From: an uncultured Thermoleophilia bacterium
GTDB lineage: Bacteria > Actinomycetota > Thermoleophilia > UBA2241
Length of the DNA: 64,000 bases
Assembly (NCBI GenBank): GCA_903927755.1
Contig: CAIYOD010000072.1
Location: 53,254-117,253, forward strand
Direction of reading: 5' to 3'
Under the pieces are notes generated by a model. The model worked only from the letters and a program-made list of their open reading frames with translations, did no database searches and was not told the origin of the DNA. Below, one piece after another: positions 1 through 64,000 of the stretch; positions within the stretch are counted from its first letter, which is position 1, and the number at the start of each line of letters is the position of its first letter. The position numbers and the translations under genes were made by a program.

Positions 1-380
1 AGCCGATGCCGCCGCCGACGAGCAGCGCGTTGGTGACGCCCTCTGTGGGGAACGCGCTGCCGAGCGGCCCGGCGACGTCCACGTTGTCGCCGACGTCGAG
101 CTGCGTGAGCTGCTCGCTGCCGCCGCCGCGCGCCTCCACGAGCAGGCCGATGCGGTCGCCGTGCGCGGCGAACAGCGAGATGGGCCGGCGGAGCAGGAAC
201 CCGCCGCCGGGCACGGTCACCATGACGAACTGGCCCGGGGCCGCCCGCCGCGCAACGCGCGGCGCGATGAGCTCGACGGCGGCGAACGCGCCGAAGTGAC
301 GCACGCCGGCGACCCGGCAGTGAGACGTCTCCGCCCACTGGGAGTGGTCGCCGCAGGTCTGTGCGTCAGCGTCGCTCATG
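1..380 (-). CDS. pyrK: dihydroorotate dehydrogenase electron-transfer subunit PyrK; N-terminal part, gene continues past the left edge
   Basis: ATG at 378-380 lies immediately downstream of the carB stop. Minus-strand translation MSDADAQTCGDHSQW...GQFVMVTVPGGGFLLRRPISLFAAHGD fits the PyrK N-terminus. Absent from the ORF track because it is truncated. Confidence 0.75.
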
Positions 381-381
381 C

Positions 382-3572
<3,191 letters not shown>

Positions 3573-3573
<1 letters not shown>

Positions 3574-4682
3574 CAGGCCTCCCCTCCCCGCTTGAACCGG
3601 TCGATCTCGTCGCGGAACCGCGCGAAGAGATACAGCGAGTCGTGCGGACCGGGCGTCGACTCCGGGTGGTACTGCACGGAGAAGGCGAACCTGGAGGGCG
3701 AAGCGACGCCCTCGACGGTGCCGTCGTTGAGGTTCACGTGCGTGATCTCCGCATCGGGGACGCTCTCGTCCTTGACCGCGAACCCGTGGTTCTGCGTCGT
3801 GATCTCGATGACGCCGGTGCGCAGATCTTTGACCGGGTGGTTGGCGCCGCGGTGGCCGAACTTGAGCTTGAAGGTCTTCATGCCGAGCGCCTGCGCCAGG
3901 AGTTGGTGCCCCAGGCAGATGCCGAAGACGGGGACTTTGCCCAGCAGCCGCTCGATGGCCTTGACGGCGTAGGTGACCGCGGCCGGGTCGCCGGGGCCGT
4001 TGCTGAGAAAGACGCCGTCGGGCTCGAGCTTGAGGACTTCGCGAGCGCTCGTCTGCGCCGGCACCACGGTCACGCGGAAGCCGCAACCGGCGAGATAGCC
4101 GAGCATGGAGCGCTTGATGCCGTAGTCGTAGGCCACCACGTGCAGGTCGGGCGCCGGAGCCCCTTCGGGCGCCGGCGCCTCGTACGTCGCGTCGCACGTG
4201 ACGACCTTGGCGAGGTCCAGGCCGCCCATGACGGGCAGCCCCAGGGCCGACTTGCGCAGGTGCTTGACGTCGGCGACATCGGTGCTGACCACCGCCCGCA
4301 GCGCGCCCTTCTCCCGGATGTGCCGGGTGAGGGCGCGCGTGTCCACGCCGGTCACGGCGAGGACGCCGTGCTCCGCCAGCCAGTCGAGCCACGTCTGGCG
4401 GGACGACCGGTTGAAGCGGTAGTTGGTGAGCTCACGGGCGATGATGGCGCGCGCGTGCGCCTTGCCGGACTCGTCGCGGTCGGCATCGGCGCCGTAGTTG
4501 CCGTTCATCGGGAACGTGTACGTGATGAGCTGCCCGCAGTACGAGGGGTCGGTGGCGATCTCCTGGTAGCCGGCCATGCTGGTGTTGAAGACGATCTCGC
4601 CGCCCACGGAACCCGAGCCGGCGAGCGCCTCGCCGGCGAACGTGACGCCGTCCTCGAGGACGATGACCGCCGGACTAGGCAA
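3573..4682 (-). CDS. carA: carbamoyl-phosphate synthase small (glutaminase) subunit
   Basis: 369 aa, [12 protein letters not shown]...; class-I glutamine amidotransferase GICLGHQ motif. Confidence 0.96.
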
Positions 4683-5991
4683 GGTCGTCCCAGGCGACGC
4701 GCCCGGTGGCGACCGTGAGACGGACCTTGCCGGTGAGCTCCTGCCCTAGCCAGGGGGAGTTCCAGGAGCGCGACTGCAGGGTCTCCGGACTGACCGTCCA
4801 GACCGCCGCCGGGTCGACGACGCAGAGGTCGGCGGTCACGCCGGCGGCGATCGCCGGTGCGTCCAGCCCGGCGATCCGGGCCGGCGCCGCACTCATCCTC
4901 GTGACGAGGGTGCCGAGATCCAGGTCGCGGGACTCCACGAGCTCCTTGTGGAGGACGCTGAAGGCGGTCTCGAGGCCGATGCACCCGAAGGGCGCCTCTT
5001 CGTAGGGCACGTCCTTCTCCTCGGAGGCGTGCGGCGCATGGTCCGTCGCAACGCAGTCGACCAGCCCGCTTCTGAGCGCCTCGACGAGCGCCTTGCGGTC
5101 GCTCTCGGCGCGCAGCGGCGGGTTCATCTTGAGGTTGGGGTCGAGCGAGGCCACGCACTCGTCCGTGAGGGTGAGGTGGTGCGGGGTGGCCTCGACGGTG
5201 ACCCGCACGCCGGCCTCCTTCGCCCGCGCGATGGCCTCGAGCGACTTCTCGGTGCTCACGTGGCAGACGTGCAGTTCCGCGTCCTCGTACGCGGCGATGT
5301 CGAGCGTCCGCGAGACATCGAGGCTCTCGCAGAGATCCGGGATGCCGGTGAGACCGAGGCGCGCAGAGGCCGGGCCCTCGTGCATCTGCCCGCCCTTGAA
5401 GAGCGAAGCGTCCTGCGCGTGGACGGCGATGAAGCGCTTGCTCACCTTGACGTACTGGAGCGCGCGCCGGGTGATCGCCGCCGTGGGCAGCGGCATGCCG
5501 TCGTCGCTGAACGCCACGGCGCCGGCGGCGCCGAGCTCGCCCATCTCGGTGAGCTCCTGGCCCTCGAGCCCCTTGGTGACGGCGGCGAAGAAGCCGACAG
5601 GGATGAGTGCGTCGGCCTCGGCCTGTCTCGCCATGCCCTTGAGCAGGCTCGCGTTGTCCATCACGGGCTCGGTGTTGGCCATGCCGAAGGCGGCGACGTA
5701 GCCACCGGCCGCGGCGGCGGCCGAGGCGGTCGCGAGGTCCTCTTCGTCCTCGCGACCCGGCGTGCGGAAGTGCGCGTGGAGGTCGACGAAGCCCGGCAGG
5801 ACGAGCATGCCGGCGGCGTCGACCACGCGCGTGTTCTTGCCGGCCTTGAGATCCTTTCCGACCTCGACGATCTTGCCCTTCTTGACGAGCACGTCCTGCA
5901 CGGCGTCGACGCCCGACTCGGGATCGACGACGCGGCCGCCCTTGATCAGCAGCTCGGCGGCGGGGAGAGGCTTGCACCACGTCCGTTCCAT
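4675..5991 (-). CDS. pyrC: dihydroorotase
   Basis: Internal start MERTWCKPLPAAELLIKGG, 438 aa. Motifs DLHAHFRTPG and HVCHVST. Start overlaps the pyrB stop. Confidence 0.93.
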   Translation of the reverse strand: MERTWCKPLPAAELLIKGGRVVDPESGVDAVQDVLVKKGKIVEVGKDLKAGKNTRVVDAAGMLVLPGFVDLHAHFRTPGREDEEDLATASAAAAAGGYVAAFGMANTEPVMDNASLLKGMARQAEADALIPVGFFAAVTKGLEGQELTEMGELGAAGAVAFSDDGMPLPTAAITRRALQYVKVSKRFIAVHAQDASLFKGGQMHEGPASARLGLTGIPDLCESLDVSRTLDIAAYEDAELHVCHVSTEKSLEAIARAKEAGVRVTVEATPHHLTLTDECVASLDPNLKMNPPLRAESDRKALVEALRSGLVDCVATDHAPHASEEKDVPYEEAPFGCIGLETAFSVLHKELVESRDLDLGTLVTRMSAAPARIAGLDAPAIAAGVTADLCVVDPAAVWTVSPETLQSRSWNSPWLGQELTGKVRLTVATGRVAWDDLA

Positions 5992-6932
5992 CAGAGCACC
6001 TCCCCACTCGCAGCACCGTCGCTGTAGCCGACGATGGTCCGGTACAGGATCGCCATGCGCACCGCGAGGCCGCTGAAGACCTGGTGGGCGATCAGGTTCT
6101 CGTCGTCGTCGGCGATGTCCGACGCGATCTCGACGCCGCGGTTGATGGGGCCGGGGTGCATGACTCTCTGCTTGGGTCCGAGCCTCGCCTGCGAGATGCC
6201 CCAGAGCTGGCTGTACTCGCGCAGCGAGGGCAGGTACGCGGCGCCGGCCTTGATGCGCTCCTTCTGGATGCGGAGAAGGTAGATGACGTCCGCGTCCTTG
6301 AGGTTGGCGAGGTCGTACTCTACCTTGACGCCCATCTCCTCGATGCCGCGCGGCATGAGCGTCGGCGGGGCGACCAGCGTGACCTCCATGCCGAGCATCT
6401 GGAAGCCCATGATGTCGCTGCGCGCGACGCGGCTGTGGAGGATGTCGCCGATGATGAAGACCTTGAGGCCGTCGAGGTCGCGGCCGAGGTTCTGGCGCAT
6501 GCTGAAGAGGTCGAGCAGGCACTGCGTGGGGTGCTGGTGCTTGCCGTCGCCGGCGTTGATGACGCTCGCCTCGGTGTTGGCCGAGAGCGTCTGACAGGCG
6601 CCGGCCGACGGGTGGCGCATGACGATGATGTCGGGCGAGTAGGCGCTCAGCGTGATCGCCGTGTCCTTGAGCGTCTCGCCCTTCTCGACGGCCGAGCCGC
6701 TGGCCTTGAGGGCCAGGGTGTCGGCCGAGAGGCGCTTGGCGGCGAGGTCGAAGCTTGACGACGTGCGCGTCGAGGCCTCCCAGAAGAGGTTGATGATCGT
6801 GCGCCCGCGGAGCGTCGGCACCTTCTTGATGTCGCGTTCGAGCACCGGGAGGAAGCTCTCAGCCGTGTCGAGCAGCAACTCGACGTCGGCCCGCGAGAGG
6901 TCCTCGATGCTGATCAGGTCCCGCTTGGGCAT
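5991..6932 (-). CDS. pyrB: aspartate carbamoyltransferase catalytic subunit
   Basis: Start MPKRDLISIEDL; motifs STRTR and HPTQ. The track ORF extends upstream through an alternative GTG. Confidence 0.95.
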   Translation of the reverse strand: MPKRDLISIEDLSRADVELLLDTAESFLPVLERDIKKVPTLRGRTIINLFWEASTRTSSSFDLAAKRLSADTLALKASGSAVEKGETLKDTAITLSAYSPDIIVMRHPSAGACQTLSANTEASVINAGDGKHQHPTQCLLDLFSMRQNLGRDLDGLKVFIIGDILHSRVARSDIMGFQMLGMEVTLVAPPTLMPRGIEEMGVKVEYDLANLKDADVIYLLRIQKERIKAGAAYLPSLREYSQLWGISQARLGPKQRVMHPGPINRGVEIASDIADDDENLIAHQVFSGLAVRMAILYRTIVGYSDGAASGEVL

Positions 6933-6934
6933 GG

Positions 6935-7519
6935 TCACGCCTCCTTGGAGCGCACGAGGACGACCTCGTCGACGCCGTCGCACTCGTCGACTCGCACGCT
7001 GATGCGTTCGCGCGAGGCCGTGGGCAGGTTCTTGCCGACGTAGTCAGGCCGGATGGGCAGCTCGCGATGGCCGCGATCCACGAGGACCGCGAGCTGCACC
7101 GTCGCCGGCCGCCCGTAGTCGAAGAGGGCGTCGATGGCGGCTCGGATGGTGCGCCCCGTGTAGAGGACGTCGTCGACCAGGACGACGCGGGCGCCGTCGA
7201 TGGTGAACGGGAGGTCGGTGTCCTTGACGACGGGCTGCGGCGTGCTCGGGATGACCCCGACCGCGCCGCGCGCGGCGACGTCGTCGCGGTAGAAAGAGAT
7301 GTCGAGGTTGCCGGCGGCGTAGTCGCGGCCGCCGACCTCGCAGAGCAGCTTGTGGATGCGCGCGCCGAGAAAGGCGCCGCGGGTGTGGATGCCCACGACG
7401 GCGAGCTTCTCGCTGCCGGGGTTCTTCTCCAGGATCTCGTGTGCGATGCGCGTGATGGTGCGCGACATCTGCTCGGCCGTGAGGATGACCGTCTCACTGG
7501 CGGGTCTGGGTTCAGGCAT
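6935..7519 (-). CDS. pyrR: bifunctional pyrimidine operon regulator / uracil phosphoribosyltransferase PyrR
   Basis: MPEPRPASETVILTAEQMSRTITRIAHEIL aligns to the B. subtilis PyrR N-terminus, and a PRTase motif (VVLVDDVLYTGRT) is present. An alternative in-frame GTG lies at 7562-7564, just after the PyrR-box hairpin. Confidence 0.9.
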   Translation of the reverse strand: MPEPRPASETVILTAEQMSRTITRIAHEILEKNPGSEKLAVVGIHTRGAFLGARIHKLLCEVGGRDYAAGNLDISFYRDDVAARGAVGVIPSTPQPVVKDTDLPFTIDGARVVLVDDVLYTGRTIRAAIDALFDYGRPATVQLAVLVDRGHRELPIRPDYVGKNLPTASRERISVRVDECDGVDEVVLVRSKEA

Positions 7520-7571
7520 AAAAAGAGCGCCGCCGGGCCCTGATGGCGTACGGCAACGCTGCACCCCCTTT

Positions 7572-7586
7572 CCGTCTCTCGGGACG
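7572..7586 (-). promoter_or_regulatory. candidate PyrR-binding RNA hairpin in the pyr leader
   Basis: Leader RNA reads CGUC-CCGAGA-GACG. It matches the PyrR box core UCCNGNGAGG except at the last position. It lies about 20 nt downstream of a putative -35 TTGCTG (7631-7636) and -10 TACAGT (7607-7612). Confidence 0.5.
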
Positions 7587-7744
7587 TGGATTAAAGGTCG
7601 AGTCGTACTGTAGCAGCCGCGCCGGGGCCGCAGCAAGGTCGGGGGACGCGTCCTCGGCGTCGGAATCGGCACAAATGCATGTGCGGCTGTGGGCCCGGCG
7701 GCGATGCCGGTCCGGGCGGCCTTCCCTGGGTGCCGGCGCGGGAG

Positions 7745-8674
7745 TCAGCCGAGGGGTTGGGCCGGCAGGCCGAGGCCCTCGAGGAACGCGGACAGCTCGG
7801 GCGGGAGCGAGCTGGAACAGGTGATCTCCCGCCCGTCCTCAGGATGCGGGAAGGCGAGGTGGGCGGCGTGCAGGAACTGCCGGGAGAGGCCCTCTGGACG
7901 AGGCGGCCGGCCGTACTGGACGTCGCCGGCCACCGGATAGCCCAGCGCCGAGAAGTGCACTCTGATCTGGTGCGTGCGCCCGGTCTCGAGGCGCACGCGG
8001 GTCAGCGTGAAGCCGGGGGCGCGCCCGAGCACCTCGAAGTGGGTCACGGCGCGGCGCCCGGCGGCGGTGTGCAGCGACATCCGCTTGCGGTCGCGCAGGT
8101 GCCGCCCGATGGGCGCATCGATCGTCCCTTCGTCTTGCGGCAGGCGGCCGCTGAGCAGGGCGAGGTACGTGCGGTGGATGTCCCGGCGCTCCATGGCGGC
8201 GACCAGGCGCTGGTACGCCTCGTCGCGCCGCGCCACGATGAGCAGGCCGGACGTGTCCTTGTCGAGTCGGTGGACGATGCCGGGGCGCGATTCGTGCCCT
8301 CCCCGCGCTCCCTTCGCCACCAGCCCCTGAGCGAGCGTGCCGTGCTCGTTGCCGGGCGCCGGATGCACCACGACGCCCGCCGGTTTGTCGACCACGAGCA
8401 GCCAGTCGTCCTCATACACGATGCCGAAGGGGACCGGCTCCGCCGTCAGGGTCCCGGGGGCCGGCGGCGGGACCTGCCAGACCACCTCTTCGCCGGCGCG
8501 CAGTACGTGCTTCTTGAGCGCCGGCGCACCGTCCACGAGCACGAGGCCTCCGGCGATCAGGCGCTGGGCGGCGGCCCGGCTGACCCCCGCATGGGCCGCG
8601 AGCGCCACGTCGAGGCGCTCCCCCGCATCGTCCTCGGCGGCGCGAAAGGCGTGAGGTTCACTCCCGGCTGCCAA
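7745..8674 (-). CDS. rluD: 23S rRNA pseudouridine synthase, RluA family (RluD-like), with S4 domain
   Basis: 309 aa with an S4 N-terminus and the HRLDKDTSGLL catalytic motif. Lies in the lspA-rluD-pyrR arrangement known from Bacillus. Confidence 0.9.
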   Translation of the reverse strand: MAAGSEPHAFRAAEDDAGERLDVALAAHAGVSRAAAQRLIAGGLVLVDGAPALKKHVLRAGEEVVWQVPPPAPGTLTAEPVPFGIVYEDDWLLVVDKPAGVVVHPAPGNEHGTLAQGLVAKGARGGHESRPGIVHRLDKDTSGLLIVARRDEAYQRLVAAMERRDIHRTYLALLSGRLPQDEGTIDAPIGRHLRDRKRMSLHTAAGRRAVTHFEVLGRAPGFTLTRVRLETGRTHQIRVHFSALGYPVAGDVQYGRPPRPEGLSRQFLHAAHLAFPHPEDGREITCSSSLPPELSAFLEGLGLPAQPLG

Positions 8675-9107
8675 GGACCACCTGCAGCCCGAGGAAGATG
8701 GTCCCCACGACGATGGCCGCGTCTGCGATGTTGAAGCGCGGCCAGCCGTAGAACCCGATGAAGTCGACCACGGCGCCGTCGAAGCGCAGCCGGTCGATGA
8801 GGTTGCCGATCGCCCCGCCCAGGATCACGCCGAGCGCAGCTCGGTAGCGCGGCGGGCTGAAGACCAGCGCGACGGCCACGCCGGCGGCCACGACCGCCAC
8901 CAGCACGACGACGATGCTCCCCTGGCCCGCGAAGCGGCTGAACGAGATGCCGGAGTTGTAGGTGAGGTCGATCTGAAGGCCGGCGACCAGCTTGAACGGG
9001 AGGCTGTCCCCCGCCGCCCGCACCAGCCACTTGGTGAGCTGGTCGGCGACCACGACGGCTGCCGCCAGCGCCAGGGCGAGGGCGTAGCCCTGCTTACTTC
9101 TTGCCAC
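8658..9107 (-). CDS. lspA: lipoprotein signal peptidase II
   Basis: 149 aa with a GTG start and four transmembrane segments. Motifs NSGISF and NLIDRL, and the FNIAD active-site region. Confidence 0.92.
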   Translation of the reverse strand: MARSKQGYALALALAAAVVVADQLTKWLVRAAGDSLPFKLVAGLQIDLTYNSGISFSRFAGQGSIVVVLVAVVAAGVAVALVFSPPRYRAALGVILGGAIGNLIDRLRFDGAVVDFIGFYGWPRFNIADAAIVVGTIFLGLQVVLGSRE

Positions 9108-9258
9108 GCGGCTTCGGGACGCTGTCCAGTTCCTTGACGTCCGTGTGGCCCATGGGGCACGTCGGTTCCTTGGTCTTGCCGCTCCGTCCGCCGTCGTTCA
9201 CGACGATGTTCAGCGGATAGGTCGCCTTGCAGCGCTTGCAGTAGGCGAGCTTCGCCAT
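9094..9258 (-). CDS. 54-aa zinc-ribbon protein (FmdB-like C-x2-C ... C-P-x-G-H)
   Basis: Translated by hand: MAKLAYCKRCKATYPLNIVVNDGGRSGKTKEPTCPMGHTDVKELDSVPKPRGKK. ATG at 9256-9258 and TAA at 9094-9096. Below the ORF-track size cutoff. Overlaps the lspA start. Confidence 0.55.
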   Translation of the reverse strand: MAKLAYCKRCKATYPLNIVVNDGGRSGKTKEPTCPMGHTDVKELDSVPKPRGKK

Positions 9259-9278
9259 CGGTAACTCCTTTGGTTGCT

Positions 9279-9518
9279 TCAGAGGTCGAGTCTACGCCTC
9301 GCCTCGAGAAGGGTCACGCCGCTCAGATGCAGGAGCTTTCGTCTCGACCTGCCGCCGGCGACCACGGTGACGTCCGCGCGCCGCGTGCCGAGCTCCCGCG
9401 CCAGGAAGCGTATCAGTTCGTCGTTCGCCCGGCCCTCGATGGCCCGTGCCGCCAGGCGCACACGCAGCCGGTCGTCGGCGACGCCGATGATCTCGCTGTT
9501 CCTGGCGCCAGGCGTCAC
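9279..9518 (-). CDS. DUF167 (YggU) family protein
   Basis: 79 aa; ...NSEIIGVADDRLRVRLAARAIEGRANDELIRFLARELGTRRADVTVVAGGRSRRK matches the UPF0235 core. Confidence 0.75.
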   Translation of the reverse strand: MTPGARNSEIIGVADDRLRVRLAARAIEGRANDELIRFLARELGTRRADVTVVAGGRSRRKLLHLSGVTLLEARRRLDL

Positions 9519-9567
9519 CCAGACGGCGAGGCTCAGGCCGTCCCGCGCCTCCGAGAGTGGCCCGCTG

Positions 9568-10515
9568 TCACCACTTGAACTCGTTCTCGTTCACCCCAGT
9601 GTCCACGTCGGCGAGCAGGTCGTCGCTCTCGCCGAAGAGGATGCGTTCGCGCCGCCGCGGCTGGTCGTCCTCGGCGGCGTCTCCGTCATCGGCCGGACGA
9701 GCGGCCGTGATCTCCGGGTCGTCGCCCGGCGGCCGGCCCGGCTGGCTCATGGTGTCGTCCGGCGCCGGCGACGGGGCTTCACGCCGCGCAGCCTCTCCTT
9801 CAGGCGCAACGTGCACGCCCGCCTGAACACCTCCGCGTCCGCGCGCCGGCGCGACAGCGGGAGTGTCGGGCACCGGTCGCTGCGGCGTCTCCCGCTGGGT
9901 AACGGGGGGCTTCGGCGGCTGCACAGGCGCGACCTCGACACGCTCGGGCTCCGGCGCTCGAACCTCGGGAGTCTCGGGACGCTCCGGCACGGATTCGCGC
10001 GCTATGGCCTCCTTGATGGCCTCCGCGTGCCGCGAGAAGTCCGGCGCCGGCGGGACGGCCGCCGCCGCTACGTCTGGCTGCTCCTGCAGCAACCTCATGT
10101 AGCCCTCGAGGAGCTGCCGGAACTTGAAGCGGAAGTCCTCCTCGGCACTCTTGAGCTTGGCCATCGACTGCTCGATCGCCTGGCGCTCGGAGTAGGCCTC
10201 GTTCACCATCTGGCGCGACTTGAGCTCCGCGTCCTGCAGGATGAGCTGCGACTGCTTGTTGGCGTTCTGCTTCTGCTCCTCGGCGCTGGCCTGCGCGTTG
10301 ATCAGGGTCTTCTGCAGCGTGTCCTCGATGCGCTTGTAGCCGGCGACCTTCTCCTCCAGCGCCTCGACCCGGTCCTGCAGGTCGATGTTCTCCTTGAACA
10401 GGCGCTCGTACTCGTCGGCGATCTGATCCAGGAATTCGTCAACCTCGACGTCGGCATAGCCGCGCATCCCGCGCTTGAACTCCTTGTGGCGGATGTCGAG
10501 CGGTGTGAGCTTCAT
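9568..10515 (-). CDS. divIVA: cell-division protein DivIVA (Wag31-like)
   Basis: MKLTPLDIRHKEFKRGMRGYADVEVDEFLDQIADEYERL, followed by a coiled coil and a Pro/Ala-rich C-terminal tail. Confidence 0.93.
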   Translation of the reverse strand: MKLTPLDIRHKEFKRGMRGYADVEVDEFLDQIADEYERLFKENIDLQDRVEALEEKVAGYKRIEDTLQKTLINAQASAEEQKQNANKQSQLILQDAELKSRQMVNEAYSERQAIEQSMAKLKSAEEDFRFKFRQLLEGYMRLLQEQPDVAAAAVPPAPDFSRHAEAIKEAIARESVPERPETPEVRAPEPERVEVAPVQPPKPPVTQRETPQRPVPDTPAVAPARGRGGVQAGVHVAPEGEAARREAPSPAPDDTMSQPGRPPGDDPEITAARPADDGDAAEDDQPRRRERILFGESDDLLADVDTGVNENEFKW

Positions 10516-10655
10516 CTTCTCCCCTCTCGTCGCGCGAGCCCTGCCGCGCGTCGTCTCCTGCTCTCTAAGTCCGACCGCCGCGGGGCCCTTCGGGCCGGCG
10601 GCCGCTCAATGGCGCTCCGTGTCCTCGTGGCCCTCCGTACAGTAGTGCGACGCGG

Positions 10656-11441
10656 CTACTTGAGTTCCTTGGCGCGCTCGGCGGCCGCATGCACGGCGAG
10701 CGCTACGGCCTCCGCGATATCGCGTTCCTCGAAGGCCGTGATGGCGGCTGCGGTCATGCCGCCGGGTGTCGCGGCGGAGGTGATCACGGCGTCCGGATCG
10801 CCTTCGCGGGCGATGACGGCTGCCGCTCCGTACACGCCGGCGACCGCGAGGCGGCGCGCCACGTCCCCGTCCAGCCCGCGTCGCACCGCCGCCCGCGCGA
10901 AGTCGCGCACCAGCATCGCGAGCATCCCAGGCATGCAGCCGGCGACGGCCGTGGCCGAGTCGAAGTGCAGCTCGTCGAGCACCACCACGTCCCCGGCGAG
11001 CGCGAACAGGTCTTCGGTGGCGCGCTCCTGTCCGCCCAGCGTGCCGGGCACGAAGAGGAACACGCCGAGCCCCAGGCTCGCGGCGACGTTGGGCATGACG
11101 CGCGCGACGTGGGCGTCGGCTGGCAGCGCCGCGCGGAGCTCCTCGAGCGTGACGCCCGCGGCGACCGACACGAGAGCGCGAGCGCCGAGCAGCGGAGCCG
11201 TCTCGGCGAGTACGGCGGCGACGTGCTGCGGCCGCACCGCGACGATGACGACGTCGGAAGCCTCGACGAGACCGGCAAGATCGGCGGCGACCGACGCGCC
11301 GGTCTCTTCGGCGGCCTTTGCCGCGGCGTCGGCGGACACGTCGAGGTAGGTCAGTTCGGGGGGGTCGGAGAGATTCTGCCGGCTCCATCCCTGCCCCAGA
11401 GCCCGGGCGATGTGCCCCGCTCCGATGAACCCGACCCTCAT
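10656..11441 (-). CDS. proC: pyrroline-5-carboxylate reductase
   Basis: 261 aa, MRVGFIGAGHIARAL Rossmann N-terminus. Family-level match. Confidence 0.85.
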   Translation of the reverse strand: MRVGFIGAGHIARALGQGWSRQNLSDPPELTYLDVSADAAAKAAEETGASVAADLAGLVEASDVVIVAVRPQHVAAVLAETAPLLGARALVSVAAGVTLEELRAALPADAHVARVMPNVAASLGLGVFLFVPGTLGGQERATEDLFALAGDVVVLDELHFDSATAVAGCMPGMLAMLVRDFARAAVRRGLDGDVARRLAVAGVYGAAAVIAREGDPDAVITSAATPGGMTAAAITAFEERDIAEAVALAVHAAAERAKELK

Positions 11442-11501
11442 CGCGGCCCCCCGGCGCGAGGCGCCTGAGGCAGGCCGGGCACGATGCGGGAGCGCCCGGG
11501 G

Positions 11502-12038
11502 TCAGAACTGATTGAAGAAGCCCTTCTCGATGAGCCTCGCGCGCTCCTCCGCCGAGACCTCGACGTTGCGCGGGGTGAGCAGGAAGATCTTCTCGCCGAC
11601 CCGCTGCATGCCGCCGTCCATGGCGTACGTGAGGCCGCTGCAGAAGTCGATGAGTCGCTTGGCCAGTTCAGTGTCCGAGCCCTGCAGGTTGATGATCACC
11701 GGGACGTCGACCTTGAACTTGTCGGCGATCTGCTGGGCGTCGTTGAAGTTCTTCGGGATGACGAGGTGGACCTCGACGCGCGCCGGGCGAGCCGGCTCGA
11801 GGGCGCGCACGTTCTGCTGGGACGACGACGGGGCGCGGCGGCGCGGTTCGTCGGCGAAGATGTCGTCGTAGTCGTTGCGCCCCTTGCCGCTGTTCAGCTT
11901 GCGGACGTTCGGGCGCTCCTGATACGAGCGTTCGAGCTCTTCGTGCGGCGCAAGAGTCTCATCCTCGTCGTACTCGTCCTCGTCATCGGCGATGCCGAAG
12001 TAGACCGCCACCTTGTGCCACGAATCGCCTAGGCCCAT
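11502..12038 (-). CDS. sepF: cell-division protein SepF
   Basis: 178 aa with an acidic N-terminus. The C-terminal SepF domain ...VHLVIPKNFNDAQQIADKFKVDVPVIINL is present. Confidence 0.92.
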   Translation of the reverse strand: MGLGDSWHKVAVYFGIADDEDEYDEDETLAPHEELERSYQERPNVRKLNSGKGRNDYDDIFADEPRRRAPSSSQQNVRALEPARPARVEVHLVIPKNFNDAQQIADKFKVDVPVIINLQGSDTELAKRLIDFCSGLTYAMDGGMQRVGEKIFLLTPRNVEVSAEERARLIEKGFFNQF

Positions 12039-12056
12039 CAGGTCCCTCCCTACGGG

Positions 12057-12749
12057 TCAGAAGAGCACGCTCCCGACACGGACGATGGTCGCCCCTTCCT
12101 GGACGGCCACGTCGTAGTCGGCACTGGTACCCATCGATAGCTGCTCGAAAGTATACGTTCCGCTCCACGTGGTAGAAAGCCGTTCGGCCGACTCGCGCGC
12201 CCGCACGAAGAAGGGGCGCGCCTCCTCGGGGTCGTCGAAGAGCGGCGGCATGCACATGAGGCCGGTGAAGCGCACCTTGGGGCACGCCGCCGCCTCCTCG
12301 AGGAAGGCGTCGACCTCCGCGAGCGGCACGCCGCTCTTGCTCTCCTCCCCGCCGATGTTGACCTCCAGCAGTACGTCGGTGGCGTTCGCGGCCCTCGCCT
12401 CGATCTCCTGCACGACGCTCATGCTCCCGACTGAATGGATGAGGCTGACGATCGGCAGCACGAGCTTCGTCTTGCGACTCTGCAGGTGACCGATGAAGTG
12501 GTAGTCGAAGGCGTCGCCGTAGAGCTCGTGCTTGGCCACGAGGTCCTGGGCGCGGTTCTCGCCGATCAGGCGGATGCCGGCGTCGCGCAGCGCGCCCAGG
12601 TGCTCCGCGGCCACGTACTTGGTGGCGACGAGGACGCGCACGTCTGCCGGGTCGCGGCCAGCCGTCCCGGCCGCCTCGGCGACCCGGCTCTCGACCTCCG
12701 CGAACCGCTCACGGACCTTGTCCACATCGGGGATGAACTGTCTGACCAC
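12057..12749 (-). CDS. yggS: YggS-family pyridoxal-phosphate homeostasis protein
   Basis: 230 aa. The TKYV motif and FIGHLQSRK (PLP-binding Lys) are present. Confidence 0.9.
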   Translation of the reverse strand: MVRQFIPDVDKVRERFAEVESRVAEAAGTAGRDPADVRVLVATKYVAAEHLGALRDAGIRLIGENRAQDLVAKHELYGDAFDYHFIGHLQSRKTKLVLPIVSLIHSVGSMSVVQEIEARAANATDVLLEVNIGGEESKSGVPLAEVDAFLEEAAACPKVRFTGLMCMPPLFDDPEEARPFFVRARESAERLSTTWSGTYTFEQLSMGTSADYDVAVQEGATIVRVGSVLF

Positions 12750-12785
12750 GTCTTTCCTCCTCGGCGGCCTACTTCTGGGGCCGCC

Positions 12786-13577
12786 CTACGCTTCCTGCCG
12801 CCAGGCCACCGCCAGATGCCGCCCGGTCTTCCCCGCATCGCGGCGGTGCGAGAAGAAGCGGGCGTCGGAGGCGGTGCACAGCCCGGCGACCGAGACGGCG
12901 GCAGACGGCACGCCCGCCGACTCGAGGTCTCTGCGCGCGCAGCGCCAGAGGTCCACGGTCGCGGCGCCGGCGGAGCCCGGGAACCGGGCCTCGAACCGGC
13001 GCCGGAGTTCGTCGTCCACGGCGAAGCAACACGGGCCGATGCTCGGCCCCACGGCGGCCGCCACGAGGCGGCCGCGGCCGGCGAGCTCGGCCGCCGCCTT
13101 GCCGACGATGCCGGCCATCATGCCGCGCCAGCCGGCATGGACCGTGGCGAGCAGCGGGCCTTTCTCCCCCTCCGCAACGATCACGACCGGCACGCAGTCG
13201 GCGTAGCTGATGACGAGGCCGAGACCCGCCTCCGCGGTGAGCAGGCCGTCGTGCTCCCTGATCACGGTGGGGCTGTCGAGCGCGCCACGCCCTGCATCCG
13301 CCTCGCCGATCCACGCGAGCGAGGTCCCGTGGACCTGTCCGGGGACCACGAGCCGCTCCGGCGGCAGGCCGATCGCCGCGCACAGGCGGCGCCGGTTCTC
13401 CACGACGTGCTCGCGCTCGTCGTTCACCGACAAGCCGAGGTTGAGGGTATCGAACGGCGGCGCGGAGACCCCGCCCACGCGCGACGGGAACGCGGCGATC
13501 ACGCCGCCGGCGCGCCACTCGAGCCACTCGACCCCGCCGGCCTCGCGCCACCGCATGGCCGGCGTCACCAGAACCAT
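12786..13577 (-). CDS. pgeF: YfiH/PgeF family purine nucleoside phosphorylase (DUF152, laccase-domain protein)
   Basis: Internal start MVLVTPAMRW, 263 aa. Motifs GQVHGT and YADCVPV. Confidence 0.88.
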   Translation of the reverse strand: MVLVTPAMRWREAGGVEWLEWRAGGVIAAFPSRVGGVSAPPFDTLNLGLSVNDEREHVVENRRRLCAAIGLPPERLVVPGQVHGTSLAWIGEADAGRGALDSPTVIREHDGLLTAEAGLGLVISYADCVPVVIVAEGEKGPLLATVHAGWRGMMAGIVGKAAAELAGRGRLVAAAVGPSIGPCCFAVDDELRRRFEARFPGSAGAATVDLWRCARRDLESAGVPSAAVSVAGLCTASDARFFSHRRDAGKTGRHLAVAWRQEA

Positions 13578-14218
13578 CCCCCCGGCAGAAGGAGATTCCT
13601 GAGCGCGTCCACCACGGCGCCGAACGTGGCCTCGTAGAAGCCGGGGACGGCGATCATGAGCAGGAACAACCCCATGAAGGCGTAGTTGCCGTAGCGGTCG
13701 AGCTCCGCCCACTTGCGGTAGGTCGCGCGCGGCAGGAACCCGCCGAGGACGCGCGACCCGTCCAGCGGCGGGATCGGGATCAGGTTCAGCGTTCCAAGGA
13801 TCACGTTGAGCACGAAGAGCATCCAGAACGCCTGCAGCAGGAACGCGCTCCAGGTGTAGGTGAGCCAGATGCAGCCGGCGGCGACCAGTACGAGGGCGAA
13901 ATTGGTGATCGGGCCCGCCGCGCCCACCCAGGCCATGCCGCGCTGCCCGTCCCTGAAGAAGCGCGGGTCCACGGGCACCGGCTTCGCCCAGCCGAAGAAG
14001 AAGCTGCCGCCGGACCCCAGGAACGTGACCACGAGCATGATGGTGCCCCACGTGTCCAGGTGCTTGATGGGATTCAGCGTGAGGCGGCCGTGCGCCTTCG
14101 CCGTCGGATCGCCGAGCCGGTAGGCGACCCAGCCGTGCGCCAGCTCGTGCAGCACGAGGCTGACGATGAGCAAGGGCGAGACGAGGAGGAACTCGAGGAG
14201 CAGGTCCGAGTCGATCAC
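13565..14218 (-). CDS. site-2 protease family (M50) membrane metalloprotease
   Basis: 217 aa, multi-transmembrane, HELAHG zinc motif. Confidence 0.85.
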   Translation of the reverse strand: MIDSDLLLEFLLVSPLLIVSLVLHELAHGWVAYRLGDPTAKAHGRLTLNPIKHLDTWGTIMLVVTFLGSGGSFFFGWAKPVPVDPRFFRDGQRGMAWVGAAGPITNFALVLVAAGCIWLTYTWSAFLLQAFWMLFVLNVILGTLNLIPIPPLDGSRVLGGFLPRATYRKWAELDRYGNYAFMGLFLLMIAVPGFYEATFGAVVDALRNLLLPGGWFW

Positions 14219-16836
14219 GCGCGCTCCCGCATCCTGGCCGCCGCAAGGAGTTCCTCGTCCCGCTCATGGACCACACCGTTCAGCTTGAGGTGCAGCACGC
14301 TGCGCAGCACCTCACCCATACGCGGCCCGGAACTGAAGCCCAACTCCAGGAGGTCGTCGCCGCCGATGTCCAGGCGCACGTGACGCGTGACGTCCAGGAA
14401 GTGCGCCAGCCGGTCGGCGGCGATGCCGGAGCCGTCCAGCGTCATCGCCGCCAGCACGGCCTCAAGCGGCTCGCCGGCGGCCAGGTCGTACAGTCCCGCC
14501 TCGCTCGGCCCGCGGGCGACGCGATCCACGATTCGCCGGCCGACGACCAGCGCCCGCTCGAGGACGCGGGCGTCCACGCTGCGCACGCGCATGCGCACGG
14601 CCCAGGCGGCGATCTCCTCCGGATCCAGGTCCATCAGCAGCCAGACGAGGCGGAGCCGCCAGCGCGGCAGCTCATCCTCGAGCCGGTGCGCATCGCGCAG
14701 CCCGTCGGCGCGCCGCACCAGCCGGCGGGTGTCCGCGTCCACGCGCAACCGGCCGTGGATCGCCGGCCACACGCCGAGCTCCTCGGCGCGCCGCAGGGCG
14801 AAGTCGACCTTCTCTTCGTCCAGCAGGCTGACGAGCTCGTCGCGCAGCCGCGCCGAGGAGAGGTCGCCGACGAGGTCCATGGTGCAGCAGGCGCGGGCCA
14901 GGTTGAGCGTGTGCCCGTCCATGCGCAGGCCGTAGCGACTCTCGTAGCGGATCGCGCGCAGGATGCGCGTGGGGTCCTCGATGAAGCTGAGGTTGTGCAG
15001 GACGACGATGCGGCGGGCGTCCAGGTCCTCGCGCCCGCCGAAGTAGTCGAAGAGGTCACCGAACGTCTCGGGCTTGAGCGAGACCGCCATCGCGTTGATG
15101 CTGAAGTCGCGGCGGGCGAGGTCGCTGCGGATGCCGGCGTGCTCGACCTTGGGGAGCGCGCCGGGGTACTCATAGGATTCGGCCCGTGTGGAGGCGACGT
15201 CGACGCGCAGCCTCCCCGCGGCTCCCTCGGAGACGACCACCGCCGTGCCGAACTTCTCGTGCGGCCGCACGTGGCCCTTGAGTCGCGCGGCCAGCTCAGT
15301 CGCGAAGGCGATGCCATCGCCCTCGACGGCGAGGTCGACGTCGAACCCCGGCTCGCGCAGCAGCAGGTCGCGGACGGCGCCCCCGACCAGGTAGCAGCCG
15401 CGCACGCCGGCGGCGACCGCCTGGACATGACGGAGCAGGTCGTCCAGGCCGAGCTCGCCGAGCAGCCCTGCGAGGTTCGCGGTCACCGGCGCCGCGGGCT
15501 CGCGCCGGGGAGCCCCGGCCACCGACCGGCGCGACACGACGCCGGTGAGCGTCTCCACGGGCACCGGCTCGTCCTCTCCAGACTCGGGGTCCGCGGCCAC
15601 CACCGGCAGCCAGCCGACCTCGTCCTGCGCCAGCCTGAGCGCCACGCGCTCCAGCGGCGTCTGCGCCCACACGAGCGGGACGCGCGTGGTCATGACGGCC
15701 TTGACGGGAGCGTGCCCGAGTCCGTGCGCCGACGCTCGCTCCAGATCCGCCAGGGCCACGCGTCCGACGAGGAGGCCGTCGCGCAGGACGCCGACGCCGC
15801 CGAGGCCGTCGCGCCGGCAGAGCAGCGAGGCTTCGTCGACCGACGTGGTGTCGCCGACCATGGGGGGACCCGGCTCGAGAGCGTCGAGCGCGATCCTGGT
15901 CGGCGCGACCGCCGCCGGCGCCGCGGCGGCCACGGCCGCGGCGACCTCGTCCAAGGAGCCGTCCTTCACGACCGCGGATGCGGCGGCCGTGTGCCCGCCG
16001 CCGCCCACGGCGCGAAGCGCCGCGGCGACGTCCACGCGGCCGCCGCGGCTCCGGGCAGTGACGAAGACGCGTCCCTCCATCTCCACGAGCAGGAAGAAGG
16101 CGTCGCACCCGGTCAGGTCCATGACCCGATGGGCCACCACGCTGACGCCCTCCACGTACAGGTCCTCGTGCAGCGCCGAGAGCAGGACCGACGCCTCTGG
16201 GATCGGCAGCTCGACCGCCGCCTCCAGCGCTCCGGCGAGTGTGATGCGCTGCTCCGGCGTCAAGGCGTTGGTGAGCCACTTCTCGAGGAGTTCGGTGTCG
16301 GCGCCGGCGCGCATGCAGTAGGCGAGCGCCTCGGCGTCGCGGGTCGTCGTCGTCGCGAAGGTGAGCGACCCCGTGTCCTCGTGGATCCCGAGTGCGAACA
16401 CCGTCGCCTCGAACGGCGTCACCGGGATGCCCCGTTCGGCGATGATCCGCACGAGCAACGTCACCAGCGAGCCGTCTCCGGAGCTCACCAGCGCGTCGGG
16501 GTCCAGATAGTCCGGAAGGTCGCCCGGATGCGCGTGATGGTCGAACGCGACGACCTGGACGTCGGGACGGCCGCAGAGATCACCGAGGTCGCCAAGGCGG
16601 TTGGCGTGCACCGTGTCGACCAGGATGAGCCGGCGGACGCTGTCGCGGTCCACGTCCGTCGGGTCGACGACCGGGATGGCATCCGCATACAGCGCCTGGA
16701 ACTCGCGCACGTTGCGGTTGACGGCTCCGCCGAGGCTGATCTGCGCCTCGGGATACAGCTTGTGCGCCGCGACCATGGCGGCGAAGGCGTCGAAGTCGGT
16801 GTTGGTGTGCGTGGCGATGAGCTCAGGGGTGCGCAT
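14215..16836 (-). CDS. cca: multidomain DHH-DHHA1 phosphoesterase / CBS pair / CCA-adding tRNA nucleotidyltransferase (poly(A) polymerase family)
   Basis: 873 aa. DHH motif VVAFDHHAH and DHHA1 GGGHTAAAS at the N-terminus. C-terminal half has the GGAVRD...DVDLAV nucleotidyltransferase head and RNA-binding region. ATGA overlap with the S2P gene. Confidence 0.85.
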   Translation of the reverse strand: MRTPELIATHTNTDFDAFAAMVAAHKLYPEAQISLGGAVNRNVREFQALYADAIPVVDPTDVDRDSVRRLILVDTVHANRLGDLGDLCGRPDVQVVAFDHHAHPGDLPDYLDPDALVSSGDGSLVTLLVRIIAERGIPVTPFEATVFALGIHEDTGSLTFATTTTRDAEALAYCMRAGADTELLEKWLTNALTPEQRITLAGALEAAVELPIPEASVLLSALHEDLYVEGVSVVAHRVMDLTGCDAFFLLVEMEGRVFVTARSRGGRVDVAAALRAVGGGGHTAAASAVVKDGSLDEVAAAVAAAAPAAVAPTRIALDALEPGPPMVGDTTSVDEASLLCRRDGLGGVGVLRDGLLVGRVALADLERASAHGLGHAPVKAVMTTRVPLVWAQTPLERVALRLAQDEVGWLPVVAADPESGEDEPVPVETLTGVVSRRSVAGAPRREPAAPVTANLAGLLGELGLDDLLRHVQAVAAGVRGCYLVGGAVRDLLLREPGFDVDLAVEGDGIAFATELAARLKGHVRPHEKFGTAVVVSEGAAGRLRVDVASTRAESYEYPGALPKVEHAGIRSDLARRDFSINAMAVSLKPETFGDLFDYFGGREDLDARRIVVLHNLSFIEDPTRILRAIRYESRYGLRMDGHTLNLARACCTMDLVGDLSSARLRDELVSLLDEEKVDFALRRAEELGVWPAIHGRLRVDADTRRLVRRADGLRDAHRLEDELPRWRLRLVWLLMDLDPEEIAAWAVRMRVRSVDARVLERALVVGRRIVDRVARGPSEAGLYDLAAGEPLEAVLAAMTLDGSGIAADRLAHFLDVTRHVRLDIGGDDLLELGFSSGPRMGEVLRSVLHLKLNGVVHERDEELLAAARMRERA

Positions 16837-16882
16837 GCCTGAAGTATACGCGGACGGCCGTACGCGCCGGGTCAGGGCCGGC

Positions 16883-19045
16883 TCATGCCTTGAGGAGCCA
16901 GCCCAGCTCGTGACCGAAGGCGTCCTCGACGGCCGCCTTGAGCGGCGCGCTGGCGGGAGCGAGCAGCCCCGGGTCCGCCGTGAGCAACTCGGCGGCCAGC
17001 TCCCTCGCCCGCAGGAGCGCGACGCGGTCGCGCGCCAGGCGGGCGAGCTTCAGGTCCGGCACGCCCGCCTGGCGCGATCCCATCACCTGGCCTTCGCCGC
17101 GGATCTCCAGGTCTCTGTCTGCCAGCTCGAACCCGTCGTTCGTTTCGAGGAGGGCCTCGAGGCGGGCCTGCGAGCTGCCGGTCTCCGCGGTCGCGAACAG
17201 CAGGCAGTACGACTTCTCGCTGCCCCGTCCGACGCGCCCCCGGAGCTGGTGCAACTGCGCCAGCCCGAAGCGCTCCGCTCCTTCCACGATCATCACCGTG
17301 GCGTTGGGCACGTCGATGCCGACCTCGATCAGGCTCGTCGCGACCAGCACGTCGAGCTCCCCGCTCTTGAACGACCGCATGACGTCGTCCCGCTGGGCGG
17401 ACTTGAGCTGGCCGTGCGCCACCGCGACGCGTGCGTCGCGGAACGGCCCGGCCTGCAGACGTTCGGCTTCCGCCACCGCCGTGGCAGCGGAGATCGACTC
17501 GGACTCGTCGATGGCCGGGCACACCACGTAGACCTGACGGCCCCTCGCGATCTGCTTGCGCACGAAGTCGTAGCCGACCTCCCGCTTGTCCTCGTCCACG
17601 AGCCGGGTGACGACCGGCTGCCGACCCGCCGGTACGCCGGCGATGGTGGTGACGTCCAGATCCCCGTACACGGTCAGCGCGAGCGTGCGCGGGATTGGTG
17701 TGGCCGTCATGTGCAGGACGTGCGGGGCGCCGCCGGCGCGCTCCGTCCGGCGGACCAGGGCGTCGCGCTGTTCGACGCCGAAGCGGTGCTGCTCGTCCAC
17801 GACCACGAGGGCGAGGCCGGCGAAGCGCACGTCCTCCTGCAGGAGCGCGTGCGTGCCGATGGCGATGCGCGCCTCGCCGGAGGCGATACGCGCCAGCGCC
17901 TCTCGCCGCTCCCTGGCCGTCAGGGACGCCGTGACGAGCTCGGCCGGTGCGAGCGCGCCGACGAGCCGAGCCGCGGTCTCAGCATGCTGGGCGGCGAGCG
18001 TCTCCGTCGGCGCCAGGAGCACGCCCTGCAGCCCGGCCTCAGCGGCCCTGATCAGGCAGTAGAGGGCGACGACCGTCTTGCCCGAGCCGACGTCGCCCTG
18101 CAGCAGGCGCCGCATCGGCGTCTCGCGGCGCAGATCGGCCTCGAGTTCGTCCAGCGCCGCGAGCTGGTGCGCCGTCAGCTCGAAGGGCAAGCCGTCGAGG
18201 AAGGCCCGGCTGAGGTCTGCCGGCGCCGGCAGCGCCGGCGCGCTGTAGAGCTGCTGCTGCTCCTGCTTGTGCAGCAGCAGCCCGACCTGCATCAGCAACA
18301 GTTCCTCGAGGACGAGGCGCTCGCGGGCCAGCTTCGCCTCCGCGAGCGTGCGCGGCAGGTGCACGGCCGTGACCGCGTCGGCGCGGCCGGGCAGTCGCTC
18401 GCGCACGAGCAGCGCCGACGGCAGCGGATCCGGCAGGCGCCGCATGGCCGGGGCGACGGCGTGCACGAGGCCGCGAAGGAGCTTCGCCGAGACCTGCTCG
18501 CTCGCGGGGTACACCGAGACGACGCCCTCGGTGTGCACCCCTTCTCCGCTCTCCTCTTCGAGGATCTCGTGGCCCTTGACCGCGAACGACTGACGCCCGC
18601 CCTGGGGCCGGAAGGTGCCGCGCAGGCTCAGCCGCATGCCCTCCTGGAGGACTCTGGTCAGATAGCGCTGGTTGAACCACACCGCCTCCACCGCCCCGGT
18701 GTCGTCGCGGACCACCACGCGCACGATGTCCACCCGGCGGCGAGCGGTGCGGTCGGCGCTGACGCGAACGACCTCTCCGCGGATGGTGGCCTCCTCCCCG
18801 ACCTTGAGGTCGCGGATGCTCTTGCGGTCGCGGAAGTCCTCGTAGCGGCGCGGGAAGTGCTCGATGAGGTCGCCGACCGTCTCGAGGCCGAAGGTCGCGA
18901 GCCGGCGTGCCACGGCGGCCGTGACGTGCTCGAGGTCGGCGAGCGGACGTGCAAAGGCGGCCGGGTCGAACGAGAGGCGGGTGACCGGCGGTCGTTGGTC
19001 GTACCGACCGCCGCCGAAGCGATGCAGAGGTGGCTGCCCGGTCAC
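16883..19045 (-). CDS. recG: ATP-dependent DNA helicase RecG
   Basis: 720 aa with a wedge domain. Helicase motifs GDVGSGKT, DEQHRFG and TATPIPRT. Confidence 0.95.
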   Translation of the reverse strand: MTGQPPLHRFGGGRYDQRPPVTRLSFDPAAFARPLADLEHVTAAVARRLATFGLETVGDLIEHFPRRYEDFRDRKSIRDLKVGEEATIRGEVVRVSADRTARRRVDIVRVVVRDDTGAVEAVWFNQRYLTRVLQEGMRLSLRGTFRPQGGRQSFAVKGHEILEEESGEGVHTEGVVSVYPASEQVSAKLLRGLVHAVAPAMRRLPDPLPSALLVRERLPGRADAVTAVHLPRTLAEAKLARERLVLEELLLMQVGLLLHKQEQQQLYSAPALPAPADLSRAFLDGLPFELTAHQLAALDELEADLRRETPMRRLLQGDVGSGKTVVALYCLIRAAEAGLQGVLLAPTETLAAQHAETAARLVGALAPAELVTASLTARERREALARIASGEARIAIGTHALLQEDVRFAGLALVVVDEQHRFGVEQRDALVRRTERAGGAPHVLHMTATPIPRTLALTVYGDLDVTTIAGVPAGRQPVVTRLVDEDKREVGYDFVRKQIARGRQVYVVCPAIDESESISAATAVAEAERLQAGPFRDARVAVAHGQLKSAQRDDVMRSFKSGELDVLVATSLIEVGIDVPNATVMIVEGAERFGLAQLHQLRGRVGRGSEKSYCLLFATAETGSSQARLEALLETNDGFELADRDLEIRGEGQVMGSRQAGVPDLKLARLARDRVALLRARELAAELLTADPGLLAPASAPLKAAVEDAFGHELGWLLKA

Positions 19046-19902
19046 TCCACGATCAGAGCGAACGCGGCCGTGCCCGGGCCGATGTGCGTCCCGACGACAG
19101 CCGCGACATGGCCCTGGAACGTGTAGTGGGCATTGGGCCGGATGCGCTCGATCATCTCGCGGATGAGCGGCGGCTCGTCGTCGTTCACGGCGTCGATGAC
19201 GCAGAAGTAGAGCACGTCGTCAGGCTCGCTGTGCTCTTCCACGAAGCGCTGCATGGCGGCCAGGGCTTTCTTGAGTCCGCGCACCTTGGCGTAGCCCGTC
19301 AGCGTGCCGTCGACGGCGGAGATCAGCGGCTTGATGTCGAAGACGCCCCCTACGAGCGAAGCGGCCCTGCCGATGCGGCCGCCGCGACGCAGGTACTCGA
19401 GGGTCGCGGCGTGGACGAGCAGCTGCGAATCGTCACGGAAGTGACGCACGTAGGCGTGCGCCTCCTCGAGAGTGCAGCCCTGCTCGAGGCGCGCCCGCAG
19501 GCGCTCGGCGCCGAGCGAGAGCGCGCTGGTGACCGTGCGCATGTCGTAGACGTAGACGTCCTCGAACTGCTCGGCCGCCTGCTCGGCGGCGCGCACCGTG
19601 CCGCTCATCTCGCCGGAGATGTGCAGCGAGAAGACGTACTTGTAGGTCTTCTTCGCCTCCTCGTAGGCGGCGGTGAACTCCCCTGCCGTCGGCTGGGACG
19701 TGGTCGGCAGGATGTCCGACGCCTCGAGCTTGGCGAAAAACTCCTTGTAGGTCATGTCGACGCCGTCACGGAACATCTGGTCGCCGAAGTGGACCTTGAG
19801 CGGCACCATGTACAGGCCGGGCCGATCGAAGAAGCCGTCCGACGGGTCGCACGTCGAGTCGAGGACGATGGCCGTGTTCTCGAGGGTGAGCAGCTCGCTC
19901 AT
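19042..19902 (-). CDS. fakB: DegV family fatty-acid-binding protein (FakB)
   Basis: 286 aa, MSELLTLENTAIVLDSTCD... DegV fold. Overlaps fakA and recG by 4 nt each. Confidence 0.88.
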   Translation of the reverse strand: MSELLTLENTAIVLDSTCDPSDGFFDRPGLYMVPLKVHFGDQMFRDGVDMTYKEFFAKLEASDILPTTSQPTAGEFTAAYEEAKKTYKYVFSLHISGEMSGTVRAAEQAAEQFEDVYVYDMRTVTSALSLGAERLRARLEQGCTLEEAHAYVRHFRDDSQLLVHAATLEYLRRGGRIGRAASLVGGVFDIKPLISAVDGTLTGYAKVRGLKKALAAMQRFVEEHSEPDDVLYFCVIDAVNDDEPPLIREMIERIRPNAHYTFQGHVAAVVGTHIGPGTAAFALIVE

Positions 19903-21565
19903 TCGGCGCTCGCAAGGATCGGGTACAAGGGTTGTCCCCCTTCGTGGAAGCTGACCTCGGCGTCCGGCGCGATGCGTGCGGCCAGCTGCTCGAGCTGATC
20001 GCGCGTCGTGCCCGACCCGTTGAGCGCCGTGAGGACCGTGACGTACTCGGCATCCCCCCGGATGAACTCCTCCAGCACGCGGCCGAAGGCGCTGGCGATG
20101 TCGTCAGCGGCGGCCACGAGCTTGCCGTCCACGATGGCCATGGCCTGGCCCTGCCTGACCTCGAGCCCGTCGAGCTCGGAGTCGCGCACGGCGTGGGTGA
20201 CCTCCGCGTAGCGCACGTCCACGATGGCGTCCTGCATGAGCCGGGCGTTGCCGACCGCATCCTGATTCGGGTCGAAGGCGACCATCGCGGCGAGGCCGCT
20301 CGGAATCGAGCGCGCCGGGACGACGGCGATGTGCAGCGAGCTCATGCCCGCCGCCTGCTCGGCGGTGAGGATCACGTTGCCGTTGTTGGGCAGGATGACG
20401 ACCTCGTCGACGCCGAGCTCCTCCACCGCTTTGAGGAGCTGGGCCGCGCTCGGGTTCATGGACTGGCCGCCGTCGACGATCGCGTGGCAGCCCAGGTCGC
20501 GGAAGAGCTGCTGGTTGCCGGCGCCGGCGACTACGGCGACGACTACAGTGCCGCCTTCGCCGATCTCCGGCATCGCGGGAGTCGCAAGCCGTTCGTCCCG
20601 CTCCCGCGTCTGGGCGTGCATGTCGTTGATCTCGATGTCGCCGATCGAGCCGTGCTTGAGCGCCTCGCTGAGGACGACGCCGGGGTCGTTGACGTGCACG
20701 TGCACCTTGACGGTGCGTGCGTCGCCGACAACCAGCGCGCTGTCCCCCATGGGCAGCAAGAACGCCTCGAAGATCTCGCGATCGATGGCGTCACCCGTGA
20801 TCAGGAAACTCGTGCAGTAGCGGAACTCGGACAGCTCGCTGGGCTCCTCGACGGTGACGGCATGGCCGGCGTCCGACCTGCGTCCACCGATGGCGCCCGC
20901 CGTGACCTGCGCCGCCACGCGCGCCGCGAGGCGCGCCCCAGCCACGATCTTGCCGCCGCGCATGAGGTCTTCGATGCCGTCAGAGAGGCCGCGGAACAGG
21001 ACCAGCAGACCGTAGCCGCCGGCGTCGACGACGCCGGCCTTCTGGAGGGCCGGCAGCTGGGCGGTCGTGTTCTCGACCGCGACTCTGCCGGCCTCCTCCA
21101 CCGCGGCGAGCAGGTGCTCCAGACCGAGGCCGTCGGGTACCGCCTGTGCGGCCGTGGCCATCTCGCGGATGACGGTGAGCATGGTCCCCTCGACCGGCGT
21201 CTTCACGGCGCGGTAAGCGGCCTGTTGACCCTCGAGCACGGCCCGCTTGAAGACCGCCGTGTCGAGTGAGTTCGCCTGTCCCCAGACGTCGCAGATGCCG
21301 CGCACGATCTGCGAGAGGATCACGCCGGAATTGCCGCGCGCGCCCATGAGCGAGCCCTTGGTGACGGCGGCGGCGACCGATGGGATGTCGGTGACGTCGC
21401 TCTGTTCGAGCTCCTCGACGACGGCGCGCACCGTGAGCGCCATGTTCGTGCCCGTGTCGCCGTCGGGCACCGGGTACACGTTGAGGTCGTTGATGTACTG
21501 GCGCTCAGCCTCGACGGCGGCGAGCGCGGACTGGATGACTCCGACGGCTGCGATACGGACGATCA
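19899..21565 (-). CDS. fakA: DAK2-domain fatty-acid kinase FakA (YloV-like)
   Basis: The VYPVPDGDTGTNM motif and a C-terminal FakA domain are present. The track ORF is extended upstream. The most plausible start is TTG at about 21563-21565, overlapping the asp23 stop. Confidence 0.85.
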
Positions 21566-21928
21566 ATCCTGGAGATCCTCGACCCGCACGTTGATGTCGC
21601 CCACGGGGACGCCACCGACGCGCTCGACCTGATAGCGGACCTGCTCCTGGAGATTGGCCGTGACCTGGGCGATGTTGACGCCCCGCTCCATGATGACGTG
21701 CAGCCCGATGTCCACGCTGCCCTCGCCGACCTCGAGCTCGATGCCTTCGCTCAGCGAACCGCGGAAGAAGCGCCCGAGCTTCCGGATCGGCGGCTCCTGC
21801 ATGGCGACGACGCCGTAAGTGGTCCTGGCGGCCTTGCCGGCGAGCTTGGCGATCACCTGATGAGCCACGGTGACACCGCCGCTGAGGTCCGGCCCGGAGA
21901 ACGGGATCTTGAGGTCGGTCTGTGCCAT
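21563..21928 (-). CDS. Asp23/Gls24 family envelope-stress protein (YloU-like)
   Basis: 121 aa, MAQTDLKIPFSGPDLSGGVTVAHQVIAKLAGKAA... Confidence 0.88.
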   Translation of the reverse strand: MAQTDLKIPFSGPDLSGGVTVAHQVIAKLAGKAARTTYGVVAMQEPPIRKLGRFFRGSLSEGIELEVGEGSVDIGLHVIMERGVNIAQVTANLQEQVRYQVERVGGVPVGDINVRVEDLQD

Positions 21929-21937
21929 GAGCTCCCC

Positions 21938-22144
21938 TCAGCTCTGGTCGCCGGACAACTGGTTGAGTTCGGCCACCACGGTATCCGGATCGACCTGGTG
22001 CAGGATGGCGCCGGCCTCGATGGTCTCCGACTGGGCGCCGATGCACAGGCAACAGGCCATCCCGTGGCTCTCGAACACGGCGCGCGCCTCGTCGTCCGCC
22101 GACAGGGCCTCGAAGATCGACATGTCTTTGGTGAACCGCATCAT
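21938..22144 (-). CDS. DUF1858 small redox-active protein (hybrid-cluster-protein-associated CxxC domain)
   Basis: 68 aa, MMRFTKDMSIFEALSADDEARAVFESHGMACCLCIGAQSETIEAGAILHQVDPDTVVAELN. Start codons checked at 22139-22144. The track ORF is artefactually extended. Confidence 0.75.
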   Translation of the reverse strand: MMRFTKDMSIFEALSADDEARAVFESHGMACCLCIGAQSETIEAGAILHQVDPDTVVAELNQLSGDQS

Positions 22145-22258
22145 GGTGCCTCGTGAGACTGTATGCGGGCGGGTGAGAAGCCGAAACCCTCGTTTGCGTT
22201 CCCCGACGGGCTGAAGGATACTAGCGCGACTGTTCAGCAAGCAAGCCGAGGAACACCC

Positions 22259-22450
22259 ATGTCCAAGATCTGTGTGACCTGCGGTAAGGCTCCTGCGATC
22301 GGCAACAACGTCAGCCACTCGCATCGCCACACGAAGCGCCGCTTCGATCCCAACCTGCAGCGCGTCCGCATCGTCGTCGACGGTCATCCGAAGAATGCCT
22401 ACGTCTGCACCCGCTGCCTCAAGTCGGGTCGCGTCACCAAAGCCGTCTGA
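22259..22450 (+). CDS. rpmB: 50S ribosomal protein L28
   Basis: [70 protein letters not shown] upstream of the ATG at 22259. Confidence 0.93.
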
Positions 22451-22462
22451 GAGTCGCCACGC

Positions 22463-22500
22463 CGGGCCGCGCCGCTTCACGGCGCGGCCCTTTCGCGTTT
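22463..22500 (+). terminator. rho-independent terminator of rpmB
   Basis: GGGCCGCGCC-gcttcac-GGCGCGGCCC, a 10-bp perfect stem, followed by TTTCGCGTTT. Confidence 0.7.
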
Positions 22501-22698
22501 AACGGCCTCTTCCGTAGTGCCAAGTCGCGCTCGTCGCGCGATACTCCTAGGGGTATCGGCGAGCAGCCACGGCGAACGGCCCGAGGGGAGGCCCGTGAGC
22601 GATCCGCCGCGCGGACGATACTTGGCCTGCGGGCTGGAGCAGGGCGCGCTGGGGCGGTCCGGTCGCACGCGTCGGCTCATGACGCGGGAGGCCGGCCC

Positions 22699-22893
22699 GT
22701 GATCATCATCGCCGGCCTCGTCCTCATCATGCTTATCGTGTGGGGCATCCGCGTGACCGTCAGGCGCGCGCGCAAGAAGGCGCGCGCCAGGGCGGAGATC
22801 CGCAGGACGCGAGCCGCCGCCCTCGCGACCCAGTCCCGTCAGGCGGACGAACAGCGCGACGGGCGGTCGCCCGCCGACTGCGCAGCCGGGTGA
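22699..22893 (+). CDS. hypothetical small membrane protein (one transmembrane segment plus basic tail)
   Basis: GTG start preceded by GGGAGG. MIIIAGLVLIMLIVWGIRV followed by an Arg/Lys-rich segment. Could be an artefact. Confidence 0.3.
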   Translation: MIIIAGLVLIMLIVWGIRVTVRRARKKARARAEIRRTRAAALATQSRQADEQRDGRSPADCAAG

Positions 22894-22939
22894 CCCGGCC
22901 GCGCGACGACGCGGCGCGGGCCCTCCGTCGCGCGGAACG

Positions 22940-23404
<465 letters not shown>

Positions 23405-23424
23405 CCTTCGGCTCCTTCTGTCGA

Positions 23425-24714
23425 CTAGCCTTCGAGGCCCTCGTCCTGCCCGAAGAGGTCCTCGTGCTCGAGCATGTGGCCCATCTTGTCGCGCTTGGTC
23501 CGCAGGTAGCACATGTTGTCCTCCTGCGGAGCGATCTCGATCTGCTCGCGGCCGGTGACGCGCAGGCCGTAGCCTTCGAGCGCGACGATCTTCTTGGGAT
23601 TGTTGGTCATGATGCGGATGGTCGAGAGGCCGAGATCGGCGAGGATCTGGGCGCCGGTTCCGTAGTCACGCAGGTCCGGCGCGAAACCGAGCTCCACGTT
23701 GGCCTCCACAGTGTCGTAGCCCTGCTCCTGCAGCGCATAGGCCTTGAGCTTGTTGATGAGGCCGATGCCGCGACCCTCCTGGCGCATGTACAGGACAACT
23801 CCGAGACCCTCGGCCTCGATGCGGCGCATCGCCTCGGCCAGCTGGTCGCCGCAGTCGCAGCGCAGCGAACCGAAGGTGTCGCCCGTCAGGCACTCCGAGT
23901 GGACGCGCACGAGCACGTCCTTCTTGCCGGCCACGTCGCCCTTCACGATCGCCACGTGGTGGCTGCCGTCGAGCACCGACTCGTAGCCGACGGCCTTGAA
24001 GTCGCCGTACTTGGTCGGCATGGAGACGGTCGCGGCGCGGCGCACCAGGTGTTCGTTGCGGCGCCGGTACTTGATGAGGTCGGCCACGGTGATGATCTTG
24101 AGGCCGTGCTTGCGCGCATACGGGATGAGGTCGGGCACGCGCGCCATGGTGCCGTCGTCGTTCATGATCTCGCAGATCACGCCCGCTGGGTTGAGGCGCG
24201 CGAGGCGCGCCAGATCGACGGCCGCTTCGGTCTGGCCGGAACGCTCGAGGACTCCTCCGGGCCGGGCCATGAGCGGGAACACGTGGCCCGGCTGTACGAG
24301 ATCGGCGGGCCCGCACTCCGGGTCGATGGCGACCTGGATGGTGTGCGCGCGGTCAGCCGCCGAGATGCCGGTCGTCACGCCTTCCCGTGCCTCGACCGAG
24401 ACGGTGAAGGCGGTCTGCAGACGCGCCTCGTTGTGCGCGGTCATGGGCGGGAGATCGAGCTCGCCGCACCGCTGCGGCGTCAGCGACAGGCAGATGAGAC
24501 CGCGCCCTTCCTTGGCCATGAAGTTGATGTTGTCGGCGGTGGCGAACTGGGCGGCCATCGTGAGGTCCCCCTCGTTCTCGCGATCCTCGTCGTCGCAGAC
24601 GATCACCATGCGTCCCGCGCGCAGGTCGTCAATCGCCTCGTCGATGGTCGAAAACGGCTCCCGCGGCACAGACTCCGCCGCGCCGGTCGTGTCGTCGTGG
24701 TGGTCCACCGTCAT
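23425..24714 (-). CDS. ribBA: bifunctional 3,4-dihydroxy-2-butanone-4-phosphate synthase / GTP cyclohydrolase II
   Basis: 429 aa. N-terminal DHBP synthase domain and a C-terminal GCH-II domain with a CxGDxxGSLRCDC zinc site. Confidence 0.95.
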
Positions 24715-25352
24715 CAGAACCCCGCTTCCGCTAGCTTCTCCCAGGTGAGTCCGCCGTCGGGCTTGCGCCCGGCGACGAACGAGTAGACGTATTTCGCGAT
24801 CAGGTCCGCCTCGAGATTGACTCGAGACCGGGTGGTGAGCCGCCCCAGCGTGGTGACCGCCGCGGTGTGCGGGATCAGGGACACGCGGACGCGGTCGCCG
24901 GTGACGCCGACGATCGTGAGGCTGACGCCGTCCAGGGCGATCGACCCCTGGTCGACGGAGACGCGAGCCACGGCTTCCGGCGCCTCGATCTCCACGACGA
25001 GGGCGTTGTCCTCCGGCGTGACCGCCGTGACGACGCCGACGCCATCGATATGCCCGCTCACGAGGTGTCCACCGAGGCGCGAGCTCAGCGTCATCGCCCG
25101 CTCGAGGTTGAGCCGGTCGCCCGGCCGCCGCTCGGCCAGGGTGGTGCGGCGGACGGTCTCCGGCATGGCGTCGGCGGTGAACCCGCCCGTGCGCAGCGAC
25201 GTGACCGTGAGGCAGACGCCGTCGGTGAGGATGCTGTCGCCGACGGCGGCGTCCTCGGTGACGGTCGTCGCCGCGATGTCGAGCACGACGCTCTGGGCGC
25301 CCGACGCGAGGCCGCGCAGGGTCCCGACCTCCTCGACGATGCCGGTGAACAT
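24714..25352 (-). CDS. ribE: riboflavin synthase alpha subunit
   Basis: Start [10 protein letters not shown], two lumazine-binding repeats, 212 aa. Confidence 0.93.
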
Positions 25353-25354
25353 GC

Positions 25355-26443
25355 TCAGCCCTGCCTGTGCACGACGGTGCCGCTGAGGAGCAGGTCGTCG
25401 CAGACCGGGCGCCACTCGACGTCCTTGAGGCGCCAGGCGCCGTCGACCGCGGAGACGGCCGGCGCCGCGAACAGGTCGGGCGCTCCGCGCCCGACGATCA
25501 GCGGCGCCACGAAGAGCAGAACGCGGTCGATGAGATCCGCCGCGAGGAGCTCGCCGGCGAGCGTGGGGCCTCCCTCGCAGAGGATGTCCAGGAGGCCCAT
25601 TCCCGCCAGCGCCTCGAGAGTGGCTCGCAGACCGCCCTCCCCTGCTTCGATAAGCTCGGCGCCGCGTGCGTCGAGCAACCTCCGCGCGGCGTCCGATACC
25701 TGGTCAACCACGACGATCGTCCGCACCTGTCTCGCGCCGGTCAGGACCTTCGCGTCGGCCGGCAGGATGCCGTCGTGACTGATCACCACGCGCACCGGGT
25801 CCCGGCCGTCGGCGAGACGGACGGTGAGCTCGGGGTCGTCGCGGCGTACCGTCCCTGCGCCGACCATCACCGCGTCGACGCGCGAGCGCAGTTCGTGCAC
25901 GGCCCGCCGGCTGTCGAGGCAGCTGATCCAGCGGGCGTCGCCTCCGGCGGCGGCGACCTTGCCGTCGAGAGTGACCGCGGCCTTGTAGGTCACCAGCGGC
26001 AGGCCGGTGCGTTGGAACTTCAGAAACGGCGCGTTCTGCCGGCGGGCGCGCTGCGCCCACGTGGCCCCGGCAAGCTCTACGTCAACCCCACCCTCACGGA
26101 GCTTCCGCAGCCCGCGGCCGTTCACCATGGGGTTGGGGTCGCCGAGCGCGATGACCGCGCGGGCGATGCCGGCCGCCACGAGCGCGTCCGCGCAGGGCGG
26201 CGTCTTGCCGTGGTGGCTGCACGGCTCGAGCGTACAGTAGAGCGTGGCGCCTCGGGCGCGCTCACCGGCTTCGGCGAGTGCGTTGGCCTCGGCGTGCGGC
26301 CGGCCCGGCGCGAGGTGCCAGCCTCTGCCGACCACCTCTTCGTCCTTGACCAGCACGGCGCCGACCAGCGGATTGGGATGCGTGCCGCCGTGGCCTCGCT
26401 CGGCCAAGGTGAACGCCTCTTCCAGATACCTTTCGTCGTCCAT
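25355..26443 (-). CDS. ribD: bifunctional diaminohydroxyphosphoribosylaminopyrimidine deaminase / 5-amino-6-(5-phosphoribosylamino)uracil reductase
   Basis: [30 protein letters not shown] aligns to the B. subtilis RibD start. HAE and PCxxC deaminase motifs. The upstream ATG at 26464 lies inside the leader hairpin. Confidence 0.92.
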
Positions 26444-26464
26444 ACGCAAAACGCCCCGAAGCAT

Positions 26465-26620
26465 GCGCTCCAGGGCGGACGACGCCGAGGCGCCGAACCT
26501 GCTTCTCTCATCCGGACTGTGACCGTCGGCCCAGGAATCTCACCTGGTCGGCCCCTCTCGGGGTTCGCGGGCTGTACCGCCGGTGGGGACTTTCACCCCG
26601 CCCTGAAGCAGTGGTTGATC
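26465..26620 (-). ncRNA. FMN riboswitch (RFN element) with expression platform
   Basis: The reverse complement carries the conserved FMN-riboswitch segments (GGGGUGAAAGUCCCCACCGGCGGU, CCGACCAGGUGAGAUUCC and GUCCGGAUGAGAGAAG). It sits directly 5' of ribD. Confidence 0.85.
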
Positions 26621-26631
26621 GTGCGTGACGG

Positions 26632-26637
26632 ATTATA
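26632..26637 (-). promoter_or_regulatory. rib operon -10 box (TATAAT) overlapping the rpe stop codon
   Basis: The minus strand reads gcgTATAATccgtc about 12 nt upstream of the riboswitch 5' end. Confidence 0.5.
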
Positions 26638-27313
26638 CGCCGGAGGCGGCGGCCTGCGCCACTGCCCGGAAGCGCTCCTCGATGTCCGGCCCGCCGAACA
26701 CGCTCGAACCGGCGACCAGCCAGTTCGCGCCGGCTGCGACGAGCGCTCCGGCGTTGATCTCGGTCACGCCGCCGTCCACCTCGATGGCGACGTTATCGGG
26801 CAGGTAGGCGCGGGTGCGAGCGATCTTGTCCGTGGAGGTCGGGATGAAGCTCTGACCGCCGAAGCCGGGGTTCACCGACATGATCAGGACCATGTCGCAG
26901 GAGTACCTCGCCTCGGCCAGCGTCTCGATCGGGGTGGCCGGATTGAGCGACACCCCGGCGAGCGCCCCCGACTCGCGGATCTGCGCCAGCACGCGGTGCA
27001 GATGCGTGCAGACCTCCTGGTGGACGACGATCATGTCGGCGCCGGCGGCCGCGAACTGGGGGACGTACTGCTCCGGCCGCTCGATCATGAGGTGGACGTC
27101 GAGGAGCGCGCCGGCGCCGTGGACGAGCGGCTGCAGCGCCTTGACGACCAGCGGGCCGATGGTGATGTTGGGGACGAAGTGACCGTCCATGACGTCGATG
27201 TGGATGACGCGGGCGCCGGCGTTGAGCACGGCTTCGACGTCGTCGCCGAGCCGGCTGAAGTCGGCGGACAAGATCGAGGGCGCCACGTTGATGCCCCGCA
27301 GAATGTCTTCCAC
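26633..27313 (-). CDS. rpe: ribulose-phosphate 3-epimerase
   Basis: 226 aa. N-terminal APSILSADFS motif, plus HxDxMDG and VDGG. Confidence 0.93.
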   Translation of the reverse strand: MEDILRGINVAPSILSADFSRLGDDVEAVLNAGARVIHIDVMDGHFVPNITIGPLVVKALQPLVHGAGALLDVHLMIERPEQYVPQFAAAGADMIVVHQEVCTHLHRVLAQIRESGALAGVSLNPATPIETLAEARYSCDMVLIMSVNPGFGGQSFIPTSTDKIARTRAYLPDNVAIEVDGGVTEINAGALVAAGANWLVAGSSVFGGPDIEERFRAVAQAAASGV

Positions 27314-27359
27314 CGCTCCTCCGTTCGTCGCTGCCGCGGCTTCGCGCCGCAGCGGTAGT

Positions 27360-28781
27360 CTACCCCTCGGCTGCGCCCTGCGGACGCCGGTCGAGCTCCG
27401 GTCGGGCCCGGCGCAGACGCGCGATGAAGAAACCGGATGAGCCCCCGTCGGGTGGCAGCACGAGCAGGAATCCGCCGGAGGCCGGATGAGCGAGCCCCGG
27501 CCAGGTCGCGCCGAGGTCGTCCGCGGCCCAGCCTCCGCCGGCGAGGAGCGGCTCCACGACTCCGAGCGTCTCGGCGCAGGTCACGGTGCAGACCGCGTAG
27601 GTGAGCGCGCCACCGGGCTTGACCGTGGCGGTGGCGCGCGCCAGCAGGCGCGTCTGAAGCCGGGCAAGCCGGGGCACGTCCGCGGCTTGGCGGCGCCAGC
27701 GCAGGTCGGCGCGCGAGGCGAGGGTACCCAAGCCGCTGCACGGCGCGTCGAGCAGGACGGAGTCGAAGGCGCCGTCGAAGTCCGGCGAGAGATCCAAGGC
27801 GTCGGAGTGCACGACCGACACGCCGCCCGCGCCGAGGCGGGCGAGGTTGGCGCGCAGTTCTCCCACGCGAGCCTCGTCCACCTCCACCGCGGTGACGGCC
27901 GCCCCGGGCAGGAGGGCCGCGAGCTGGCTCGTCTTGGCGCCGGGGGCGGCACAGAGGTCAAGGACGGAGCCGCCGGGGCCCGCCACGCCCCCCGCGGCGA
28001 TGGTAGCGGCGATCTGAGAGCCCCGGGACTGGGGCGTCACCAGCCCGTCGCGGAAGACGCCCGAGCGCTCCAGAGGCGGTCCCTGATACAGGAGCGCGTC
28101 GGGCAGCCCATCGACACCTTGCGTCTTGAATCCCTCCGCCGCCATCGCCAGCCTCGCGGCAGGGAGCCCGCCGCGCAGCCGGTTGGCGCGCAGGCAACGT
28201 TCGGGTGCGGCGTTGCCGGCCTCCAGCAGACGGAGCGCAGCCTCGTCGCCGAGGTCCGTGCGCAGCCGCTTGACCAGCCAGAGCGGATACGAGAGGCCCG
28301 CCGCCCAGGAGCGCGCGTCGTCCCCCTCGGCCAGCCCTGCAAGCCTTGCCCGTCCGTCGGCCGCGAGGCGCCTGAGCACCGCGTTGACGAACCCGCCGGC
28401 GCGGCGACTCCTGCCGGTCGCGAGCGTGACCGAGTCGTCCACGGCCGCGTAGGCGGGCACGCGGTCCAGGAAGAGCAGCTGGAACGCCGCCAGCCGAAGC
28501 GCGTCGCGGACGTCGGGGTCGGCGCTCTTGAGCGGCGCCTTGGTATACGTGCTCAGCACCGCGTCGATCGAGTCACGCCGCTTGACGGTGCCGTTGATGA
28601 GTTCATTGGCGAGGCCGCGGTCGGCCACGCTCAGGGACGACAACTCCGGGAGCGCCGCGACCGAGTCGTCGAGGTGAGCGTTGCTGCCGCGCAGGCGGCG
28701 GAGAGCGGCGAACGCCGCCGCCCGCGCCGGACTCACGCCGGACGCTCTCGGCCGGCCACCGCCTGTCGCAGACCCGGTCAC
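27360..28781 (-). CDS. rsmB: 16S rRNA (cytosine967-C5)-methyltransferase RsmB (Sun/Fmu)
   Basis: GTG start overlapping the fmt stop (GTGA). NusB-like N-terminus; methyltransferase motifs DLCAAPGAKT and PCSGLGT. Confidence 0.88.
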   Translation of the reverse strand: MTGSATGGGRPRASGVSPARAAAFAALRRLRGSNAHLDDSVAALPELSSLSVADRGLANELINGTVKRRDSIDAVLSTYTKAPLKSADPDVRDALRLAAFQLLFLDRVPAYAAVDDSVTLATGRSRRAGGFVNAVLRRLAADGRARLAGLAEGDDARSWAAGLSYPLWLVKRLRTDLGDEAALRLLEAGNAAPERCLRANRLRGGLPAARLAMAAEGFKTQGVDGLPDALLYQGPPLERSGVFRDGLVTPQSRGSQIAATIAAGGVAGPGGSVLDLCAAPGAKTSQLAALLPGAAVTAVEVDEARVGELRANLARLGAGGVSVVHSDALDLSPDFDGAFDSVLLDAPCSGLGTLASRADLRWRRQAADVPRLARLQTRLLARATATVKPGGALTYAVCTVTCAETLGVVEPLLAGGGWAADDLGATWPGLAHPASGGFLLVLPPDGGSSGFFIARLRRARPELDRRPQGAAEG

Positions 28782-29671
28782 GTGGCCAGCAGGCCGCGGC
28801 CGGCGCCGCGCAGGAATTCGCCGGCCGTCATCCGCGTCCGGCCCTCTTGCTGCAACTCGCGCACGTCGAGCCACCCGTCTTCCGTGGCGACGACCAGCCG
28901 GTCCGGGCCGGTGGCCGGGACCGGCCCCTCCCCGGCCACGGCTCGCCAGATGCGCGTGCGGCGTCCGGCGAGCTCGGTGACGGCGCCGATGTGCGGCGAA
29001 AGCGCCCGGATCTGGTCGGCGATGCACGCGGCCGGCCGGCTCCAGTCGATCTCCTTGTCGGCCGCGCCGATCTTGGGTGCGTACGTGGCCTCGCCCTCCT
29101 GCGGCCGCCACTCGACGGTGCCGGCGGCCATGGCGGCGAGCGTCGCGAGCACGCCGTCTACCGCGGCCGGTGCCAGCAGTTCGTACGCCCTGCCGGCGTC
29201 CGCGTCCCTGGGCACGCGCACCGGGCGAACGTCGCCGACGGGGCCTTCGTCGACCCCGGCCGTCATGCGCAGCGTGCACACGCCGAGCTCCGTCTCACCG
29301 GCCATGAGCGCCCGCTCGACTGGGGCAGCCCCACGCCAGCGGGGCACCAGCGAGGGGTGCACGACGATCGTCTCCAGCGCGTCGAGCACCTCCTGCTTCA
29401 CGATCTGGCCGTAGGCGCACACCACGAAGGCTGAGGGCGAGTGGCCCAGGAGTTGCGCCAGCGATCCGGGATCGGAGAGACGCTCCGGCTGCAGGACAGG
29501 GACGCCGAGTCGGGTCGCGATCGCCTTGATCGGCGGCGCCTGCGGCGTGCCGTGGCGGCCGCGCGGCCGGTCGGGATTCGTGATCAGGGCGACGGGCGTG
29601 TGATCCGCGGCTGCGAGCCCCGTGAGGACGAGCTCGGCGAACGGGGCCGTGCCGGCGAAGGCGAACCGCAT
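28778..29671 (-). CDS. fmt: methionyl-tRNA formyltransferase
   Basis: 297 aa, MRFAFAGTAPFAELVL...HPSLVPRWRGAAP. Confidence 0.93.
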   Translation of the reverse strand: MRFAFAGTAPFAELVLTGLAAADHTPVALITNPDRPRGRHGTPQAPPIKAIATRLGVPVLQPERLSDPGSLAQLLGHSPSAFVVCAYGQIVKQEVLDALETIVVHPSLVPRWRGAAPVERALMAGETELGVCTLRMTAGVDEGPVGDVRPVRVPRDADAGRAYELLAPAAVDGVLATLAAMAAGTVEWRPQEGEATYAPKIGAADKEIDWSRPAACIADQIRALSPHIGAVTELAGRRTRIWRAVAGEGPVPATGPDRLVVATEDGWLDVRELQQEGRTRMTAGEFLRGAGRGLLAT

Positions 29672-29676
29672 GCGGC

Positions 29677-30258
29677 TCAGAGGCCGCCGCCGGACGCCTC
29701 GACCCCGGCGGCCTCGTTCTCGCGCATGAGGCGCAGCGCAGCGGCGCGCGCGCTCCTGCTGGTGCGATCGACGATCAGCACGCCGTCGAGGTGGTCGTTC
29801 TCGTGCTGGATCACGCGCGCCTCGAAGCCCTCGGCGCGGAAGTCCACCGGCTCGCCGTACTCATCGAGCCCTTGCACGCGAAGGCTGATGGAGCGCTCGA
29901 CCGGCATGGTGACGCCGGGAACGCTGAGGCAGCCCTCGTCCGACTCCTCGGTCTCGTCCGAGAACTCGTCTAGCACCGGGTTCACGAGGACCCGTGGGTC
30001 GTCGTCGACGTCGTACACGAGCAGGCGCTGAAGGACGCCGACCTGCGGCGCCGCCAGGCCCACTCCCGGGGCATCGTGCATGGTGCGGATCATCCGCTTG
30101 GCGAACTTGCGCAGGCTGCGGTCGAACTCCGTCACCTCGCGGGCGCTCTCACGCAGCACGGGATCGCCGATGACGCGGATGTCCCGGCGCGCCTCACGCT
30201 GCCTGCGCGACAGTTCCTGCTCGTCGACAGGTTGTCTGGTCTCGGTGGTCTCGCTCAT
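29677..30258 (-). CDS. def: peptide deformylase
   Basis: 193 aa. Motifs GVGLAAPQVG, EGCLSVPG and QHENDHLDG. Confidence 0.95.
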   Translation of the reverse strand: MSETTETRQPVDEQELSRRQREARRDIRVIGDPVLRESAREVTEFDRSLRKFAKRMIRTMHDAPGVGLAAPQVGVLQRLLVYDVDDDPRVLVNPVLDEFSDETEESDEGCLSVPGVTMPVERSISLRVQGLDEYGEPVDFRAEGFEARVIQHENDHLDGVLIVDRTSRSARAAALRLMRENEAAGVEASGGGL

Positions 30259-30284
30259 GTCCTCAATGGTACCTCACGACGGGG

Positions 30285-32702
30285 TCACAGCCACTGCGGC
30301 TCGACGTCCGGGATCACCCGGACGCCCCGGGCGGCGTATCTGTCACGGTTCACCGCCAGCCAGGCGCGCAGCACATCCAGGGTTTTCCCTGTTTCAGGAG
30401 TCTTTATCACGATGCGACAGGCATGACGGCCACGCTCCCTCCAGATGGGGCCCGGGCCGAGCACCTGCGCCGTGTCGCCAAGCCGGCCGGCCAGGCGCTC
30501 GGCGGTGAACCGACCGGCCACGTCGAGCTTGTCCCTCGACGTGCTCGAGAGGTCGAGCCCGACCAGGAAACCAGCGGGCGGGTAGCCCAGCTCCTGCCGG
30601 CGCTCCAGCTCCTCCGCGTAGAACTGCTCCTCCTTGCCTTCGGCGGCCAAGGCGATGGGACGAGCCTCAGGGTCCAGGGTCTGCACGACCACGCGGCCCG
30701 GCCTCTCGCCGCGCCCGCTCCGGCCCCCGACCTGCACGAGCATGGCGAAGGTGCGCTCCTCGGCGCGGAAGTCCGGGAAATGGAGCGTGAGGTCGGCATT
30801 GACCACCCCGACGAGCGTCACGTCCGGGAAGTGGTGGCCCTTGGCGATCATCTGCGTGCCGACGAGGATCTTCGGTCCGGGCTCGCCGAAGCGGCTGAGG
30901 ACGGCCTGCAACCGCGCGTACGAGCCGGCCACGTCGGAGTCGAGGCGCAGCAGGTCCACCCCAGGAAGGAGCAGTCGCACCTCTCGCTCCAAACGCTCCG
31001 TGCCGAACCCATGACGGACGAGGTCCGAGCTGCCGCAGGCCGGGCACGCGGAAGGAGCCGCTTCCGTGTGGCCGCAGGTGCGGCAGCGCAGCGTGCGGCT
31101 GCCGAACAGCGCCAGGGTGACGTCGCAGCGCGGGCACTCCCAGGCGTGGCCGCAGTGGTCGCAGACGAGGTAGGCGGCGAATCCCCGGCGGTTCAAGAAG
31201 AGGATGGCCTTGTCGCCGGCGTCGATGACCGCGCTGAGCGCCTCGGCGAGCTGCGGCGAGAACACGCCGTGGTGATCGCGCATGTCGACGATCTCGAGCG
31301 CGGGCGGCTGCGAGCCGTCCACGCGCTGGCGCAGATCGGCGTGGAGAGCCACGCGGGCGAAGCTCTCCACGCTCGGCGTGGCGGAGCCGAGTACGACGAT
31401 CGCCCCGGAGTCGGCCGCACGCCAGCGGGCCACGGTGCGCGCGTCGTAGGCCGGCTCGCTCTCCTGCTTGTACGAGGTGTCGTGCTCCTCGTCGACGACG
31501 ATGAGTCCGAGGTCGACGAGCGGCGCGAACACCGCCGAGCGCGCGCCGACCACGATACGCACCTCGCCGCGCGCCACGGCGCCGTACGCGAGCAGCCTCT
31601 CCCCCGCCGACAGCCCGGAGTGCAGGACGGCGACCTGCTCGCCGGAGAAGCGGCGCTTCACCCGCGCCACTGTCTGACCGGTGAGCCCGATCTCGGGGAC
31701 CAGCAAGAGGACCGAGCGCCCCGCCTCCAGCGTGGCCTGCGCCGCCTGCAGGTAGACCTCGGTCTTGCCGCTGCCGGTGACCCCGTGCAGCAGGACCTCG
31801 TCACCGGGGTGGGTGTCGCACAGGATGCTGTGGAGGGCGCGTCGCTGCTCGTCGAGGAGATCGGGGATGTCCGAGAGCGTGGCACAGGCTCGCAGGCGGC
31901 CGGCCTGCGCCACCGCGCCAATCGCGGGGACGGTGTCGGCTTCGTCCGCTCCGATGGCGCCGGCCTCGGGGCCTTCGTGCTCCGGCGCCGCATCGTCCTC
32001 CGCGCCGGATGCCGACGCGACGACAGCGCCGCCCTCGAGCAGCCGCTTCAGCCCCTCTGCGGACAGGCCGCTGGCGGCGCGCAGCTCGCGCTCATCGAGG
32101 CTGCCGGCGGCGTCGAGGAGCTCGAGTGCGGCACGCTGTCTCACGCCCAGCCGCGCGGGCGTCTCGGGACCCCGTCGCAGCGTGCGCCCCGGCGACGTGA
32201 CGCCGACCACGTGCACGCTGTAGGCGACGCGGAGCCAGCCCTTGCGCCGATAGCGCTCCGCGTCTGGACCGCGACGGCCGCCCTGGAGCCGGAGCCCGCC
32301 CAGTTCCTCGAGCTGGGTCTCTCCGGCGTCGGCGGCCGCCCTCCCGGCGTCCGTCAGCTCGTACTGGCGCACGATCTTGAGCGCGCCGGTGGGCGGGCAG
32401 ACGAGCGTCAGCGCGGCCGCGAACGACGTGAGATAGTGCTCTTCCACGCGGCGCGCGACCTGGAGGAGTTCGGCCGGGATCGGGGGAACGCGCAAGACGT
32501 CCCGCACCGGCAGGACGCGTCCCTGGTGCGCGGTCTGCCCGCGGATCTCGAGGATGACCCCGATGACTGTCTGCGCGCCCAGCGGGACGGCGGCGAGCGC
32601 GCCGGGAAGCGCGCGAGCCGCGAGCTCGCGCGAGATCTCGTAGTCGAAGGCCTCGGAGAAGGCCCGGGTGCGGACGAGCGGGAAGACGGCGGCGTAGATC
32701 AC
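30285..32702 (-). CDS. priA: primosomal protein N' (PriA helicase)
   Basis: 805 aa. Walker A GVTGSGKTEVY, the DEEHD motif and a CxxC zinc-finger cluster. Confidence 0.92.
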   Translation of the reverse strand: MIYAAVFPLVRTRAFSEAFDYEISRELAARALPGALAAVPLGAQTVIGVILEIRGQTAHQGRVLPVRDVLRVPPIPAELLQVARRVEEHYLTSFAAALTLVCPPTGALKIVRQYELTDAGRAAADAGETQLEELGGLRLQGGRRGPDAERYRRKGWLRVAYSVHVVGVTSPGRTLRRGPETPARLGVRQRAALELLDAAGSLDERELRAASGLSAEGLKRLLEGGAVVASASGAEDDAAPEHEGPEAGAIGADEADTVPAIGAVAQAGRLRACATLSDIPDLLDEQRRALHSILCDTHPGDEVLLHGVTGSGKTEVYLQAAQATLEAGRSVLLLVPEIGLTGQTVARVKRRFSGEQVAVLHSGLSAGERLLAYGAVARGEVRIVVGARSAVFAPLVDLGLIVVDEEHDTSYKQESEPAYDARTVARWRAADSGAIVVLGSATPSVESFARVALHADLRQRVDGSQPPALEIVDMRDHHGVFSPQLAEALSAVIDAGDKAILFLNRRGFAAYLVCDHCGHAWECPRCDVTLALFGSRTLRCRTCGHTEAAPSACPACGSSDLVRHGFGTERLEREVRLLLPGVDLLRLDSDVAGSYARLQAVLSRFGEPGPKILVGTQMIAKGHHFPDVTLVGVVNADLTLHFPDFRAEERTFAMLVQVGGRSGRGERPGRVVVQTLDPEARPIALAAEGKEEQFYAEELERRQELGYPPAGFLVGLDLSSTSRDKLDVAGRFTAERLAGRLGDTAQVLGPGPIWRERGRHACRIVIKTPETGKTLDVLRAWLAVNRDRYAARGVRVIPDVEPQWL

Positions 32703-32733
32703 GCCGCGCCGCCGTCTCCCCGGCGCCGCAGAC

Positions 32734-33948
32734 TCAGGCCTTGAGGCCCGCGGCGGCGCGGAGCGCGTCTGCCTTGTCGGTGCGCTCCCACGTGAAGTCG
32801 TGATCGTTGCGGCCGAAGTGACCGTAGGCCGCCGTCTTGCCGTAGATGGGGCGGCGCAGGTCGAGGTCGCGAAGGATGGCGGCCGGGCGCAGGTCGAAGT
32901 GCTCGCCGATGAGGCGCTCGATCGTGTCCAGGTCGACCTTCTCGGTACCGTTGCAGTCGACCATCACGGACACGGGATGGGCGACCCCGATGGCGTAGGC
33001 CACCTGCACCTGGCAGCGCTCGGCGAGGCCGGCGGCGACGATGTTCTTGGCCACGTAGCGAGCCGCGTAGGCGCCGGAGCGGTCGACCTTGCTCGGGTCC
33101 TTGCCGGAGAAGGCGCCGCCGCCGTGCGGAGCGGCGCCGCCATAGGTGTCGACGACGATCTTGCGGCCGGTGAGGCCGCAGTCGCCCATGGGGCCGCCGA
33201 TGACGAACTTGCCCGTCGCGTTGATGACGGTGATGTCCTCGAGCTTGCCCGCCGCGTACATGTCCTTGGGCATGATCGGCTCGACCACGTGCTCGATGAG
33301 GTCCGGATAGATGATGCTCTGGAGGTCGGCGCTCTCCGCGTGCTGCGTGGCGAGCACGATCTTGACGATCTCGACGGGCTTGTTGCCCTCGTAGCGGACC
33401 GTGACCTGCGACTTGCCGTCCGGACGCAGGTACGGAAGGATCTCGGCCTTGCGCACGTCGGCCAGGCGCTTGGAGAGCTTGTGCGCCAGCAGGATCGGCA
33501 TCGGCATGAGCTCGGCGGTCTCGGTGCAGGCGTAGCCGAACATCATGCCCTGGTCGCCGGCGCCCTGCGTGTCGAGGACGTCGTCGTCGTTGACGTCGCT
33601 GCGCACCTCGAGGGCGGTGGTGACGCCCTGGCTGATGTCCGGCGACTGCTCGTCGATGGCGACCATCACGCCGCAGGTCTCGTAGTCGTAGCCGAAGTGG
33701 GCGCTGGTGTACCCGACATCCTTGACCGTTTGACGCACGATCTTGGGGATGTCGACGTAGGTCTCGGTGGTGATCTCGCCGGCGACGAAGGCGAGGCCGG
33801 TGGTCACGAGCGTCTCGCAGGCGACGCGCCCGTATGGGTCGTCCTTGAGGATCGCATCGAGGATGGAGTCGGAGATCTGGTCGGCGAGCTTGTCGGGATG
33901 ACCCTCAGTGACCGACTCAGAGGTGAAGAGGTAATTCCGCTTGTCCAA
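32734..33948 (-). CDS. metK: S-adenosylmethionine synthetase
   Basis: 404 aa with a TTG start preceded by GGAGGA. The GHPDK motif is present. Confidence 0.96.
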
Positions 33949-34117
33949 TGTGGTCCTCCGGGGACACGCGGCGCGGCCGGAGCCGGCGCGGGTTGGATGT
34001 GGTGTCGTGCGGGCGCGGGAACGGCCCTCGCGGCCCGGAGGAGTCTACCAGACGGCCGTGACGGCCAGCAACGCGCGCGCCGCGGGCGAGTAGGCATCGC
34101 TTCGCCGCCGTCCGGCG

Positions 34118-35110
34118 TTACTCGTGTCTCTCCCGTTTGGGCGTGCGTCCCATGAGGTCGGCGACGCACTCCTGGGGCGTGCGGTTGCCCTCGAGCACCT
34201 GGTAGACGTTCTCGGTGACCGGCATCTCGATCCCCAGACGCGCGGCGAGGTCGTGAAGCGCGTAGGCGGTGTGCAGACCCTCGACGACTTGGCCCACCTC
34301 GTGCTCCACCTCCGCCGGTGAGGCGCCCTTGGCCAGCAGTTCGCCGGCGAGGCGGTTGCGGCTGTGCCGCGAGGTGCAGGTGGCGATGAGGTCGCCGATG
34401 CCGGCGAGCCCGGTGAAGGTGGCGATGTGGGCACCCTGGATCATCCCGAGCCGTGTCATCTCGGCGATGCTGCGGGTGATGAGGCTGGCGCGGGAGTTGT
34501 CCCCGAACCCGAGGCCGTCGGACATGCCGACGGCCACCGCGATCGGGTTCTTGACCGCGCCGCAGAACTCCACGCCGACGACGTCGTCGTTGGTGTACAC
34601 GCGGAAGGTGTCGCTTGTGATGGCAGCCTGGAGCGCGAGCGTCATGGCCTCGTCGACGGCGGCGATGACGGTCGCCGACGGCATGTCCTTGCTGACCTCT
34701 TCGGCGTGATTGGGGCCGGAAAGCGCTGCAGCGCCGGCCCCGGTCTCCTCCTCGATCACCTGGGTGGGGCGCTTCAGCGAGCCGATCTCGTAGCCCTTGG
34801 CCAGCGAGAGCTGCAGTGCGCCTTCGGCCCGCTGCGGTGCGACCCAGGCGGCCACCTCGCGCACGGCCTGCGTCGGGACCGCGTACACGAGCAACTCGGA
34901 ACGCGTCAGATCGGCATCCTCCATCGCCAGGAAGCCGATCTCGTCGGGAAGATGGACGCCGGGCAGGAAGTGCGGGTTCTCGTGCGTCGCCTGGAGCTGC
35001 GCCGCCTCCTCGCGGGTCACGGCGAGGACCTGGACGTCGTGCCCCCGGCGCACCAGCAACCGCGCAAAGCCGCTGCCCCAGCTGCCCGAGCCGATGACGG
35101 TAGCCCTCAT
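34118..35110 (-). CDS. gpsA: NAD(P)H-dependent glycerol-3-phosphate dehydrogenase
   Basis: Start MRATVIGSGSWGSGFARLL, 330 aa. Confidence 0.93.
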   Translation of the reverse strand: MRATVIGSGSWGSGFARLLVRRGHDVQVLAVTREEAAQLQATHENPHFLPGVHLPDEIGFLAMEDADLTRSELLVYAVPTQAVREVAAWVAPQRAEGALQLSLAKGYEIGSLKRPTQVIEEETGAGAAALSGPNHAEEVSKDMPSATVIAAVDEAMTLALQAAITSDTFRVYTNDDVVGVEFCGAVKNPIAVAVGMSDGLGFGDNSRASLITRSIAEMTRLGMIQGAHIATFTGLAGIGDLIATCTSRHSRNRLAGELLAKGASPAEVEHEVGQVVEGLHTAYALHDLAARLGIEMPVTENVYQVLEGNRTPQECVADLMGRTPKRERHE

Positions 35111-35111
35111 C

Positions 35112-35759
35112 TCAGCCTCCCCCCTCCGCTCCGTTCCCCGAAGGGCGCGCCTGTGTCCATGGCAGCTTGACGCGATGTTCTTCGCCGGCGAGCAGCCGCT
35201 GGATGTTGCCGCGATGCGCCCACCACACCAGGATCGCCACGAGCACGCCGGCGATCTCATAGGGGAGCGGTACGTCGAGGGCGATGGTGAGCACCGGGAC
35301 CAGCAGCGCGGCCACCAGTGAAGCCACGCTGACGTACCTGGTCACCACGATGAGCACGAGCCACGTGGTGAAGATGATCACGAAGGCCAGCGGGACGAGG
35401 GCGAGAACCACACCGGCCCCCGTGGCGATGCCTTTGCCGCCCTTGCCTTTGAGGAAGACGGAGTACATGTGGCCCACGACCGGCGCGGCGGCGATGAAGA
35501 TGGCCGCCCAGGGCGTGAAGAGCGCAGCCGCGATCGCCGCGGGAACGTAGCCCTTGAGGATGTCCAGGCACATGACGACCGCGCCGGCCTTCTTGCCGAG
35601 CACGCGGAACACGTTCGTGGTGCCGACGTTGCCCGACCCGTGCTCGCGCACGTCGACGCCATAGAACACCTTGCCGACGACGACCCCGAAGGGGATCGAC
35701 CCGACGACGTAGGCGAGGCCGAGGAGGAGGAGGAACCCGAGCGCCTGGACGACGATCAC
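35112..35759 (-). CDS. plsY: glycerol-3-phosphate acyltransferase PlsY
   Basis: 215 aa membrane protein with GSGNVGTTN motif. Confidence 0.93.
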   Translation of the reverse strand: MIVVQALGFLLLLGLAYVVGSIPFGVVVGKVFYGVDVREHGSGNVGTTNVFRVLGKKAGAVVMCLDILKGYVPAAIAAALFTPWAAIFIAAAPVVGHMYSVFLKGKGGKGIATGAGVVLALVPLAFVIIFTTWLVLIVVTRYVSVASLVAALLVPVLTIALDVPLPYEIAGVLVAILVWWAHRGNIQRLLAGEEHRVKLPWTQARPSGNGAEGGG

Positions 35760-37063
35760 TTCTTGCCCTTGAAATCGATCACGAGCGGGACGCCCTCGAG
35801 GCCGAACTGCGCCCGCAGCCGGTTCTCGACATAGAAGCCGAAGTCACGCGTGACCAGCGTGCGGTCGTTGATCTCGATGGCCATGCGTGGCGGTGAGGTG
35901 CCGAACTGGGCGATGTAGTACATCTTGAGGCGCTTGCCGTGCTTCTGCGGCATCGGACGGTCGGCGGCGAGCTCCGCCAGCGCCCGGTTGAGGGCGCGGG
36001 TCGAGATGTGCGCCGTGTAGAGCGCGTCGAGCTCGGCGACCTTGCGCAGGAGTTCCTTGACGCCGCGACGGGACTCGGCCGACACGGCGATGACCGGCGG
36101 CCGCTGGCGGAGCTTGCGCTTGGCGATCCCGGCGATCTCCTCCAGGTCCGGCTCGGCGATGTCGCATTTGTTCACCGCGAGGACAGTGGCGCAGTTGCGC
36201 CGGGTCGCCTCCGTGCAGATCGACAGGTCGAGCTCGCCGAAGCGCATGGTGGCGTCGACGACGATGATGGCGACGTGGGCGCGGTCCAGACTCTGGACGC
36301 TCCGCAGATAGGAGTAGTACTCGACGCCGCTCACCTTGGCAGCCTTGCGCATGCCGGCCGTGTCAATGAAGCGGAAACGGCCGGATTCGGTGTCGATCAC
36401 GCTATCGATGGCGTCGCGCGTCGTCCCGGCGAGCTCGCTCACGATCGTGCGCGTCTCGCCGGCGATGGCGTTGAACAGCGACGACTTGCCGGCGTTGGGG
36501 CGGCCGACGATGGCGACGGGCGTCTCGTCCGGCGCTTCTTCCGCCTCGTTGTCGTCCGGTGCGGCGTCGGTGACCTCGACGAGACGATCCAGCAGTTCGC
36601 CGCTCCCGGTGCCGTGGACCGCCGATACCAGCAGCGGTTCTCCAAGGCCGAGCGCGTAGATCTCCGGCGCCGTGGCCGTGCTGGCCGGGTCGTCCATCTT
36701 GTTGGCGACCACGATGACCGGCGCCTTGGAGCGACGGAGCACGTCGGCGATGGCGTAATCGTCGGTCAGCGGGCCGGCGCGGCCGTCGAGGATGAACAGG
36801 ACGACGTCGGCCGCCGCGATGGCGTGTTCGACCTGCTCGCGGATGTGCCCGGCGAACGGAGCGCCCTCGGTGGTGTCGTAGCCGCCGGTGTCGACGAGCA
36901 GCAGCCGGTGGCCTGTCCATTCCACCTCGATCTCCTTGCGGTCGCGCGTGACGCCGGGCGTCTCGTGGACGACGGTGGCGCGCGTGCCGGTGAGGCGATT
37001 GACGAGAGTGGACTTGCCGGCGTTGGGGGAGCCGACGATGGCGACGATCGGGAGTGTTTTCAT
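35756..37063 (-). CDS. der: ribosome-biogenesis GTPase Der (EngA)
   Basis: 435 aa. Tandem G domains (GSPNAGKST and GRPNAGKSS) plus a KH-like C-terminus. Confidence 0.95.
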   Translation of the reverse strand: MKTLPIVAIVGSPNAGKSTLVNRLTGTRATVVHETPGVTRDRKEIEVEWTGHRLLLVDTGGYDTTEGAPFAGHIREQVEHAIAAADVVLFILDGRAGPLTDDYAIADVLRRSKAPVIVVANKMDDPASTATAPEIYALGLGEPLLVSAVHGTGSGELLDRLVEVTDAAPDDNEAEEAPDETPVAIVGRPNAGKSSLFNAIAGETRTIVSELAGTTRDAIDSVIDTESGRFRFIDTAGMRKAAKVSGVEYYSYLRSVQSLDRAHVAIIVVDATMRFGELDLSICTEATRRNCATVLAVNKCDIAEPDLEEIAGIAKRKLRQRPPVIAVSAESRRGVKELLRKVAELDALYTAHISTRALNRALAELAADRPMPQKHGKRLKMYYIAQFGTSPPRMAIEINDRTLVTRDFGFYVENRLRAQFGLEGVPLVIDFKGKK

Positions 37064-38391
37064 CTGGACAGTCTAGCAAACGCGTCGCCGAGGGTCTCGG
37101 CGACGACGAGACGGCCGCCGCAGGCGGCCTCCAGGTCGCCCTCGGTGACGTCGTCGAGCGTGCGGCCCAGGTCGGCCGGAAGCCAGACGCGAGGGGCCGC
37201 GAGCCACTCGCCGTCGGCGAGCGGGTCGCGGCGCAGCGCGTCCAGCACTTCGGCGCCGCCGAGCAGCCCGGTCACGGTGACGTGCGGTCCGAAGACGGCG
37301 TTCTCGACGGCGAAGGAGCGCACCGGGACGCCAGCCGCCGGCTCCAGGATCGCGCCGACGCGGTCCAGCACCGGCGGCGCCAGCGTCCCGCAGAGCAGGC
37401 GCACGCCCGAGACGGCGCCCGACGGCGGCGCCGGGGCTTCGCCGTCCCGATCCTTGCCCCCGGCCCACGAAGCCGCCAGCTCGGCGGCCTCGGCGACCGT
37501 CGCGGCGGAGATGCCGACACCGTTCTCGTACTGCTCGGGCGCGTCACCAGCCGGAGGGTCGGCGCCGGCCAGCAGGTAGAACTCGTCGGCGGCGTGCACG
37601 AACGCGCTCCCGCGCCGCCGGACGAACTCGCTCTGCCACGTCTCGACGGCGCCGATGACCCGTCGGGCGTCCTCTGGCGTCGCGCGGCTGAGGTCTCCCT
37701 CGGCGGCGAGCGAGACGGGCACGACGCCGAGGTCGACCACGGCCTCCAGTGCGCCGGCCCGCAGCACGGTCTCGGCGAGCACGTCGCCGTCGTTCCACCC
37801 CGGGCAGAGCACGACCTGGAGATGCAGGTCGAGGCCCGCGGCGGCAAGCCGCTCCAGCACGCCGCGAGAACCTGCCGCCGCCCGCCCCATGAGGCGGACG
37901 CGGGCGGCGTCGTCCAAGGCGTGCAGCGAAACGTACAGCGGAGAAAGCCGGAGCTCCTCGATGCGCTCGATATCGGGCTCGCTCAGATTCGTGAGCGTCA
38001 TGAAGTTCCCGTGCAGGAAGGACAATCGATAGTCGTCGTCCTTGACTGACAGGGCCGCGCGCAGGCCTGCCGGCACCTGGTCGACGAAACAGAAGCGACA
38101 GGCGTTGCGGCAGGTTCGCGGGTCGTCGCCGAGCCCGCCGCGATCGAGTGAGATGCCATGCCACTCGCCGGGGTTCGGCGCGACCACGAGGTCCAGCGGG
38201 TGGCCGTCGCGCAGCACGGAGAGCCAGAGGGTGCCGTCGGCGGCGGCGTCTTCCACGTCGAGGACGTCGAGCGGGACGCCGCCGTTCAGGGCGACGATGC
38301 GGTCGCCGGCGCGAAGTCCGCCGCGGGCGGCGGCGTCTCGAGCGTCGGCGACGAGGACGCCGCCGCAGGCGGCTTCCGCGCCGTCAGCCAC
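37060..38391 (-). CDS. DUF512 protein with N-terminal PDZ and a radical-SAM-like CxxxCxxC cluster
   Basis: PDZ segment GGVLVADARDAAARGGLRAGDRIVALNG and cluster CRNACRFCF. Probable GTG start overlapping the ispH stop. The upstream portion of the track ORF is probably not coding. Confidence 0.75.
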   Translation of the reverse strand: MADGAEAACGGVLVADARDAAARGGLRAGDRIVALNGGVPLDVLDVEDAAADGTLWLSVLRDGHPLDLVVAPNPGEWHGISLDRGGLGDDPRTCRNACRFCFVDQVPAGLRAALSVKDDDYRLSFLHGNFMTLTNLSEPDIERIEELRLSPLYVSLHALDDAARVRLMGRAAAGSRGVLERLAAAGLDLHLQVVLCPGWNDGDVLAETVLRAGALEAVVDLGVVPVSLAAEGDLSRATPEDARRVIGAVETWQSEFVRRRGSAFVHAADEFYLLAGADPPAGDAPEQYENGVGISAATVAEAAELAASWAGGKDRDGEAPAPPSGAVSGVRLLCGTLAPPVLDRVGAILEPAAGVPVRSFAVENAVFGPHVTVTGLLGGAEVLDALRRDPLADGEWLAAPRVWLPADLGRTLDDVTEGDLEAACGGRLVVAETLGDAFARLSR

Positions 38392-39334
38392 CGCAGAGGT
38401 CCAGGAGCGCGCGCACGGTGGCCTCGATCTCCTCGTCGGGCGTCGAGGCCCCCGCGGTGACGCCGATCCGCGCCGCGCCATCCAGCCAGTCGGCGCTCAG
38501 CTCGGCCGCGGACTCGATGTGGTGGGTCCGCGGCTCGATCGCCGTGCAGAGCTGGGCGAGACGGGCGGTGTTGGCGCTGTTCCGCCCGCCGACGACCACG
38601 ACGACGTCGACGTCCTCGGCGAGCTCGCAGGCGGCGCTCTGACGCTTCTCGGTCGCGTCACAGACCGTGTTGAAGACGAGGAGCTCGCGGGCGACCGGCG
38701 CCAGCGCAGCCGCGAGCGCCGAGAGGTTGGCGCGCGTCTGCGTGGTCTGCACGACCACGCCGACGCGCCGCCCGCGCAGGCGCTCGAGCGGCAGGCCGGA
38801 CGCGTCCTCCACGACCACCGCGTCCGACCCGGCGAACCCTTCGAGCCCGACGACCTCGGGGTGGTCTCGCTCGCCGAGGATCACGACGGCGTACCCCGAC
38901 TCGCGGAGCGCGGCCGCCTTGCGCTGGGCGACCGAGACGAACGGACAGGTGGCATCCACCACGTTGAGGTGTCTTGACCGCGCGTGTTCGATCACGTCCG
39001 GAGACACGCCGTGCGTCCGCACGATGAGCGTGCCGACGGTCGCGTCGTCGACCTCGTCGACCACGTCGACGCCCCTCTCCTTCAGGTGCCCGACGACGCT
39101 CGGATTGTGGATGATGGGCCCGAGCGTCGCCACAGGCGGCGGCGCGCCGTCGAGCGCCTGGCCCGTCAGGCGCAGAGCGCGCTCCACGCCGTAGCAGTAG
39201 CCGGCGTAGCGGGCCACCACGATCTCTGAGTCGCCGGCGCGGACGTGGCGCAACTCGGCGCTGCGCTCCGGCTCCTCGTCGTAGGACGGCGAGCCTTGGC
39301 CGGAGACCGGAGGACCGTCCTCAGAGGCGGGCAT
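38384..39334 (-). CDS. ispH: 4-hydroxy-3-methylbut-2-enyl diphosphate reductase
   Basis: 316 aa with N-terminal YAGYCYGVERAL motif. May have an N-terminal extension or an internal start. Confidence 0.9.
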   Translation of the reverse strand: MPASEDGPPVSGQGSPSYDEEPERSAELRHVRAGDSEIVVARYAGYCYGVERALRLTGQALDGAPPPVATLGPIIHNPSVVGHLKERGVDVVDEVDDATVGTLIVRTHGVSPDVIEHARSRHLNVVDATCPFVSVAQRKAAALRESGYAVVILGERDHPEVVGLEGFAGSDAVVVEDASGLPLERLRGRRVGVVVQTTQTRANLSALAAALAPVARELLVFNTVCDATEKRQSAACELAEDVDVVVVVGGRNSANTARLAQLCTAIEPRTHHIESAAELSADWLDGAARIGVTAGASTPDEEIEATVRALLDLCGG

Positions 39335-39965
39335 AGAGCTCCACCATGGCGTCGTGCATGCGCCGGGCGGCCTCCTGATACGCCTTGCTGTTCCTGGTCG
39401 TGATGTCGCTGAGGTCGATGGGCGGGCCCACGAGTCCCCGCAGGACGGGTAGACCGAGCTTCCCGTCGCGCAGCATGTCCTGCGTGCCGTCCAGGGCGAG
39501 CGGGATCACCGGCGCGCCGCTCCGCAGGGCGATCATGCCGACGCCGGGCAGGAAGTCGCCGACGCCGTGGTACCGCTGACGGTGCCCCTCGGGGAACATG
39601 AGCAGCATCTCTCCCCGCTTGAGCATGTCCAGCGCCCCGGTCAGCGCGGCGCGGTCACCGGCGCCGCGGTCGATGGGGAACGCGCCGAGGCTCGTGATGA
39701 GCTTCGCGGCCGCGCTGCGGACGAACAGTTCCTTCTTGGCCATGAAGCGCAGCGGGCGGTCGAAGACCATCCCCGCGATCACGGGGTCCCAGAAGGCCTT
39801 GTGGGTCATGATGACCATCACGGGGCCCGACTGCGGCAGGTTCTCGGCGCCCCGGACCCGGCAGCGGTACAGCCCGCCGAAGAACGGGATCGCGAGCCAG
39901 CGCACGAAGGTATAGAGACGCGTTTCGCCGTGTCCGACCAGCGGGTACCGCCACACGCGGATCAC
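39321..39965 (-). CDS. plsC: 1-acyl-sn-glycerol-3-phosphate acyltransferase
   Basis: 214 aa. HxxxxD (HKAFWD) and FPEG motifs. Confidence 0.85.
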   Translation of the reverse strand: MIRVWRYPLVGHGETRLYTFVRWLAIPFFGGLYRCRVRGAENLPQSGPVMVIMTHKAFWDPVIAGMVFDRPLRFMAKKELFVRSAAAKLITSLGAFPIDRGAGDRAALTGALDMLKRGEMLLMFPEGHRQRYHGVGDFLPGVGMIALRSGAPVIPLALDGTQDMLRDGKLGLPVLRGLVGPPIDLSDITTRNSKAYQEAARRMHDAMVELYARL

Positions 39966-40621
39966 GAGGCCACCTTGTCTCTGACGATGGCGACGACGGC
40001 GGCGACCACCTCGTCGAGCGAGAGCTTGGACGTATCGACCTCCACCGCGTCCGCGGCCTTGCGCAGCGGCGCGACCTCGCGTTCGCTGTCGCGGCGATCG
40101 CGCTCCAGGAGCGCGTCAAGCACCTCATCCACGTCGACCTCCTCGCCTTTCGCGCAGAGCTCGTCGGCACGGCGCGCCGCACGCACCTCGGGGCGCGCCG
40201 TCAGGAACACCTTGACCTCGGCGCCCGGGAACACGTTGGTGCCGATATCGCGGCCCTCCATGACGATGTCGGCGCCGGCGCCGAGGGTCCGCTGCCGCTC
40301 GACCAGCAGGCGGCGCACGCCCGGCAGCACCGACACGACCGAGGCCGCGGCGCCCATCTCCAGGCTGCGGATGAGGCCGCTGACGTCGCGGTCGCCGGCG
40401 AACAGCCGACCGTCGCCGTCGAAGCGCAGCTCCGCATGCGCGGCGATGGGCACGACGGCCGCCTCGTCGTCCAGCCGCACGCCGGCCTCCGTGGCCAGCA
40501 GCCCGACGGCGCGGTACATGGCGCCGGTGTCCAGATACAGGTACCCGAGCCTCTGAGCGGCCATCCTGGCCACCGTGCTCTTGCCCGAGCCCACCGGCCC
40601 GTCGATGGCGACCACAGTCAT
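39962..40621 (-). CDS. cmk: cytidylate kinase
   Basis: MTVVAIDGPVGSGKSTVARMAAQRLGYLYLDTGAMYRA. Confidence 0.95.
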   Translation of the reverse strand: MTVVAIDGPVGSGKSTVARMAAQRLGYLYLDTGAMYRAVGLLATEAGVRLDDEAAVVPIAAHAELRFDGDGRLFAGDRDVSGLIRSLEMGAAASVVSVLPGVRRLLVERQRTLGAGADIVMEGRDIGTNVFPGAEVKVFLTARPEVRAARRADELCAKGEEVDVDEVLDALLERDRRDSEREVAPLRKAADAVEVDTSKLSLDEVVAAVVAIVRDKVAS

Positions 40622-41736
40622 TCGGCGTCGACCTCCGCCCTGGTGCTCACCTCGTACCCGAGCGCGCCGAGCACGTGCGTCGCGCGCTGGCAGACGTCCT
40701 CGCCGAGGACGAAGACGGTCAGCGTACCGCCCAGTTCGGCGCTCATGTGGTGCATGGAGAGGTCCTCGACGTTGATGCCGGCGTCTCCGAGCGCGACCAT
40801 GATCTCGCTGAACACGCCGGGCCGGTCGGGGACCGGGATCAGGATCCGGTACAGGTCCTCGGCCGGCAGGCTCCCGGCCGCGAGCATACGATCGCGCTGC
40901 TCCTTGGCACGCACGATGGTGTCGCTCAGGCGCGGCGCGTCCGCGGCGGCGAGCGCCTCGAGCACCTCCTGCAGCCCCTCCTGGAACTGGGCCAGCGATG
41001 CGAGGAGGGCGGCGCGGTTGTCGAGGAAGATGTCTGTCCAGACGCGCCGGTTGCTGCCGGCGATGCGGGTGAGGTCGCGGAAGCTCGGCCCCGCCGAGAG
41101 CAGCGCGTCGCGCGCGCCGGCGTGCTGGCCGGCCTGGCTCATGAGCACGTTGGCGAGCACGTGCGGCAGGTGGCTGACCACGGCCATCTGGCGGTCGTGC
41201 TCCTCGGGGTCGACCGCGACCGGCCGGGCGCCGATGTCGCCCAGGAACCCGTAGAGCAACTGGTAGGCGTCGGCGTCCACGTGGTCGCCCGGGGTCACGA
41301 AGTAGGTGGCGCCGTGGTACAGCGAGGCGCGCGCGTTGGCGACCCCGGCGGTCTCAGACCCGCAGAGGGGGTGGCCGCCGATGCAACGCCGTTGCTCCTC
41401 GGGCGTGAGCGCCCGCATCAGTGGTCCCTTGGTACTTCCCACATCCGAGACGACCGCGTGCGGCGGAGCAGCCGCCAGCGCCGCCCGCACGTGCTTGACC
41501 ACGAGCCGGACGGGCGTGCAGACGAAGATCAGGTCGGCGCCGGCGCAGGCCTCTTCGAGGCTCGCGCAGGCGCGGGTGATGGCGCCGCGCTCGAGCGCGA
41601 GGTCCAGCGTGGCCCGAGTCTGGCTGAAGCCACGGACCTCGCCCACGCCGGCAAGCTCGCGCGCGGCGAGGCCGAGCGATCCACCCATGAGGCCGACGCC
41701 GATGAGGGCGACGGTGCTGACGTGCGCCTCGGCCAC
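40618..41736 (-). CDS. tyrA: prephenate dehydrogenase with C-terminal ACT domain
   Basis: 372 aa. Rossmann ALIGVGLMGGSLG and the PH_dh domain. Confidence 0.88.
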   Translation of the reverse strand: MAEAHVSTVALIGVGLMGGSLGLAARELAGVGEVRGFSQTRATLDLALERGAITRACASLEEACAGADLIFVCTPVRLVVKHVRAALAAAPPHAVVSDVGSTKGPLMRALTPEEQRRCIGGHPLCGSETAGVANARASLYHGATYFVTPGDHVDADAYQLLYGFLGDIGARPVAVDPEEHDRQMAVVSHLPHVLANVLMSQAGQHAGARDALLSAGPSFRDLTRIAGSNRRVWTDIFLDNRAALLASLAQFQEGLQEVLEALAAADAPRLSDTIVRAKEQRDRMLAAGSLPAEDLYRILIPVPDRPGVFSEIMVALGDAGINVEDLSMHHMSAELGGTLTVFVLGEDVCQRATHVLGALGYEVSTRAEVDAE

Positions 41737-41740
41737 GGCG

Positions 41741-42760
41741 TCAGGCCATCTTGCCGGCCCAGCGCGCCAGGCCGAGCACGCGGTCGGCGTACTCGCCGAA
41801 CGCCGCCGTCGGCAGCGACTGGGGGCCGTCGCAGAGGGCGTGCTCCGGATTGGGGTGCGTCTCCACCAGCACGCCGTCGGCCCCTGCAGCCACGCCGGCC
41901 AGCGAAAGCGGCAGCACCAGATCGAGCCTGCCTGCGGAGTGACTGGGATCGACGACCACGGGCAGGTGGCTGGCGAGCTTGATCACCGGCACGGCGCTGA
42001 TATCCAGGGTGTTGCGGGTGGCCGTCTCGAAGGTGCGGATGCCGCGCTCGCAGAGGATCACGTCCCGGTTGCCCTCCTTGAGGATGTATTCGGCCGACAT
42101 GAGCAGCTCTTCGATCGTCGTCGCCGGACCCCGCTTGAGGAGCACCGGCTTCCCGGCCTTGCCGAGCTCCGCGAGGAGCAGGAAGTTCTGGGTGTTGCGG
42201 GCGCCGACCTGGAGCACGTCGGCATAGGAGCACACGACGTCCAGGTCACGCGGGTCCATGACCTCGGTGACGATCGGCAGACCGGTCTCGGCCCGCGCGG
42301 CGGCCATCATCTTCAGGCCTTCCTCGCCGAGCCCCTGAAAGGCGTAGGGCGAGGTGCGCGGTTTGAAGGCGCCGCCGCGCATCATGTGGCCGCCCGCCGC
42401 CTTCACGGCCCGGGCGGCCTCCAGCACCTGTCCCGGCGTCTCGATGGAGCACGGCCCGGCGATGAGGGCGAAGTGCCCGCCGCCGATCTTCACCCCATTG
42501 ACGTCGATCACCGTGTCGCGCGCCTGGAACTCTCGGCTGACCAGCTTGTACGGACGCAGGATCGCGACGACCCGATCGACCCCGGGCATGGCCTCGAGCG
42601 GGAGCTCCGTGATCGCCTCGCGGTCGCCGATGACACCGATGACCGTGACGTCCTCACCCAGGGAGATGTGCGCGGTGGCGCCTGCCTCCTCGGCGCGCGC
42701 GCAGAGGTGCGCGACTTCCTGCTCCGTCGCACCCTCGTGCATGATCACCATCATGCTCAC
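41741..42760 (-). CDS. aroF: 3-deoxy-7-phosphoheptulonate (DAHP) synthase, type I-beta with N-terminal regulatory domain
   Basis: 339 aa. KDSA/AroA(G)-type DAHP synthase catalytic core. Confidence 0.85.
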   Translation of the reverse strand: MSMMVIMHEGATEQEVAHLCARAEEAGATAHISLGEDVTVIGVIGDREAITELPLEAMPGVDRVVAILRPYKLVSREFQARDTVIDVNGVKIGGGHFALIAGPCSIETPGQVLEAARAVKAAGGHMMRGGAFKPRTSPYAFQGLGEEGLKMMAAARAETGLPIVTEVMDPRDLDVVCSYADVLQVGARNTQNFLLLAELGKAGKPVLLKRGPATTIEELLMSAEYILKEGNRDVILCERGIRTFETATRNTLDISAVPVIKLASHLPVVVDPSHSAGRLDLVLPLSLAGVAAGADGVLVETHPNPEHALCDGPQSLPTAAFGEYADRVLGLARWAGKMA

Positions 42761-43887
42761 GAAGGTCGTCCTTCGCCGGCTCCCCCGGGGCCGACCTCGA
42801 GCGAGGCCAGCTTGTCCAGGAAGAACTCGATCTCATCCTCTGTGCCCACGGTCACCCGGGCCCACCCTGGGCACCCGAGCGCGTTGCCGTCGCGCACGAT
42901 CGCCCCCATGGAGAGCAGCGTGCCGCAGACCTTGTCGTGCGGGTCGCAGAGGTCGTTCATCTCGACGAGCATGAAGTTCGCCTGGCTGGGCACCGTGGCA
43001 CGGCCGCGCGCCGCGAGGCGTTCGACCATCAGGTCGCGGAGCCTGGCGTTGGTCTCGCGGCGTTCCGCGACCCGGTCGGGGTGCTTGAGCGCCTCGACTG
43101 CCGCGAGCTGGCCGAGCAGGTTCACGTTGAACGGCTGGCGGACCTTGTCGACCGCCTGCTTGACCTCGGGCGCGCAGACACCGTAGCCGGTGCGCAGGCC
43201 GCAGAGGCCGTAGATCTTGGAGAAGGTGCGCAGGACGACGACGTTGTCGTGATCTTTCTGGATCGCGAGACAGCCCTCGCGGTCCGCCGCGGTCACGAAC
43301 TCGATGTACGCCTCGTCGATCACGACCATGACGTCGTCCGGCACCGTCTCGACCAGCCGCCGCACATCGGCCGAGGGGACGTACGTTCCCGTGGGGTTGT
43401 TCGGGTTGCACACGAAGATCAGCTTGGTCCGCGAGGTGACGGCTGCGGCCATGGCCTCGAGATCGTGGGTGTAGTCCACCAGCGGGACGACCACGGGCAC
43501 GGCGCCGCGGATGTCGATGACGTCGCGGTAGGACGTGAACGACGGCGCGGCCAGCACCACTTCGTCGCCGCGCTCCAGGGTGGCGTGTGCCAGCAGGTAG
43601 AGCAGTTCGCAGGTGCCGCAGCCGACCGTGATCTGCTCGGGGCTGCGGTCGTGCTGGGCGGCGACGGCCTCGCGCAGGTCGGTGGAGAAGCCGTCCGGAT
43701 ACCGCTGCAGGCGGTCCAGGGCGCCGATGACCACTTCTTTCACCTCGGGGAACGGCGGCAGCGGGAACTCGTTCGACGCGAGCTTGACGACCTGCTCCAG
43801 GCCGAAACGCCGCTGCACCACCTCGATGGGGAGTCCGGGTTGGTACGGGACGATGCCGGCGAGCTCCGGGATGAAGCGGACGGTCAT
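42757..43887 (-). CDS. hisC: histidinol-phosphate / aromatic-amino-acid aminotransferase (class II PLP enzyme)
   Basis: 376 aa. PLP lysine in RTFSKIYGLCGLRTGY. Context with tyrA and aroF suggests aromatic amino-acid synthesis. Confidence 0.8.
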   Translation of the reverse strand: MTVRFIPELAGIVPYQPGLPIEVVQRRFGLEQVVKLASNEFPLPPFPEVKEVVIGALDRLQRYPDGFSTDLREAVAAQHDRSPEQITVGCGTCELLYLLAHATLERGDEVVLAAPSFTSYRDVIDIRGAVPVVVPLVDYTHDLEAMAAAVTSRTKLIFVCNPNNPTGTYVPSADVRRLVETVPDDVMVVIDEAYIEFVTAADREGCLAIQKDHDNVVVLRTFSKIYGLCGLRTGYGVCAPEVKQAVDKVRQPFNVNLLGQLAAVEALKHPDRVAERRETNARLRDLMVERLAARGRATVPSQANFMLVEMNDLCDPHDKVCGTLLSMGAIVRDGNALGCPGWARVTVGTEDEIEFFLDKLASLEVGPGGAGEGRPS

Positions 43888-43959
43888 GGCGTCACTCCGA
43901 GCGATCGGGGCGCGCTCGCGGCGCGCCGGACATGCACTGCGACTGCAAGAGTATACATA

Positions 43960-44958
43960 TCAGGTGTCGTCGCCGGCCCGCGGCATGTCCGGCTCCCCGG
44001 ACGGCTCCGCGAGGGCGTCCGACGGGCCGGACTCGCCGGACCGGCCATCGCTCTCGACACGCTCGTCGCTCTCGGCCGGGCCGGCATCGAACGGCTGCGG
44101 TTCTCCCTGCTCCGCCGCGCTCGCGGCGTCCGCGAGGAGCGCCGCCTCGGGGCTGAGCGGCGCGGCCACCGCATCGACCTCGGCGGCCAGCATGAGGGGC
44201 GGTCCTTCGACTTCCTTGGCTACCTCGCCGGCCACCTCTTCCCCGGCTCGCCGCAGCGATTCGACCTCGTCGCCGCTGAGCTCGCGGAAGCCGCCGGGCT
44301 CGAGCCCCTTGTCCGTGAGCGGACCGTAGCGGCGGCGGCTGAGCTCCTCCACGGGCAGACCGACGGAGAGGAACATGCGCCGCACCTGGCGCTTGCGGCC
44401 CTCGTGGATGGTGATCTCGACGAGGGCCGTCTTCGCACTCTGCTTCTTGAGCTTGACGTCTGCGGGGGACGTCGGGCCGTCCTCGAGGTCCACGCCCTGG
44501 CGCAGCGTGCCGAGCGCGCGCCGGCTGACCTTGCCGCGCACACGCGCGACGTACGTCTTGGGCACGCCGTACCGGGGATGCATGAGGCGATTGGCCAGCA
44601 CCCCGTCGTTGGTGAGGATGATGAGCCCCGTCGTGTCGACGTCCAGGCGGCCGACCGGGAACAGGGCGCGGCCGTTCGGCACCATGTCGACGATCACGCG
44701 ATCGGCGTGCGGGTCGCTGCGCGTGCTGGCGACCCCTCGCGGCTTGTTGACCAGGAAGTAGCGCAGCTCGCGGGCGCTGACCGGCTCGCCGCGCACCGCG
44801 ACCACGTCCTCAGGCGTGACCTTCTGGCGGGGAAACGTGACCACCTCGTCGTTCACCGTCACGACGCCTTCGCGGATGAGCTCGTCGCACGAACGGCGCG
44901 AGCCGACGCCGGCGCGCGCGAGGTAGACGACCAGGTTCATGGGCGGGGCAGGGCTCAT
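43960..44958 (-). CDS. rluB: 23S rRNA pseudouridine synthase RluB (RsuA family) with acidic C-terminal tail
   Basis: S4 domain followed by FPVGRLDVDTTGLIILTNDG. About 90 aa of acidic low-complexity C-terminus. ATG overlaps the scpB stop. Confidence 0.88.
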   Translation of the reverse strand: MSPAPPMNLVVYLARAGVGSRRSCDELIREGVVTVNDEVVTFPRQKVTPEDVVAVRGEPVSARELRYFLVNKPRGVASTRSDPHADRVIVDMVPNGRALFPVGRLDVDTTGLIILTNDGVLANRLMHPRYGVPKTYVARVRGKVSRRALGTLRQGVDLEDGPTSPADVKLKKQSAKTALVEITIHEGRKRQVRRMFLSVGLPVEELSRRRYGPLTDKGLEPGGFRELSGDEVESLRRAGEEVAGEVAKEVEGPPLMLAAEVDAVAAPLSPEAALLADAASAAEQGEPQPFDAGPAESDERVESDGRSGESGPSDALAEPSGEPDMPRAGDDT

Positions 44959-45530
44959 TGGGCCCTCCTCTCGGCGTTTGCATGGAGCCGGGAGCGGATC
45001 TCGTCGACTTCGTCGGCGCCCAGCGAGAACTCCTCCAGCGGCGGCAGCTCGTTGCGGCTGGTGAGTCCGAACAATCTCAGGAAGCGCTCTCCGGTACCGT
45101 AGAGGACCGGCGCGCCCGGCGTGTCGGCGCGGCCTTGCTGCTCCACGAGGCCGCGCTCCTCCAGCGCTCCAAGCGCATACTCGGACGAGACGCCGCGGAC
45201 TTCGGCGATCTCGGCCCGGGTGACGGGCTCGAGGTAGGCGACCACGGCAAGCGTCTCCAGGAGCGCCGGCGTGAGCTCGTCGGGCTTCTCCGCGCCCGTG
45301 AACCTGCGGACGTCCTCGGCGCAGTCGTCGGCGACGGCGAACGTGACCCCTCCGGCGACGTCACGGATCTCGATGCCGTGCACTCCGGTGGCGTACTCGG
45401 TGCGCAGCGCCTGCAGCGCATCCGCCCCCTCCTCATCGGTGCACGCACACGCCTCGGCCAGCCTGTCGGCCGCGATGGGTCGCGAAGAGATGAAGAGCAG
45501 CGCCTCGAGGCGCCGTGCGAGTGGATGCAT
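44955..45530 (-). CDS. scpB: segregation and condensation protein B
   Basis: Start MHPLARRLEALLFISSRPIAADRLAEA, 191 aa, tandem winged-helix. Confidence 0.9.
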   Translation of the reverse strand: MHPLARRLEALLFISSRPIAADRLAEACACTDEEGADALQALRTEYATGVHGIEIRDVAGGVTFAVADDCAEDVRRFTGAEKPDELTPALLETLAVVAYLEPVTRAEIAEVRGVSSEYALGALEERGLVEQQGRADTPGAPVLYGTGERFLRLFGLTSRNELPPLEEFSLGADEVDEIRSRLHANAERRAQ

Positions 45531-45588
45531 GCCGGAGTCGGATCGGACGACGGGACGAGTCGATGCTACCGCACGGCGGCGGCCGGCG

Positions 45589-46365
45589 TCACCCGATGAC
45601 GGGCGCCGGCGCCGTGATGCGGCTGACCACGATGTCGCCGAAGTGCCGCGTCTGACGTAGACGGGCCTCACCGCTGGAGTGCAGTTCGAGCAGCGCGAAG
45701 AACGTGACCGCCCGCTCGAGCCTGCCCCGCGGAGCCACGGCCGCGAAGGTGAACTCGCCCTCGTCGTCGAGGATGAGCCTGAGGCGGCGAAGTTCCTTGA
45801 CGAGAGACACGGCCAGGTCGGCGAGGTGACTGGTGTCGGGGACCGGAGGCTCGCGCAGCAACGGGGTGAGTGCGTCCGCCAGCACGCCGGCTGAGAGCGC
45901 TCCGTCGACGACGCGCCGGCGCAGCAGCCCGGCTGGGACCGGCGCGTGGCGGTAGAGGCGCGCGCTGTGTTCCTCCCACGCCGTCCGGAGCGAGCCGGCG
46001 GCGTTGCGGAACTGGCTGTAGCGGACGAGCCGCTCAAGCAGCTGACGCGCCGCCTCGTCGGGGTCCAGATCCTCGAACTCCTCCTCGACATCCTCCTCCA
46101 GCAGGAGGCGCGACTTCATCTCGAGCAGCGCGGCGACGAGCACCACGAACTGCGAGGTCGCGTCGAGGTCGAACTCACCCGTGTCGGCCAGATGGACGAC
46201 GTACTCCGCGATGATCCGCGAGACGCGGACCTCCCAGATGTCGATCTCGTCACGCAGGATCAGCGTGACCAGCAGGTCGAACGGTCCGTCGAAGACGTCG
46301 AGGTCGAGCTCGAGCATCACGGGAGGTGCGGCGACGGCGCTGGCCTCAGCACGCATCGCCGTCAC
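45589..46365 (-). CDS. scpA: segregation and condensation protein A (kleisin)
   Basis: 258 aa. ScpA-type kleisin N-terminus, FDGPFDLLVTLILRDEIDIWEVRVSRI. Confidence 0.9.
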   Translation of the reverse strand: MTAMRAEASAVAAPPVMLELDLDVFDGPFDLLVTLILRDEIDIWEVRVSRIIAEYVVHLADTGEFDLDATSQFVVLVAALLEMKSRLLLEEDVEEEFEDLDPDEAARQLLERLVRYSQFRNAAGSLRTAWEEHSARLYRHAPVPAGLLRRRVVDGALSAGVLADALTPLLREPPVPDTSHLADLAVSLVKELRRLRLILDDEGEFTFAAVAPRGRLERAVTFFALLELHSSGEARLRQTRHFGDIVVSRITAPAPVIG

Positions 46366-46388
46366 CTCCGCTCTTGACCATGCTCTTC

Positions 46389-47588
46389 CTAGTCTTCCGG
46401 CTGATTGACGAACGACGGGATGTCGAAGTCGTTGTCGTCGAACCGCGGCGCGGGACCGAAGAGCGGACCGCGCTCAGGCTTGGGCTCGGCTTTGGGGGCG
46501 GGGCCGCGGCTCTCGGGGCTCCGCGGCGGCGCCTGCGCGTGTCTCACGTCGTCACCGAACCCGGTGGCCACGACGGTGATGGAGATCTTGCCCTCGAGCT
46601 TCTCGTCGACCACGGCGCCGAAGATGATGTTGGCGTCGTCGTCGGCCGCCTCGCTGATGACGCCGGCGGCCTCGTTGACCTCGAAGAGCGTGAGGTCCTC
46701 GCCGCCGGTGATGTTGAGCAGCAGCCCGCGCGCGCCCTCGATGCTCGTCTCGAGGAGCGGCGAGTGGATCGCCATGTCGGCGGCGGCTTGGGCACGGTTC
46801 TCGCCGCCGGCGACGCCGATGCCGAGCAGGGCGGTGCCGGCGTCGTGCACGATCGTGCGCACGTCGGCGAAGTCCAGGTTGATGAGACCCGGCACGGTGA
46901 TGAGGTCGGTCACGCCCTGCACGCCCTGCCGCAGGATGTCGTCCGCGTGCTGGAACGCCTCGACGACGCTCGCATTGCGCTCGACGACGTCCAGCAGGCG
47001 ATCGTTGGGAATGGAGATGACCGTGTCGGCCACCTCCCGCAGCGCGTCGATACCGTCGAGCGCCTGGCGCTGGCGGCGATTGCCCTCGAAACCGAAGGGC
47101 TTGGTGACGATGGCGATGGTGACGGCGCCGAGCTCTCTGGCGATCTGCGCCACGACGGGCGCGCCGCCGGTGCCCGTGCCGCCGCCTTCGCCGGCGGTCA
47201 CAAAGACCAGATCGGCGCCGCGCAGTGCGGCCTTGAGCTGGTCGCGGCTGACTTCCATGGCCTCACGGCCGACTTCGGGATCGGCTCCGCCGCCGAGTCC
47301 GTGCGTGATCTCCTGCCCGATGTGGATCTTGACGTCCGCATCGCACACGTCGAGCTGCTGCACGTCGGTGTTGACGGCGATGAACTCGACGCCCTTGACG
47401 CCGGAGTCGACCATCCGGTTCACGGCGTTGGTGCCGGCGCCGCCGATGCCGACCACCTTGATGGTCGTCACGTACGGCCGGCCCTTGACTGGAGCGTCCG
47501 CGCCCGCGGCATCCGGGATAGACCCGCCGCTGTCGGTGCGCCGGAAGAGCTCGCTCAGTCCATCCTTCATGCTAGGACGATCTGCCAT
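46389..47588 (-). CDS. ftsZ: cell-division GTPase FtsZ
   Basis: 399 aa. Motifs IKVVGIGGAGTNAVNRM and GGGTGTG, the NTD and T7 loop, and a C-terminal conserved peptide DIPSFVNQ. About 40 aa N-terminal extension. Confidence 0.95.
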   Translation of the reverse strand: MADRPSMKDGLSELFRRTDSGGSIPDAAGADAPVKGRPYVTTIKVVGIGGAGTNAVNRMVDSGVKGVEFIAVNTDVQQLDVCDADVKIHIGQEITHGLGGGADPEVGREAMEVSRDQLKAALRGADLVFVTAGEGGGTGTGGAPVVAQIARELGAVTIAIVTKPFGFEGNRRQRQALDGIDALREVADTVISIPNDRLLDVVERNASVVEAFQHADDILRQGVQGVTDLITVPGLINLDFADVRTIVHDAGTALLGIGVAGGENRAQAAADMAIHSPLLETSIEGARGLLLNITGGEDLTLFEVNEAAGVISEAADDDANIIFGAVVDEKLEGKISITVVATGFGDDVRHAQAPPRSPESRGPAPKAEPKPERGPLFGPAPRFDDNDFDIPSFVNQPED

Positions 47589-48330
47589 TCAGCACCTCCC
47601 GCGCGAGGGCGCGGTACGATTCTGCTCCCCTGCCTTTGGGATCGTACTTGAGCACCGAGGAGCCCGTCACGGGCGCCTCGGCGAACTTGATGGTCTTGCG
47701 CACGACGGTGTCGAAGACGAGGTCGCCGAAGTTCTCGCGCAGGACCTCGATCGACTCCTTGCCGTGGTGGGTGCGCGCGTCGAACAACGTCGGCAGGATG
47801 CCCTGGATGCGCACGTCCGGGTTGAGGTTCTCGCGGATCATCTCCAGCGTCTTCTCCAGCTGCAGCAGCCCGCGCAGCGAGAGGTACTCGCACTGCACAG
47901 GCACGATGACCCCCTCGGAGGCGGTCAGCGCGTTGATCGTGAGCAGCCCCAGAGACGGCGGCGTGTCGATGAGGATGTAGTCGTACTTGTCGCGGACGGC
48001 GTCGAGGGCGCGCTGCAGAGCCCGCTCGCGCCCGATCATCGTGGCCAGGGCCATCTCCGCACCGGCCAGGTCGATGGTGGAGGCGGCGACGTCCAGTTCG
48101 CGCTCGTAGATGACGTCCTCGATGGGCGTCCGGTGCACGAGGACGTCGTACATGCTCTTCTCGAGGCCCTCGGTGTCGATGCCCTGGCTCATGGTCAGGT
48201 TGCCCTGGGGGTCCATGTCGACGGCGAGCACGCGCAAGTCGTGCTCGCGGAGGGCCGCGCCGAGGTTCACCGTCGAGGTGGTCTTGGCCACCCCACCCTT
48301 CTGATTGGCGAACGCGAGAACATGCGCCAT
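47572..48330 (-). CDS. orphan ParA/Soj-family ATPase
   Basis: 252 aa. Deviant Walker A NQKGGVAKTT. Position upstream of scpA matches M. tuberculosis Rv1708. Confidence 0.88.
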   Translation of the reverse strand: MAHVLAFANQKGGVAKTTSTVNLGAALREHDLRVLAVDMDPQGNLTMSQGIDTEGLEKSMYDVLVHRTPIEDVIYERELDVAASTIDLAGAEMALATMIGRERALQRALDAVRDKYDYILIDTPPSLGLLTINALTASEGVIVPVQCEYLSLRGLLQLEKTLEMIRENLNPDVRIQGILPTLFDARTHHGKESIEVLRENFGDLVFDTVVRKTIKFAEAPVTGSSVLKYDPKGRGAESYRALAREVLNGRSS

Positions 48331-48390
48331 GTGAGCGTTACCCCTGTGTCGAGTCCACGTCAGAACGCAGTTCGGGCCGCAGGCAAGAAT

Positions 48391-48420
48391 CCCTGCATGA
48401 GACGGGCCCCGCAGCGTCTG
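48391..48420 (-). terminator. probable terminator hairpin downstream of yajC
   Basis: RNA reads GGGCCCCGCAG-acg-CUGCGGGGCCC, an 11-bp perfect stem. No clean U-tract. Confidence 0.5.
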
Positions 48421-48471
48421 CGGGGCCCGTGGTCACACGCTGCGTCCTGGTCGGTGCCGGGGACGGCGGCG

Positions 48472-48933
48472 TCACGCCTTGGGAGCCTCCGGTGCATCCG
48501 GTGCATCGGGCGTCTCGTCGGTGGCTTCGTCGGCCGTCTCTTCCACGACTTCATCGTCCTCGACGACATCCTCGTCGTCCTCGACGTACTCCTCGTCGGC
48601 CACCTCGGTGACATCCTCTTCGGCGGCCTCGATGTACTCGTCCTCTTCCTCTTCTTCGTCGTACTCATCGATGCTGGTGATCGACGAGATGGCGCGCTTC
48701 AGGTAGCGGACCTTGGTGCGTTTGGCGACCTCGAGCTCTACCCAGTCGTCGCCGATGCCGCTGATGGTCCCGAACATGCCGCCGATGGTGACCACCTCGT
48801 CACCCTTCTTGAGCATGCTCACCATCTCGGCGTGCTGCTGCTTCTGACGGCGCTGCGGGCGGATCGCGAGGAAGTAGAAGATCCCGAAGAAAACGAGGAT
48901 CCAGATAATGATCGTGAACGACACGGACCTCAA
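48472..48933 (-). CDS. yajC: preprotein translocase subunit YajC with long acidic C-terminal extension
   Basis: N-terminal 90 aa is typical YajC (a single transmembrane segment plus the KKGDEVVTIGGMFGTI region). The C-terminal 60 aa is about 60% Asp/Glu. Confidence 0.88.
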   Translation of the reverse strand: MRSVSFTIIIWILVFFGIFYFLAIRPQRRQKQQHAEMVSMLKKGDEVVTIGGMFGTISGIGDDWVELEVAKRTKVRYLKRAISSITSIDEYDEEEEEDEYIEAAEEDVTEVADEEYVEDDEDVVEDDEVVEETADEATDETPDAPDAPEAPKA

Positions 48934-50051
48934 CCTCCTGCGGAGTCTCGCCCCGCAACGTCGTTGGCGAATTCTGCAAAACGCCCGGCGCTGATGGCGC
49001 GGCGGGCGTCGCTGGTCAATCTTAGCAGAACGCGCAGGTTGTGAAGACTCAGGAGCTGCGCGCCCAACATCTCTTTCTGCGTGACGAGATGGCGCAGGTA
49101 CGAGCGGGTGAACGTGCGGCAGGTGTAGCAGTCGCAGCCGTCCTCGAGCGCCGCGAGATCGGCGGCGAACCGGGCGTTGCGCAGATTCAGCCGCCCCCCG
49201 CCGCGCAGGAGCGCCGTCCCCGTGCGCGCCATGCGCGTCGGGAACACGCAGTCGAAGACGTCGACGCCCCGGGCGATCACGTCGAGGATGCCGACGGGGT
49301 CTCCGATGCCCATGAAGTAGCGAAGCCTGTCCCTCGGCAGCAGTTCGTCCATGAGCTCGACCGTGGAGAGCATCTCTTCTCCGCGCTCACCGACGCTGAG
49401 GCCACCGATGGCGTAGGCATCGAAGCCGACGCCGGTGATCTCGGCGGCCGACCGGCGCCGCAACGCCTCGTCGGCGCCACCCTGCACGATCCCCACGAGG
49501 AGCTGGTCGCGGCGGCCGTGCGCCTCTTTGCAGGCCGCCGCCCAGCGGGTGGTGCGCTCCACGGCGGCCTCGAGCTCCGCGCGCGGCAGCGTGCCGGGCG
49601 CGCACTGGTCGAACGCCATGATGACGTCCGCGCCGAGTTCCTCCTGGATGCGCATCGCGAGCTGAGGAGTGAACACGTGACGCGACCCGTCGTAGACGGA
49701 GCTGAACTCGACCCCGTCCTCGCGCATCACTCGCGTGCCCTCGAGGCTGAAGACCTGGAACCCTCCGGAATCCGTGAGGATCGGCCCGTCCCACTGCATG
49801 AACCCGTGGAGCCCACCGTGCGCCCCGACGATCTCGGTGCCGGGGCGGAAGTACAGGTGGTACGTATTGCCGAGGACGATCTGGGCGCCAAGCTCCCGTA
49901 GCTCGCGAGGCTCTACGGCCTTGACGGTCGCCTTGGTGCCCACGGGCATGAAGCACGGCGTCTCGACCACCCCGTGCGGCGTGGTCAGGCGGCCGGCGCG
50001 GGCGGCTCCGTCGCGCGCCTCGACCTCGAAGGCGAACCCTTCCGCCGTCAT
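48930..50051 (-). CDS. tgt: queuine tRNA-ribosyltransferase
   Basis: Start MTAEGFAFEVEARDGAARAGRLTTPHGVVETPCFMPVGT. Zinc site CxCxxC...H. Confidence 0.93.
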   Translation of the reverse strand: MTAEGFAFEVEARDGAARAGRLTTPHGVVETPCFMPVGTKATVKAVEPRELRELGAQIVLGNTYHLYFRPGTEIVGAHGGLHGFMQWDGPILTDSGGFQVFSLEGTRVMREDGVEFSSVYDGSRHVFTPQLAMRIQEELGADVIMAFDQCAPGTLPRAELEAAVERTTRWAAACKEAHGRRDQLLVGIVQGGADEALRRRSAAEITGVGFDAYAIGGLSVGERGEEMLSTVELMDELLPRDRLRYFMGIGDPVGILDVIARGVDVFDCVFPTRMARTGTALLRGGGRLNLRNARFAADLAALEDGCDCYTCRTFTRSYLRHLVTQKEMLGAQLLSLHNLRVLLRLTSDARRAISAGRFAEFANDVAGRDSAGG

Positions 50052-50164
50052 CGGCGCGCTGCGGACCGGCGCTGGCGCGTCGCGCCGGTCGACGGCTTCG
50101 CCACGTCGGCTGTGGACGGGCGATGCGGCGTCGCGCCCGTCGATGCCTTCGCTACGTCGGGTAT

Positions 50165-51232
50165 TCACAGCGCCAGCATGGCGTCGCCGAAGCTGTAGAA
50201 GCGGTAGCCGCCGGTCACCGCGTGGCGGTACGCCGCCCGCGTCTCGTCGACGCCGCAGAACGCCATCACGAGCGCGAGCAGGCTCGTGCGTGGCAGGTGG
50301 AAGTTGGTCACGAGCCCGTCGACCATGCGGAACGGGAAGCCGGGGCGGATGAAGAGCCGCGTGTCACCCCGCAGAGGCGCGCCACCTTCCCCGGTCGCTC
50401 CCTGAAGCGTCAGGTGCTCCAGCACGCGCATCGAGGTCGTGCCGACGGCGACGATGCGCCGTCCGTCCCGGCGCGCCTCGAGGAGGCGCGCCCAAGCGGC
50501 CGGCTCCACCTCGAAGGATTCGCTGTGGAGCGCGACCGTCTCCAGCGGGCCTTCCGGCAGCGGCTTGAAGGTCCCGAGGCCGACGTGCAGGGTCACGCTC
50601 TCGAAAGAGATGCCGGTCGCAGCGAGCGCGGCATCCAGTTCCGGCGTGAAGTGCAGGCCGGCAGTCGGCGCCGCCGCGGACCCGAGCTTGCAGGAATACG
50701 TGGTCTGATAGCGCTCGGGATCCTCCAGGGGCGCCGTGATGTACGGCGGCAGCGGCGTCACGCCGGCGCCGGCGAGCATCTCGAGGACCGGCGCCGGACT
50801 CAGGCTCTCCACCACCCAGCGGCCGTCGCCCAGCGGCTCGATGCAGCGCAGCGGCCACTCCGGCCCCATCGCCTCGCTCTCGAGCACCTCTTCGCGCCGC
50901 GGCCTGCCGCGCAGCAGCGCCTCCCACCGCTCACCGGACGGCGACGGCCCGGTCAGCGCGCAGAGGAACAGCACCTCGATGCGCCCGCCGGTCGCCCGGT
51001 GGAAGAAGCTGCGCGCCGGAAAGACGCGGGTGTCGTTGCGCACCACCACGTCGCCGTCCCGAAGCAGTGAGGGCAGCTCGGAGAAGACGCGATCCTCGAT
51101 CGCGCCGCTCGAGCGCCCGATCACGAGAAGGCGCGACGAATCGCGCGGTTCCGCAGGTGTCTGGGCGATCAGCTCGACCGGAAGCTCGTACTCGAGATCG
51201 GCCGGCGTGAGGCCGGTGGTCTCGTCGCTCAC
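50165..51232 (-). CDS. queA: S-adenosylmethionine:tRNA ribosyltransferase-isomerase
   Basis: GTG start with GGAGGA five nt upstream. The GTGA junction overlaps the queH stop. 355 aa. Confidence 0.92.
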   Translation of the reverse strand: MSDETTGLTPADLEYELPVELIAQTPAEPRDSSRLLVIGRSSGAIEDRVFSELPSLLRDGDVVVRNDTRVFPARSFFHRATGGRIEVLFLCALTGPSPSGERWEALLRGRPRREEVLESEAMGPEWPLRCIEPLGDGRWVVESLSPAPVLEMLAGAGVTPLPPYITAPLEDPERYQTTYSCKLGSAAAPTAGLHFTPELDAALAATGISFESVTLHVGLGTFKPLPEGPLETVALHSESFEVEPAAWARLLEARRDGRRIVAVGTTSMRVLEHLTLQGATGEGGAPLRGDTRLFIRPGFPFRMVDGLVTNFHLPRTSLLALVMAFCGVDETRAAYRHAVTGGYRFYSFGDAMLAL

Positions 51233-51795
51233 TCCGTCCTCCGCCGCGCGCGACGCTCGTGCCACGCCTCCCACTTGCCGGCGGCGCAGCCGCAGTAGGG
51301 CTGGCGATAGAGTTCGAGGCGGCGGCTCTCCGCATAGCTCTCGCGGAAGCGGTCGCGGGCGTCCAGGTAGACGAAGTCGACGCCGTGGGTGTCGGCTGCG
51401 GCCTCGCCCGCGGCGATGATGAGGTCGTGACGCTGATACGGGCTCACGGTCAGCGTGGTCGAGAAGCGCGTGAACCCGAGCTCGCGGGCCGCTCCGCCGG
51501 CAGCCTGCAGCCGCAGGCCGAGACACGCGGCGCAGCGCGCTTGGGGCGCGCTGGTGGCGAGCGTCTCCCGCCACGCGGTCCACTCGGGTGCCTCTTCCCC
51601 GCGGCCCACGATGAGCTCGAGGCCGGCCGCCCGGCTGAAGCGCCGCATGCTCTCGCGGCGGCGCTCCAGCTCGGCGACCGGCTGGATGTTCGGGTTCTCG
51701 AACCAGCCCACGGGCTCGACCCCGCGCTCTCGCCAGGCGGGAACGGCGACGGTCGAGCACGGCCCGCAGCAGGTGTGAAGGAGCAGATCGGTCAT
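51229..51795 (-). CDS. queH: epoxyqueuosine reductase QueH (DUF208)
   Basis: 188 aa, MTDLLLHTCCGPCS... conserved Cys-rich motifs. Confidence 0.85.
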   Translation of the reverse strand: MTDLLLHTCCGPCSTVAVPAWRERGVEPVGWFENPNIQPVAELERRRESMRRFSRAAGLELIVGRGEEAPEWTAWRETLATSAPQARCAACLGLRLQAAGGAARELGFTRFSTTLTVSPYQRHDLIIAAGEAAADTHGVDFVYLDARDRFRESYAESRRLELYRQPYCGCAAGKWEAWHERRARRRTE

Positions 51796-51837
51796 CGGGC
51801 GAGTATAACGCGAGGCCTCCGGCGCACCGGCCGGGGG

Positions 51838-52878
51838 TCAGAGCTCGTCGAAGAGCGTGTGCCCGGGGGCCGGCGGCTTGAGCCCGCAGTGCACGAATCC
51901 GGTGCGCGTGAGCACCCGCCCGCGCGGCGTGCGCTTGAGGAAGCCCTGCATGATCAAGTACGGCTCGTAGACATCCATGACCGTGTCGGCCTCTTCGCCG
52001 AGCGCGACGGCGAGCGTGTCGAGGCCCACCGGCCCGCCGTCGAACTTTTCGGCGATGATCTTCAGGATGTCACGGTCGAGCTTATCGAGGCCCTCTCCGT
52101 CGACCTGGAAGAGCTCCAGGGCCGCGAGGCAGATGTCGTGGTCGATCACGCCCTCGTGGCGGACCTGCGCGAAGTCGCGCACGCGCCGCAGGAGCCGGTT
52201 GGCGACGCGCGGCGTGCCGCGCGAACGCCCGGCGATCTCGAGCGCGGAATCCCGGTCGATCTCGACCCTCAGGATGCCTGCTGAGCGGCGGACGATGGCG
52301 GCCAGCTCCTCGATCTCGTAGTACTCCAGCCGCTGCCAGACGCCGAATCGGTCGCGTAGCGGCGTCGTCAGCAGCCCCGTGCGAGTGGTGGCGCCGATCA
52401 GGGTGAACGGCGCCACCTGCATGCGGATGCTGCGGGCCGCCGGCCCTTCGCCGATCATGATGTCGATCTCGTAGTCCTCCATCGCGGGATAGAGGACCTC
52501 TTCGACGGCGGCGTTGAGGCGGTGGATCTCGTCGACGAAGAGGACGTCGCCCTCCTGCAGGTTGGTGAGCAGGCCGGCGACGTCGACCTTGCGCTCGAGC
52601 GCCGGCCCCGACGTGGTGTGCATACCCACGCCGAGCTCCTGCGAGATGATCCCGGCGAGCGTGGTCTTGCCGAGGCCGGGAGGTCCGGCGATGAGAACGT
52701 GGTCGAGGGTGTCGCCGCGCTGCTTGGCGGCCTCGACGAAGATCTCGAGCTGCTCCTTGGCCACGCGCTGACCGACGAAGTCGTCGAACCGTCGTGGCCT
52801 GAGGGTGAGCTCGAGGTCCTGGTCGTCGGCGCGCTCGTTGGGATCGCCGATGCGGTCCTGCGGCTTCTTGGGCATCAC
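51838..52878 (-). CDS. ruvB: Holliday junction branch-migration helicase RuvB
   Basis: 346 aa, AAA+ Walker [10 protein letters not shown]. Confidence 0.96.
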
Positions 52879-53477
52879 TCACCCGCCTTGCGCGTAAGGG
52901 CCCACTTGACCATGTCCTCGAGCGACGCGCCCTCGGGAGCGCCGCGCAGCGCCTCCTCGGCCTCGCGCAGCGTGAGCCCGAGGTTCTGCAGCGCGGAACG
53001 CGCCGCGAGGAACGAGTCGGCGAGCGCCGGGGCGCCGGTCTCGCCGGCTTCGCCGGCGCCCACCGGCGGCAGCTCGCCGACCTTGTCCTTGAGCTCGACG
53101 ACGAGCCGCTGGGCGAGCTTCTTGCCGATCCCGGGGATGCTCTCGAACTTCTTGACGTCGTCACGCGCCACGGCGAGCTCGAGCTCCGCCACCGGATAGC
53201 CCGAGAGGACGGCCAGAGCCACCTTGGGGCCGACCCCGCTCACCGCCGTCAGCCAGAGAAAAAAGGTGCGCTCGCCGAGGTCGCGGAAGCCGAACAGCTG
53301 GAGTGCATCCTCGCGCACGTTCAGGTACGTCGTGACGCTGACCTCCTCGCCGCGATGCGGGGAGAGGCTGCCGAGGGTGCGACTGGACGCCAGGACCTCG
53401 AGACCCAGACCGCCGACCTCGATCACGGCGCGCTCGCCGTCCACCATGAGAAGCGTGCCGCGGACGGAGGCGATCAC
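52875..53477 (-). CDS. ruvA: Holliday junction DNA helicase subunit RuvA
   Basis: 200 aa, MIASVRGTL...; HhH motifs. Confidence 0.93.
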
Positions 53478-53989
53478 ACGCCTCGCCCTCCCACAGTGCC
53501 GCGCACCGCGCGCATGCCGTCACTGTTGTGGTGCGTGTGGCAGATGGCCACCGCGAGCGCGTCGGCCGCGTGGTCCGGCTGGGGTATGCGTTCCAGACAG
53601 AGGATGGTCTTGGTCATCTCCTGCACCTGGATCTTGCTCGCCCGCCCGTAGCCGGTCACCGCCATCTTGATCTGGAGCGGCGAGTACTCACAGGGTGCGG
53701 TCTCCACTTCCGAGGCGGCGAGGATCAGGACCCCCTTGGCCTGCCCCACGGCGAGCGCTGTCTTCACGTTCACGTTCACGAACAGCTCTTCGAGGACGAC
53801 GATATCCGGACAGAAGCGCTTGATGAGGCCGCGCGCCTGGTCGTAGATCTGGCGCAGGCGCACGTGCGTGGGATCCTTGGCCGAGGTGACGATGCAGCCG
53901 TGGCCGAGCGAGCACAGGCGGTTGCCCTCCTGCTCGATGACCCCCCAGCCGGTGCTCGCGGTGCCCGGGTCGAAGCCCAGGACGATCAT
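53474..53989 (-). CDS. ruvC: crossover-junction endodeoxyribonuclease RuvC
   Basis: Start MIVLGFDPGTASTGWGVI, 171 aa. The upstream part of the track ORF is Arg-rich and not coding. Confidence 0.92.
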   Translation of the reverse strand: MIVLGFDPGTASTGWGVIEQEGNRLCSLGHGCIVTSAKDPTHVRLRQIYDQARGLIKRFCPDIVVLEELFVNVNVKTALAVGQAKGVLILAASEVETAPCEYSPLQIKMAVTGYGRASKIQVQEMTKTILCLERIPQPDHAADALAVAICHTHHNSDGMRAVRGTVGGRGV

Positions 53990-53994
53990 GCCCG

Positions 53995-54744
53995 TCAGCC
54001 CGCCAGAGCTTCGAGGACGTCCTCGGAGATGTCGAAGTTCGCGTAGACCTCCTGGACGTCGTCGCTGTCTTCCAAGGCGTCCATGATCTTCATGGTCTTG
54101 CGGGCGTCGTTCTCCTCGAGCTTGACCGTGGTCTTGGGGATCATCGTGAGGTCCGCGTTCTCGAACTCGATGCCGGCCGCCGTGAGCGCGTCGCGAACGG
54201 CGGCGAAGTCGGATGGTTCGGTGAGCACCTGGAACTCGTCGCCGTCCTGCACGACGTCTTCGGCGCCGGCGTCGATGGCCGCGGCCATGATGTCGTCCTC
54301 TCCATACTTGCCGCCGTCGACGACGATCGATCCACGGCGCTCGAAGCCCCACGCGACGGCCCCGGGCTGCGCGAGCTGTCCACCGTGCTTGCTGAAGATG
54401 TTGCGCACCTCGGCGGCCGAGCGGTTCTTGTTGTCGGTGAGGACGTCGACGATGATCGCGACGCCTGCCGGCCCGTAGCCCTCGTAGAGGATGCTCTCGT
54501 ACTGCTCGCCCTCGACCCCGCCGCCACCGCGCCCGATGGCCTTCTCGATGTTGTCCTTGGGCATGGACTCGGCCTTGGCCTTCTCGATGGCGTTGGCCAG
54601 CGAGATGTTCATGGACGGGTCGGTGCCGCCCTCACGCGCCGCGACGGTGATCGCCCGGGACAGCTTGCTGAACAGCTTGCCGCGCCTGGCGTCGGTCTTG
54701 CCCTTCTTGTGCTTGATGGTCGCCCACTTGGAGTGCCCGGACAC
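53995..54744 (-). CDS. yebC: YebC/PmpR family DNA-binding transcriptional regulator
   Basis: MSGHSKWATIKHKKG..., 249 aa. Confidence 0.93.
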   Translation of the reverse strand: MSGHSKWATIKHKKGKTDARRGKLFSKLSRAITVAAREGGTDPSMNISLANAIEKAKAESMPKDNIEKAIGRGGGGVEGEQYESILYEGYGPAGVAIIVDVLTDNKNRSAAEVRNIFSKHGGQLAQPGAVAWGFERRGSIVVDGGKYGEDDIMAAAIDAGAEDVVQDGDEFQVLTEPSDFAAVRDALTAAGIEFENADLTMIPKTTVKLEENDARKTMKIMDALEDSDDVQEVYANFDISEDVLEALAG

Positions 54745-54762
54745 TGCGGCACCACCTCCCTT

Positions 54763-55506
54763 TCAGCGGTGGCCGGCCGCAGCGGCGGCCCGGCCGGGCT
54801 CTCCGGCTTCGCAGGCGGCGGCTGCGCCGTGCGGCGCGTCCACCGCAGCCAGCCGGCGGCGGATCATTTGGATGAACAGTTCGTGCAGACGCGTGTCGTC
54901 GGTGAGCTCCGGGTGGAACGCGGTGACGAGCACGCCGCCTTCCCGGGCCGCGACGATGTGACCCTGACAGGTGGCCAGCACCTCGACGCACGGACCGGCG
55001 ATCTCGACCCACGGCGCGCGGATGAACACGGCGCGCACCGGACCACCCGAGACGCCCTCGACCTCGAGGTCGGCCTCGAAGCTGCGGACCTGACGGCCGA
55101 ACGCGTTGCGGCGCGCGACGACGTCCATGAGCCCGAGCGTGGGCGGCGCGCCCTCGACGGTGCCCGCCGCCACGGTGATGAGGCCGGCGCACGTGCCGTA
55201 GATGACGCCGCCTCGAGCGCCGAAGTCCCTGATGGGACCGGCCAGCCCGTAGGCCTCCATGAGCTTGTGGATCGTCGTGCTCTCGCCGCCGGGGATCACG
55301 AGGCCGTCCAGGCCTTCCAGATCGGCGGCCTTGCGCACCTCATGGGTGCGCGCTCCCAGGCGCTCGAGCATGAGGCGGTGTTCGCGGAAGTCTCCCTGCA
55401 GGGCGAGCACACCCACGACGAGACCGGCGCCCGGACCGTGCAGGTCGAGCGCCGGCTCGGGCGACAGGATCCAGTCCAGCCGCTTCTTGCCACTCTCAGG
55501 CGTCAT
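54763..55506 (-). CDS. pdxT: pyridoxal 5'-phosphate synthase glutaminase subunit
   Basis: The [13 protein letters not shown] motif and the TCAG catalytic Cys are present. ATG at 55506 has a GGGAG SD, giving about 30 aa N-terminal and about 35 aa C-terminal extensions. Confidence 0.88.
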
Positions 55507-55518
55507 GCCGCTCCCGTA

Positions 55519-56403
55519 TCACCAGCCGCGATGCTGGATCTTGGCTTCTTCGGGCATCCGGGCGGCGTCGATGCCGGGCATCGCGTCACCGAGGCCCACG
55601 CTGACCTCGGCCAGGATGGCGGCGTCGCGGTAGTTCGTCGCCGCCTTGACGATGGCGTTGGCGCGGCTCTGCGGATCCTCGCTCTTGAAGATGCCGGAGC
55701 CGACGAAGACGCCCTCGGCGCCGAGCTGCATCATGAGCGCCGCGTCGGCCGGGGTCGCGATGCCGCCGGCCGAGAAGTTCACGACCGGGAGCTTGCCGTT
55801 CTCGGCCACCCACTTGACCAGCTCGATCGGCGCCGGCAGCTCTTTCGCGATGACGTACAGCTCGTCCTCGTCCAGCGTCTGCAGCTTGCGGATCTGCCCC
55901 ATGATCGTGCGCATGTGGCGGACGGCCTCGACGACGTCGCCGGTGCCGGCCTCGCCCTTGGTGCGGATCATCGCAGCGCCCTCGCTGATGCGGCGAAGCG
56001 CCTCACCGAGGTTGACGGCGCCGCAGACGAAGGGCACGTCGAACTTCCACTTGTTGATGTGGTTGGCCTCGTCGGCGGGCGTGAGCACTTCGCTCTCGTC
56101 GATGTAGTCGACCTCGAGAGACTGCAGGATCTGCGCCTCGACGAAGTGGCCGATGCGAGCCTTGGCCATCACGGGGACGGACACGCAGGCCTGGATCTCC
56201 TGGATCTTGGTGGGGTCGGCCATGCGGGCCACGCCGCCCTGGGCGCGAATGTCCGAGGGCACTCTCTCGAGCGCCATCACCGCGCACGCGCCGGCGTCTT
56301 CGGCGATCTTCGCCTGCTCGGCGTTGGTGACGTCCATGATGACGCCGCCCTTGAGCATGTCGGCGAGACCGCTCTTCACTCGCATGGTGCCGATATCAGT
56401 CAC
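55519..56403 (-). CDS. pdxS: pyridoxal 5'-phosphate synthase lyase subunit
   Basis: Probable GTG start ([25 protein letters not shown]) with GGAGG six nt upstream. 294 aa. Confidence 0.93.
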
Positions 56404-56517
56404 GGGGAACCTCCGGTTACTTTTGCACGCCAATCCTACCGCAGCGCCTGAATCCGCCGCTACCGGCGCGACGCCACGAAATGCCCAGCTTTGCGGGGAA
56501 AACTGGACGGATTGGAC

Positions 56518-58590
56518 TCAGCTCTTGTGCGCCTCTTCCTTGTCCTTCTGGGCCTGCTCGACGATCTTGGCGGTGAGGTGCGCCGGCACCTCTTCGTAGC
56601 GCAGGAACTCCATGTGGTAGTCGCCGCGCCCTCCCGTCATCGACGTGAGGTCGGGCGCATACGTGAGCATCTCCGCCAGCGGTACCTCGGCGCCGACCAC
56701 GTTGTTGTGGCCGCGCGGCGTGGTGCCCAGCACGCGACCGCGCCGCGAGTTGAGGTCGCCGATGATGTCGCCGACGTTCTCATCGGGCACGGTGATCTCC
56801 ACGTTCATGATCGGTTCGAGCAGGGCCGGCTGGGCCTTCTCGCAGGCCGCCTTGAAGCCGATGGAGCCGGCGATCTGGAAGGCCATGTCGCTCGAGTCCA
56901 CAGGGTGATACTTGCCGTCGTAGAGCTTGACGTGGACGTCGACCACCGGGTAGCCCGCGAGGAACCCGTCGTCCATGGCGGCGCGCACGCCCTTCTCGAC
57001 CGCCGGGATGAAGTTGCGCGGGATCGCGCCGCCGACGATCTTGTTCTCGAATTCGAACCCATCGCCGCGCGGTTGCGGACGGACCTCCATCCAGGTGTCG
57101 GCGAACTGGCCGCGGCCACCGGTCTGCTTCTTGTGCTTGCCCTCGGCCTTCGCCGTGCCCTTGATCGTCTCGCGGTACGGGACGCGCGGCGGCTTGAGCT
57201 CGACCTCGACGCCGAAGCGACGCTTCATGCGGTCCACCGTGACCTCGACGTGCACCTGGCTCATGCCGCCGACGATCATCTCGCCGGTCTGGTCGTCGTG
57301 GTGGACCTCGAGCATCGGGTCTTCCTCGGACAGGCGACGAAGGGCCGTGATGACCTTGTCCTCCTCGCCCTTGCTCTTGGCGGTGACGGCGAAACTCATG
57401 AGCGGCGCCGGGAAGCCGATGGGCGGGAAGTTGACGGCGTCGGCGTCGGCGCACAGCGTATCGCCGGTGACGACGTCCTTGAGCTTGGCGATGGCACCGA
57501 GGTCGCCGGCGACCAGATCGCCGGAGGCCTTGCTCTCCTTGCCCATCGTCTTGAGGATCTGGCCGAGACGCTCCTTGTGGCCGTCGCGCGCGATGACGAC
57601 CTGGGAGTCGCTGCTCATGGTCCCCTGGAAGACGCGGAACACGTTGACGTGACCGCTGAACGGGTCGGCGAGCGTCTTGAAGACGAAGGCGACGGCCGGC
57701 TGCGAGGGATCGCAGTCGAGCTCGACCTCGGCGTCGCCCTTCAGGGCCTTCGGGTGTGTGACGTCGACCGGCGACGGCGCGAGCGCGAGGACGTCGAAGA
57801 TGTGATCCACCGCGATGTTGGCCGTCGCCGACGCGCAGGCGACCGGGTAGAGCTGAGCGGTGGCGACGGCGGCGGCGAACGCCGCGTTGAGCTCGTCCGC
57901 CGTGATCTCCTCTTCCATCAGGTACTTCTCGGCGAGGTCGTCGTTGGTGCTCGCGACCGCGTCGATGAGCTTGTCGCGAGCCACAGCGGCAGCGTCGGCG
58001 AGCTCGGCGGGGATGTCGCCCACCGTCGCCTTGCCGTCGTTGTACGTGTGCGCCTTCATGGTGAGCAGGTCGACCACGCCGCTGAAGTCGTGTTCCTTGC
58101 CGATGGGCAGCTGCACGGCGACGACCTGGGCGCCGAAGGACTCCTGCAGGAGGCCGAGAGCGTGGTCGAAGTCGGCGCGCTCGCGGTCGAGCATGTTGCA
58201 GACGATGACGCGTCCGAGACCTCGGGTCTCAGCGCGATCCCAGAGCCGCTCGTGCTGGACCTCGACGCCGAGCACGGTGTTGACGACCACCAGCGCGGTC
58301 TCGACGACCTGCAGGCTGGCGATGGCGTCGGCGAGGAAGCTCGAGTCGCCGGGCGTGTCGATCAGGTTGAACGAGAGACCGCCGCGGTCGACGTGCGCCA
58401 GGCCGGCCGAGAGGCTCATCTGGCGCTTCTTCTCGTCGTCGTCCCAGTCGGAGACGGTCGTGCCGTCGGCCACGGAGCCCAGTCGGGTGATCGCCCCGGC
58501 GTCGAACAGCAACGCCTCGAACAGCGACGTCTTGCCGGTACCACGGTGGCCGACGAGGGCGATGTTCCTGATCTTGGCTGGGTCGTTCAT
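56518..58590 (-). CDS. elongation factor G paralog (EF-G2-like translational GTPase)
   Basis: 690 aa with the full five-domain EF-G architecture. G1 reads GHRGTGKT. G3 reads DTPGDSSF, with His replaced by Asp. G4 reads NMLD, with Lys replaced by Met. Confidence 0.88.
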   Translation of the reverse strand: MNDPAKIRNIALVGHRGTGKTSLFEALLFDAGAITRLGSVADGTTVSDWDDDEKKRQMSLSAGLAHVDRGGLSFNLIDTPGDSSFLADAIASLQVVETALVVVNTVLGVEVQHERLWDRAETRGLGRVIVCNMLDRERADFDHALGLLQESFGAQVVAVQLPIGKEHDFSGVVDLLTMKAHTYNDGKATVGDIPAELADAAAVARDKLIDAVASTNDDLAEKYLMEEEITADELNAAFAAAVATAQLYPVACASATANIAVDHIFDVLALAPSPVDVTHPKALKGDAEVELDCDPSQPAVAFVFKTLADPFSGHVNVFRVFQGTMSSDSQVVIARDGHKERLGQILKTMGKESKASGDLVAGDLGAIAKLKDVVTGDTLCADADAVNFPPIGFPAPLMSFAVTAKSKGEEDKVITALRRLSEEDPMLEVHHDDQTGEMIVGGMSQVHVEVTVDRMKRRFGVEVELKPPRVPYRETIKGTAKAEGKHKKQTGGRGQFADTWMEVRPQPRGDGFEFENKIVGGAIPRNFIPAVEKGVRAAMDDGFLAGYPVVDVHVKLYDGKYHPVDSSDMAFQIAGSIGFKAACEKAQPALLEPIMNVEITVPDENVGDIIGDLNSRRGRVLGTTPRGHNNVVGAEVPLAEMLTYAPDLTSMTGGRGDYHMEFLRYEEVPAHLTAKIVEQAQKDKEEAHKS

Positions 58591-58703
58591 CCGGGGTCTC
58601 CTCGTTCTCTTACGCCGGCCTCCCGCCCGCGGGCGCGCGAGGCGGCCGGTCGTGTCCTGTCGGAAGGATGAAGTCTAGCACAGGGGGCATGCGGAGATGC
58701 GCC

Positions 58704-59978
58704 TCAGACAGCCTCCGTGGGCGAGCTCTCAGCGGATGCCCCGGCGAGCTCGCGAGCAGCCTGCGCGGCGCCTCCGGGGTCGGGGTGGAACGACTGCGCC
58801 GGAGACTGGTGGCGACGGGCCGGCGAGCCGCCGGCCAGAGTGAGCGACTTGAAGCCGTACTTCTCGCGCACCTTGTCGACCGCCTCGCCGAGCGCCACCT
58901 CGCGCCAGCCGTCGTCCATGGTGAGCTGGAAGGCGTTGTGGGTGAGGCCGCTGACGCTCACCCCGACGAGGCGCACCCAGCGGGCGCCGACGTCGAGCTC
59001 GTCCAGCAGCGCCATGGCCGTCTCGTGGATGGGCCGCACGGCGCTGACCGGGCGCGGCAGCGTGCGGCGCCGACCCACGGTGTGGAACGTGTTGAAGCGC
59101 ACCTTGAGCGCCACGGTGCGCGCCGCCAGGCCCTTGCCACGCAACTCTGCGACGGCGCTGTCGGTGAGCGAGAGCAGCGTGGCGCGCAGGAACTCCTGGT
59201 CGTTGACGTCGTCGTCGAAGGTGATCTCGCGGCCGACCGACTTGGGCAGCGGCCGACCGCTGCGCACCGGCGAGAAGCTGCGCCCCAGGGCGAGCTGGCG
59301 CAGCCCGTGCGCGCCCTTGCCGAACGCCGCCGCGAGCAGCGGGAACGGCACGTCCTGCAGCATGCCGACCGTGGTGAGGCCGAGGGCGGTGAGCCGCTCC
59401 TGGGTGACGGGGCCGATGCCGCAGACCTCGCCCACGGGCAGGTCGCGCAGACGGCCGTGCACGTCGGCGGCGATGAGCTCGCCGATGCCGGCCGGTTTGT
59501 GGAGGCCGGCGGCCAGCTTGGCCAGCAGCTTGGTGGGCCCGATGCCGATGGAACAGGTGACGCCGTGCGCGTCGTACACCTGCTCCTGGATGCGGTGGGC
59601 GATGGTGCGCGGCGGGCCGAACAGCCGCCGGCTGCCGGTGACGTCCAGATAGGCCTCGTCGATGGACGCCACTTCGACGAGGTCGGTGTAGTGCCCCAGG
59701 AGTTCGACCAGCGAGCGGTGGACGGCCAAGTAGGCCCTCATGTCGACCGGCAGGAACACCCCGTGCGGGCAGAGCCGCTCGGCCTGCGTGATGGGCAGCG
59801 CGCTGTGCACCCCGTAGGCGCGCGCCTCGTAGGAGCAGGCCGAGACCACCCCGCGCGCCCCGCGCTCGCCGCCGACGATGACCGGCAGGCCGTGCAACTC
59901 GGGGCGACGCGCCTGCTCCACGGAGGCGAAGAAGGCGTCCATGTCGAGATGGAGGATCGATCTGCCGGAGGCGAACAT
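58704..59978 (-). CDS. dinB: DNA polymerase IV (Y-family)
   Basis: MFASGRSILHLDMDAFFASVE..SIDEAYLDVTG; 424 aa including a C-terminal extension. Confidence 0.93.
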   Translation of the reverse strand: MFASGRSILHLDMDAFFASVEQARRPELHGLPVIVGGERGARGVVSACSYEARAYGVHSALPITQAERLCPHGVFLPVDMRAYLAVHRSLVELLGHYTDLVEVASIDEAYLDVTGSRRLFGPPRTIAHRIQEQVYDAHGVTCSIGIGPTKLLAKLAAGLHKPAGIGELIAADVHGRLRDLPVGEVCGIGPVTQERLTALGLTTVGMLQDVPFPLLAAAFGKGAHGLRQLALGRSFSPVRSGRPLPKSVGREITFDDDVNDQEFLRATLLSLTDSAVAELRGKGLAARTVALKVRFNTFHTVGRRRTLPRPVSAVRPIHETAMALLDELDVGARWVRLVGVSVSGLTHNAFQLTMDDGWREVALGEAVDKVREKYGFKSLTLAGGSPARRHQSPAQSFHPDPGGAAQAARELAGASAESSPTEAV

Positions 59979-60068
59979 ACGTTCGTAGTGTACCTCCGGC
60001 GAGGACGGATGGTCAACGGATCGGGGTCTGACGGACGAAGACCGGACGAGTGTCCGGCGGCGCGCCTG

Positions 60069-60581
60069 CTACTGCACGCGCCGCCCGAGGTCGATCGTGT
60101 ACATGACCACGCCCGACATGCCCTTGAAAGAACCTCTGGTGCACCCGATGCCGACGTCGCGCCACCGCTTGCTCAGGATGACCTGCCGGTGGGGACCGGA
60201 GCGCATCCAGGCCTTGAAGATCGCCTGCGGCGTACCTCGCACCGACACTCCCCAGGCGATCACCTCGCCGACCGCCCATTGTGAGCAGCCGTTCACGGAA
60301 TAGCCCGCGCCGCGCGCCCTCGTGGCCACCGAGGCGCCGCTGAGAGATGAATGGGCGAAGTAGTCGTGAGCGATCATGTCCCGGGAGTGCGCGAGCGCCG
60401 CCCGGTCGAGCGGACCGACGATCCCGACCGCGTGCAGCCCGCGGCTCACCCGGGCGTGATTGACCAGCCGCAGCATCGTGACTTCATTAGCCGAGCGGTC
60501 GAAGGCCAGCGCCGGAACCGCCCCGGCGACGAGCATCATGAGCAGTGCGATCACCACCGCACCCGTGAGTCTGCGCTTCAT
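60069..60581 (-). CDS. secreted CAP (SCP/PR-1-like, YkwD) domain protein
   Basis: Signal peptide MKRRLTGAVVIALLMMLVAGAVPALA followed by a CAP domain (HSRDMIAHDYFAH...GEVIAWG). Confidence 0.8.
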   Translation of the reverse strand: MKRRLTGAVVIALLMMLVAGAVPALAFDRSANEVTMLRLVNHARVSRGLHAVGIVGPLDRAALAHSRDMIAHDYFAHSSLSGASVATRARGAGYSVNGCSQWAVGEVIAWGVSVRGTPQAIFKAWMRSGPHRQVILSKRWRDVGIGCTRGSFKGMSGVVMYTIDLGRRVQ

Positions 60582-60632
60582 GGACTGCCTCCCCATGGCT
60601 GGGCTCTCGGGCCCCTTTCGCGACGCGGACGC

Positions 60633-61000
60633 TCAGCCCTCCCCCGGCACGTCGAGCCGGGGGACGTCGCCCCACAGCGTCTCGAGCCGGTAGAAGTCGC
60701 GGGCCGTCGTCGTGAACACGTGCACCACGACGTCGATGAAGTCGACGAGGATCCACTCGCCCTCGCGCTCCCCCTCCACACGAGCGGGGCGGCGATCGGC
60801 GCGGATCCCGTGCTGGATCTCGTCGGCAATGGCCTTCGTCTGGCGCGTGTTGGCGCCACTGACGACCACGAAGTAATCGGTGTACGACACGGCCTCGTCC
60901 ATGCTGAGGACGACGATGTCCTGCGCCTTCTTGCCGGCGGCCAGCGCGACGATGTCGCGGGCCAGGCGCTCGGAGGTCGTGGGTTCTGGGAGGGCGGCTA
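60633..61000 (-). CDS. rsfS: ribosome silencing factor RsfS (Iojap-like); start codon unresolved
   Basis: ...SERLARDIVALAAGKKAQDIVVLSMDEAVSYTDYFVVVSGANTRQTKAIADEIQ...WILVDFIDVVVHVF aligns to full-length RsfS. No in-frame ATG, GTG or TTG lies between the upstream stop (60998) and the conserved N-terminal helix. Confidence 0.75.
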
Positions 61001-62152
61001 CGGCTGGTCCTTTGTGCCTGATTGCGATGCCTTGAAGTCGTCGCCGACGATGACCTGGATCGTTCCGTCCGGCAGGTCGGGGCCGTCGAGGACGACGCCG
61101 CGGCCGAGTATAGCACGGATGCTCCGGGCCACCGGGAGGGTCTCGGCGCCCGCCAGAATCTGCGTCTGCTTGTACGAGAAGGCATCGGCATTGAGCGGCT
61201 TCGGCAGGTTCACGTCGAGACTGGCGAGGCGCTCGACGACCGCCTCGCCCACGCCGATCTTGCCGCTCCCGTTGAGTACCTGCACGGTCACATCGGCGTG
61301 GAATGCCGGCGACCGCCGCGTGATGCCGGCCTGGATCGCCTCGGGGTCGGGGACGAAGGCGAACTGCCCCTCGGCGACCCGCGTGTTCGCGGGGAAGCGC
61401 TCGACCACCGCCGAGCCTGACGTGATGCGCCGGAGGATGTCTGACAGGGCCGGCCCCTTCTGCGGTGAGGGGCTCACGCCGGCGAGGGCGGCGCGCTCGC
61501 CGGCGGGCCGCAGAGCGGCCGCCTCGAGCGCGGCCTCGACCAGGGCCGCCTGCAGGGCCGTGATGTCGCGCCGGTTGGTCCCGGCGTCGGAGAAGATCGC
61601 CGGCAGATCCTCGACGGCGACGGCGTCGCCGTCCTTGACCATCTGCGTGTGGCCGCTCACGTCGGCGGCCACGGGGTGATCGAGAGTGACCAGCAACTCG
61701 GCGGCGCCGGCCCACTTCCCGAGATCCGACACCGGCACGGTGTAGACGGCATCGATCGGCGCGTTGACCACGCGGCCCAGGTCCTCCGAGAGGGTACCCG
61801 TCGCCATCGCGTCGGCGGCGAACACGTACTCGCCGTTGGGCCCCTCCAGGAGCACGTCCGGCGGCACCAGGTAGACACCAGGGTCGCCGCCAGACGGGTC
61901 CTGCACGACGAGCAGGGCGGCGACCGGCGTCTCCTCACCGGGCGCCGTGAGCTGGATCGCCGCGAGGTAACCGCTCTTCTCCGCCGTGGGCTCATCGCTG
62001 GAGAGGCGCCCGGACACATACCAGGCGCCGAGCACCGCCGCGAACGCGACCAGCGCCGCCAGCAGGTAGAGGATCCAGGCCTGCGAGCGCTCGATCCGCG
62101 AGCGACGCCGGCGGCGCAGACGGTCGCTCCGGTATCCCTTACGCTTCGGCAT
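60998..62152 (-). CDS. membrane-anchored LytR_C (LytR/CpsA/Psr C-terminal) domain protein
   Basis: 384 aa. N-terminal basic stretch and a transmembrane segment. C-terminal VTVQVLNGSGKIGVGEAV...IQVIVGDDF matches the LytR_C domain. Confidence 0.7.
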   Translation of the reverse strand: MPKRKGYRSDRLRRRRRSRIERSQAWILYLLAALVAFAAVLGAWYVSGRLSSDEPTAEKSGYLAAIQLTAPGEETPVAALLVVQDPSGGDPGVYLVPPDVLLEGPNGEYVFAADAMATGTLSEDLGRVVNAPIDAVYTVPVSDLGKWAGAAELLVTLDHPVAADVSGHTQMVKDGDAVAVEDLPAIFSDAGTNRRDITALQAALVEAALEAAALRPAGERAALAGVSPSPQKGPALSDILRRITSGSAVVERFPANTRVAEGQFAFVPDPEAIQAGITRRSPAFHADVTVQVLNGSGKIGVGEAVVERLASLDVNLPKPLNADAFSYKQTQILAGAETLPVARSIRAILGRGVVLDGPDLPDGTIQVIVGDDFKASQSGTKDQP

Positions 62153-62708
62153 GAGTCTCGTTGTACAACGCGAGTGCCGCTGGGACCACCCCTCGGCCGC
62201 GGCCGATGATGTCCAGGAGGCCCAGACGTGCCGCGGCGCCGACGGCGCGATCGAGCGACGTCGTCGCCAGCTCGCGCACCTCCTCCACGCCAGGGAAGTC
62301 CCGTCCGGGCTCCAGGTAGTCGGCGAGGTACACGCATTTTTCCAGCGTGCTCATACCGGCGGCGCCGACGGTGTGCAGGCGGATCGCCGACGTCACCTCG
62401 ACATCCAGTCCCAGTTCGGCCAGCTCCGCGGCGGCGACCGGTCCGTGCAGGATCTTCTTGGGCCGGCGCGCTTCCACCGGGCTCACGGGGACGCCGAAGC
62501 GCGCCGCCGCCGCAAGCGTGTCCTCGTCGGAGAGCTCGCGGCAGTAGTCGTGCAACAGGCCCGCGAGCTCGGCCTTCTCCGAAGAGGCGCCGAACCGCTC
62601 GGCAAGGACCACCGCTTCCGCCGCCACGCGGTGGGCGTGATCGCGGCGGCGCGGCGACAGTCTGGCGGCGATGAGCGCCTCCGCCGACGCCTTGTCGATC
62701 CGGGTCAT
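62139..62708 (-). CDS. yqeK: HD-domain bis(5'-nucleosyl)-tetraphosphatase YqeK
   Basis: 189 aa. HD motif HAHRVA...LLHDY. Confidence 0.85.
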   Translation of the reverse strand: MTRIDKASAEALIAARLSPRRRDHAHRVAAEAVVLAERFGASSEKAELAGLLHDYCRELSDEDTLAAAARFGVPVSPVEARRPKKILHGPVAAAELAELGLDVEVTSAIRLHTVGAAGMSTLEKCVYLADYLEPGRDFPGVEEVRELATTSLDRAVGAAARLGLLDIIGRGRGVVPAALALYNETHAEA

Positions 62709-63307
62709 CGGTACAACCTCGTCTCCTGGATGTACTGCTCCACGCGGCGCGGCACCAGATACCGGATGGGCCGTCCCCGGGCGGCGCGCTCGCGCACCAC
62801 GGACGACGAGATGTCCAGCAGCGGGAGGTCGAGGAGCCCGACACGGTCCCCGTCCCAGCGAGCCGCGGCGGCGGCGATCGCCTCCGGCGCATCGCCCGGC
62901 CGCGGCGCCACGGCCAGCGAGCAGAGTGAGAGCAGCTCCTGAGGTTCATGCCACGACTCCAGTTGCAGCAGCGAGTCCGACCCCATGATGAAGACGAGCT
63001 CGTGGCCGGCGTGGCGCTCGCCCAGGGCACGCAGGGTGTCGACCGTGTAGACGAGCCCTTTCTCGATCTCGATGCCTGAGGCGGTGAATCGCAGGTCGTC
63101 GTCGATGGCCAGTGACGTCATCTCGAGCCTGACGGCGGCCGGAGTGCGCTCCCCCGCCCCCTTGTGCGGCGGGGCGGCGGCCGGCACGAAGAGGACGCGC
63201 TCAAGTCCCAGGGCGTGACACGCCTCAGAAGCGATGACGAGATGGGCGACGTGCGGCGGGTCGAAACTCCCGCCCAGGATGCCGAGGCGAGGCGGCAAGG
63301 TCGCCAC
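62705..63307 (-). CDS. nadD: nicotinate-nucleotide adenylyltransferase
   Basis: MATLPPRLGILGGSFDPPHVAHL..., 200 aa. Confidence 0.93.
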   Translation of the reverse strand: MATLPPRLGILGGSFDPPHVAHLVIASEACHALGLERVLFVPAAAPPHKGAGERTPAAVRLEMTSLAIDDDLRFTASGIEIEKGLVYTVDTLRALGERHAGHELVFIMGSDSLLQLESWHEPQELLSLCSLAVAPRPGDAPEAIAAAAARWDGDRVGLLDLPLLDISSSVVRERAARGRPIRYLVPRRVEQYIQETRLYR

Positions 63308-63311
63308 GGGC

Positions 63312-64000
63312 CTAGCCCCTCACCTGCCCGTCGCCCCACAGCTCGTACTTGACGCAGGTGAGCTCCTGCAGCGCGATCGGGCCCCGGACGTGCAGCTTCT
63401 GTGTGGAGATGCCCATCTCGGCGCCCAGGCCGAACTGGCCGCCGTCGGTGAACCGGGTCGAGGCATTCACGTAGACACAGGCGGCGTCGACCTGGGCGAC
63501 GAACTGCCGCGCCGCGGCCAGGTCCTCGGTCACGATGGCCTCGGAGTGACGCGTGCCGTAGGTCGCGATGTGCTCGACCGCCTCGTCCAGCGACGTCACG
63601 ACGCGGATCGCGAGCTTGAGCGCCAGGAACTCGGTGTCGTAGTGCGTCTTGTTGGCGCGCTTGAGCGCCGGGTCGGCGATGATGTCGCCCGCCGCCTTGT
63701 CCACGACCAGCTCGACGCCGCGCCTCTTGAGCTCCTCGGCGGCGCGCGGAAGGAAGGCTGCGGCGACGTCGTGGTGGACGAGCAGCGTCTCGGCGGCGTT
63801 GCAGACGCCCGGGCGCTGGCATTTTGCGTTGACGATGATGGGCAGCGCCTTGTCCAGGTCCGCGGCGGCATCCACGTACACGTGACAGTTGCCGCCGGCC
63901 GCGTAGATGACCGGCACCTTGCTGTTCTCGAGCAGGTATTCCTTGAGGTCCTCGCCGCCCCGGGGGATCACGAGATCCACGTACCTGCGCTGTTTGAGCA
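63312..64000 (-). CDS. proA: gamma-glutamyl phosphate reductase (C-terminal part; gene continues past the right edge)
   Basis: 229 aa of C-terminal ProA (...NAKCQRPGVCNAAETLLVH...GDGQVRG) ending at 63312. Confidence 0.88.
   Translation of the reverse strand, partial: LKQRRYVDLVIPRGGEDLKEYLLENSKVPVIYAAGGNCHVYVDAAADLDKALPIIVNAKCQRPGVCNAAETLLVHHDVAAAFLPRAAEELKRRGVELVVDKAAGDIIADPALKRANKTHYDTEFLALKLAIRVVTSLDEAVEHIATYGTRHSEAIVTEDLAAARQFVAQVDAACVYVNASTRFTDGGQFGLGAEMGISTQKLHVRGPIALQELTCVKYELWGDGQVRG

Follow-up and report, generated by a model that had tools for sequence, protein, structure and literature searches.

A predicted class-II tRNA nucleotidyltransferase with an N-terminal DHH/DHHA1 and CBS extension in an uncultured Thermoleophilia bacterium

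A reading frame from an uncultured Thermoleophilia (Actinomycetota) bacterium appeared to join a phosphoesterase, a pair of CBS domains and a nucleotidyltransferase in one polypeptide, raising the questions of whether the gene is genuine, whether its architecture is new and what its N-terminal part might do. The frame lies in the 64,000-nucleotide stretch of contig CAIYOD010000072.1 that we analyzed (the window). A sequence-only reading had placed an 873-aa ORF at positions 14215..16836 without naming a strand. The ORF list and the translation bore this out and assigned the gene to the minus strand, where a complete frame of 873 codons begins with ATG and runs to a TGA that is included in this interval. 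The plus-strand reading of the same positions was rejected as the gene, its translation being crowded with Arg, Gly and Ala. In the minus-strand frame GC3 was 0.93 and GC2 was 0.47, which is usual for real genes in a genome of 70% GC. Full-length homologues (59–93% identity, 100% coverage) were found in more than 100 protein clusters among the matches listed, as well as at 80 loci in Thermoleophilia/Gaiellales metagenome-assembled genomes. These homologues rule out that the 873-aa frame arose by chance or as an assembly chimera.

The polypeptide begins with DHH and DHHA1, continues with two CBS motifs and ends in a class-II nucleotidyltransferase composed of head, neck, body and tail. Each of the motifs quoted for the earlier assignment was located in the translation: DHH at D99-H100-H101, GGGH within GGGGH 278–282, GGAVRD at 485–490 and DxD at D499/D501. 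The domain scan that had been suggested gave Pfam matches to the PolyA_pol head (residues 481–610, 96 bits), DHHA1 (residues 216–304, 33.1 bits with a cutoff of 25.9) and CBS (31.4 bits on the full protein). The DHH match (residues 6–151) was marginal, its 27.9 bits being just below the gathering score of 28.1, and the matches to PolyA_pol_RNAbd and tRNA_NucTran2_2 (residues 813–866) were both weak. No HD family matched the 873-aa protein at E ≤ 0.1 in the Pfam scan. On the basis of the Pfam matches, the motifs and the Foldseek comparisons described below, the proposed composition of an NrnA-like DHH/DHHA1 module, a CBS pair and a class-II nucleotidyltransferase was correct. An AF2 model of the protein had a pLDDT of 83.7 and a pTM of 0.49, such that the relative placement of its two halves is unreliable.

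The fusion itself had been offered as noteworthy. Instead, it is the usual layout of an already described family, which includes Aquifex aeolicus AaL, Thermotoga maritima TmCCA and NCBIfam NF041569. The latter, an 880-position profile named 'A-adding tRNA nucleotidyltransferase', was the top NCBIfam match (503 bits) and was colinear with the protein from residue 6, with profile positions 3–394 aligned to residues 6–399 and a second stretch following. As this score does not reach the equivalog cutoff of 1440 bits, the protein was not filed as an A-adding equivalog. The N-terminal 460 residues alone matched at least 675 representative clusters (50% identity) at E ≤ 1e-30, and nearly all of the best 150 of these 675 representatives had the length of the fused protein, 850–900 aa. 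The window protein has the colinear DHH-DHHA1-CBS-CBS-PolyA_pol architecture and the size of this subfamily (~860–890 aa). Some database entries label relatives as poly(A) polymerase, 'CBS domain-containing protein' or 'hypothetical protein'. "Nrn and CBS domains" have already been described on such enzymes, and bacterial A- and CCA-adding enzymes typically carry DHHA1/Nrn plus CBS extensions at the N-terminus. The T. maritima and A. aeolicus enzymes do not need theirs to add CCA or A. From the architecture and the profile matches we conclude that the window protein is a further member of a known enzyme family and that the fusion is not new.

The head and neck of the nucleotidyltransferase (aa 476–680; 14797..15411, minus strand) were delimited by the Pfam PolyA_pol match, 46–47% identity to TmCCA and AaL over these domains, and motifs. 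Motif A consists of GGAVRD 485–490 with D499 and D501, and D546 provides the third carboxylate. Motif B is R575-R-D577 and motif D is E620-D621-P-T-R624; according to the literature these motifs (RRD and EDxxR) form the protein template for CTP and ATP. The motif residues were invariant in 112–114 of the 114 diverse family members in which conservation was counted, a set with only 30–45% identity overall. Between motifs A and B lies a flexible loop (aa 552–575; 15112..15183, minus strand), assigned from the AF2 model, in which it is disordered (pLDDT ~35), and from the family consensus. It contains P558-G-A-L-P562 where the family consensus is PAALP. According to the literature, which also describes the PAALP motif, the loop is needed for A76 addition in characterized relatives, and CC-adding enzymes are marked by the absence of the long loop. 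Since the loop is present, the window protein is not a CC-adding enzyme. A second class-II transferase that could serve as a CC-adding partner was not found within the 64-kb window or within 1.49 Mb of related loci.

The remainder of the C-terminal half forms the body and tail (aa 681–873; 14218..14796, minus strand), the predicted tRNA-binding part, which was assigned by phmmer, Foldseek and the weak tRNA_NucTran2_2 match. The top PDB sequence matches by phmmer were TmCCA (3H37, E 1e-50, aa 481–864) and AaL (4WBY/1VFG, E 1e-45), and Foldseek comparison of the C-terminal half gave a TMt of 0.85 for AaL 4WBY and 0.73–0.76 for TmCCA. The body and tail are the least conserved region across the family, with 21% identity.

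The N-terminal module consists of a DHH catalytic domain (aa 1–200; 16237..16836, minus strand), assigned by Pfam and by alignment to GdpP and Rv2837c, followed by a DHHA1 substrate-binding domain (aa 201–310; 15907..16236, minus strand), assigned by Pfam, R262-S-R264, GGGGH 278–282 and Foldseek. All of the DHH metal ligands are present: H10, D14, D16, D74, H100 and D154 correspond to H20, D24, D26, D80, H103 and D156 of Bacillus subtilis NrnA, whose ligands are listed in PMC5593865. Among the 114 family members H10 was conserved in 111, D14 in 112 and D16 in 113, while D74 and D154 were each conserved in 106 and replaced by Glu in the other 8. The DHH motif and GH 281–282 were found in all 114, R262 in 112 and R80, which aligns with an Arg of Rv2837c, in 109. 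Bacillus NrnA has an RxRxR motif, which is partly retained here, with R262 and R264 in place and the third Arg at 267 rather than 266; position 264 is R in 62 and K in 17 of the 114. Because this motif is only partly retained, the substrate may differ from nanoRNA. The DHH domain was conserved about as well as the nucleotidyltransferase head, at 80 versus 84% within Thermoleophilia and 39 versus 46% family-wide.

Foldseek matched the N-terminal half to Rv2837c (TM 0.77) and TmPDE (0.76), within a range of 0.75–0.77, and also to the GdpP catalytic domain. For aa 52–312 the top sequence and fold matches were the GdpP catalytic domain, Rv2837c/NrnA, TmPDE and DhhP, whereas the score on the NrnA equivalog model NF053633 was only 25 bits (cutoff 350). 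Thus, the module has the fold and motifs of DHH/DHHA1 proteins yet is identified by its sequence as no orthologue of NrnA. Absence of this fold, or loss of the metal-binding Asp and His residues, would have counted against the original assignment; the fold matches and the intact ligands agree with it. As the metal ligands and substrate-binding residues of DHH and DHHA1 are all intact here and vary hardly at all among the 114 members, the module probably has phosphoesterase activity.

The CBS pair, or Bateman module (aa ~311–445; 15502..15906, minus strand), comprises CBS1 (~313–372) and CBS2 (~376–441). Scanning residues 305–460 alone recovered two CBS stretches (38.4 bits), and the beta-alpha-beta-beta-alpha pattern appears twice in this region of the AF2 model. 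A clade-specific acidic insert lies at 414–428 within CBS2. The G-h-h-[ST]-x-x-[DN] motif of CBS domains is ribose-binding. Among the 114 family members its residues were S/T at 361 in 99, D at 364 in 88, T/S at 435 in 109 and D/N at 438 in 110. In the window protein, Ala replaces the canonical residue at 361 in CBS1 and Ser that at 438 in CBS2; most members of the Thermoleophilia clade likewise carry A361 (37 of 50) and A or S at 438 (34 of 50). The alignments indicate that the canonical ribose-binding residues are degenerate in the Thermoleophilia clade and kept across the wider family. These replacements weaken the suggestion that adenylate ligands bound to the CBS pair gate the enzyme.

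The nucleotidyltransferase gene is flanked on the same strand by recG, encoding the RecG helicase (16883..19045; Pfam RecG_wedge, DEAD, Helicase_C and RecG_dom3_C), which lies 46 nt upstream. This synteny is kept in 46 loci. Downstream is a gene for a 217-aa M50 (site-2-protease-like) membrane metalloprotease (13565..14218, minus strand; Pfam Peptidase_M50, HELAH and NxxPxxxLDG motifs), and this adjacency is kept in 47 loci. The GTG start of the protease gene overlaps the TGA stop of the nucleotidyltransferase gene by 4 nt (GTGA), and because of this overlap the two are probably co-translated. A neighbourhood of core genes comprising recG, the nucleotidyltransferase gene, the M50 protease gene, yggS, sepF and divIVA is conserved in Thermoleophilia. 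We take the gene to be an ordinary housekeeping gene for an enzyme that would make or mend the CCA end of tRNAs.

Our preferred reading, to which we give a probability of about 0.85, is that the protein is a housekeeping class-II tRNA nucleotidyltransferase for A76 or CCA addition that carries the usual Nrn and CBS extension with an active hydrolase. Within it, we infer that the substrate is tRNA, that A76 is added and that the hydrolase is active, whereas the analysis itself shows the ORF, its domains and motifs with their conservation, the fold similarity and the synteny. By homology, the body and tail would bind the acceptor/T-arm of tRNA, and the two-metal site (D499, D501 and D546) together with the protein template (E620-D621-x-x-R624) would add A76 to tRNA-CC. 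Alternatively, the same head could add the whole CCA rather than A76 alone. Residues 1–445 would constitute the family's usual extension, in which a two-metal phosphoesterase of the kind seen in NrnA, CnpB and GdpP precedes the CBS pair. Because the complete set of catalytic residues has been strongly conserved, the N-terminal module is predicted to be active, and it would hydrolyze short 5′-phosphorylated (oligo)nucleotides or RNA 3′ ends, acting alongside the transferase without being required for transfer.

A very different assignment of the C-terminal half would be a PcnB-like poly(A) polymerase, given that the Pfam head domain is common to poly(A) polymerase I (PAP I) and that PcnB models match weakly. 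However, the TIGR01942 score of 70 bits compares with a cutoff of 305.65 and with 503 bits for the A-adding model. A regular-expression search of the window protein found neither the PAP I signature, [LIV][LIV]G[RK][RK]Fx[LIV]h[HLQ][LIV], nor G[RK][RK]F, and the corresponding region reads RPHEKFGTAVV. As the body and tail also align to TmCCA as far as residue 864 and the fold is nearest to AaL and TmCCA, we consider a poly(A) polymerase highly improbable. The sequence-only reading had called the C-terminal 250 aa diverged and Arg-rich and left CCA versus poly(A) addition unclear; this stretch corresponds to the body and tail, the predicted tRNA-binding part. The question of specificity is one of A-only versus full CCA addition, between which sequence alone does not decide.

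For the N-terminal module, a role as a general nanoRNase/pAp phosphatase or as a pApA/c-di-AMP phosphodiesterase would make the fusion regulatory or incidental, for example by linking tRNA maintenance to the recycling of nucleotides or the turnover of second messengers, with the CBS pair as a ligand sensor. The matches of aa 52–312 to GdpP, Rv2837c/NrnA, TmPDE and DhhP, the retention of GGGH and R262/R264 on the nucleotide-binding face of DHHA1, and the alignment of R80 with the Rv2837c Arg are in its favour. We nevertheless regard it as somewhat unlikely, as the score on the NrnA equivalog model falls far short of the cutoff, this clade has degenerate ribose-binding residues in its CBS pair, and the near-exclusive association with transferases, judged on the best 150 of 675 representatives, favours a role linked to tRNA. 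That same association is one reason for considering dedicated healing or trimming of tRNA 3′ ends coupled to the transferase, in which the module would remove a 3′-phosphate or 2′,3′-cyclic phosphate, or nibble away 3′ nucleotides that are damaged or in excess, allowing CCA to be rebuilt. This is the trim-and-rebuild idea of the sequence-only reading. Near-invariant catalytic residues, conserved equally with the polymerase head, point the same way, as does the lack of an HD domain, which leaves no other repair domain in the enzyme. NCBIfam calls E. coli-type Cca a 'multifunctional CCA addition/repair protein', making its HD phosphohydrolase an analogue. Against this proposal, the literature finds no impact of the N-terminal domains on transferase activity, the nearest relatives with solved structures have dinucleotides, nanoRNA or cyclic dinucleotides as substrates, not tRNA, and the AF2 inter-domain geometry is unreliable; we hold healing or trimming to be a tentative and rather unlikely explanation. 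A catalytically silent module would fit its dispensability for addition in T. maritima and A. aeolicus and the occurrence of DHHA1 domains in AlaRS. Such a scaffold seems improbable, since the six metal ligands, the second His of DHH and the His of GGGH are kept in 106–114 of 114 members at 30–45% identity, which would be unexpected of a non-catalytic domain.

These results support annotation of the protein as a tRNA nucleotidyltransferase of the AaL/TmCCA type, A- or CCA-adding, rather than as a poly(A) polymerase, 'CBS domain-containing protein' or 'hypothetical protein'. The extension with its nanoRNase-like and CBS domains was recognized about 25 years ago and can be dispensed with for nucleotide addition in vitro; its role is a question for the whole family rather than for this locus. 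Because its catalytic residues are conserved like those of the polymerase and because, in the best 150 of 675 representatives, the module occurs almost only in fusion, an enzymatic role linked to tRNA is plausible. The more specific idea that this conserved, largely transferase-exclusive module is a phosphodiesterase, making damaged tRNA 3′ ends ready for the A- or CCA-adding domain to which it is joined, is speculative. If true, a widespread family would be a one-polypeptide tRNA-end repair machine, and a question standing since 2001, the job of the N-terminal extension in A- and CCA-adding enzymes, would be answered.

Among characterized systems, AaL of A. aeolicus is the closest fold match (TMt 0.85, rmsd 3.2 Å). 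It shares the class-II head, neck, body and tail, has ~45–46% identity to the window protein over the head and neck, and contains a long flexible loop in which the motif P-G-A-x-P occurs; an N-terminal extension is common among A-adding enzymes according to the literature. It differs in that the phmmer alignment stops at window residue 676, leaving the body and tail unaligned, in that AaL is paired with a separate CC-adding enzyme, and in that the window protein comes from another phylum, Actinomycetota. TmCCA of T. maritima, the top PDB sequence match, aligns from the head through into the tail, as far as residue 864, with 47% identity over the head and neck and 36% overall. In contrast to AaL, it is the sole such enzyme of its organism and adds all three nucleotides, and its loop motif is PAKLP whereas that of the window protein is PGALP. 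The stand-alone or signalling DHH-DHHA1 phosphodiesterases NrnA, CnpB (Rv2837c), GdpP and TmPDE share the two-domain fold (TMt 0.75–0.77), the metal ligands, DHH, GGGH and part of RxRxR with the N-terminal module, but at only 20–22% identity, and in the window protein the module is followed by the CBS pair and the fused nucleotidyltransferase. E. coli-type Cca is likewise a class-II CCA enzyme with an additional metal-dependent phosphohydrolase domain, a functional analogy only, as its accessory domain is a C-terminal HD whereas that of the window protein is an N-terminal DHH/DHHA1, and its model PRK10885 gave 66 bits against a cutoff of 451. Finally, PcnB (poly(A) polymerase I) has the class-II head PF01743 in common with the window protein, which lacks the PAP I signature and scores far under the cutoffs of the PcnB models.

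The gene is a single unbroken open reading frame at positions 14215-16836 of the window, with 873 codons and a terminal TGA. The sequence-only reading had given this interval without a strand; the frame lies on the minus strand, and a plus-strand gene was dropped because the translation of that strand is not the gene. GC3 was 0.93 and GC2 was 0.47, a contrast typical of real genes in genomes of about 70% GC, and the GC content of the window is about 70%. An exact-sequence look-up of the protein matched no record. A Pfam scan bore out the proposed arrangement of a DHH/DHHA1 module, a CBS pair and a class-II nucleotidyltransferase. DHH matched at residues 6-151 with 27.9 bits, marginally below the gathering score of 28.1, and DHHA1 at residues 216-304 with 33.1 bits (cutoff 25.9). 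CBS was matched in the whole-protein scan and, when residues 305-460 were scanned alone, in two stretches (38.4 bits). The PolyA_pol head followed at residues 481-610 (96 bits), with weak matches to PolyA_pol_RNAbd (residues 640-690) and tRNA_NucTran2_2 (residues 813-866); the scan found no HD domain. The motifs quoted earlier were all located, at D99-H100-H101, GGGGH 278-282, GGAVRD 485-490 and D499-x-D501. We also examined an AlphaFold (AF2) model built on 50 orthologues (mean pLDDT 83.7, pTM 0.49), in which the CBS part shows the beta-alpha-beta-beta-alpha pattern twice.

The C-terminal half identifies the protein most likely as a housekeeping tRNA nucleotidyltransferase that adds A or CCA and belongs to the subfamily that contains the A-adding enzyme of A. 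aeolicus (AaL) and the CCA-adding one of T. maritima (TmCCA). Superposition of the AF2 model on PDB structures gave TMt values of 0.85 for AaL and 0.73-0.76 for TmCCA, with lower fold scores for the CC-adding A. aeolicus enzyme (AaS) and other CCA enzymes. The top NCBIfam match was NF041569, the 'A-adding tRNA nucleotidyltransferase' model, which aligned colinearly from residue 6 with 503 bits, short of the equivalog cutoff of 1440 bits. A CC-adding enzyme would be expected to carry a short loop between motifs A and B, which the literature describes as the hallmark of that type. The loop in our protein is long and flexible (residues 552-575, disordered in the AF2 model), and thus the protein is not of the CC-adding type.

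The other alternative was a poly(A) polymerase. The sequence-only reading had described the last 250 residues as diverged and Arg-rich and had left CCA or poly(A) addition unclear on that account. The divergence is real, in that body and tail are the least conserved part of the family (21% identity to our protein, versus 46% for head plus neck). However, these residues are the tRNA-binding body and tail, and their low conservation agrees with the published statement that the C-terminus of such enzymes binds tRNA and is conserved much less. The choice between CCA and poly(A) therefore does not arise: the protein lacks the signature of PAP I, [LIV][LIV]G[RK][RK]Fx[LIV]h[HLQ][LIV], and PcnB models scored 42-70 bits against cutoffs of 306-702, and on these grounds the poly(A) polymerase reading was rejected.

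The N-terminal half was compared with characterized DHH/DHHA1 phosphodiesterases. Over residues 52-312 the protein aligns with the catalytic domain of GdpP and with Rv2837c/NrnA, TmPDE and DhhP (E values of 1e-10 to 1e-6), and the AF2 model superposes on these structures with TMt values of 0.75-0.77. In B. subtilis NrnA two Mn2+ ions are held by H20, D24, D26, D80, H103 and D156, and the substrate is contacted by H104, RxRxR and GGGH (PMC5593865). The counterparts in our protein are H10, D14, D16, D74, H100 and D154 for the metals, and H101, R262/R264 and G279-G-G-H282 for the substrate. Thus the DHH fold and the metal ligands, whose absence was to refute the sequence-only reading, are present. 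We determined the conservation of these residues in a set of 114 sequences, consisting of the protein and 113 full-length family representatives that are each just 30-45% identical to it. The metal ligands H10, D14 and D16 are kept in 111, 112 and 113 sequences, and D74 and D154 in 106 each, with Glu in the other eight; DHH and G281-H282 are invariant, and R80 and R262 are found in 109 and 112. Conservation of the DHH domain comes close to that of the polymerase head (80 versus 84% within the Thermoleophilia, 39 versus 46% family-wide). The full-length T. maritima and A. aeolicus proteins had no close counterpart among the family representatives in which to inspect the DHH motifs (best 42-52% identical). 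RxRxR is kept only in part (R262/R264) and the score for the NrnA equivalog model, 25 bits, is below its cutoff of 350, indicating that the module is not an NrnA orthologue. We conclude that it is NrnA-like and probably an active phosphoesterase.

Adenosyl ligands of CBS domains are contacted at the ribose by a G-h-h-[ST]-x-x-D pattern. This pattern is kept family-wide in both CBS motifs, with G358, S/T361 and D364 of CBS1 present in 114, 99 and 88 of the 114 sequences, and G432, T/S435 and D/N438 of CBS2 in 114, 109 and 110. Our protein reads G-R-V-A-L-A-D and G-V-V-S-R-R-S at these positions, so that residue 361 is Ala and residue 438 is Ser. Of 50 orthologues from Thermoleophilia, 37 have Ala at position 361 and 34 have Ala or Ser at position 438. 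In addition, CBS2 contains a clade-specific acidic insert of variable sequence (residues 414-428; window 15550-15597, minus strand) that is absent from about 110 of the 114 family members, and within the clade no region is less conserved than the CBS pair (54%). The insert and the replaced residues suggest that ligand binding may be relaxed or altered in this lineage. Gating by adenylates, as had been proposed from the sequence, would be plausible for the family and doubtful for the lineage of our protein. The combined mechanism, in which one polypeptide would trim RNA 3′ ends and rebuild CCA under adenylate control, can be entertained as a hypothesis, its CBS part being weakened for this clade.

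The gene lies in an uninterrupted run of co-directional core genes of about 32 kb (window 382-32702, minus strand), and its neighbourhood gave no sign of a mobile element, defence island or specialised operon. It is preceded by priA, fmt, rpe, an FMN riboswitch with ribD-ribE-ribBA, fakA, degV and recG, and followed by an M50 protease gene, an unassigned open reading frame, yggS, sepF, proC, divIVA, lspA, rluD, pyrR, pyrB and carB; of these, yggS, sepF and divIVA are distal genes of the division cluster. The riboswitch (26496-26614, minus strand; RF00050, 110 bits) is directly upstream of the operon of ribD (25355-26464), ribE (24714-25415) and ribBA (23425-24714), all on the minus strand, and the same riboswitch occurs at 505-623 of a related locus, L007. 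In the M50 (site-2-protease-like) metalloprotease of 217 residues (13565-14218, minus strand), both the HELAH and the NxxPxxxLDG motif are intact. Its gene begins with a GTG that overlaps our gene's TGA stop by four nucleotides (GTGA), and the two genes are adjacent in 47 related loci. Some database gene calls fuse them into one protein (P0037, 1035 residues). Many M50 proteases have a CBS pair, and this one is without a pair of its own. The 260-residue open reading frame between the M50 gene and yggS (12769-13551, minus strand) has no Pfam match and is 38-69% identical to sequences in 23 related loci; it failed the GC3 filter, which leaves its status as a coding sequence uncertain.

The closest loci come from metagenome-assembled genomes labelled Thermoleophilia or Actinomycetota (85-93% identity) and from Gaiellales (46-49%). 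The recG-target-M50 order is held in 46-47 Thermoleophilia loci, and the yggS-sepF-divIVA block 3′ of the gene is kept in Gaiellales too. In several long-read genomes (loci L023, L026, L033, L036, L040, L041, L045 and L046) tblastn matched the orthologue at about 10000-12600 as overlapping fragments that differ in frame. Sequencing errors that shift the frame are the most likely cause of these splits, more so than true pseudogenes, and the partial-coverage database proteins of 576-850 residues (P0086, P0103, P0107 and P0117) probably have the same origin.

The suggestion that the fusion is novel did not hold up. The NF041569 profile, of 880 positions, already covers the whole DHH-CBS-transferase architecture. 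When the N-terminal 460 residues were searched against representatives clustered at 50% identity, there were 3604 matches with E<=1e-3, of which 675 had E<=1e-30; nearly all of the best 150 of these 675 are 850-900 residues long, which is the fused length. A word-indexed search with the protein returned more than 1387 relatives. Their best 120 share the same Pfam set, and many of these 120 carry the JGI label 'tRNA nucleotidyltransferase (CCA-adding enzyme)'. A 2025 paper on NrnB places tRNA nucleotidyltransferases among known DHH-DHHA1 architectures, and a passage in Erber et al., with reference to Toh 2009, Tomita 2004 and Yamashita 2015, describes the N-terminal Nrn/CBS domains as dispensable for transferase activity. 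Thus our protein adds one more uncharacterised member to an enzyme type that is already known. The solved structures in our PDB comparison all cover the C-terminal half only, and our literature searches turned up no functional study assigning a function to the N-terminal extension. What this extension does is the family-wide question that gives the protein its remaining value, and the conservation data sharpen that question without answering it.

We also considered whether the enzyme adds A only or the full CCA. A tblastn search of the 64-kb window found no other class-II transferase, whether a CC-adding partner or a Cca of the actinobacterial type, and no second DHH or CBS paralogue; the same search of 80 related loci (1.49 Mb) returned just frameshift-split copies of our gene. 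The window has no tRNA genes in which to see whether CCA is encoded. Two ARAGORN calls of 88-89 nt in related loci, 'tRNA-Arg(cct)' at 17299-17386 of L007 and 'tRNA-Val(gac)' at 9617-9705 of L077, were rejected as false positives, since both fall in GC-rich sequence that looks coding and neither has a tRNA hit in Rfam. A P-A-A-L-P loop consensus has been termed characteristic of A-adding enzymes. Our protein has the variant PGALP, T. maritima has a near variant as well, and loops of this type occur family-wide. Head plus neck is equally similar to both known enzymes (47% identity to TmCCA, 46% to AaL), and the review literature states that what sets the two activities apart structurally is not understood; for these reasons similarity was dropped as a discriminator. 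The large A. aeolicus enzyme supplies only A76 and is paired with a separate CC-adding enzyme, whereas the full CCA is added in T. maritima by one homologue of that large enzyme, and we give roughly even odds to our protein acting in the one way or the other.

Follow-up and report, generated by a model that had tools for sequence, protein, structure and literature searches.

The window analysed here, a 64-kb stretch of DNA from an uncultured Thermoleophilia bacterium, carries a parA-like gene, an ftsZ gene, scpA, scpB and an rluB-type gene in this order; domain matches and coordinates confirmed the arrangement. We use the name FtsZ1 for the ftsZ product of the window type and regard the copy in the dcw cluster as its canonical paralog. 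The parA-like gene and ftsZ1 are treated below as a two-gene module. The features are as follows:

48404..48428, minus strand: GC-rich hairpin after yajC, upstream of the module; 13-bp stem in the minimum-free-energy fold
48355..48397, minus strand: conserved 43-nt block (TGCAGGGATTC…GAAC…GACGTGG) upstream of parA, kept across loci
47572..48330, minus strand: parA-like gene (module gene 1), deviant Walker-A ATPase of 252 aa; matches PF13614 (1.5e-60), CbiA, ParA and MipZ
47595..47600, minus strand: Shine-Dalgarno sequence of ftsZ1 (GGGAGG), inside parA, 6 nt upstream of ATG 47588
47572..47588, minus strand: 17-nt overlap of the parA stop and the ftsZ1 start, read from the sequence
46389..47588, minus strand: ftsZ1 (module gene 2), full-length FtsZ paralog of 399 aa with Tubulin and FtsZ_C domains
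47535..47588, minus strand: ftsZ1 codons 1–18, N-terminal peptide MADRPSMKDGLSELFRRT, conserved in relatives
47463..47534, minus strand: ftsZ1 codons 19–42, variable disordered linker from the peptide to the GTPase core, based on relatives and AlphaFold2
46392..46427, minus strand: C-terminal conserved peptide of FtsZ1 (FDIPSFVNQPED), docking site for FtsZ partners such as SepF
45589..46365, minus strand: scpA (kleisin), PF02616 match
44955..45530, minus strand: scpB, PF04079; TIGR00281 at 115 bits (cutoff 89); start set at ATG 45530
43960..44958, minus strand: rluB-type pseudouridine synthase with S4 and PseudoU_synth_2 domains; TIGR00093
11502..12038, minus strand: sepF, PF04472, within a pgeF-yggS-sepF-proC-divIVA block at 9568..13565

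The 17-nt overlap between parA and ftsZ1 was also present in 27 of 31 related genome loci and suggests translational coupling; an independent gene caller agreed on the ftsZ1 start at 47588. The distance of 23 nt from the ftsZ stop to scpA, given in the original prediction, holds for the earliest possible start (GTG 46365) and becomes 32 nt for the better one, ATG 46356, and scpB and rluB overlap at ATGA. In the sub-lineage of the window, the module and scpA-scpB-rluB are probably co-transcribed. The hairpin after yajC, whose stem is preserved among relatives via compensatory changes, is likely a transcription boundary upstream of the module; it has no U-tract and was not called in a consensus terminator scan. 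Judging from its conservation across loci in which the flanking intergenic sequence has diverged, the 43-nt block upstream of parA is a candidate promoter or leader, and no consensus sigma-70 match was found in it.

FtsZ1 scored 411.7 bits against TIGR00065, an NCBIfam equivalog with a cutoff of 295.2, and core identity is 60–62% with the FtsZ of B. subtilis and M. tuberculosis and 70% with the relatives' dcw copy. It belongs to the same fold family as these canonical proteins and shares with them the GGGTGTG loop (here GEGGGTGTGG), the T7 loop NLDFADV and a C-terminal linker ending in a DIPSF-type peptide, so that the loop and tail first read from this gene were borne out. Compared with canonical dcw FtsZ, however, FtsZ1 is encoded outside the dcw cluster, is overlapped by parA, carries an extra N-terminal peptide and linker, and differs in the T3 loop (R67H and A71G) and the T1 loop (GGAG for GGGG).

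The original prediction held that this is the only FtsZ of the organism, transferred out of the dcw cluster to an operon for segregation and condensation, with septation and condensin loading co-regulated. Within the 64-kb window no further ftsZ or parA was found, and ftsZ1, scpA, scpB and rluB are tightly packed in this sub-lineage. Another part of the window has, in this order, recG, genes for a DHH-CBS-CCA enzyme and an M50 (S2P) protease, pgeF (PF02578), yggS, sepF, proC, divIVA, yggU, lspA, rluD and pyr genes; thus, as first described, the sepF block follows the protease and the CCA enzyme with no ftsZ ahead of it. In outgroup loci (L044, L046, L053, L054 and L080), this block lies directly 3' of the dcw ftsZ. 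The single ftsZ of the window, the sepF block without ftsZ and the tight packing would fit a relocated gene, but nine related Thermoleophilia genomes, with FtsZ1 up to 96% identical to that of the window and one at 93%, carry both ftsZ copies, and the sister form of the module has no scpAB at the loci listed. Relocation of a single ftsZ is therefore extremely unlikely.

The two copies were found either on a single contig (L004/L055, L009/L039 and L081/L042), with the dcw copy 150–180 kb upstream and hence beyond the reach of the window, or in a single MAG (L033/L050, L006/L063, L017/L066, L020/L034, L032/L041 and L011/L060). In these relatives the second ftsZ sits in a division cluster of the order murE-murF-mraY-murD-ftsW-murG-murC-ftsQ-ftsZ. 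Because this canonical copy coexists with FtsZ1 in the nine genomes, the window gene is a divergent paralog and does not stand in for the one in the division cluster; for the window's own genome and for the sister-type genomes, we infer a dcw ftsZ from these relatives. In a neighbor-joining tree of 304 core columns, in which long-branch effects are possible and which leaves it uncertain where the duplication is rooted and how old it is, FtsZ1 was monophyletic in 100% of bootstraps, apart from dcw copies, and grouped with Thermoleophilia FtsZ versus M. tuberculosis and Bacillus in 94%. Between the same genome pairs, evolution of FtsZ1 is 2–4.5 times faster than that of its dcw paralog. On this sequence evidence, FtsZ1 is a second, faster-evolving specialised copy, not a relocated division gene. 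Its C-terminal peptide FDIPSFVNQPED is conserved in all proteins of the window type, and the corresponding peptide is DDVLDIPSFLRD in the dcw paralog and LEPPSFL in the sister type. SepF is likely the membrane anchor of both FtsZ copies via these peptides.

Occurrence of the module was assessed in related genomes and by scanning metagenomes with degenerate DNA encoding the N-terminal peptide, which yielded at least 120 loci; wherever flanking sequence was available, each listed locus proved to be a parA–ftsZ pair. Two contexts were distinguished: type 1, that of the window (yajC…scpAB), and a sister form, type 1b (Lhr-Fpg-u392-u79…GGT). Among the metagenome loci listed, 16 were type 1 with scpAB downstream and 104 were type 1b. 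The parA-ftsZ1 pair was also kept in 33 related genome loci. As the window arrangement is kept in 33 species-level genomes and at least 16 metagenome contigs, it is not a feature of chance or assembly. The two genes overlap in 93 of the 96 listed metagenome loci that have enough upstream sequence, and among the matches listed the overlap is 17 nt in 11 of 14 type-1 loci and 29 nt in 92 of 106 type-1b loci, one or other length occurring in about 90% of the loci listed. Apparent FtsZ–ScpA fusion proteins were rejected as frameshift artefacts. The FtsZ proteins of the two types clustered together in 70% of bootstraps, and both carry V131I and D304G (B. subtilis numbering) as derived states, Glu in place of Lys at core column 52 and the GGAG T1 loop.

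The physical coupling of ftsZ to a ParA-like gene, proposed from the window, is thus real and extends to relatives and metagenomes, whereas its proposed extension to the condensin kleisin genes does not hold beyond one sub-lineage. All type-1 loci have scpA 3' of ftsZ1, and no listed type-1b locus does; since the larger sister group has the pair without scpAB, the adjacency is specific to one sub-lineage, and the scpA-scpB-rluB neighbourhood of the module is secondary. Synteny across relatives, suggested at the outset as a check, therefore supports the pair and not the condensin genes as the conserved unit: more than 150 loci, spread over two unrelated neighbourhoods, have parA and ftsZ1 overlapping and inherited together.

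The N-terminal extension noticed on FtsZ is real, reaching about 30 aa beyond the FtsZ of M. tuberculosis and B. subtilis and beyond the same-lineage paralog. In FtsZ1 proteins the invariant peptide S-M-K/R-D/E-G-(P)-L-S/A-E-L-F-R-x-T is joined by 20–200 aa of disordered linker to a full FtsZ with a SepF-type tail. Residues M1, R4, P5, S6, M7, D9, G10, L11, E13, L14, F15, R16 and R17 were invariant in 46 FtsZ1 proteins (75–95% identity). Because the first 17 nt of ftsZ1 also encode the end of parA, residues 1–6 are in part bound to be conserved; in codons 7–18, amino acids are kept and synonymous sites vary. The type-1b counterpart of the peptide is MARKRASMREGPLAELFRAT. The linker (codons 19–42) differs among relatives in sequence and length and has an AlphaFold2 pLDDT below 40. 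The stretch before the FtsZ core has a median of 42 aa in type 1 and, among the matches listed, of 122 aa (range 56–227) in type 1b, where it is Pro/Ala/Glu-rich. Searching 1.84 billion proteins, we found this peptide on no other family. This pattern of conservation indicates that the extension is a functional element and not a start-codon artefact.

AlphaFold2 predicts, with low confidence, a helix at residues 7–19 of FtsZ1. One could therefore propose that the peptide is an amphipathic membrane-targeting helix anchoring FtsZ1, with the ParA linkage unrelated: the predicted helix has one hydrophobic face (M7, L11, L14 and F15), and the membrane-targeting helices of MinD, FtsA and SepF are of similar length. 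However, the helix carries no net charge and its core includes two invariant acidic residues (D/E9 and E13), whereas known membrane-targeting helices are strongly basic. Such an anchor would duplicate the SepF-type tail already available to FtsZ1, and it leaves the ParA linkage unexplained. We consider it very unlikely.

The same hydrophobic residues are spaced i, i+4, i+7, i+8, as in M. xanthus ParB's motif for binding ParA (L11, L15, L18 and I19; PMC12462528). This spacing is common to any amphipathic helix. The FtsZ1 peptide has Asp/Glu where ParB has a critical central Arg/Lys, and its own Lys/Arg lies one residue earlier; sequence homology to ParB N-termini or to known ATPase partners was not detectable. 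The N-terminal peptide looks like a handle for the ParA-type ATPase.

The ATPase encoded next to it would be suited to such a contact. The closest solved relative of the ParA-like protein is the crystal 8ray of M. xanthus ParA, a canonical ParA (218 bits), and its match to a chain from M. smegmatis, which we take to be the orphan ParA homolog, was slightly lower at 197 bits; these scores do not single it out as an ortholog of corynebacterial PldP/Rv1708. Across the 128 listed module ParAs there is little or no change at the signature Lys K11, at Walker A K16 (one K16R) or at D38, D40 and N44 of Motif 2. In the window protein the ParB-peptide pocket is lined by M93, L127, L129, I132, M164 and L169, all hydrophobic, and nearly all 128 proteins have hydrophobic residues at the equivalents of V116, L150, L152, L155, L187 and L192 (three have Q at position 164). 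The counterparts of Y81, E82 and D110 are preserved, that of E117 is Ala in both module types, and K215 lines up with R238 of M. xanthus ParA, which binds DNA. The ParA of the module thus retains the catalytic residues, a basic DNA-binding residue and the hydrophobic pocket in which canonical ParA binds the ParB N-terminal peptide.

We propose, at about even chances, that the two genes form a module in which FtsZ1 filaments are both cargo and activator of a nucleoid-bound ParA gradient, beside the ordinary dcw FtsZ. The N-terminal peptide would dock in the hydrophobic pocket of the DNA-bound ParA·ATP dimer and stimulate its ATPase, in the way that ParB, MinE, PomX and McdB act on their own ATPases through N-terminal peptides. 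Because each filament carries many peptides, it would be a multivalent cargo of the gradient and would be moved to a defined position, on the nucleoids or between them. There FtsZ1 would bind SepF, possibly co-assembling with dcw FtsZ, and its positioning would thereby set the site and timing of the septum. If the peptide docks in this way, FtsZ1 would point to a mode of division-ring placement not yet described; we found no comparable system of FtsZ with a ParA handle in the literature searched.

By analogy, peptide, flexible tether and FtsZ body together resemble the build of a ParA/MinD ATPase-activating partner. ParB, PomX (NPEP), MinE and McdB likewise have a short N-terminal peptide with Arg/Lys on an unstructured tether, followed by a self-assembling body. 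The genes for such partners usually lie beside that of the ATPase they activate, and PomX has an Ala/Pro-rich N-domain (PMC7993993); ftsZ1 is similarly encoded directly downstream of the ATPase gene. The difference is that the body here is FtsZ, which is undescribed for any such partner.

The ParA-like protein might instead be an inhibitor of the MipZ or nucleoid-occlusion kind, which when DNA-bound would block FtsZ1 polymerisation over the chromosome via the peptide. Its DNA-binding and dimerisation residues are kept, and the Pfam MipZ model matches it weakly. MipZ gradient formation requires ParB, though, and Pfam scans revealed no ParB encoded nearby. Inhibition and cargo transport share the contact between peptide and ParA, and the evidence does not separate them. 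We regard inhibition as unlikely, although ParA-family controllers of FtsZ do exist, namely MipZ, PomXYZ (PMC7993993) and PldP, which localises at septa (PMC3989709). In MipZ (Caulobacter), PomXYZ (Myxococcus) and PldP/Rv1708 (Corynebacterium and Mycobacterium), as proposed for the module, a nucleoid- or DNA-binding ParA-like ATPase is tied to division-site choice; the orphan ParA PldP/Rv1708 presumably adjoins scpAB (Rv1708–Rv1713), and it binds ScpA and ParB. However, these systems reach an ordinary single FtsZ via adaptors or inhibition, whereas in the module a dedicated paralog seems to carry the ParA handle.

It is also conceivable, if on balance doubtful, that FtsZ1 is a regulatory or partly redundant duplicate tuning the Z-ring by co-polymerisation, with ParA a mere co-expressed neighbour and the peptide binding some other component of the divisome, an adaptor for a protease or the core of FtsZ itself. 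FtsZ1 retains all GTP-binding and polymerisation motifs and the dcw-type C-terminal peptide, and only seven core positions are diagnostic of it. Independent bacterial ftsZ duplications are known and are thought to fine-tune division, but the known duplicates are mostly truncated and have no ParA link (bioRxiv 10.1101/2025.09.29.679267). A tuning role also leaves unexplained the ParA overlap at more than 150 peptide-bearing ftsZ genes in two neighbourhoods, and the N-terminal, flexibly tethered position of the peptide, as in ATPase-activating partners. We found no report of an ftsZ duplication in Actinomycetota (Thermoleophilia) in the literature searched. FtsZ1/FtsZ3 of Agrobacterium and other Hyphomicrobiales, the Bradyrhizobium duplicates and archaeal FtsZ1/FtsZ2 similarly combine one canonical and one diverged FtsZ per cell with a presumed division of labour; compared with the known bacterial duplicates, which mostly lack the linker and C-terminal peptide, FtsZ1 is full-length and has gained an N-terminal module.

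The gene order that the original prediction had read from the window, the overlap between parA and ftsZ, the FtsZ motifs and the displaced pgeF-sepF block were all present in the sequence. The window has a G+C content of about 70%, and nearly all of its transcription proceeds from the minus strand. The stretch from 43960 to 48330 contains the following five genes.

Genes at 43960..48330 of the window
47572..48330, minus: ParA-family ATPase, 252 aa
46389..47588, minus: FtsZ (FtsZ1, the copy next to the parA-like gene), 399 aa
45589..46365, minus: ScpA
44955..45530, minus: ScpB
43960..44958, minus: RluB-type pseudouridine synthase

The first 17 nt of ftsZ1, counted from its ATG, fall within parA, and a GGGAGG sequence stands 6 nt before this ATG. 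The gap between the ftsZ1 stop and the scpA start is 23–32 nt, and scpB and rluB overlap by ATGA. Because of these overlaps and short gaps, parA-ftsZ1-scpA-scpB-rluB probably forms one operon in the window's sub-lineage. Folding and alignment revealed a 13-bp GC hairpin 3′ of yajC (48404..48428, minus), whose stem is kept via compensatory changes in relatives, followed by a conserved 43-nt block directly upstream of parA (48355..48397, minus). These elements look like a candidate terminator and then a promoter or leader. Scans of 43.5–49.2 kb for consensus sigma-70 promoters and intrinsic terminators gave no matches and are uninformative in an actinobacterium of 70% G+C. The five genes are flanked on the 5′ side by ruvCAB, queA, tgt and yajC, and on the 3′ side by hisC, aroF, tyrA, cmk, plsC, ispH, a DUF512 gene, der, plsY and gpsA. 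The region at 9.5–19 kb contains recG, a DHH-CBS-CCA enzyme, an M50 protease, pgeF, yggS, sepF, proC, divIVA, yggU, lspA, rluD and pyr genes; no ftsZ was present in front of the pgeF-yggS-sepF block in this region.

FtsZ1 belongs to the FtsZ family. It scored 411.7 bits on the NCBIfam equivalog TIGR00065 (cutoff 295.2) and contained both the Tubulin/FtsZ GTPase (PF00091, 8.5e-47) and FtsZ_C (PF12327, 3.9e-34) domains. The T4 loop GEGGGTGTGG and the T7 loop NLDFADV were present, and both were invariant in 46 relatives. The protein ends in FDIPSFVNQPED, an FDIPSF-type partner-docking peptide, and residues 346–399 had AlphaFold2 pLDDT values below 40, suggesting a disordered C-terminal linker and tail. 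A TubZ-like role in DNA segregation was rejected as the primary reading, since FtsZ1 passes the FtsZ equivalog cutoff and keeps a SepF-type tail. However, FtsZ1 is not the copy of the mur/fts division (dcw) cluster, as it is flanked by parA and scpA and not by ftsQ/ftsA. It also differs from the truncated FtsZ paralogs of Hyphomicrobiales, which have the GTPase only or a short linker and no C-terminal peptide, whereas FtsZ1 is full-length, with both linker and C-terminal peptide.

When the window FtsZ was used as a query against one genome per prokaryotic species, two sharply distinct sets were obtained. The first (L001–L033, from uncultured Thermoleophilia metagenome-assembled genomes, or MAGs) comprised full-length FtsZ proteins of 66–96% identity, and the order queA-tgt-yajC-parA-ftsZ-scpA-scpB-rluB was kept in all of these loci. 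The second (L034–L080) showed 57–69% identity in alignments that began only at residue ~39, and none of these loci had the queA...rluB neighbours. By Pfam annotation, L055 is a textbook dcw cluster, murE-murF-mraY-murD-ftsW-murG-murC-ftsQ-ftsZ, and the other loci of this set were largely alike. Both ftsZ copies were found on the same contig in three cases (L004/L055, 171 kb apart; L009/L039, 182 kb; L081/L042, about 150 kb) and in the same MAG in others (L033/L050, L006/L063, L017/L066, L020/L034, L032/L041 and L011/L060). The FtsZ1 proteins of L033 and L004 are 96% and 93% identical to the window's. In the same-contig pairs, the dcw copy lies upstream of ftsZ1 in the same orientation, at a distance beyond the 16 kb of upstream sequence in the window. 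Thus, the claim that ftsZ sits here instead of in the division cluster did not survive: nine relative genomes carry both ftsZ1 and a dcw ftsZ. For the lineage, as seen in the genomes of relatives, a canonical dcw ftsZ exists and the present copy is a divergent paralog. An ftsZ outside the dcw cluster in a limited window is no evidence for a missing dcw copy.

The dcw FtsZ of the same genomes (FtsZ2) is 64% identical to FtsZ1 overall and 70% identical over the core (304 columns). Over these columns, FtsZ1 shares 62% identity with M. tuberculosis FtsZ and 60% with B. subtilis FtsZ, compared with 69% and 68%, respectively, for FtsZ2. In neighbor-joining trees, FtsZ1 was monophyletic in 100% of bootstraps, as were the dcw copies of the same clade, and all Thermoleophilia FtsZ proteins, including FtsZ1, were separated from outgroups in 94%. 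Between identical genome pairs, FtsZ1 changed 2–4.5 times more than FtsZ2. FtsZ1 is distinguished by only seven diagnostic core positions, and the T3 loop holds two of these (R67H and A71G in the numbering of B. subtilis). These results indicate that FtsZ1 is a derived paralog under purifying selection, not a decaying copy, and that it is very probably competent in GTP hydrolysis.

Gene order around the two copies has been rearranged. In outgroup Thermoleophilia (L044, L046, L053, L054 and L080), the ancestral order dcw-ftsZ-pgeF-yggS-sepF-proC-divIVA is retained, continuing to rluD in four. In the two-FtsZ clade, the ftsZ–pgeF link is broken: secD-secF directly follow the dcw ftsZ2 (L055 11147..13756; L034–L066), and the pgeF...divIVA block is located about 34 kb downstream of ftsZ1, behind the M50 protease. 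The gene immediately before parA-ftsZ1 is yajC (48472..48933, minus). Since yajC and secDF usually share an operon, each ftsZ copy here adjoins one half of a split yajC/secDF junction. Single-event rearrangements (a tandem duplication, or an inversion between the ftsZ copies) were considered for the yajC/parA-ftsZ1 and ftsZ2/secDF arrangements and were rejected because order and orientation did not match. The 153-aa YajC ends in a stretch of about 70 aa that is rich in Asp and Glu.

A second form of the module was identified by a protein search with ParA, in which the three best-scoring matches were anomalously long and came from a Gaiellaceae MAG (L082) and two metagenome contigs (L083, which is truncated, and L084). 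The ParA of L082 and L084 is about 65–70% identical to the window's and overlaps by 29 nt an FtsZ of 444–459 aa. We refer to the window's form as type 1 and to this sister module as type 1b. The type 1b FtsZ begins with MARKRASMREGPLAELFRAT, with the same motif as the window's MADRPSMKDGLSELFRRT plus one extra Pro, followed by a Pro/Ala/Glu-rich linker of ~100 aa, a core with the unusual GGAG T1 loop also present in the window's FtsZ1, and a LEPPSFL tail. Its neighbours are Lhr, Fpg and two ORFs of no known family upstream, and acetyltransferases and γ-glutamyltranspeptidase downstream; neither yajC nor scpAB occurs in this context.

A metagenome collection was then scanned with a degenerate DNA pattern encoding the peptide only, which yielded at least 120 loci. 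All of the matches listed were parA–ftsZ systems. Among them, at least 16 were of type 1, in the yajC-parA-ftsZ-scpA-scpB-rluB context wherever the contig was long enough, and at least 104 were of type 1b, with their own conserved context and scpAB in none. The stop of the ParA ORF overlapped the ftsZ start in 93 of the 96 listed loci with at least 800 nt upstream, and in about 90% of cases its length was 17 nt for type 1 and 29 nt for type 1b. The conserved unit is therefore parA plus ftsZ1, and only in the window's sub-lineage does this unit lie next to condensin genes. The proposed physical coupling of ftsZ was thus real and deep with respect to the ParA-like gene, but did not extend to the condensin genes. 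Types 1 and 1b clustered together in 70% of bootstraps and have the derived states V131I, D304G and K-to-E at core column 52 in common. Since the types group and carry common derived states, the duplication and the ParA linkage appear to be older than the split between the two sub-lineages. Altogether, soils and sediments yielded more than 150 loci with the module, in two deep Thermoleophilia sub-lineages (Gaiellaceae-like MAGs). We are highly confident of this descriptive part, namely the paralog, its obligate ParA linkage and the tethered conserved peptide.

Several apparent gene fusions proved spurious. FtsZ–ScpA fusions (L024 10001..12013, a 671-aa ORF; P0072, a 627-aa protein with Tubulin/FtsZ_C/ScpA domains), which had the look of Rosetta-stone evidence, are frameshift artefacts, and the true frame runs on to ...IPSFVNQPEE*. 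Frameshifts inside ftsZ1 were found at several long-read MAG loci (L024, L033; P0072) and have produced false fusions in public protein sets. Likewise, ParA matches of 374–387 aa, considered as natural ParA–FtsZ fusions, are really ParAs with internal partial duplications: in P0121, P0122 and P0123 (L082 8001..9125, L083 and L084, from three samples), segments of about 125 aa are duplicated with differing junctions, either genuinely or as assembly artefacts, the normal length in this lineage being 256 aa. In type 1b, parA is in many loci directly preceded by two conserved ORFs without a Pfam match, of ~393 aa and ~80 aa (L082 6440..7915; also L087, L092, L098, L206, L207 and others). No homolog of either was found in the window, and they could be further components of the type 1b module. 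A HisC-like class I/II aminotransferase occurs a few genes downstream in both contexts, which otherwise have nothing in common (42757..43887, minus, in the window; L082 13805..14938; 44% identity), which may be a remnant of common synteny or a coincidence.

The N-terminal peptide of FtsZ1 is under strong constraint. Among 46 FtsZ1 proteins sharing 75–95% identity, M1, R4, P5, S6, M7, D9, G10, L11, E13, L14, F15, R16 and R17 were invariant, and the ~20 residues after the peptide varied freely. Only the first 17 nt of ftsZ1 overlap parA, so codons 7–18 are outside the overlap; their amino acids were kept in spite of up to four synonymous codons each, which shows selection on the peptide itself. 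The consensus over both types is S-M-[KR]-[DE]-G-(P)-L-[SA]-E-L-F-R-x-T. Basic residues R4, K/R8 and R16 are conserved, and type 1b starts with MARKRASMR. An AlphaFold2 model built on a shallow alignment (mean pLDDT 65) predicted a helix at residues 7–19, disorder both at 20–42 and in the tail, and a normal FtsZ core, with no confident cis-docking of the N-terminal helix onto FtsZ1. The peptide is unlikely to be a membrane-targeting helix, a role for which a helical N-terminus might be considered, because the helix is net-neutral and has invariant acidic residues.

Activating partners of ParA/MinD ATPases, such as ParB, MinE, PomX, McdB and ParG, are usually encoded adjacent to the ATPase. They begin with a short, basic peptide, which an unstructured region joins to an interaction or assembly domain (PMC7993993). 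This architecture was found in FtsZ1: the genes overlap, the N-terminal peptide is conserved, and the variable linker is predicted to be disordered (by comparison with PMC7993993). The corresponding peptide of chromosomal ParB is helical, its hydrophobic residues occupy positions i, i+4, i+7 and i+8, and an Arg/Lys stands at its centre (PMC12462528). Residues M7, L11, L14 and F15 of FtsZ1 have exactly this spacing; however, the central Arg/Lys at i+2 is absent, with an invariant Asp/Glu in its place and Lys/Arg at i+1. With the 42-aa N-terminus as query, HMMER found the peptide on FtsZ1 fragments only among 1.84 billion representative proteins, and the idea of a detectable ParB mimic, or of a motif common to other ParA clients, was dropped for this reason. 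Given the acidic i+2 residue and no detectable ParB homology, the FtsZ1 peptide is not a ParB motif, although it may have a like function.

The window ParA is a Soj-type orphan ParA with the Walker-A sequence NQKGGVAKTT. In contrast to ParABS systems, the module has no ParB gene beside parA: the gene that follows parA is ftsZ1, and no ParB domain (ParBc/Srx) was detected in the ~65 window ORFs scanned. Residues K11, D38, D40 and N44 were invariant in 128 of 128 module ParAs, and K16 was present in 127. An alignment with the crystal chain of M. xanthus ParA, in a register confirmed by the D60A mutation and all published residue identities, gave the equivalences below for the window ParA.

Equivalent residues in M. 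xanthus ParA and the window ParA
Pocket: V116, window M93
Pocket: L150, window L127
Pocket: L152, window L129
Pocket: L155, window I132
Pocket: L187, window M164
Pocket: L192, window L169
Arginine-binding patch: Y81, window Y61
Arginine-binding patch: E82, window D62
Arginine-binding patch: D110, window D87
Arginine-binding patch, lost: E117, window A94
DNA binding: R238, window K215

Pocket, patch, DNA-binding and catalytic features were kept with few exceptions in the 128 module ParAs of both types, including K/R215, which aligns with the basic DNA-binding residue R238. The acidic central residue of the peptide goes together with the Ala that replaces an otherwise conserved ParA Glu (the E117 equivalent). 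As a candidate ortholog of PldP/Rv1708, the window ParA scored 197 bits against M. smegmatis chain 4pfs, which we take to be the Rv1708 homolog, and a higher 218 bits against M. xanthus ParA. The scpA-scpB-rluB...cmk...der synteny of the window presumably resembles Rv1708–Rv1713. With regard to this PldP-type position, ftsZ1 lies between parA and scpA, and the type 1b module is nowhere near scpAB.

The analogy to activating partners, the ParB-type spacing and the kept ParA pocket suggest that the N-terminal peptide of FtsZ1 could serve as a handle for ParA, with FtsZ1 filaments as multivalent cargo and ATPase activator of DNA-bound ParA; judged from sequence, we give this proposal nearly even chances. 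Filaments would be placed relative to the nucleoid, where FtsZ1 would bind SepF via its C-terminal peptide and act with the dcw FtsZ in seeding or timing the septum. Alternatively, the peptide–ParA contact may be put to a MipZ-like inhibitory use, or FtsZ1 may be a plain regulatory duplicate. Our proposal of a ParA handle could be taken further, to FtsZ1 filaments as direct cargo and activator of a nucleoid-bound ParA gradient, which in these abundant soil Actinomycetota would select the division site by ParA-mediated positioning of FtsZ, without Min, Noc, MipZ or PomXY-type adaptors; this we advance tentatively, as somewhat less probable than not.

FtsZ duplications have been described in archaea and in Alphaproteobacteria, with mostly truncated extra copies in the latter (bioRxiv 10.1101/2025.09.29.679267). 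PldP is found at septa and its loss gives minicells (PMC3989709), and Rv1708 binds ScpA and ParB (PMC10482377). Precedents exist for a ParA involved in segregation as well as division, but we know of none for a dedicated FtsZ partner. Full-text literature searches on FtsZ in Thermoleophilia or Gaiella, on actinobacterial paralogs and on ParA-linked FtsZ with an N-terminal extension retrieved nothing relevant, and database names are simply "cell division protein FtsZ" and "chromosome partitioning protein". The module joins elements that are each of a known kind: an FtsZ paralog that is a putative activating partner, and the ParA beside it.

The module bears on division-site choice in bacteria without Min or nucleoid occlusion, especially in Actinomycetota. 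Orphan ParAs such as PldP/Rv1708 are implicated in this choice. To our knowledge, all known ParA/MinD partners use an N-terminal tethered peptide. The module offers a concrete link, a ParA ATPase genetically welded to an FtsZ that bears a tethered peptide of the activating-partner kind. If the peptide docks on ParA, this would be the first FtsZ found as ParA cargo and a natural example of the idea that a peptide grafted on any scaffold makes an ATPase partner. The finding goes beyond an odd gene position: this ParA–FtsZ module is widespread, has no annotation of its own and comes with a specific proposed mechanism.

Additional features of the window were also observed. At its C-terminus, the RluB-type synthase (43960..44958, minus) carries about 90 aa of acidic sequence with low complexity. 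An FMN riboswitch (RF00050, 110 bits; 26496..26614, minus) is located upstream of the ribD/ribBA/ribH riboflavin operon. Finally, a 944-codon stop-to-stop ORF (14218..17049, minus), which shortly precedes the M50 protease and the pgeF-sepF block, combines DHH and DHHA1 phosphoesterase domains with CBS and poly(A) polymerase/CCA-adding head domains, a fusion that is unusual for a CCA enzyme.

Follow-up and report, generated by a model that had tools for sequence, protein, structure and literature searches.

A Lineage-Specific EF-G2-Type Paralogue of Elongation Factor G With Substituted G3 and G4 Motifs in Uncultured Thermoleophilia

Introduction

The EFG II subfamily of elongation factor G (EF-G), also known as EF-G2 or “EF-G-like,” was defined by Margus, Remm and Tenson (2011; PMC3150367), and its hallmark is a relaxed G2 motif with a conserved Ser. 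In the 305 genomes surveyed in that study, a lone EF-G was always of the EFG I type, i.e., the canonical product of the str-operon fusA, and EFG II was always found together with another EF-G. Several members of the subfamily have been studied. The mycobacterial EF-G2 (MsmEF-G2, encoded by fusA2), in which the catalytic His is replaced by Tyr, has no ribosome-dependent GTPase activity, traps post-translocation ribosomes, and slows translation under stress (bioRxiv 10.64898/2026.05.25.727771). The EF-G2 of Bacteroides thetaiotaomicron (fusA2, BT2167; PDB 7uvp and 8dmf, deposited as “TetQ”) is described as translocating slowly without GTP hydrolysis (Han 2023, according to the account in PMC12775393), and its gene is induced on carbon starvation, when fusA drops. 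For the Thermus thermophilus EF-G2, which has Tyr at the His position, ribosome-dependent GTPase, intrinsic GTPase, and translocation have all been reported (bioRxiv 10.64898/2026.05.25.727771). The same source describes the roles of the gate Ile, the Asp that contacts the sarcin-ricin loop (SRL), and the catalytic His in canonical EF-G, and shows that the H88Y substitution in EF-G1 nearly abolishes GTPase activity.

In this study, we analyzed a gene in a 64,000-nucleotide stretch of DNA from an uncultured Thermoleophilia bacterium (the whole stretch is hereafter called the window). Its product is currently annotated as plain “elongation factor G.” The uncultured Thermoleophilia clade to which it belongs is absent from the 2011 sampling of EFG II, and a literature search for Thermoleophilia and EF-G found nothing useful.

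Results

The reading frame runs from an ATG (58590–58588) to a TGA (56520–56518) on the minus strand, as given by the list of open reading frames. Pfam finds all five EF-G domains in the product, each far above its cut-off (Table 1), in agreement with the full five-domain architecture that had been read from the sequence earlier. The two tip loops of domain IV, HKKQTGGRGQ and YHPVDSS, are intact and are invariant in 119 orthologues. Across the orthologues, 53% of the columns in domain III are invariant, and domain V is the most conserved domain. Against close orthologues, the dN/dS ratio was 0.06–0.14 overall and 0.09–0.18 in the G domain.

TABLE 1. Positions of the gene, its domains and motifs, and the elements around it, in the numbering of the window.
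Feature	Residues	Position	Strand	Remarks
Coding sequence, EFG II/EF-G2-type paralogue		56518..58590	-	690 aa; stop codon included
GTP_EFTU	6-269	57784..58575	-	G domain with G' insertion; Pfam
EF-G_D2 (domain II)	298-381	57448..57699	-	Pfam; carries Thr306, Gly350, and Lys369
EFG_III (domain III)	393-466	57193..57414	-	Pfam
EFG_IV (domain IV)	468-587	56830..57189	-	Pfam, 158 bits
EFG_C (domain V)	590-673	56572..56823	-	Pfam
G1/P-loop GHRGTGKT		58528..58551	-	Canonical AHIDAGKT; phmmer alignment
G2/switch I RQMSL		58411..58425	-	Canonical RGITI; phmmer alignment
G3/switch II DTPGDSSF		58336..58359	-	Canonical DTPGHVDF; Asp82 at the catalytic His position
G4 NMLD		58186..58197	-	Canonical NKMD; Met133 for the NKxD Lys; Asn132 and Asp135 kept
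Shine-Dalgarno GAGGAG		58598..58603	-	7 nt 5' of the ATG
Extended -10-like box CTGTGCTAGACT		58672..58683	-	In the 113-nt gap past the dinB stop; conserved
dinB		58704-59978		Flanking gene
pdxS		55519-56433		Flanking gene

The register of the G motifs was taken from an ungapped phmmer alignment to the EF-G of S. aureus. With the next residue included, the P-loop reads GHRGTGKTS against AHIDAGKTT, and switch I reads RQMSLS against RGITIT. In the P-loop, Gly14 is an EFG II signature residue, Arg16 takes the place of the gate Ile, and Gly17 that of the SRL-contacting Asp; in switch I, Arg56 is kept, Met58 takes the place of the gate Ile, and Ser59 that of the Mg-coordinating Thr. The original prediction held that the catalytic His and the NKxD Lys were replaced, and that a canonical His and Lys in register would speak against this. 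Neither was found: the alignment places Asp82 (codon GAC, 58345–58347) and Met133 (codon ATG, 58192–58194) at these positions. The catalytic His and the hydrophobic gate of canonical EF-G (P-loop Ile and switch I Ile) are thus represented by Asp82, Arg16, and Met58.

These substitutions are strongly conserved. In the 120 closest database clusters (69–94% identity), G3 is DTPGD[SPW]SF in 119 of the 120 clusters and G4 is N-M-[LM]-D in nearly all of them. His15, Arg16, Asp82, Met133, and Asp135 are invariant columns in a 47-sequence alignment and are conserved in 119 orthologues; Ser59 is likewise invariant in the orthologues of the 47-sequence alignment, and a group at 53–57% identity keeps the same set of motifs. 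The P-loop GHRGTGKT, the DTPG of G3, and the G4 Asp (corresponding to GxxxxGK[ST], DxxG, and the guanine-specifying Asp) are all invariant in the orthologues, and the protein is predicted from its motifs to retain the nucleotide-binding elements of a functional translational GTPase. A change in base specificity, which had been suggested, is unlikely, since NKxD retains its Asn and Asp here.

Each of the two substitutions lies one nucleotide away from a canonical codon (CAC to GAC and AAG to ATG), and some long-read MAG copies of the gene contain frameshifts, as would be expected if the gene were a decaying duplicate or if there were a sequencing artefact at these two nucleotides. The probability of such an explanation is practically negligible. 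The same residues recur in over 119 independent orthologues as well as about 60 species representatives; the reading frame is intact and is preceded by a Shine-Dalgarno site and by a promoter-like box that is conserved; and the invariance of the substitutions in 119 orthologues, together with the low dN/dS, indicates that they are neither an error nor the mark of a pseudogene. Both were therefore ruled out.

The substitutions had also been presented as remarkable, but they prove to be the norm in the EFG II/EF-G2 subfamily. We collected a diverse set of 150 relatives at 50% clustering. At the His position, the 151 aligned sequences have mainly Tyr (64) and Phe (32), followed by Asp (16), the third commonest residue, with His in five. 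The Lys position is more often canonical in these relatives (Lys, 89; Arg, 23; Gln, 10; Met, 9; Gly, 9), with 60 of the 149 aligned sequences lacking Lys. That only one of the 150 nearest representatives is canonical is not an argument from frequency, because clustering at 50% leaves the canonical EF-Gs in a handful of clusters and divides EFG II among many.

The gene is a lineage-specific member of the known EFG II (EF-G2) subfamily and not a new type of factor. The protein carries the full EFG II signature (Gly14, Leu23, Thr306, Gly350, Lys369, Lys487/488, and Lys533). The type I signature of the P-loop (GHRGTGKTSL) consists of Gly14 and Leu23, corresponding to Gly16 and Leu25 of 1WDT, whereas EFG I has Ala at the first of these positions; of the 141 full-length relatives in the 150-sequence set, 109 have this Gly and 120 this Leu. 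In domain II, the type I residues Thr306, Gly350, and Lys369 correspond to Thr291, Gly333, and Lys352 of 1WDT (PMC3150367), and these columns hold Thr in 109, Gly in 136, and Lys in 138 of the 141 relatives, against Val, Ala, and Gly in canonical EF-G. The type II basic residues of domain IV (Lys487, Lys488, and Lys533) are 91–96% conserved in the relatives, whereas canonical EF-G has Ile, Arg, and Ala in these columns. The RGITI consensus of G2 is absent, and Ser59 is kept at position 4 of RQMSL. The protein shares with EFG II all five residues of the type I signature, a domain IV loop rich in Lys, the relaxed G2 with Ser for Thr, a concentration of divergence in domains I–II with a conserved domain IV, and a gene location outside the str operon (PMC3150367). 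However, the 2011 survey found G4 NKxD to be conserved in EFG II, which is not the case for NMLD here and is not universal, as the NQLD of B. thetaiotaomicron shows. The G2 sequence RQMSL also does not fit the “qqRSV” pattern that was stated for Actinobacteria.

The best NCBIfam model was NF009381 (893 bits), which is also the best model for other EFG II-type relatives. The score against the EF-G equivalog TIGR00484 was just above the cut-off (670.7 vs. 659.4 bits), compared with 1148.8 bits for canonical EF-G and 634–815 bits for other EFG II-type proteins. The scores against the equivalog for mycobacterial-type EF-G2 (NF009377, 647.2 bits; cut-off, 890) and the model for Bacteroides-type EF-G2 (NF058620, 553.2 bits; cut-off, 1000) were below the cut-offs of these two experimentally studied groups, so any transfer of function from them crosses sub-subfamilies. 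Orthologues were found only in uncultured Thermoleophilia-type MAGs.

When the full-length protein was searched against the PDB with phmmer, the best match was the S. aureus EF-G (E = 5e-175, 587 bits). This high score against a canonical EF-G comes from domains III–V. With the N-terminal 153 aa alone, the best solved relatives were the EF-G2s 9k0z, 7uvp, and 1wdt and not canonical EF-G, and the identity over about 150 N-terminal residues was 44, 41, and 38% to solved EF-G2s and 32% to canonical EF-G. At G3/G4, the solved EF-G2s read DTPGY/TKLD, DAPGY/TKLD, and DCPGS/NQLD. Among solved structures, the nearest to the G domain is the mycobacterial EF-G2 9k0z (114 bits, 44% identity), which comes from the same phylum, has Tyr for His, and fits the residues described for MsmEF-G2 with an offset of 11 residues. 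In MsmEF-G2, the His of the P-loop and the Arg of switch I are gone (GPSGG, QQRSVS) and the G4 Lys remains (TKLD), whereas in the Thermoleophilia protein His15 and Arg56 are kept and the G4 Lys is absent. The EF-G-2 of T. thermophilus (1wdt/2dy1; 41% identity in the N-terminal G domain), also an EFG II protein, has a similar P-loop (GHxGxGKTTL) and a non-His residue (Tyr) after DxPG, but it retains the G4 Lys (TKLD). The EF-G2 of B. thetaiotaomicron comes from another phylum, and its N-terminal G domain shows 38% identity. Like the protein studied here, it has neither the catalytic His (DCPGS) nor the G4 Lys (NQLD), and its P-loop also starts with Gly. It makes the best functional analogue. 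The two differ in the residues substituted (Ser and Gln there, Asp and Met here) and in G2 (YGYSV vs. RQMSL). Canonical EF-G has the same five domains and identical domain IV tip motifs; however, its AHIDAGKT, RGITI, DTPGH, and NKxD motifs are all changed here, and the genomic location is different.

The gene stands alone between pdxS and dinB, as had been noted. It belongs to a fixed array of core genes, rsfS-CAP-dinB-EFG-pdxST-yebC-ruvCAB, and the dinB-EFG-pdxS context was found in 55 of the 63 loci, with two further contexts in the group at 53–57% identity. Over the 10 kb covered on either side of the gene, none of the three distinct contexts showed rpsL, rpsG, or tuf, and in none of them does the gene lie in a str operon. 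The window contains no second EF-G-like gene, and a scan of the genome contigs returned, besides the paralogue, only unrelated canonical EF-Gs belonging to other phyla. The core-gene array is vertically inherited, and no mobile or resistance genes were found as neighbors in the conserved array.

These results bear on the possibility that the gene encodes the sole EF-G of these bacteria, i.e., a canonical translocase with a His-to-Asp change. Its annotation as just “elongation factor G,” the marginal TIGR00484 score, and the fact that a canonical fusA was not retrieved from the same genomes would be in line with this possibility, which is nevertheless extremely improbable. The protein carries the signatures of EFG II and not those of EFG I, a canonical EF-G reaches 1149 bits on TIGR00484, the str operon appears in no context seen, a single EF-G was always EFG I in the 305 genomes (PMC3150367), and the H88Y mutant of EF-G1 loses nearly all of its GTPase activity (bioRxiv 10.64898/2026.05.25.727771).

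A role like that of Tet(M) had also been suggested, as had ribosome rescue and hibernation, which are speculative. Tet(M) and Tet(O) are homologous five-domain translational GTPases that bind to the EF-G site, and a stand-alone paralogue with distant homology to Tet(M) (E = 7.6e-53 in the PDB search) might conceivably protect the ribosome in the same manner, or serve in a FusB-like antibiotic defence, by freeing the ribosome of the drug. We give this explanation very little credence. Tet(M) keeps canonical G motifs (AHVDAGKTT, RGITI, DTPGHMDF, and NKID), including the His and the Lys; the score against the tet_protect model NF012153 was 297 bits vs. a cut-off of 775 bits, and those against the other tet models were far lower; the loops of domain IV resemble those of EF-G and do not vary; and the array shows vertical inheritance without mobile or resistance neighbors.

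Upstream of the gene, the extended -10-like box CTGTGCTAGACT is kept in orthologous loci whose proteins are about 75% identical or more, and it is probably the paralogue’s own promoter. A generic sigma-70 scan did not call this box because it has no -35 box. The form of the box, TGn-TAGACT, points weakly to an ordinary housekeeping-type promoter rather than an obvious stress promoter. In the aligned leaders, ACGAGGAGA is invariant. A structured regulatory RNA leader was also considered and rejected, which leaves the promoter-like box and the Shine-Dalgarno site as the elements kept: the RNAalifold consensus had an energy of -0.78 kcal/mol and showed virtually no covariation; the z-score of the single-sequence fold of the leader was just -1.68, and an Rfam scan of the leader returned nothing above chance.

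Discussion

Based on these results, the protein is probably an auxiliary second EF-G of the EFG II type, supplementing a canonical EF-G that fusA would encode at another site in the genome; this co-occurrence is taken from the literature rule (PMC3150367), the canonical fusA not having been retrieved from the same genome. Domains III–V are canonical and under strong constraint, and with the intact tip of domain IV they give a complete EF-G body plan. The G domain keeps the P-loop, the switch I Ser, DxxG, and the G4 Asn and Asp, but has Asp82 where the catalytic His would be, Arg16 and Gly17 for the gate Ile and the Asp of the P-loop, and Met133 for the G4 Lys. Such a protein would bind GTP, probably with faster exchange, and would sit at the EF-G site of the ribosome, its domain IV reaching into the A site. 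The SRL would be unable to activate it via a histidine, and the protein would thus act without canonical fast GTP hydrolysis. It might be a slow, hydrolysis-independent translocase like the Bacteroides EF-G2, or it might hold post-translocation ribosomes and slow translation when energy is scarce, like the mycobacterial EF-G2.

The expectation of GTP binding with impaired ribosome-stimulated hydrolysis, which formed part of the original prediction, fits the behavior of the related EF-G2s, namely MsmEF-G2 and, in the account given in PMC12775393, the Bacteroides EF-G2. The accompanying claim that the His is needed for hydrolysis agrees with the effect of H88Y on EF-G1, but not with the activity reported for the Tyr-bearing T. 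thermophilus EF-G2. A missing His is no guarantee of a missing GTPase. The sequence itself offers further points against an inactive factor, in that more of the canonical apparatus survives in this protein than in MsmEF-G2 (His15, Arg56, Met58, and Ser59), and the invariance of Asp82 and Arg16 would not be needed by a merely inactive site.

The one distinctive feature of the protein is this invariant Arg16/Asp82 pair, in place of the gate Ile and the catalytic His. It is possible, if unlikely, that the two residues form a new catalytic or regulatory pair, e.g., a cis Arg finger and a water-orienting carboxylate, and that GTP is still hydrolyzed, possibly independently of the SRL. Both residues are invariant in the orthologues, the corresponding positions are neighbors in canonical EF-G, with the gate Ile22 holding His88 in position (bioRxiv 10.64898/2026.05.25.727771), His15, Arg56, and Ser59 are retained, and the T. 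thermophilus EF-G2 provides an example of a His-less protein with reported GTPase activity. Furthermore, among 148 diverse relatives, a basic residue at position 3 of the P-loop goes together with an Asp or Glu in place of the His (both, basic only, acidic only, and neither: 12/9/8/119; odds ratio about 20; Fisher p = 1.5e-7), figures that ignore shared ancestry. However, eight sequences with Asp or Glu have no basic residue and nine with Arg or Lys have no acidic one, and a carboxylate beside the gamma-phosphate and the SRL phosphate would be electrostatically unfavorable. The AlphaFold2 model built on the 47-sequence alignment was mediocre (pLDDT 66.9, pTM 0.57), with values below 50 in the switch regions and over residues 81–89. 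In addition, the His-less EF-G2s of Mycobacterium and, as recounted in PMC12775393, of Bacteroides were found by experiment to be without GTPase. We consider it rather doubtful that, in the Thermoleophilia clade and in scattered EFG II lineages, the triad of two gate Ile residues and the His has given way to a co-evolving pair of Arg16 (or Lys) and Asp82 (or Glu) as a new active-site solution, which would be either an SRL-free cis-Arg/carboxylate GTPase or a salt-bridge latch that fixes switch II and makes the protein a nucleotide-sensing ribosome clamp.

A division of labor between EF-G paralogues has been documented (PMC3150367; bioRxiv 10.64898/2026.05.25.727771), and with its intact domains III–V the protein could be imagined as a recycling-specialized EF-G like the spirochaete spdEFG2 or the mitochondrial EF-G2, splitting post-termination ribosomes with the assistance of RRF and leaving translocation to another EF-G. 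This is very unlikely. [quoted passage not shown]

An auxiliary EF-G2 thus being the preferred reading, the Thermoleophilia clade leaves the general picture of the EF-G family unchanged and adds to it a new combination, in which His is changed to Asp and Lys to Met and both the His of the P-loop and the Arg of switch I are retained. EF-G2s are of interest because they show that GTP hydrolysis can be separated from translocation or from occupancy of the ribosome, and the Arg16/Asp82 pair offers a mutational handle on what separates a hydrolyzing from a non-hydrolyzing EF-G. EF-G2s appear to be used under energy scarcity, which is typical for slow-growing soil bacteria. In the uncultured soil Actinomycetota represented by these Thermoleophilia-type MAGs, a widespread group, the label “elongation factor G” hides a distinct and strongly conserved factor of the EF-G2 type.

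Conserved substitutions in the G motifs

The single long ORF of the region encodes a 690-aa EF-G paralogue in an uncultured Thermoleophilia-type actinobacterium (~70% G+C), and Pfam found in it the complete five-domain EF-G architecture that the original prediction had claimed. The phmmer alignment with Staphylococcus aureus EF-G (E = 5e-175) was ungapped across the N-terminal G domain, so the motifs could be compared in register. From S. aureus EF-G to the paralogue, G1 changes from AHIDAGKTT to GHRGTGKTS, switch I from RGITIT to RQMSLS, G3 from DTPGHVDF to DTPGDSSF, and G4 from NKMD to NMLD. The catalytic His and the NKxD Lys are thus replaced, as originally described, and Asp82 and Met133 (paralogue numbering) stand in register at the positions of the canonical residues. 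Their codons, GAC and ATG, are each one nucleotide from the canonical CAC and AAG.

Among the 120 closest database clusters listed (69–94% identity), DTPGD[SPW]SF occurred in 119 and NM[LM]D in nearly all. His15, Arg16, Asp82, Met133 and Asp135 were invariant alignment columns among orthologues, and a remoter group (53–57% identity) had the identical motif set. Pairwise dN/dS against close orthologues was 0.06–0.14 for the whole gene and 0.09–0.18 for the G domain alone. A sequencing error or pseudogene is refuted by this motif conservation and low dN/dS. The AlphaFold model had low confidence, above all in the switch regions, and was left out of the argument.

Features of the paralogue, its upstream region and loci discussed in the text (window coordinates unless stated otherwise)
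Feature	Position	Strand	Remark
EF-G paralogue ORF	ATG at 58590, TGA ends 56518	-	690 aa
GTP_EFTU	residues 6-269		Pfam
EF-G_D2	residues 298-381		Pfam
EFG_III	residues 393-466		Pfam
EFG_IV	residues 468-587		Pfam
EFG_C	residues 590-673		Pfam
dinB-EFG gap	58598-58703	-	113 nt; holds box, leader and Shine-Dalgarno region
Extended -10-like box CTGTGCTAGACT	58672-58683	-	conserved to ~75% protein identity
sepF-ylmE-divIVA group	9568-12785		at 9.5-12.8 kb
der/engA	35756-37072		translation-associated
scpA	45589-46473		
FtsZ-family gene	46389-47588		
ParA/MinD-like ATPase gene	47572-48432		
yebC	53995-54744		YebC/TACO1-family
rsfS	60633-61000		ribosome silencing factor
L21, L27, obg	L001 999-2906		contig with orthologous locus
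dinB call	L002 6532-8004		490 aa; overlaps EF-G ATG
57%-identical copy	L049 (JBAZZU010000011.1) 6001-8061		52.8% G+C MAG

Assignment to the EFG II subfamily

Margus et al. (2011, PMC3150367) defined the EFG II subfamily. It differs from EFG I in five conserved residues (Gly16, Leu25, Thr291, Gly333 and Lys352 in 1WDT numbering); its domain IV has further conserved sites, and its G2 motif is relaxed, with only a Ser kept (PMC3150367). When the query was aligned with the 150 best representatives of an exhaustive HMMER search, it carried Gly14, Leu23, Thr306, Gly350, Lys369, Lys487, Lys488 and Lys533, positions conserved at 77–98% across these relatives. The sole canonical EF-G in the set shared the Leu at position 23 and had Ala, Val, Ala, Gly, Ile, Arg and Ala at the others. 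The best NCBIfam model was NF009381, as for other EFG II-type proteins, and the EF-G equivalog TIGR00484 scored 671 bits, just above its cut-off, versus 1149 bits for canonical EF-G.

With the whole protein as query, canonical EF-Gs were the nearest solved structures (587 bits), because domains III–V are very conserved. When the search was limited to the first 153 residues, the top matches were EF-G2 proteins: 9k0z, whose residues are those described for Mycobacterium smegmatis EF-G2 with an offset of 11 (44% identity), Thermus thermophilus EF-G-2 (1wdt, 41%) and Bacteroides thetaiotaomicron EF-G2 (7uvp, 38%), versus 32% for S. aureus EF-G. We therefore assign the paralogue with high confidence to EFG II (EF-G2), distinct from canonical EF-G.

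The solved EF-G2s of mycobacterial type, Thermus and Bacteroides read DTPGY/TKLD, DAPGY/TKLD and DCPGS/NQLD, respectively, so members of the subfamily generally lack the catalytic His, and the Bacteroides NQLD is a solved precedent for loss of the Lys. In the 151 aligned sequences (150 relatives and the query), the residue after DxPG was Tyr in 64, Phe in 32, Asp in 16, Ala, Asn, Ser or His in 5 each and Glu in 4, and the second G4 residue was Lys in 89, Arg in 23, Gln in 10, Met in 9, Gly in 9 and His in 5; because clustering at 50% leaves very few clusters of canonical EF-G, these counts show how diverse EFG II is and say nothing about the abundance of EFG I relative to EFG II. The 2011 survey described NKxD as a conserved motif of EFG II (PMC3150367), but in this larger sample it holds only for the majority. 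Two aspects alone are mildly distinctive: Asp and Met are combined with a P-loop His and a switch I Arg that are both retained, and Arg16 and Asp82 appear to co-evolve.

Genomic context and distribution

The entire 64-kb window consists of core genes arrayed in one direction: carAB, pyrB, pyrR, rluD, divIVA, proC, sepF, recG, ribD, rpe, fmt, priA, metK, gpsA, der, ispH, tyrA, aroF, scpA, ftsZ, tgt, queA, ruvCAB, yebC and pdxST, followed by the paralogue. Upstream of it are dinB, a CAP-domain gene, rsfS, a LytR_C gene, yqeK and nadD, which agrees with the predicted location between pdxS and dinB. The order obg-proBA-nadD-HD-LytR_C-rsfS-CAP-dinB-EFG-pdxS-pdxT-yebC-ruvCAB-queH-queA-tgt-yajC was identical on four other contigs, whose proteins were 71–77% identical to the paralogue. 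In 63 species-representative loci (≥ 50% identity), dinB adjoined in 55 and pdxS in 49; the remaining loci were interrupted by contig ends or belonged to the distant group. The 53–57% group occupied two further contexts, neither of them str. Every one of the ~60 species-level matches was an uncultured MAG, labelled Thermoleophilia, Actinomycetes or Actinomycetota, and the peptide-pattern scan, which could miss remoter copies, yielded no cultured genus. The conserved order and lineage-restricted matches indicate vertical inheritance and long residence in the lineage.

This core-genome context bears on the Tet(M)-like ribosomal protection suggested originally. The tet_protect model gave 297 bits against a cut-off of 775, and Tet(M) retains all canonical G motifs, so that role is scarcely credible. 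The window contained neither a str operon nor a second EF-G-like gene. That the paralogue is the lineage's sole EF-G is very unlikely, because it has EFG II signatures, lies outside the str operon, and by a published rule a single EF-G in a genome is always EFG I (PMC3150367). Established knowledge (PMC3150367) suggests that a canonical EF-G co-occurs in these genomes.

Other translation-linked genes in the conserved array are yebC, rsfS and der/engA, with L21, L27 and obg further upstream; this order is common in bacteria without the paralogue too. The FtsZ-family gene lies between the ParA/MinD-like ATPase gene and scpA, far from sepF-ylmE-divIVA.

The 57%-identical copy in a "Thermoleophilia" MAG of only 52.8% G+C has the common motif set (GHRGTGKTCL, DTPGDPSF, NMMDRERADF) in a different context, with groEL upstream and recJ and a relA/spoT-family gene downstream. 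A 93%-identical copy filed under a "Deltaproteobacteria bacterium" MAG (JBLMXT010000289.1, 9.8 kb) has the window's CAP-dinB-EFG-pdxS-pdxT synteny and is almost certainly a mis-binned Thermoleophilia contig. MAG MFD02979.bin.2.115 held two dinB-EFG-pdxS loci (CAVVGY010000009.1 and CAVVGY010000017.1), one copy 95% identical to the window protein, the other ~80% identical and split over several frames; the bin may combine more than one strain or species, or it may carry a degraded duplicate. In eight long-read MAG loci (L047, L051, L052, L059, L061, L062, L063 and L070) the query aligned in at least two frames, probably through assembly or indel errors rather than true pseudogenization, because the sequence around them is highly conserved. 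The paralogue's database cluster at 90% identity also holds many "DNA polymerase IV" entries, likely from over-extended or fused dinB calls running into the EF-G start, as on contig L002; through calls of this kind, clustering would join two proteins that are unrelated.

In the dinB-EFG gap, the leader after the CTGTGCTAGACT box has a conserved start, TCATCCTTCCGACAGGA, and a GC-rich hairpin whose sequence varies; at its end, 7 nt upstream of the ATG, is the invariant Shine-Dalgarno region ACGAGGAGA. The box, absent in the 70–71% and 53–57% identity groups, suggests that the paralogue has its own promoter. A structured leader RNA in the gap was not supported; leader CCUU could pair with GAGG of the Shine-Dalgarno region, a pairing that is invariant and so gives no covariation evidence.

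Predicted function

The ribosome- and A-site-engaging parts of EF-G are intact. Domains III, IV and V are the most constrained (51–53% invariant columns among orthologues), and HKKQTGGRGQ and YHPVDSS at the tip of domain IV show no variation. The nucleotide-binding scaffold is also intact, and none of its elements varies (P-loop GxxxxGKT, switch I Ser59, DTPG, Asn132 and Asp135 of G4). In M. smegmatis EF-G1, gate Ile22, sarcin-ricin loop-contacting Asp23 and catalytic His88 couple the ribosome to hydrolysis (bioRxiv 10.64898/2026.05.25.727771); the paralogue has Arg16, Gly17 and Asp82 there. Gate Ile64 and Thr65 are replaced conservatively by Met58 and Ser59, and His21 and Arg62 are retained as His15 and Arg56. 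The acidic G' helix facing L7/L12 is partly eroded (E to D, E to S and D to N at 210, 214 and 216), at positions variable among orthologues.

The paralogue would thus be expected to bind GTP, probably with lower affinity or faster exchange because Met replaces the base-packing Lys, while guanine specificity should persist through Asp135. It would dock at the EF-G site, where the sarcin-ricin loop could not activate it through a histidine. A recycling-specialised EF-G is highly improbable, because factors of that kind retain the His and depend on GTPase activity (bioRxiv 10.64898/2026.05.25.727771).

The possibility that Arg16 and Asp82 form a new catalytic pair or salt-bridge latch in a rewired GTPase is unlikely, but has some grounds. 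T. thermophilus EF-G2, which lacks the His, is reported to have GTPase and translocation activity, and P-loop position 3 and the His position are neighbours in canonical EF-G (bioRxiv 10.64898/2026.05.25.727771). Both residues are invariant, and a basic third P-loop residue goes together with Asp or Glu in place of the His (12/9/8/119 in 148 relatives; odds ratio about 20, p = 1.5e-7, uncorrected for shared ancestry).

M. smegmatis EF-G2 (His to Tyr) has no ribosome-dependent GTPase or recycling activity and traps post-translocation ribosomes under stress, and H88Y in EF-G1 nearly abolishes GTPase activity (bioRxiv 10.64898/2026.05.25.727771). Bacteroides EF-G2, according to Han 2023 as cited in PMC12775393, translocates without GTP hydrolysis. 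Its expression rises strongly on carbon starvation, when that of fusA declines. On the precedent of these two EF-G2s, we somewhat favour an auxiliary elongation factor for low-energy states, which may translocate slowly without hydrolysis or hold ribosomes. The paralogue is a real, conserved, Thermoleophilia-specific new addition to the known EFG II/EF-G2 subfamily, of which the missing catalytic His and NKxD Lys are typical.
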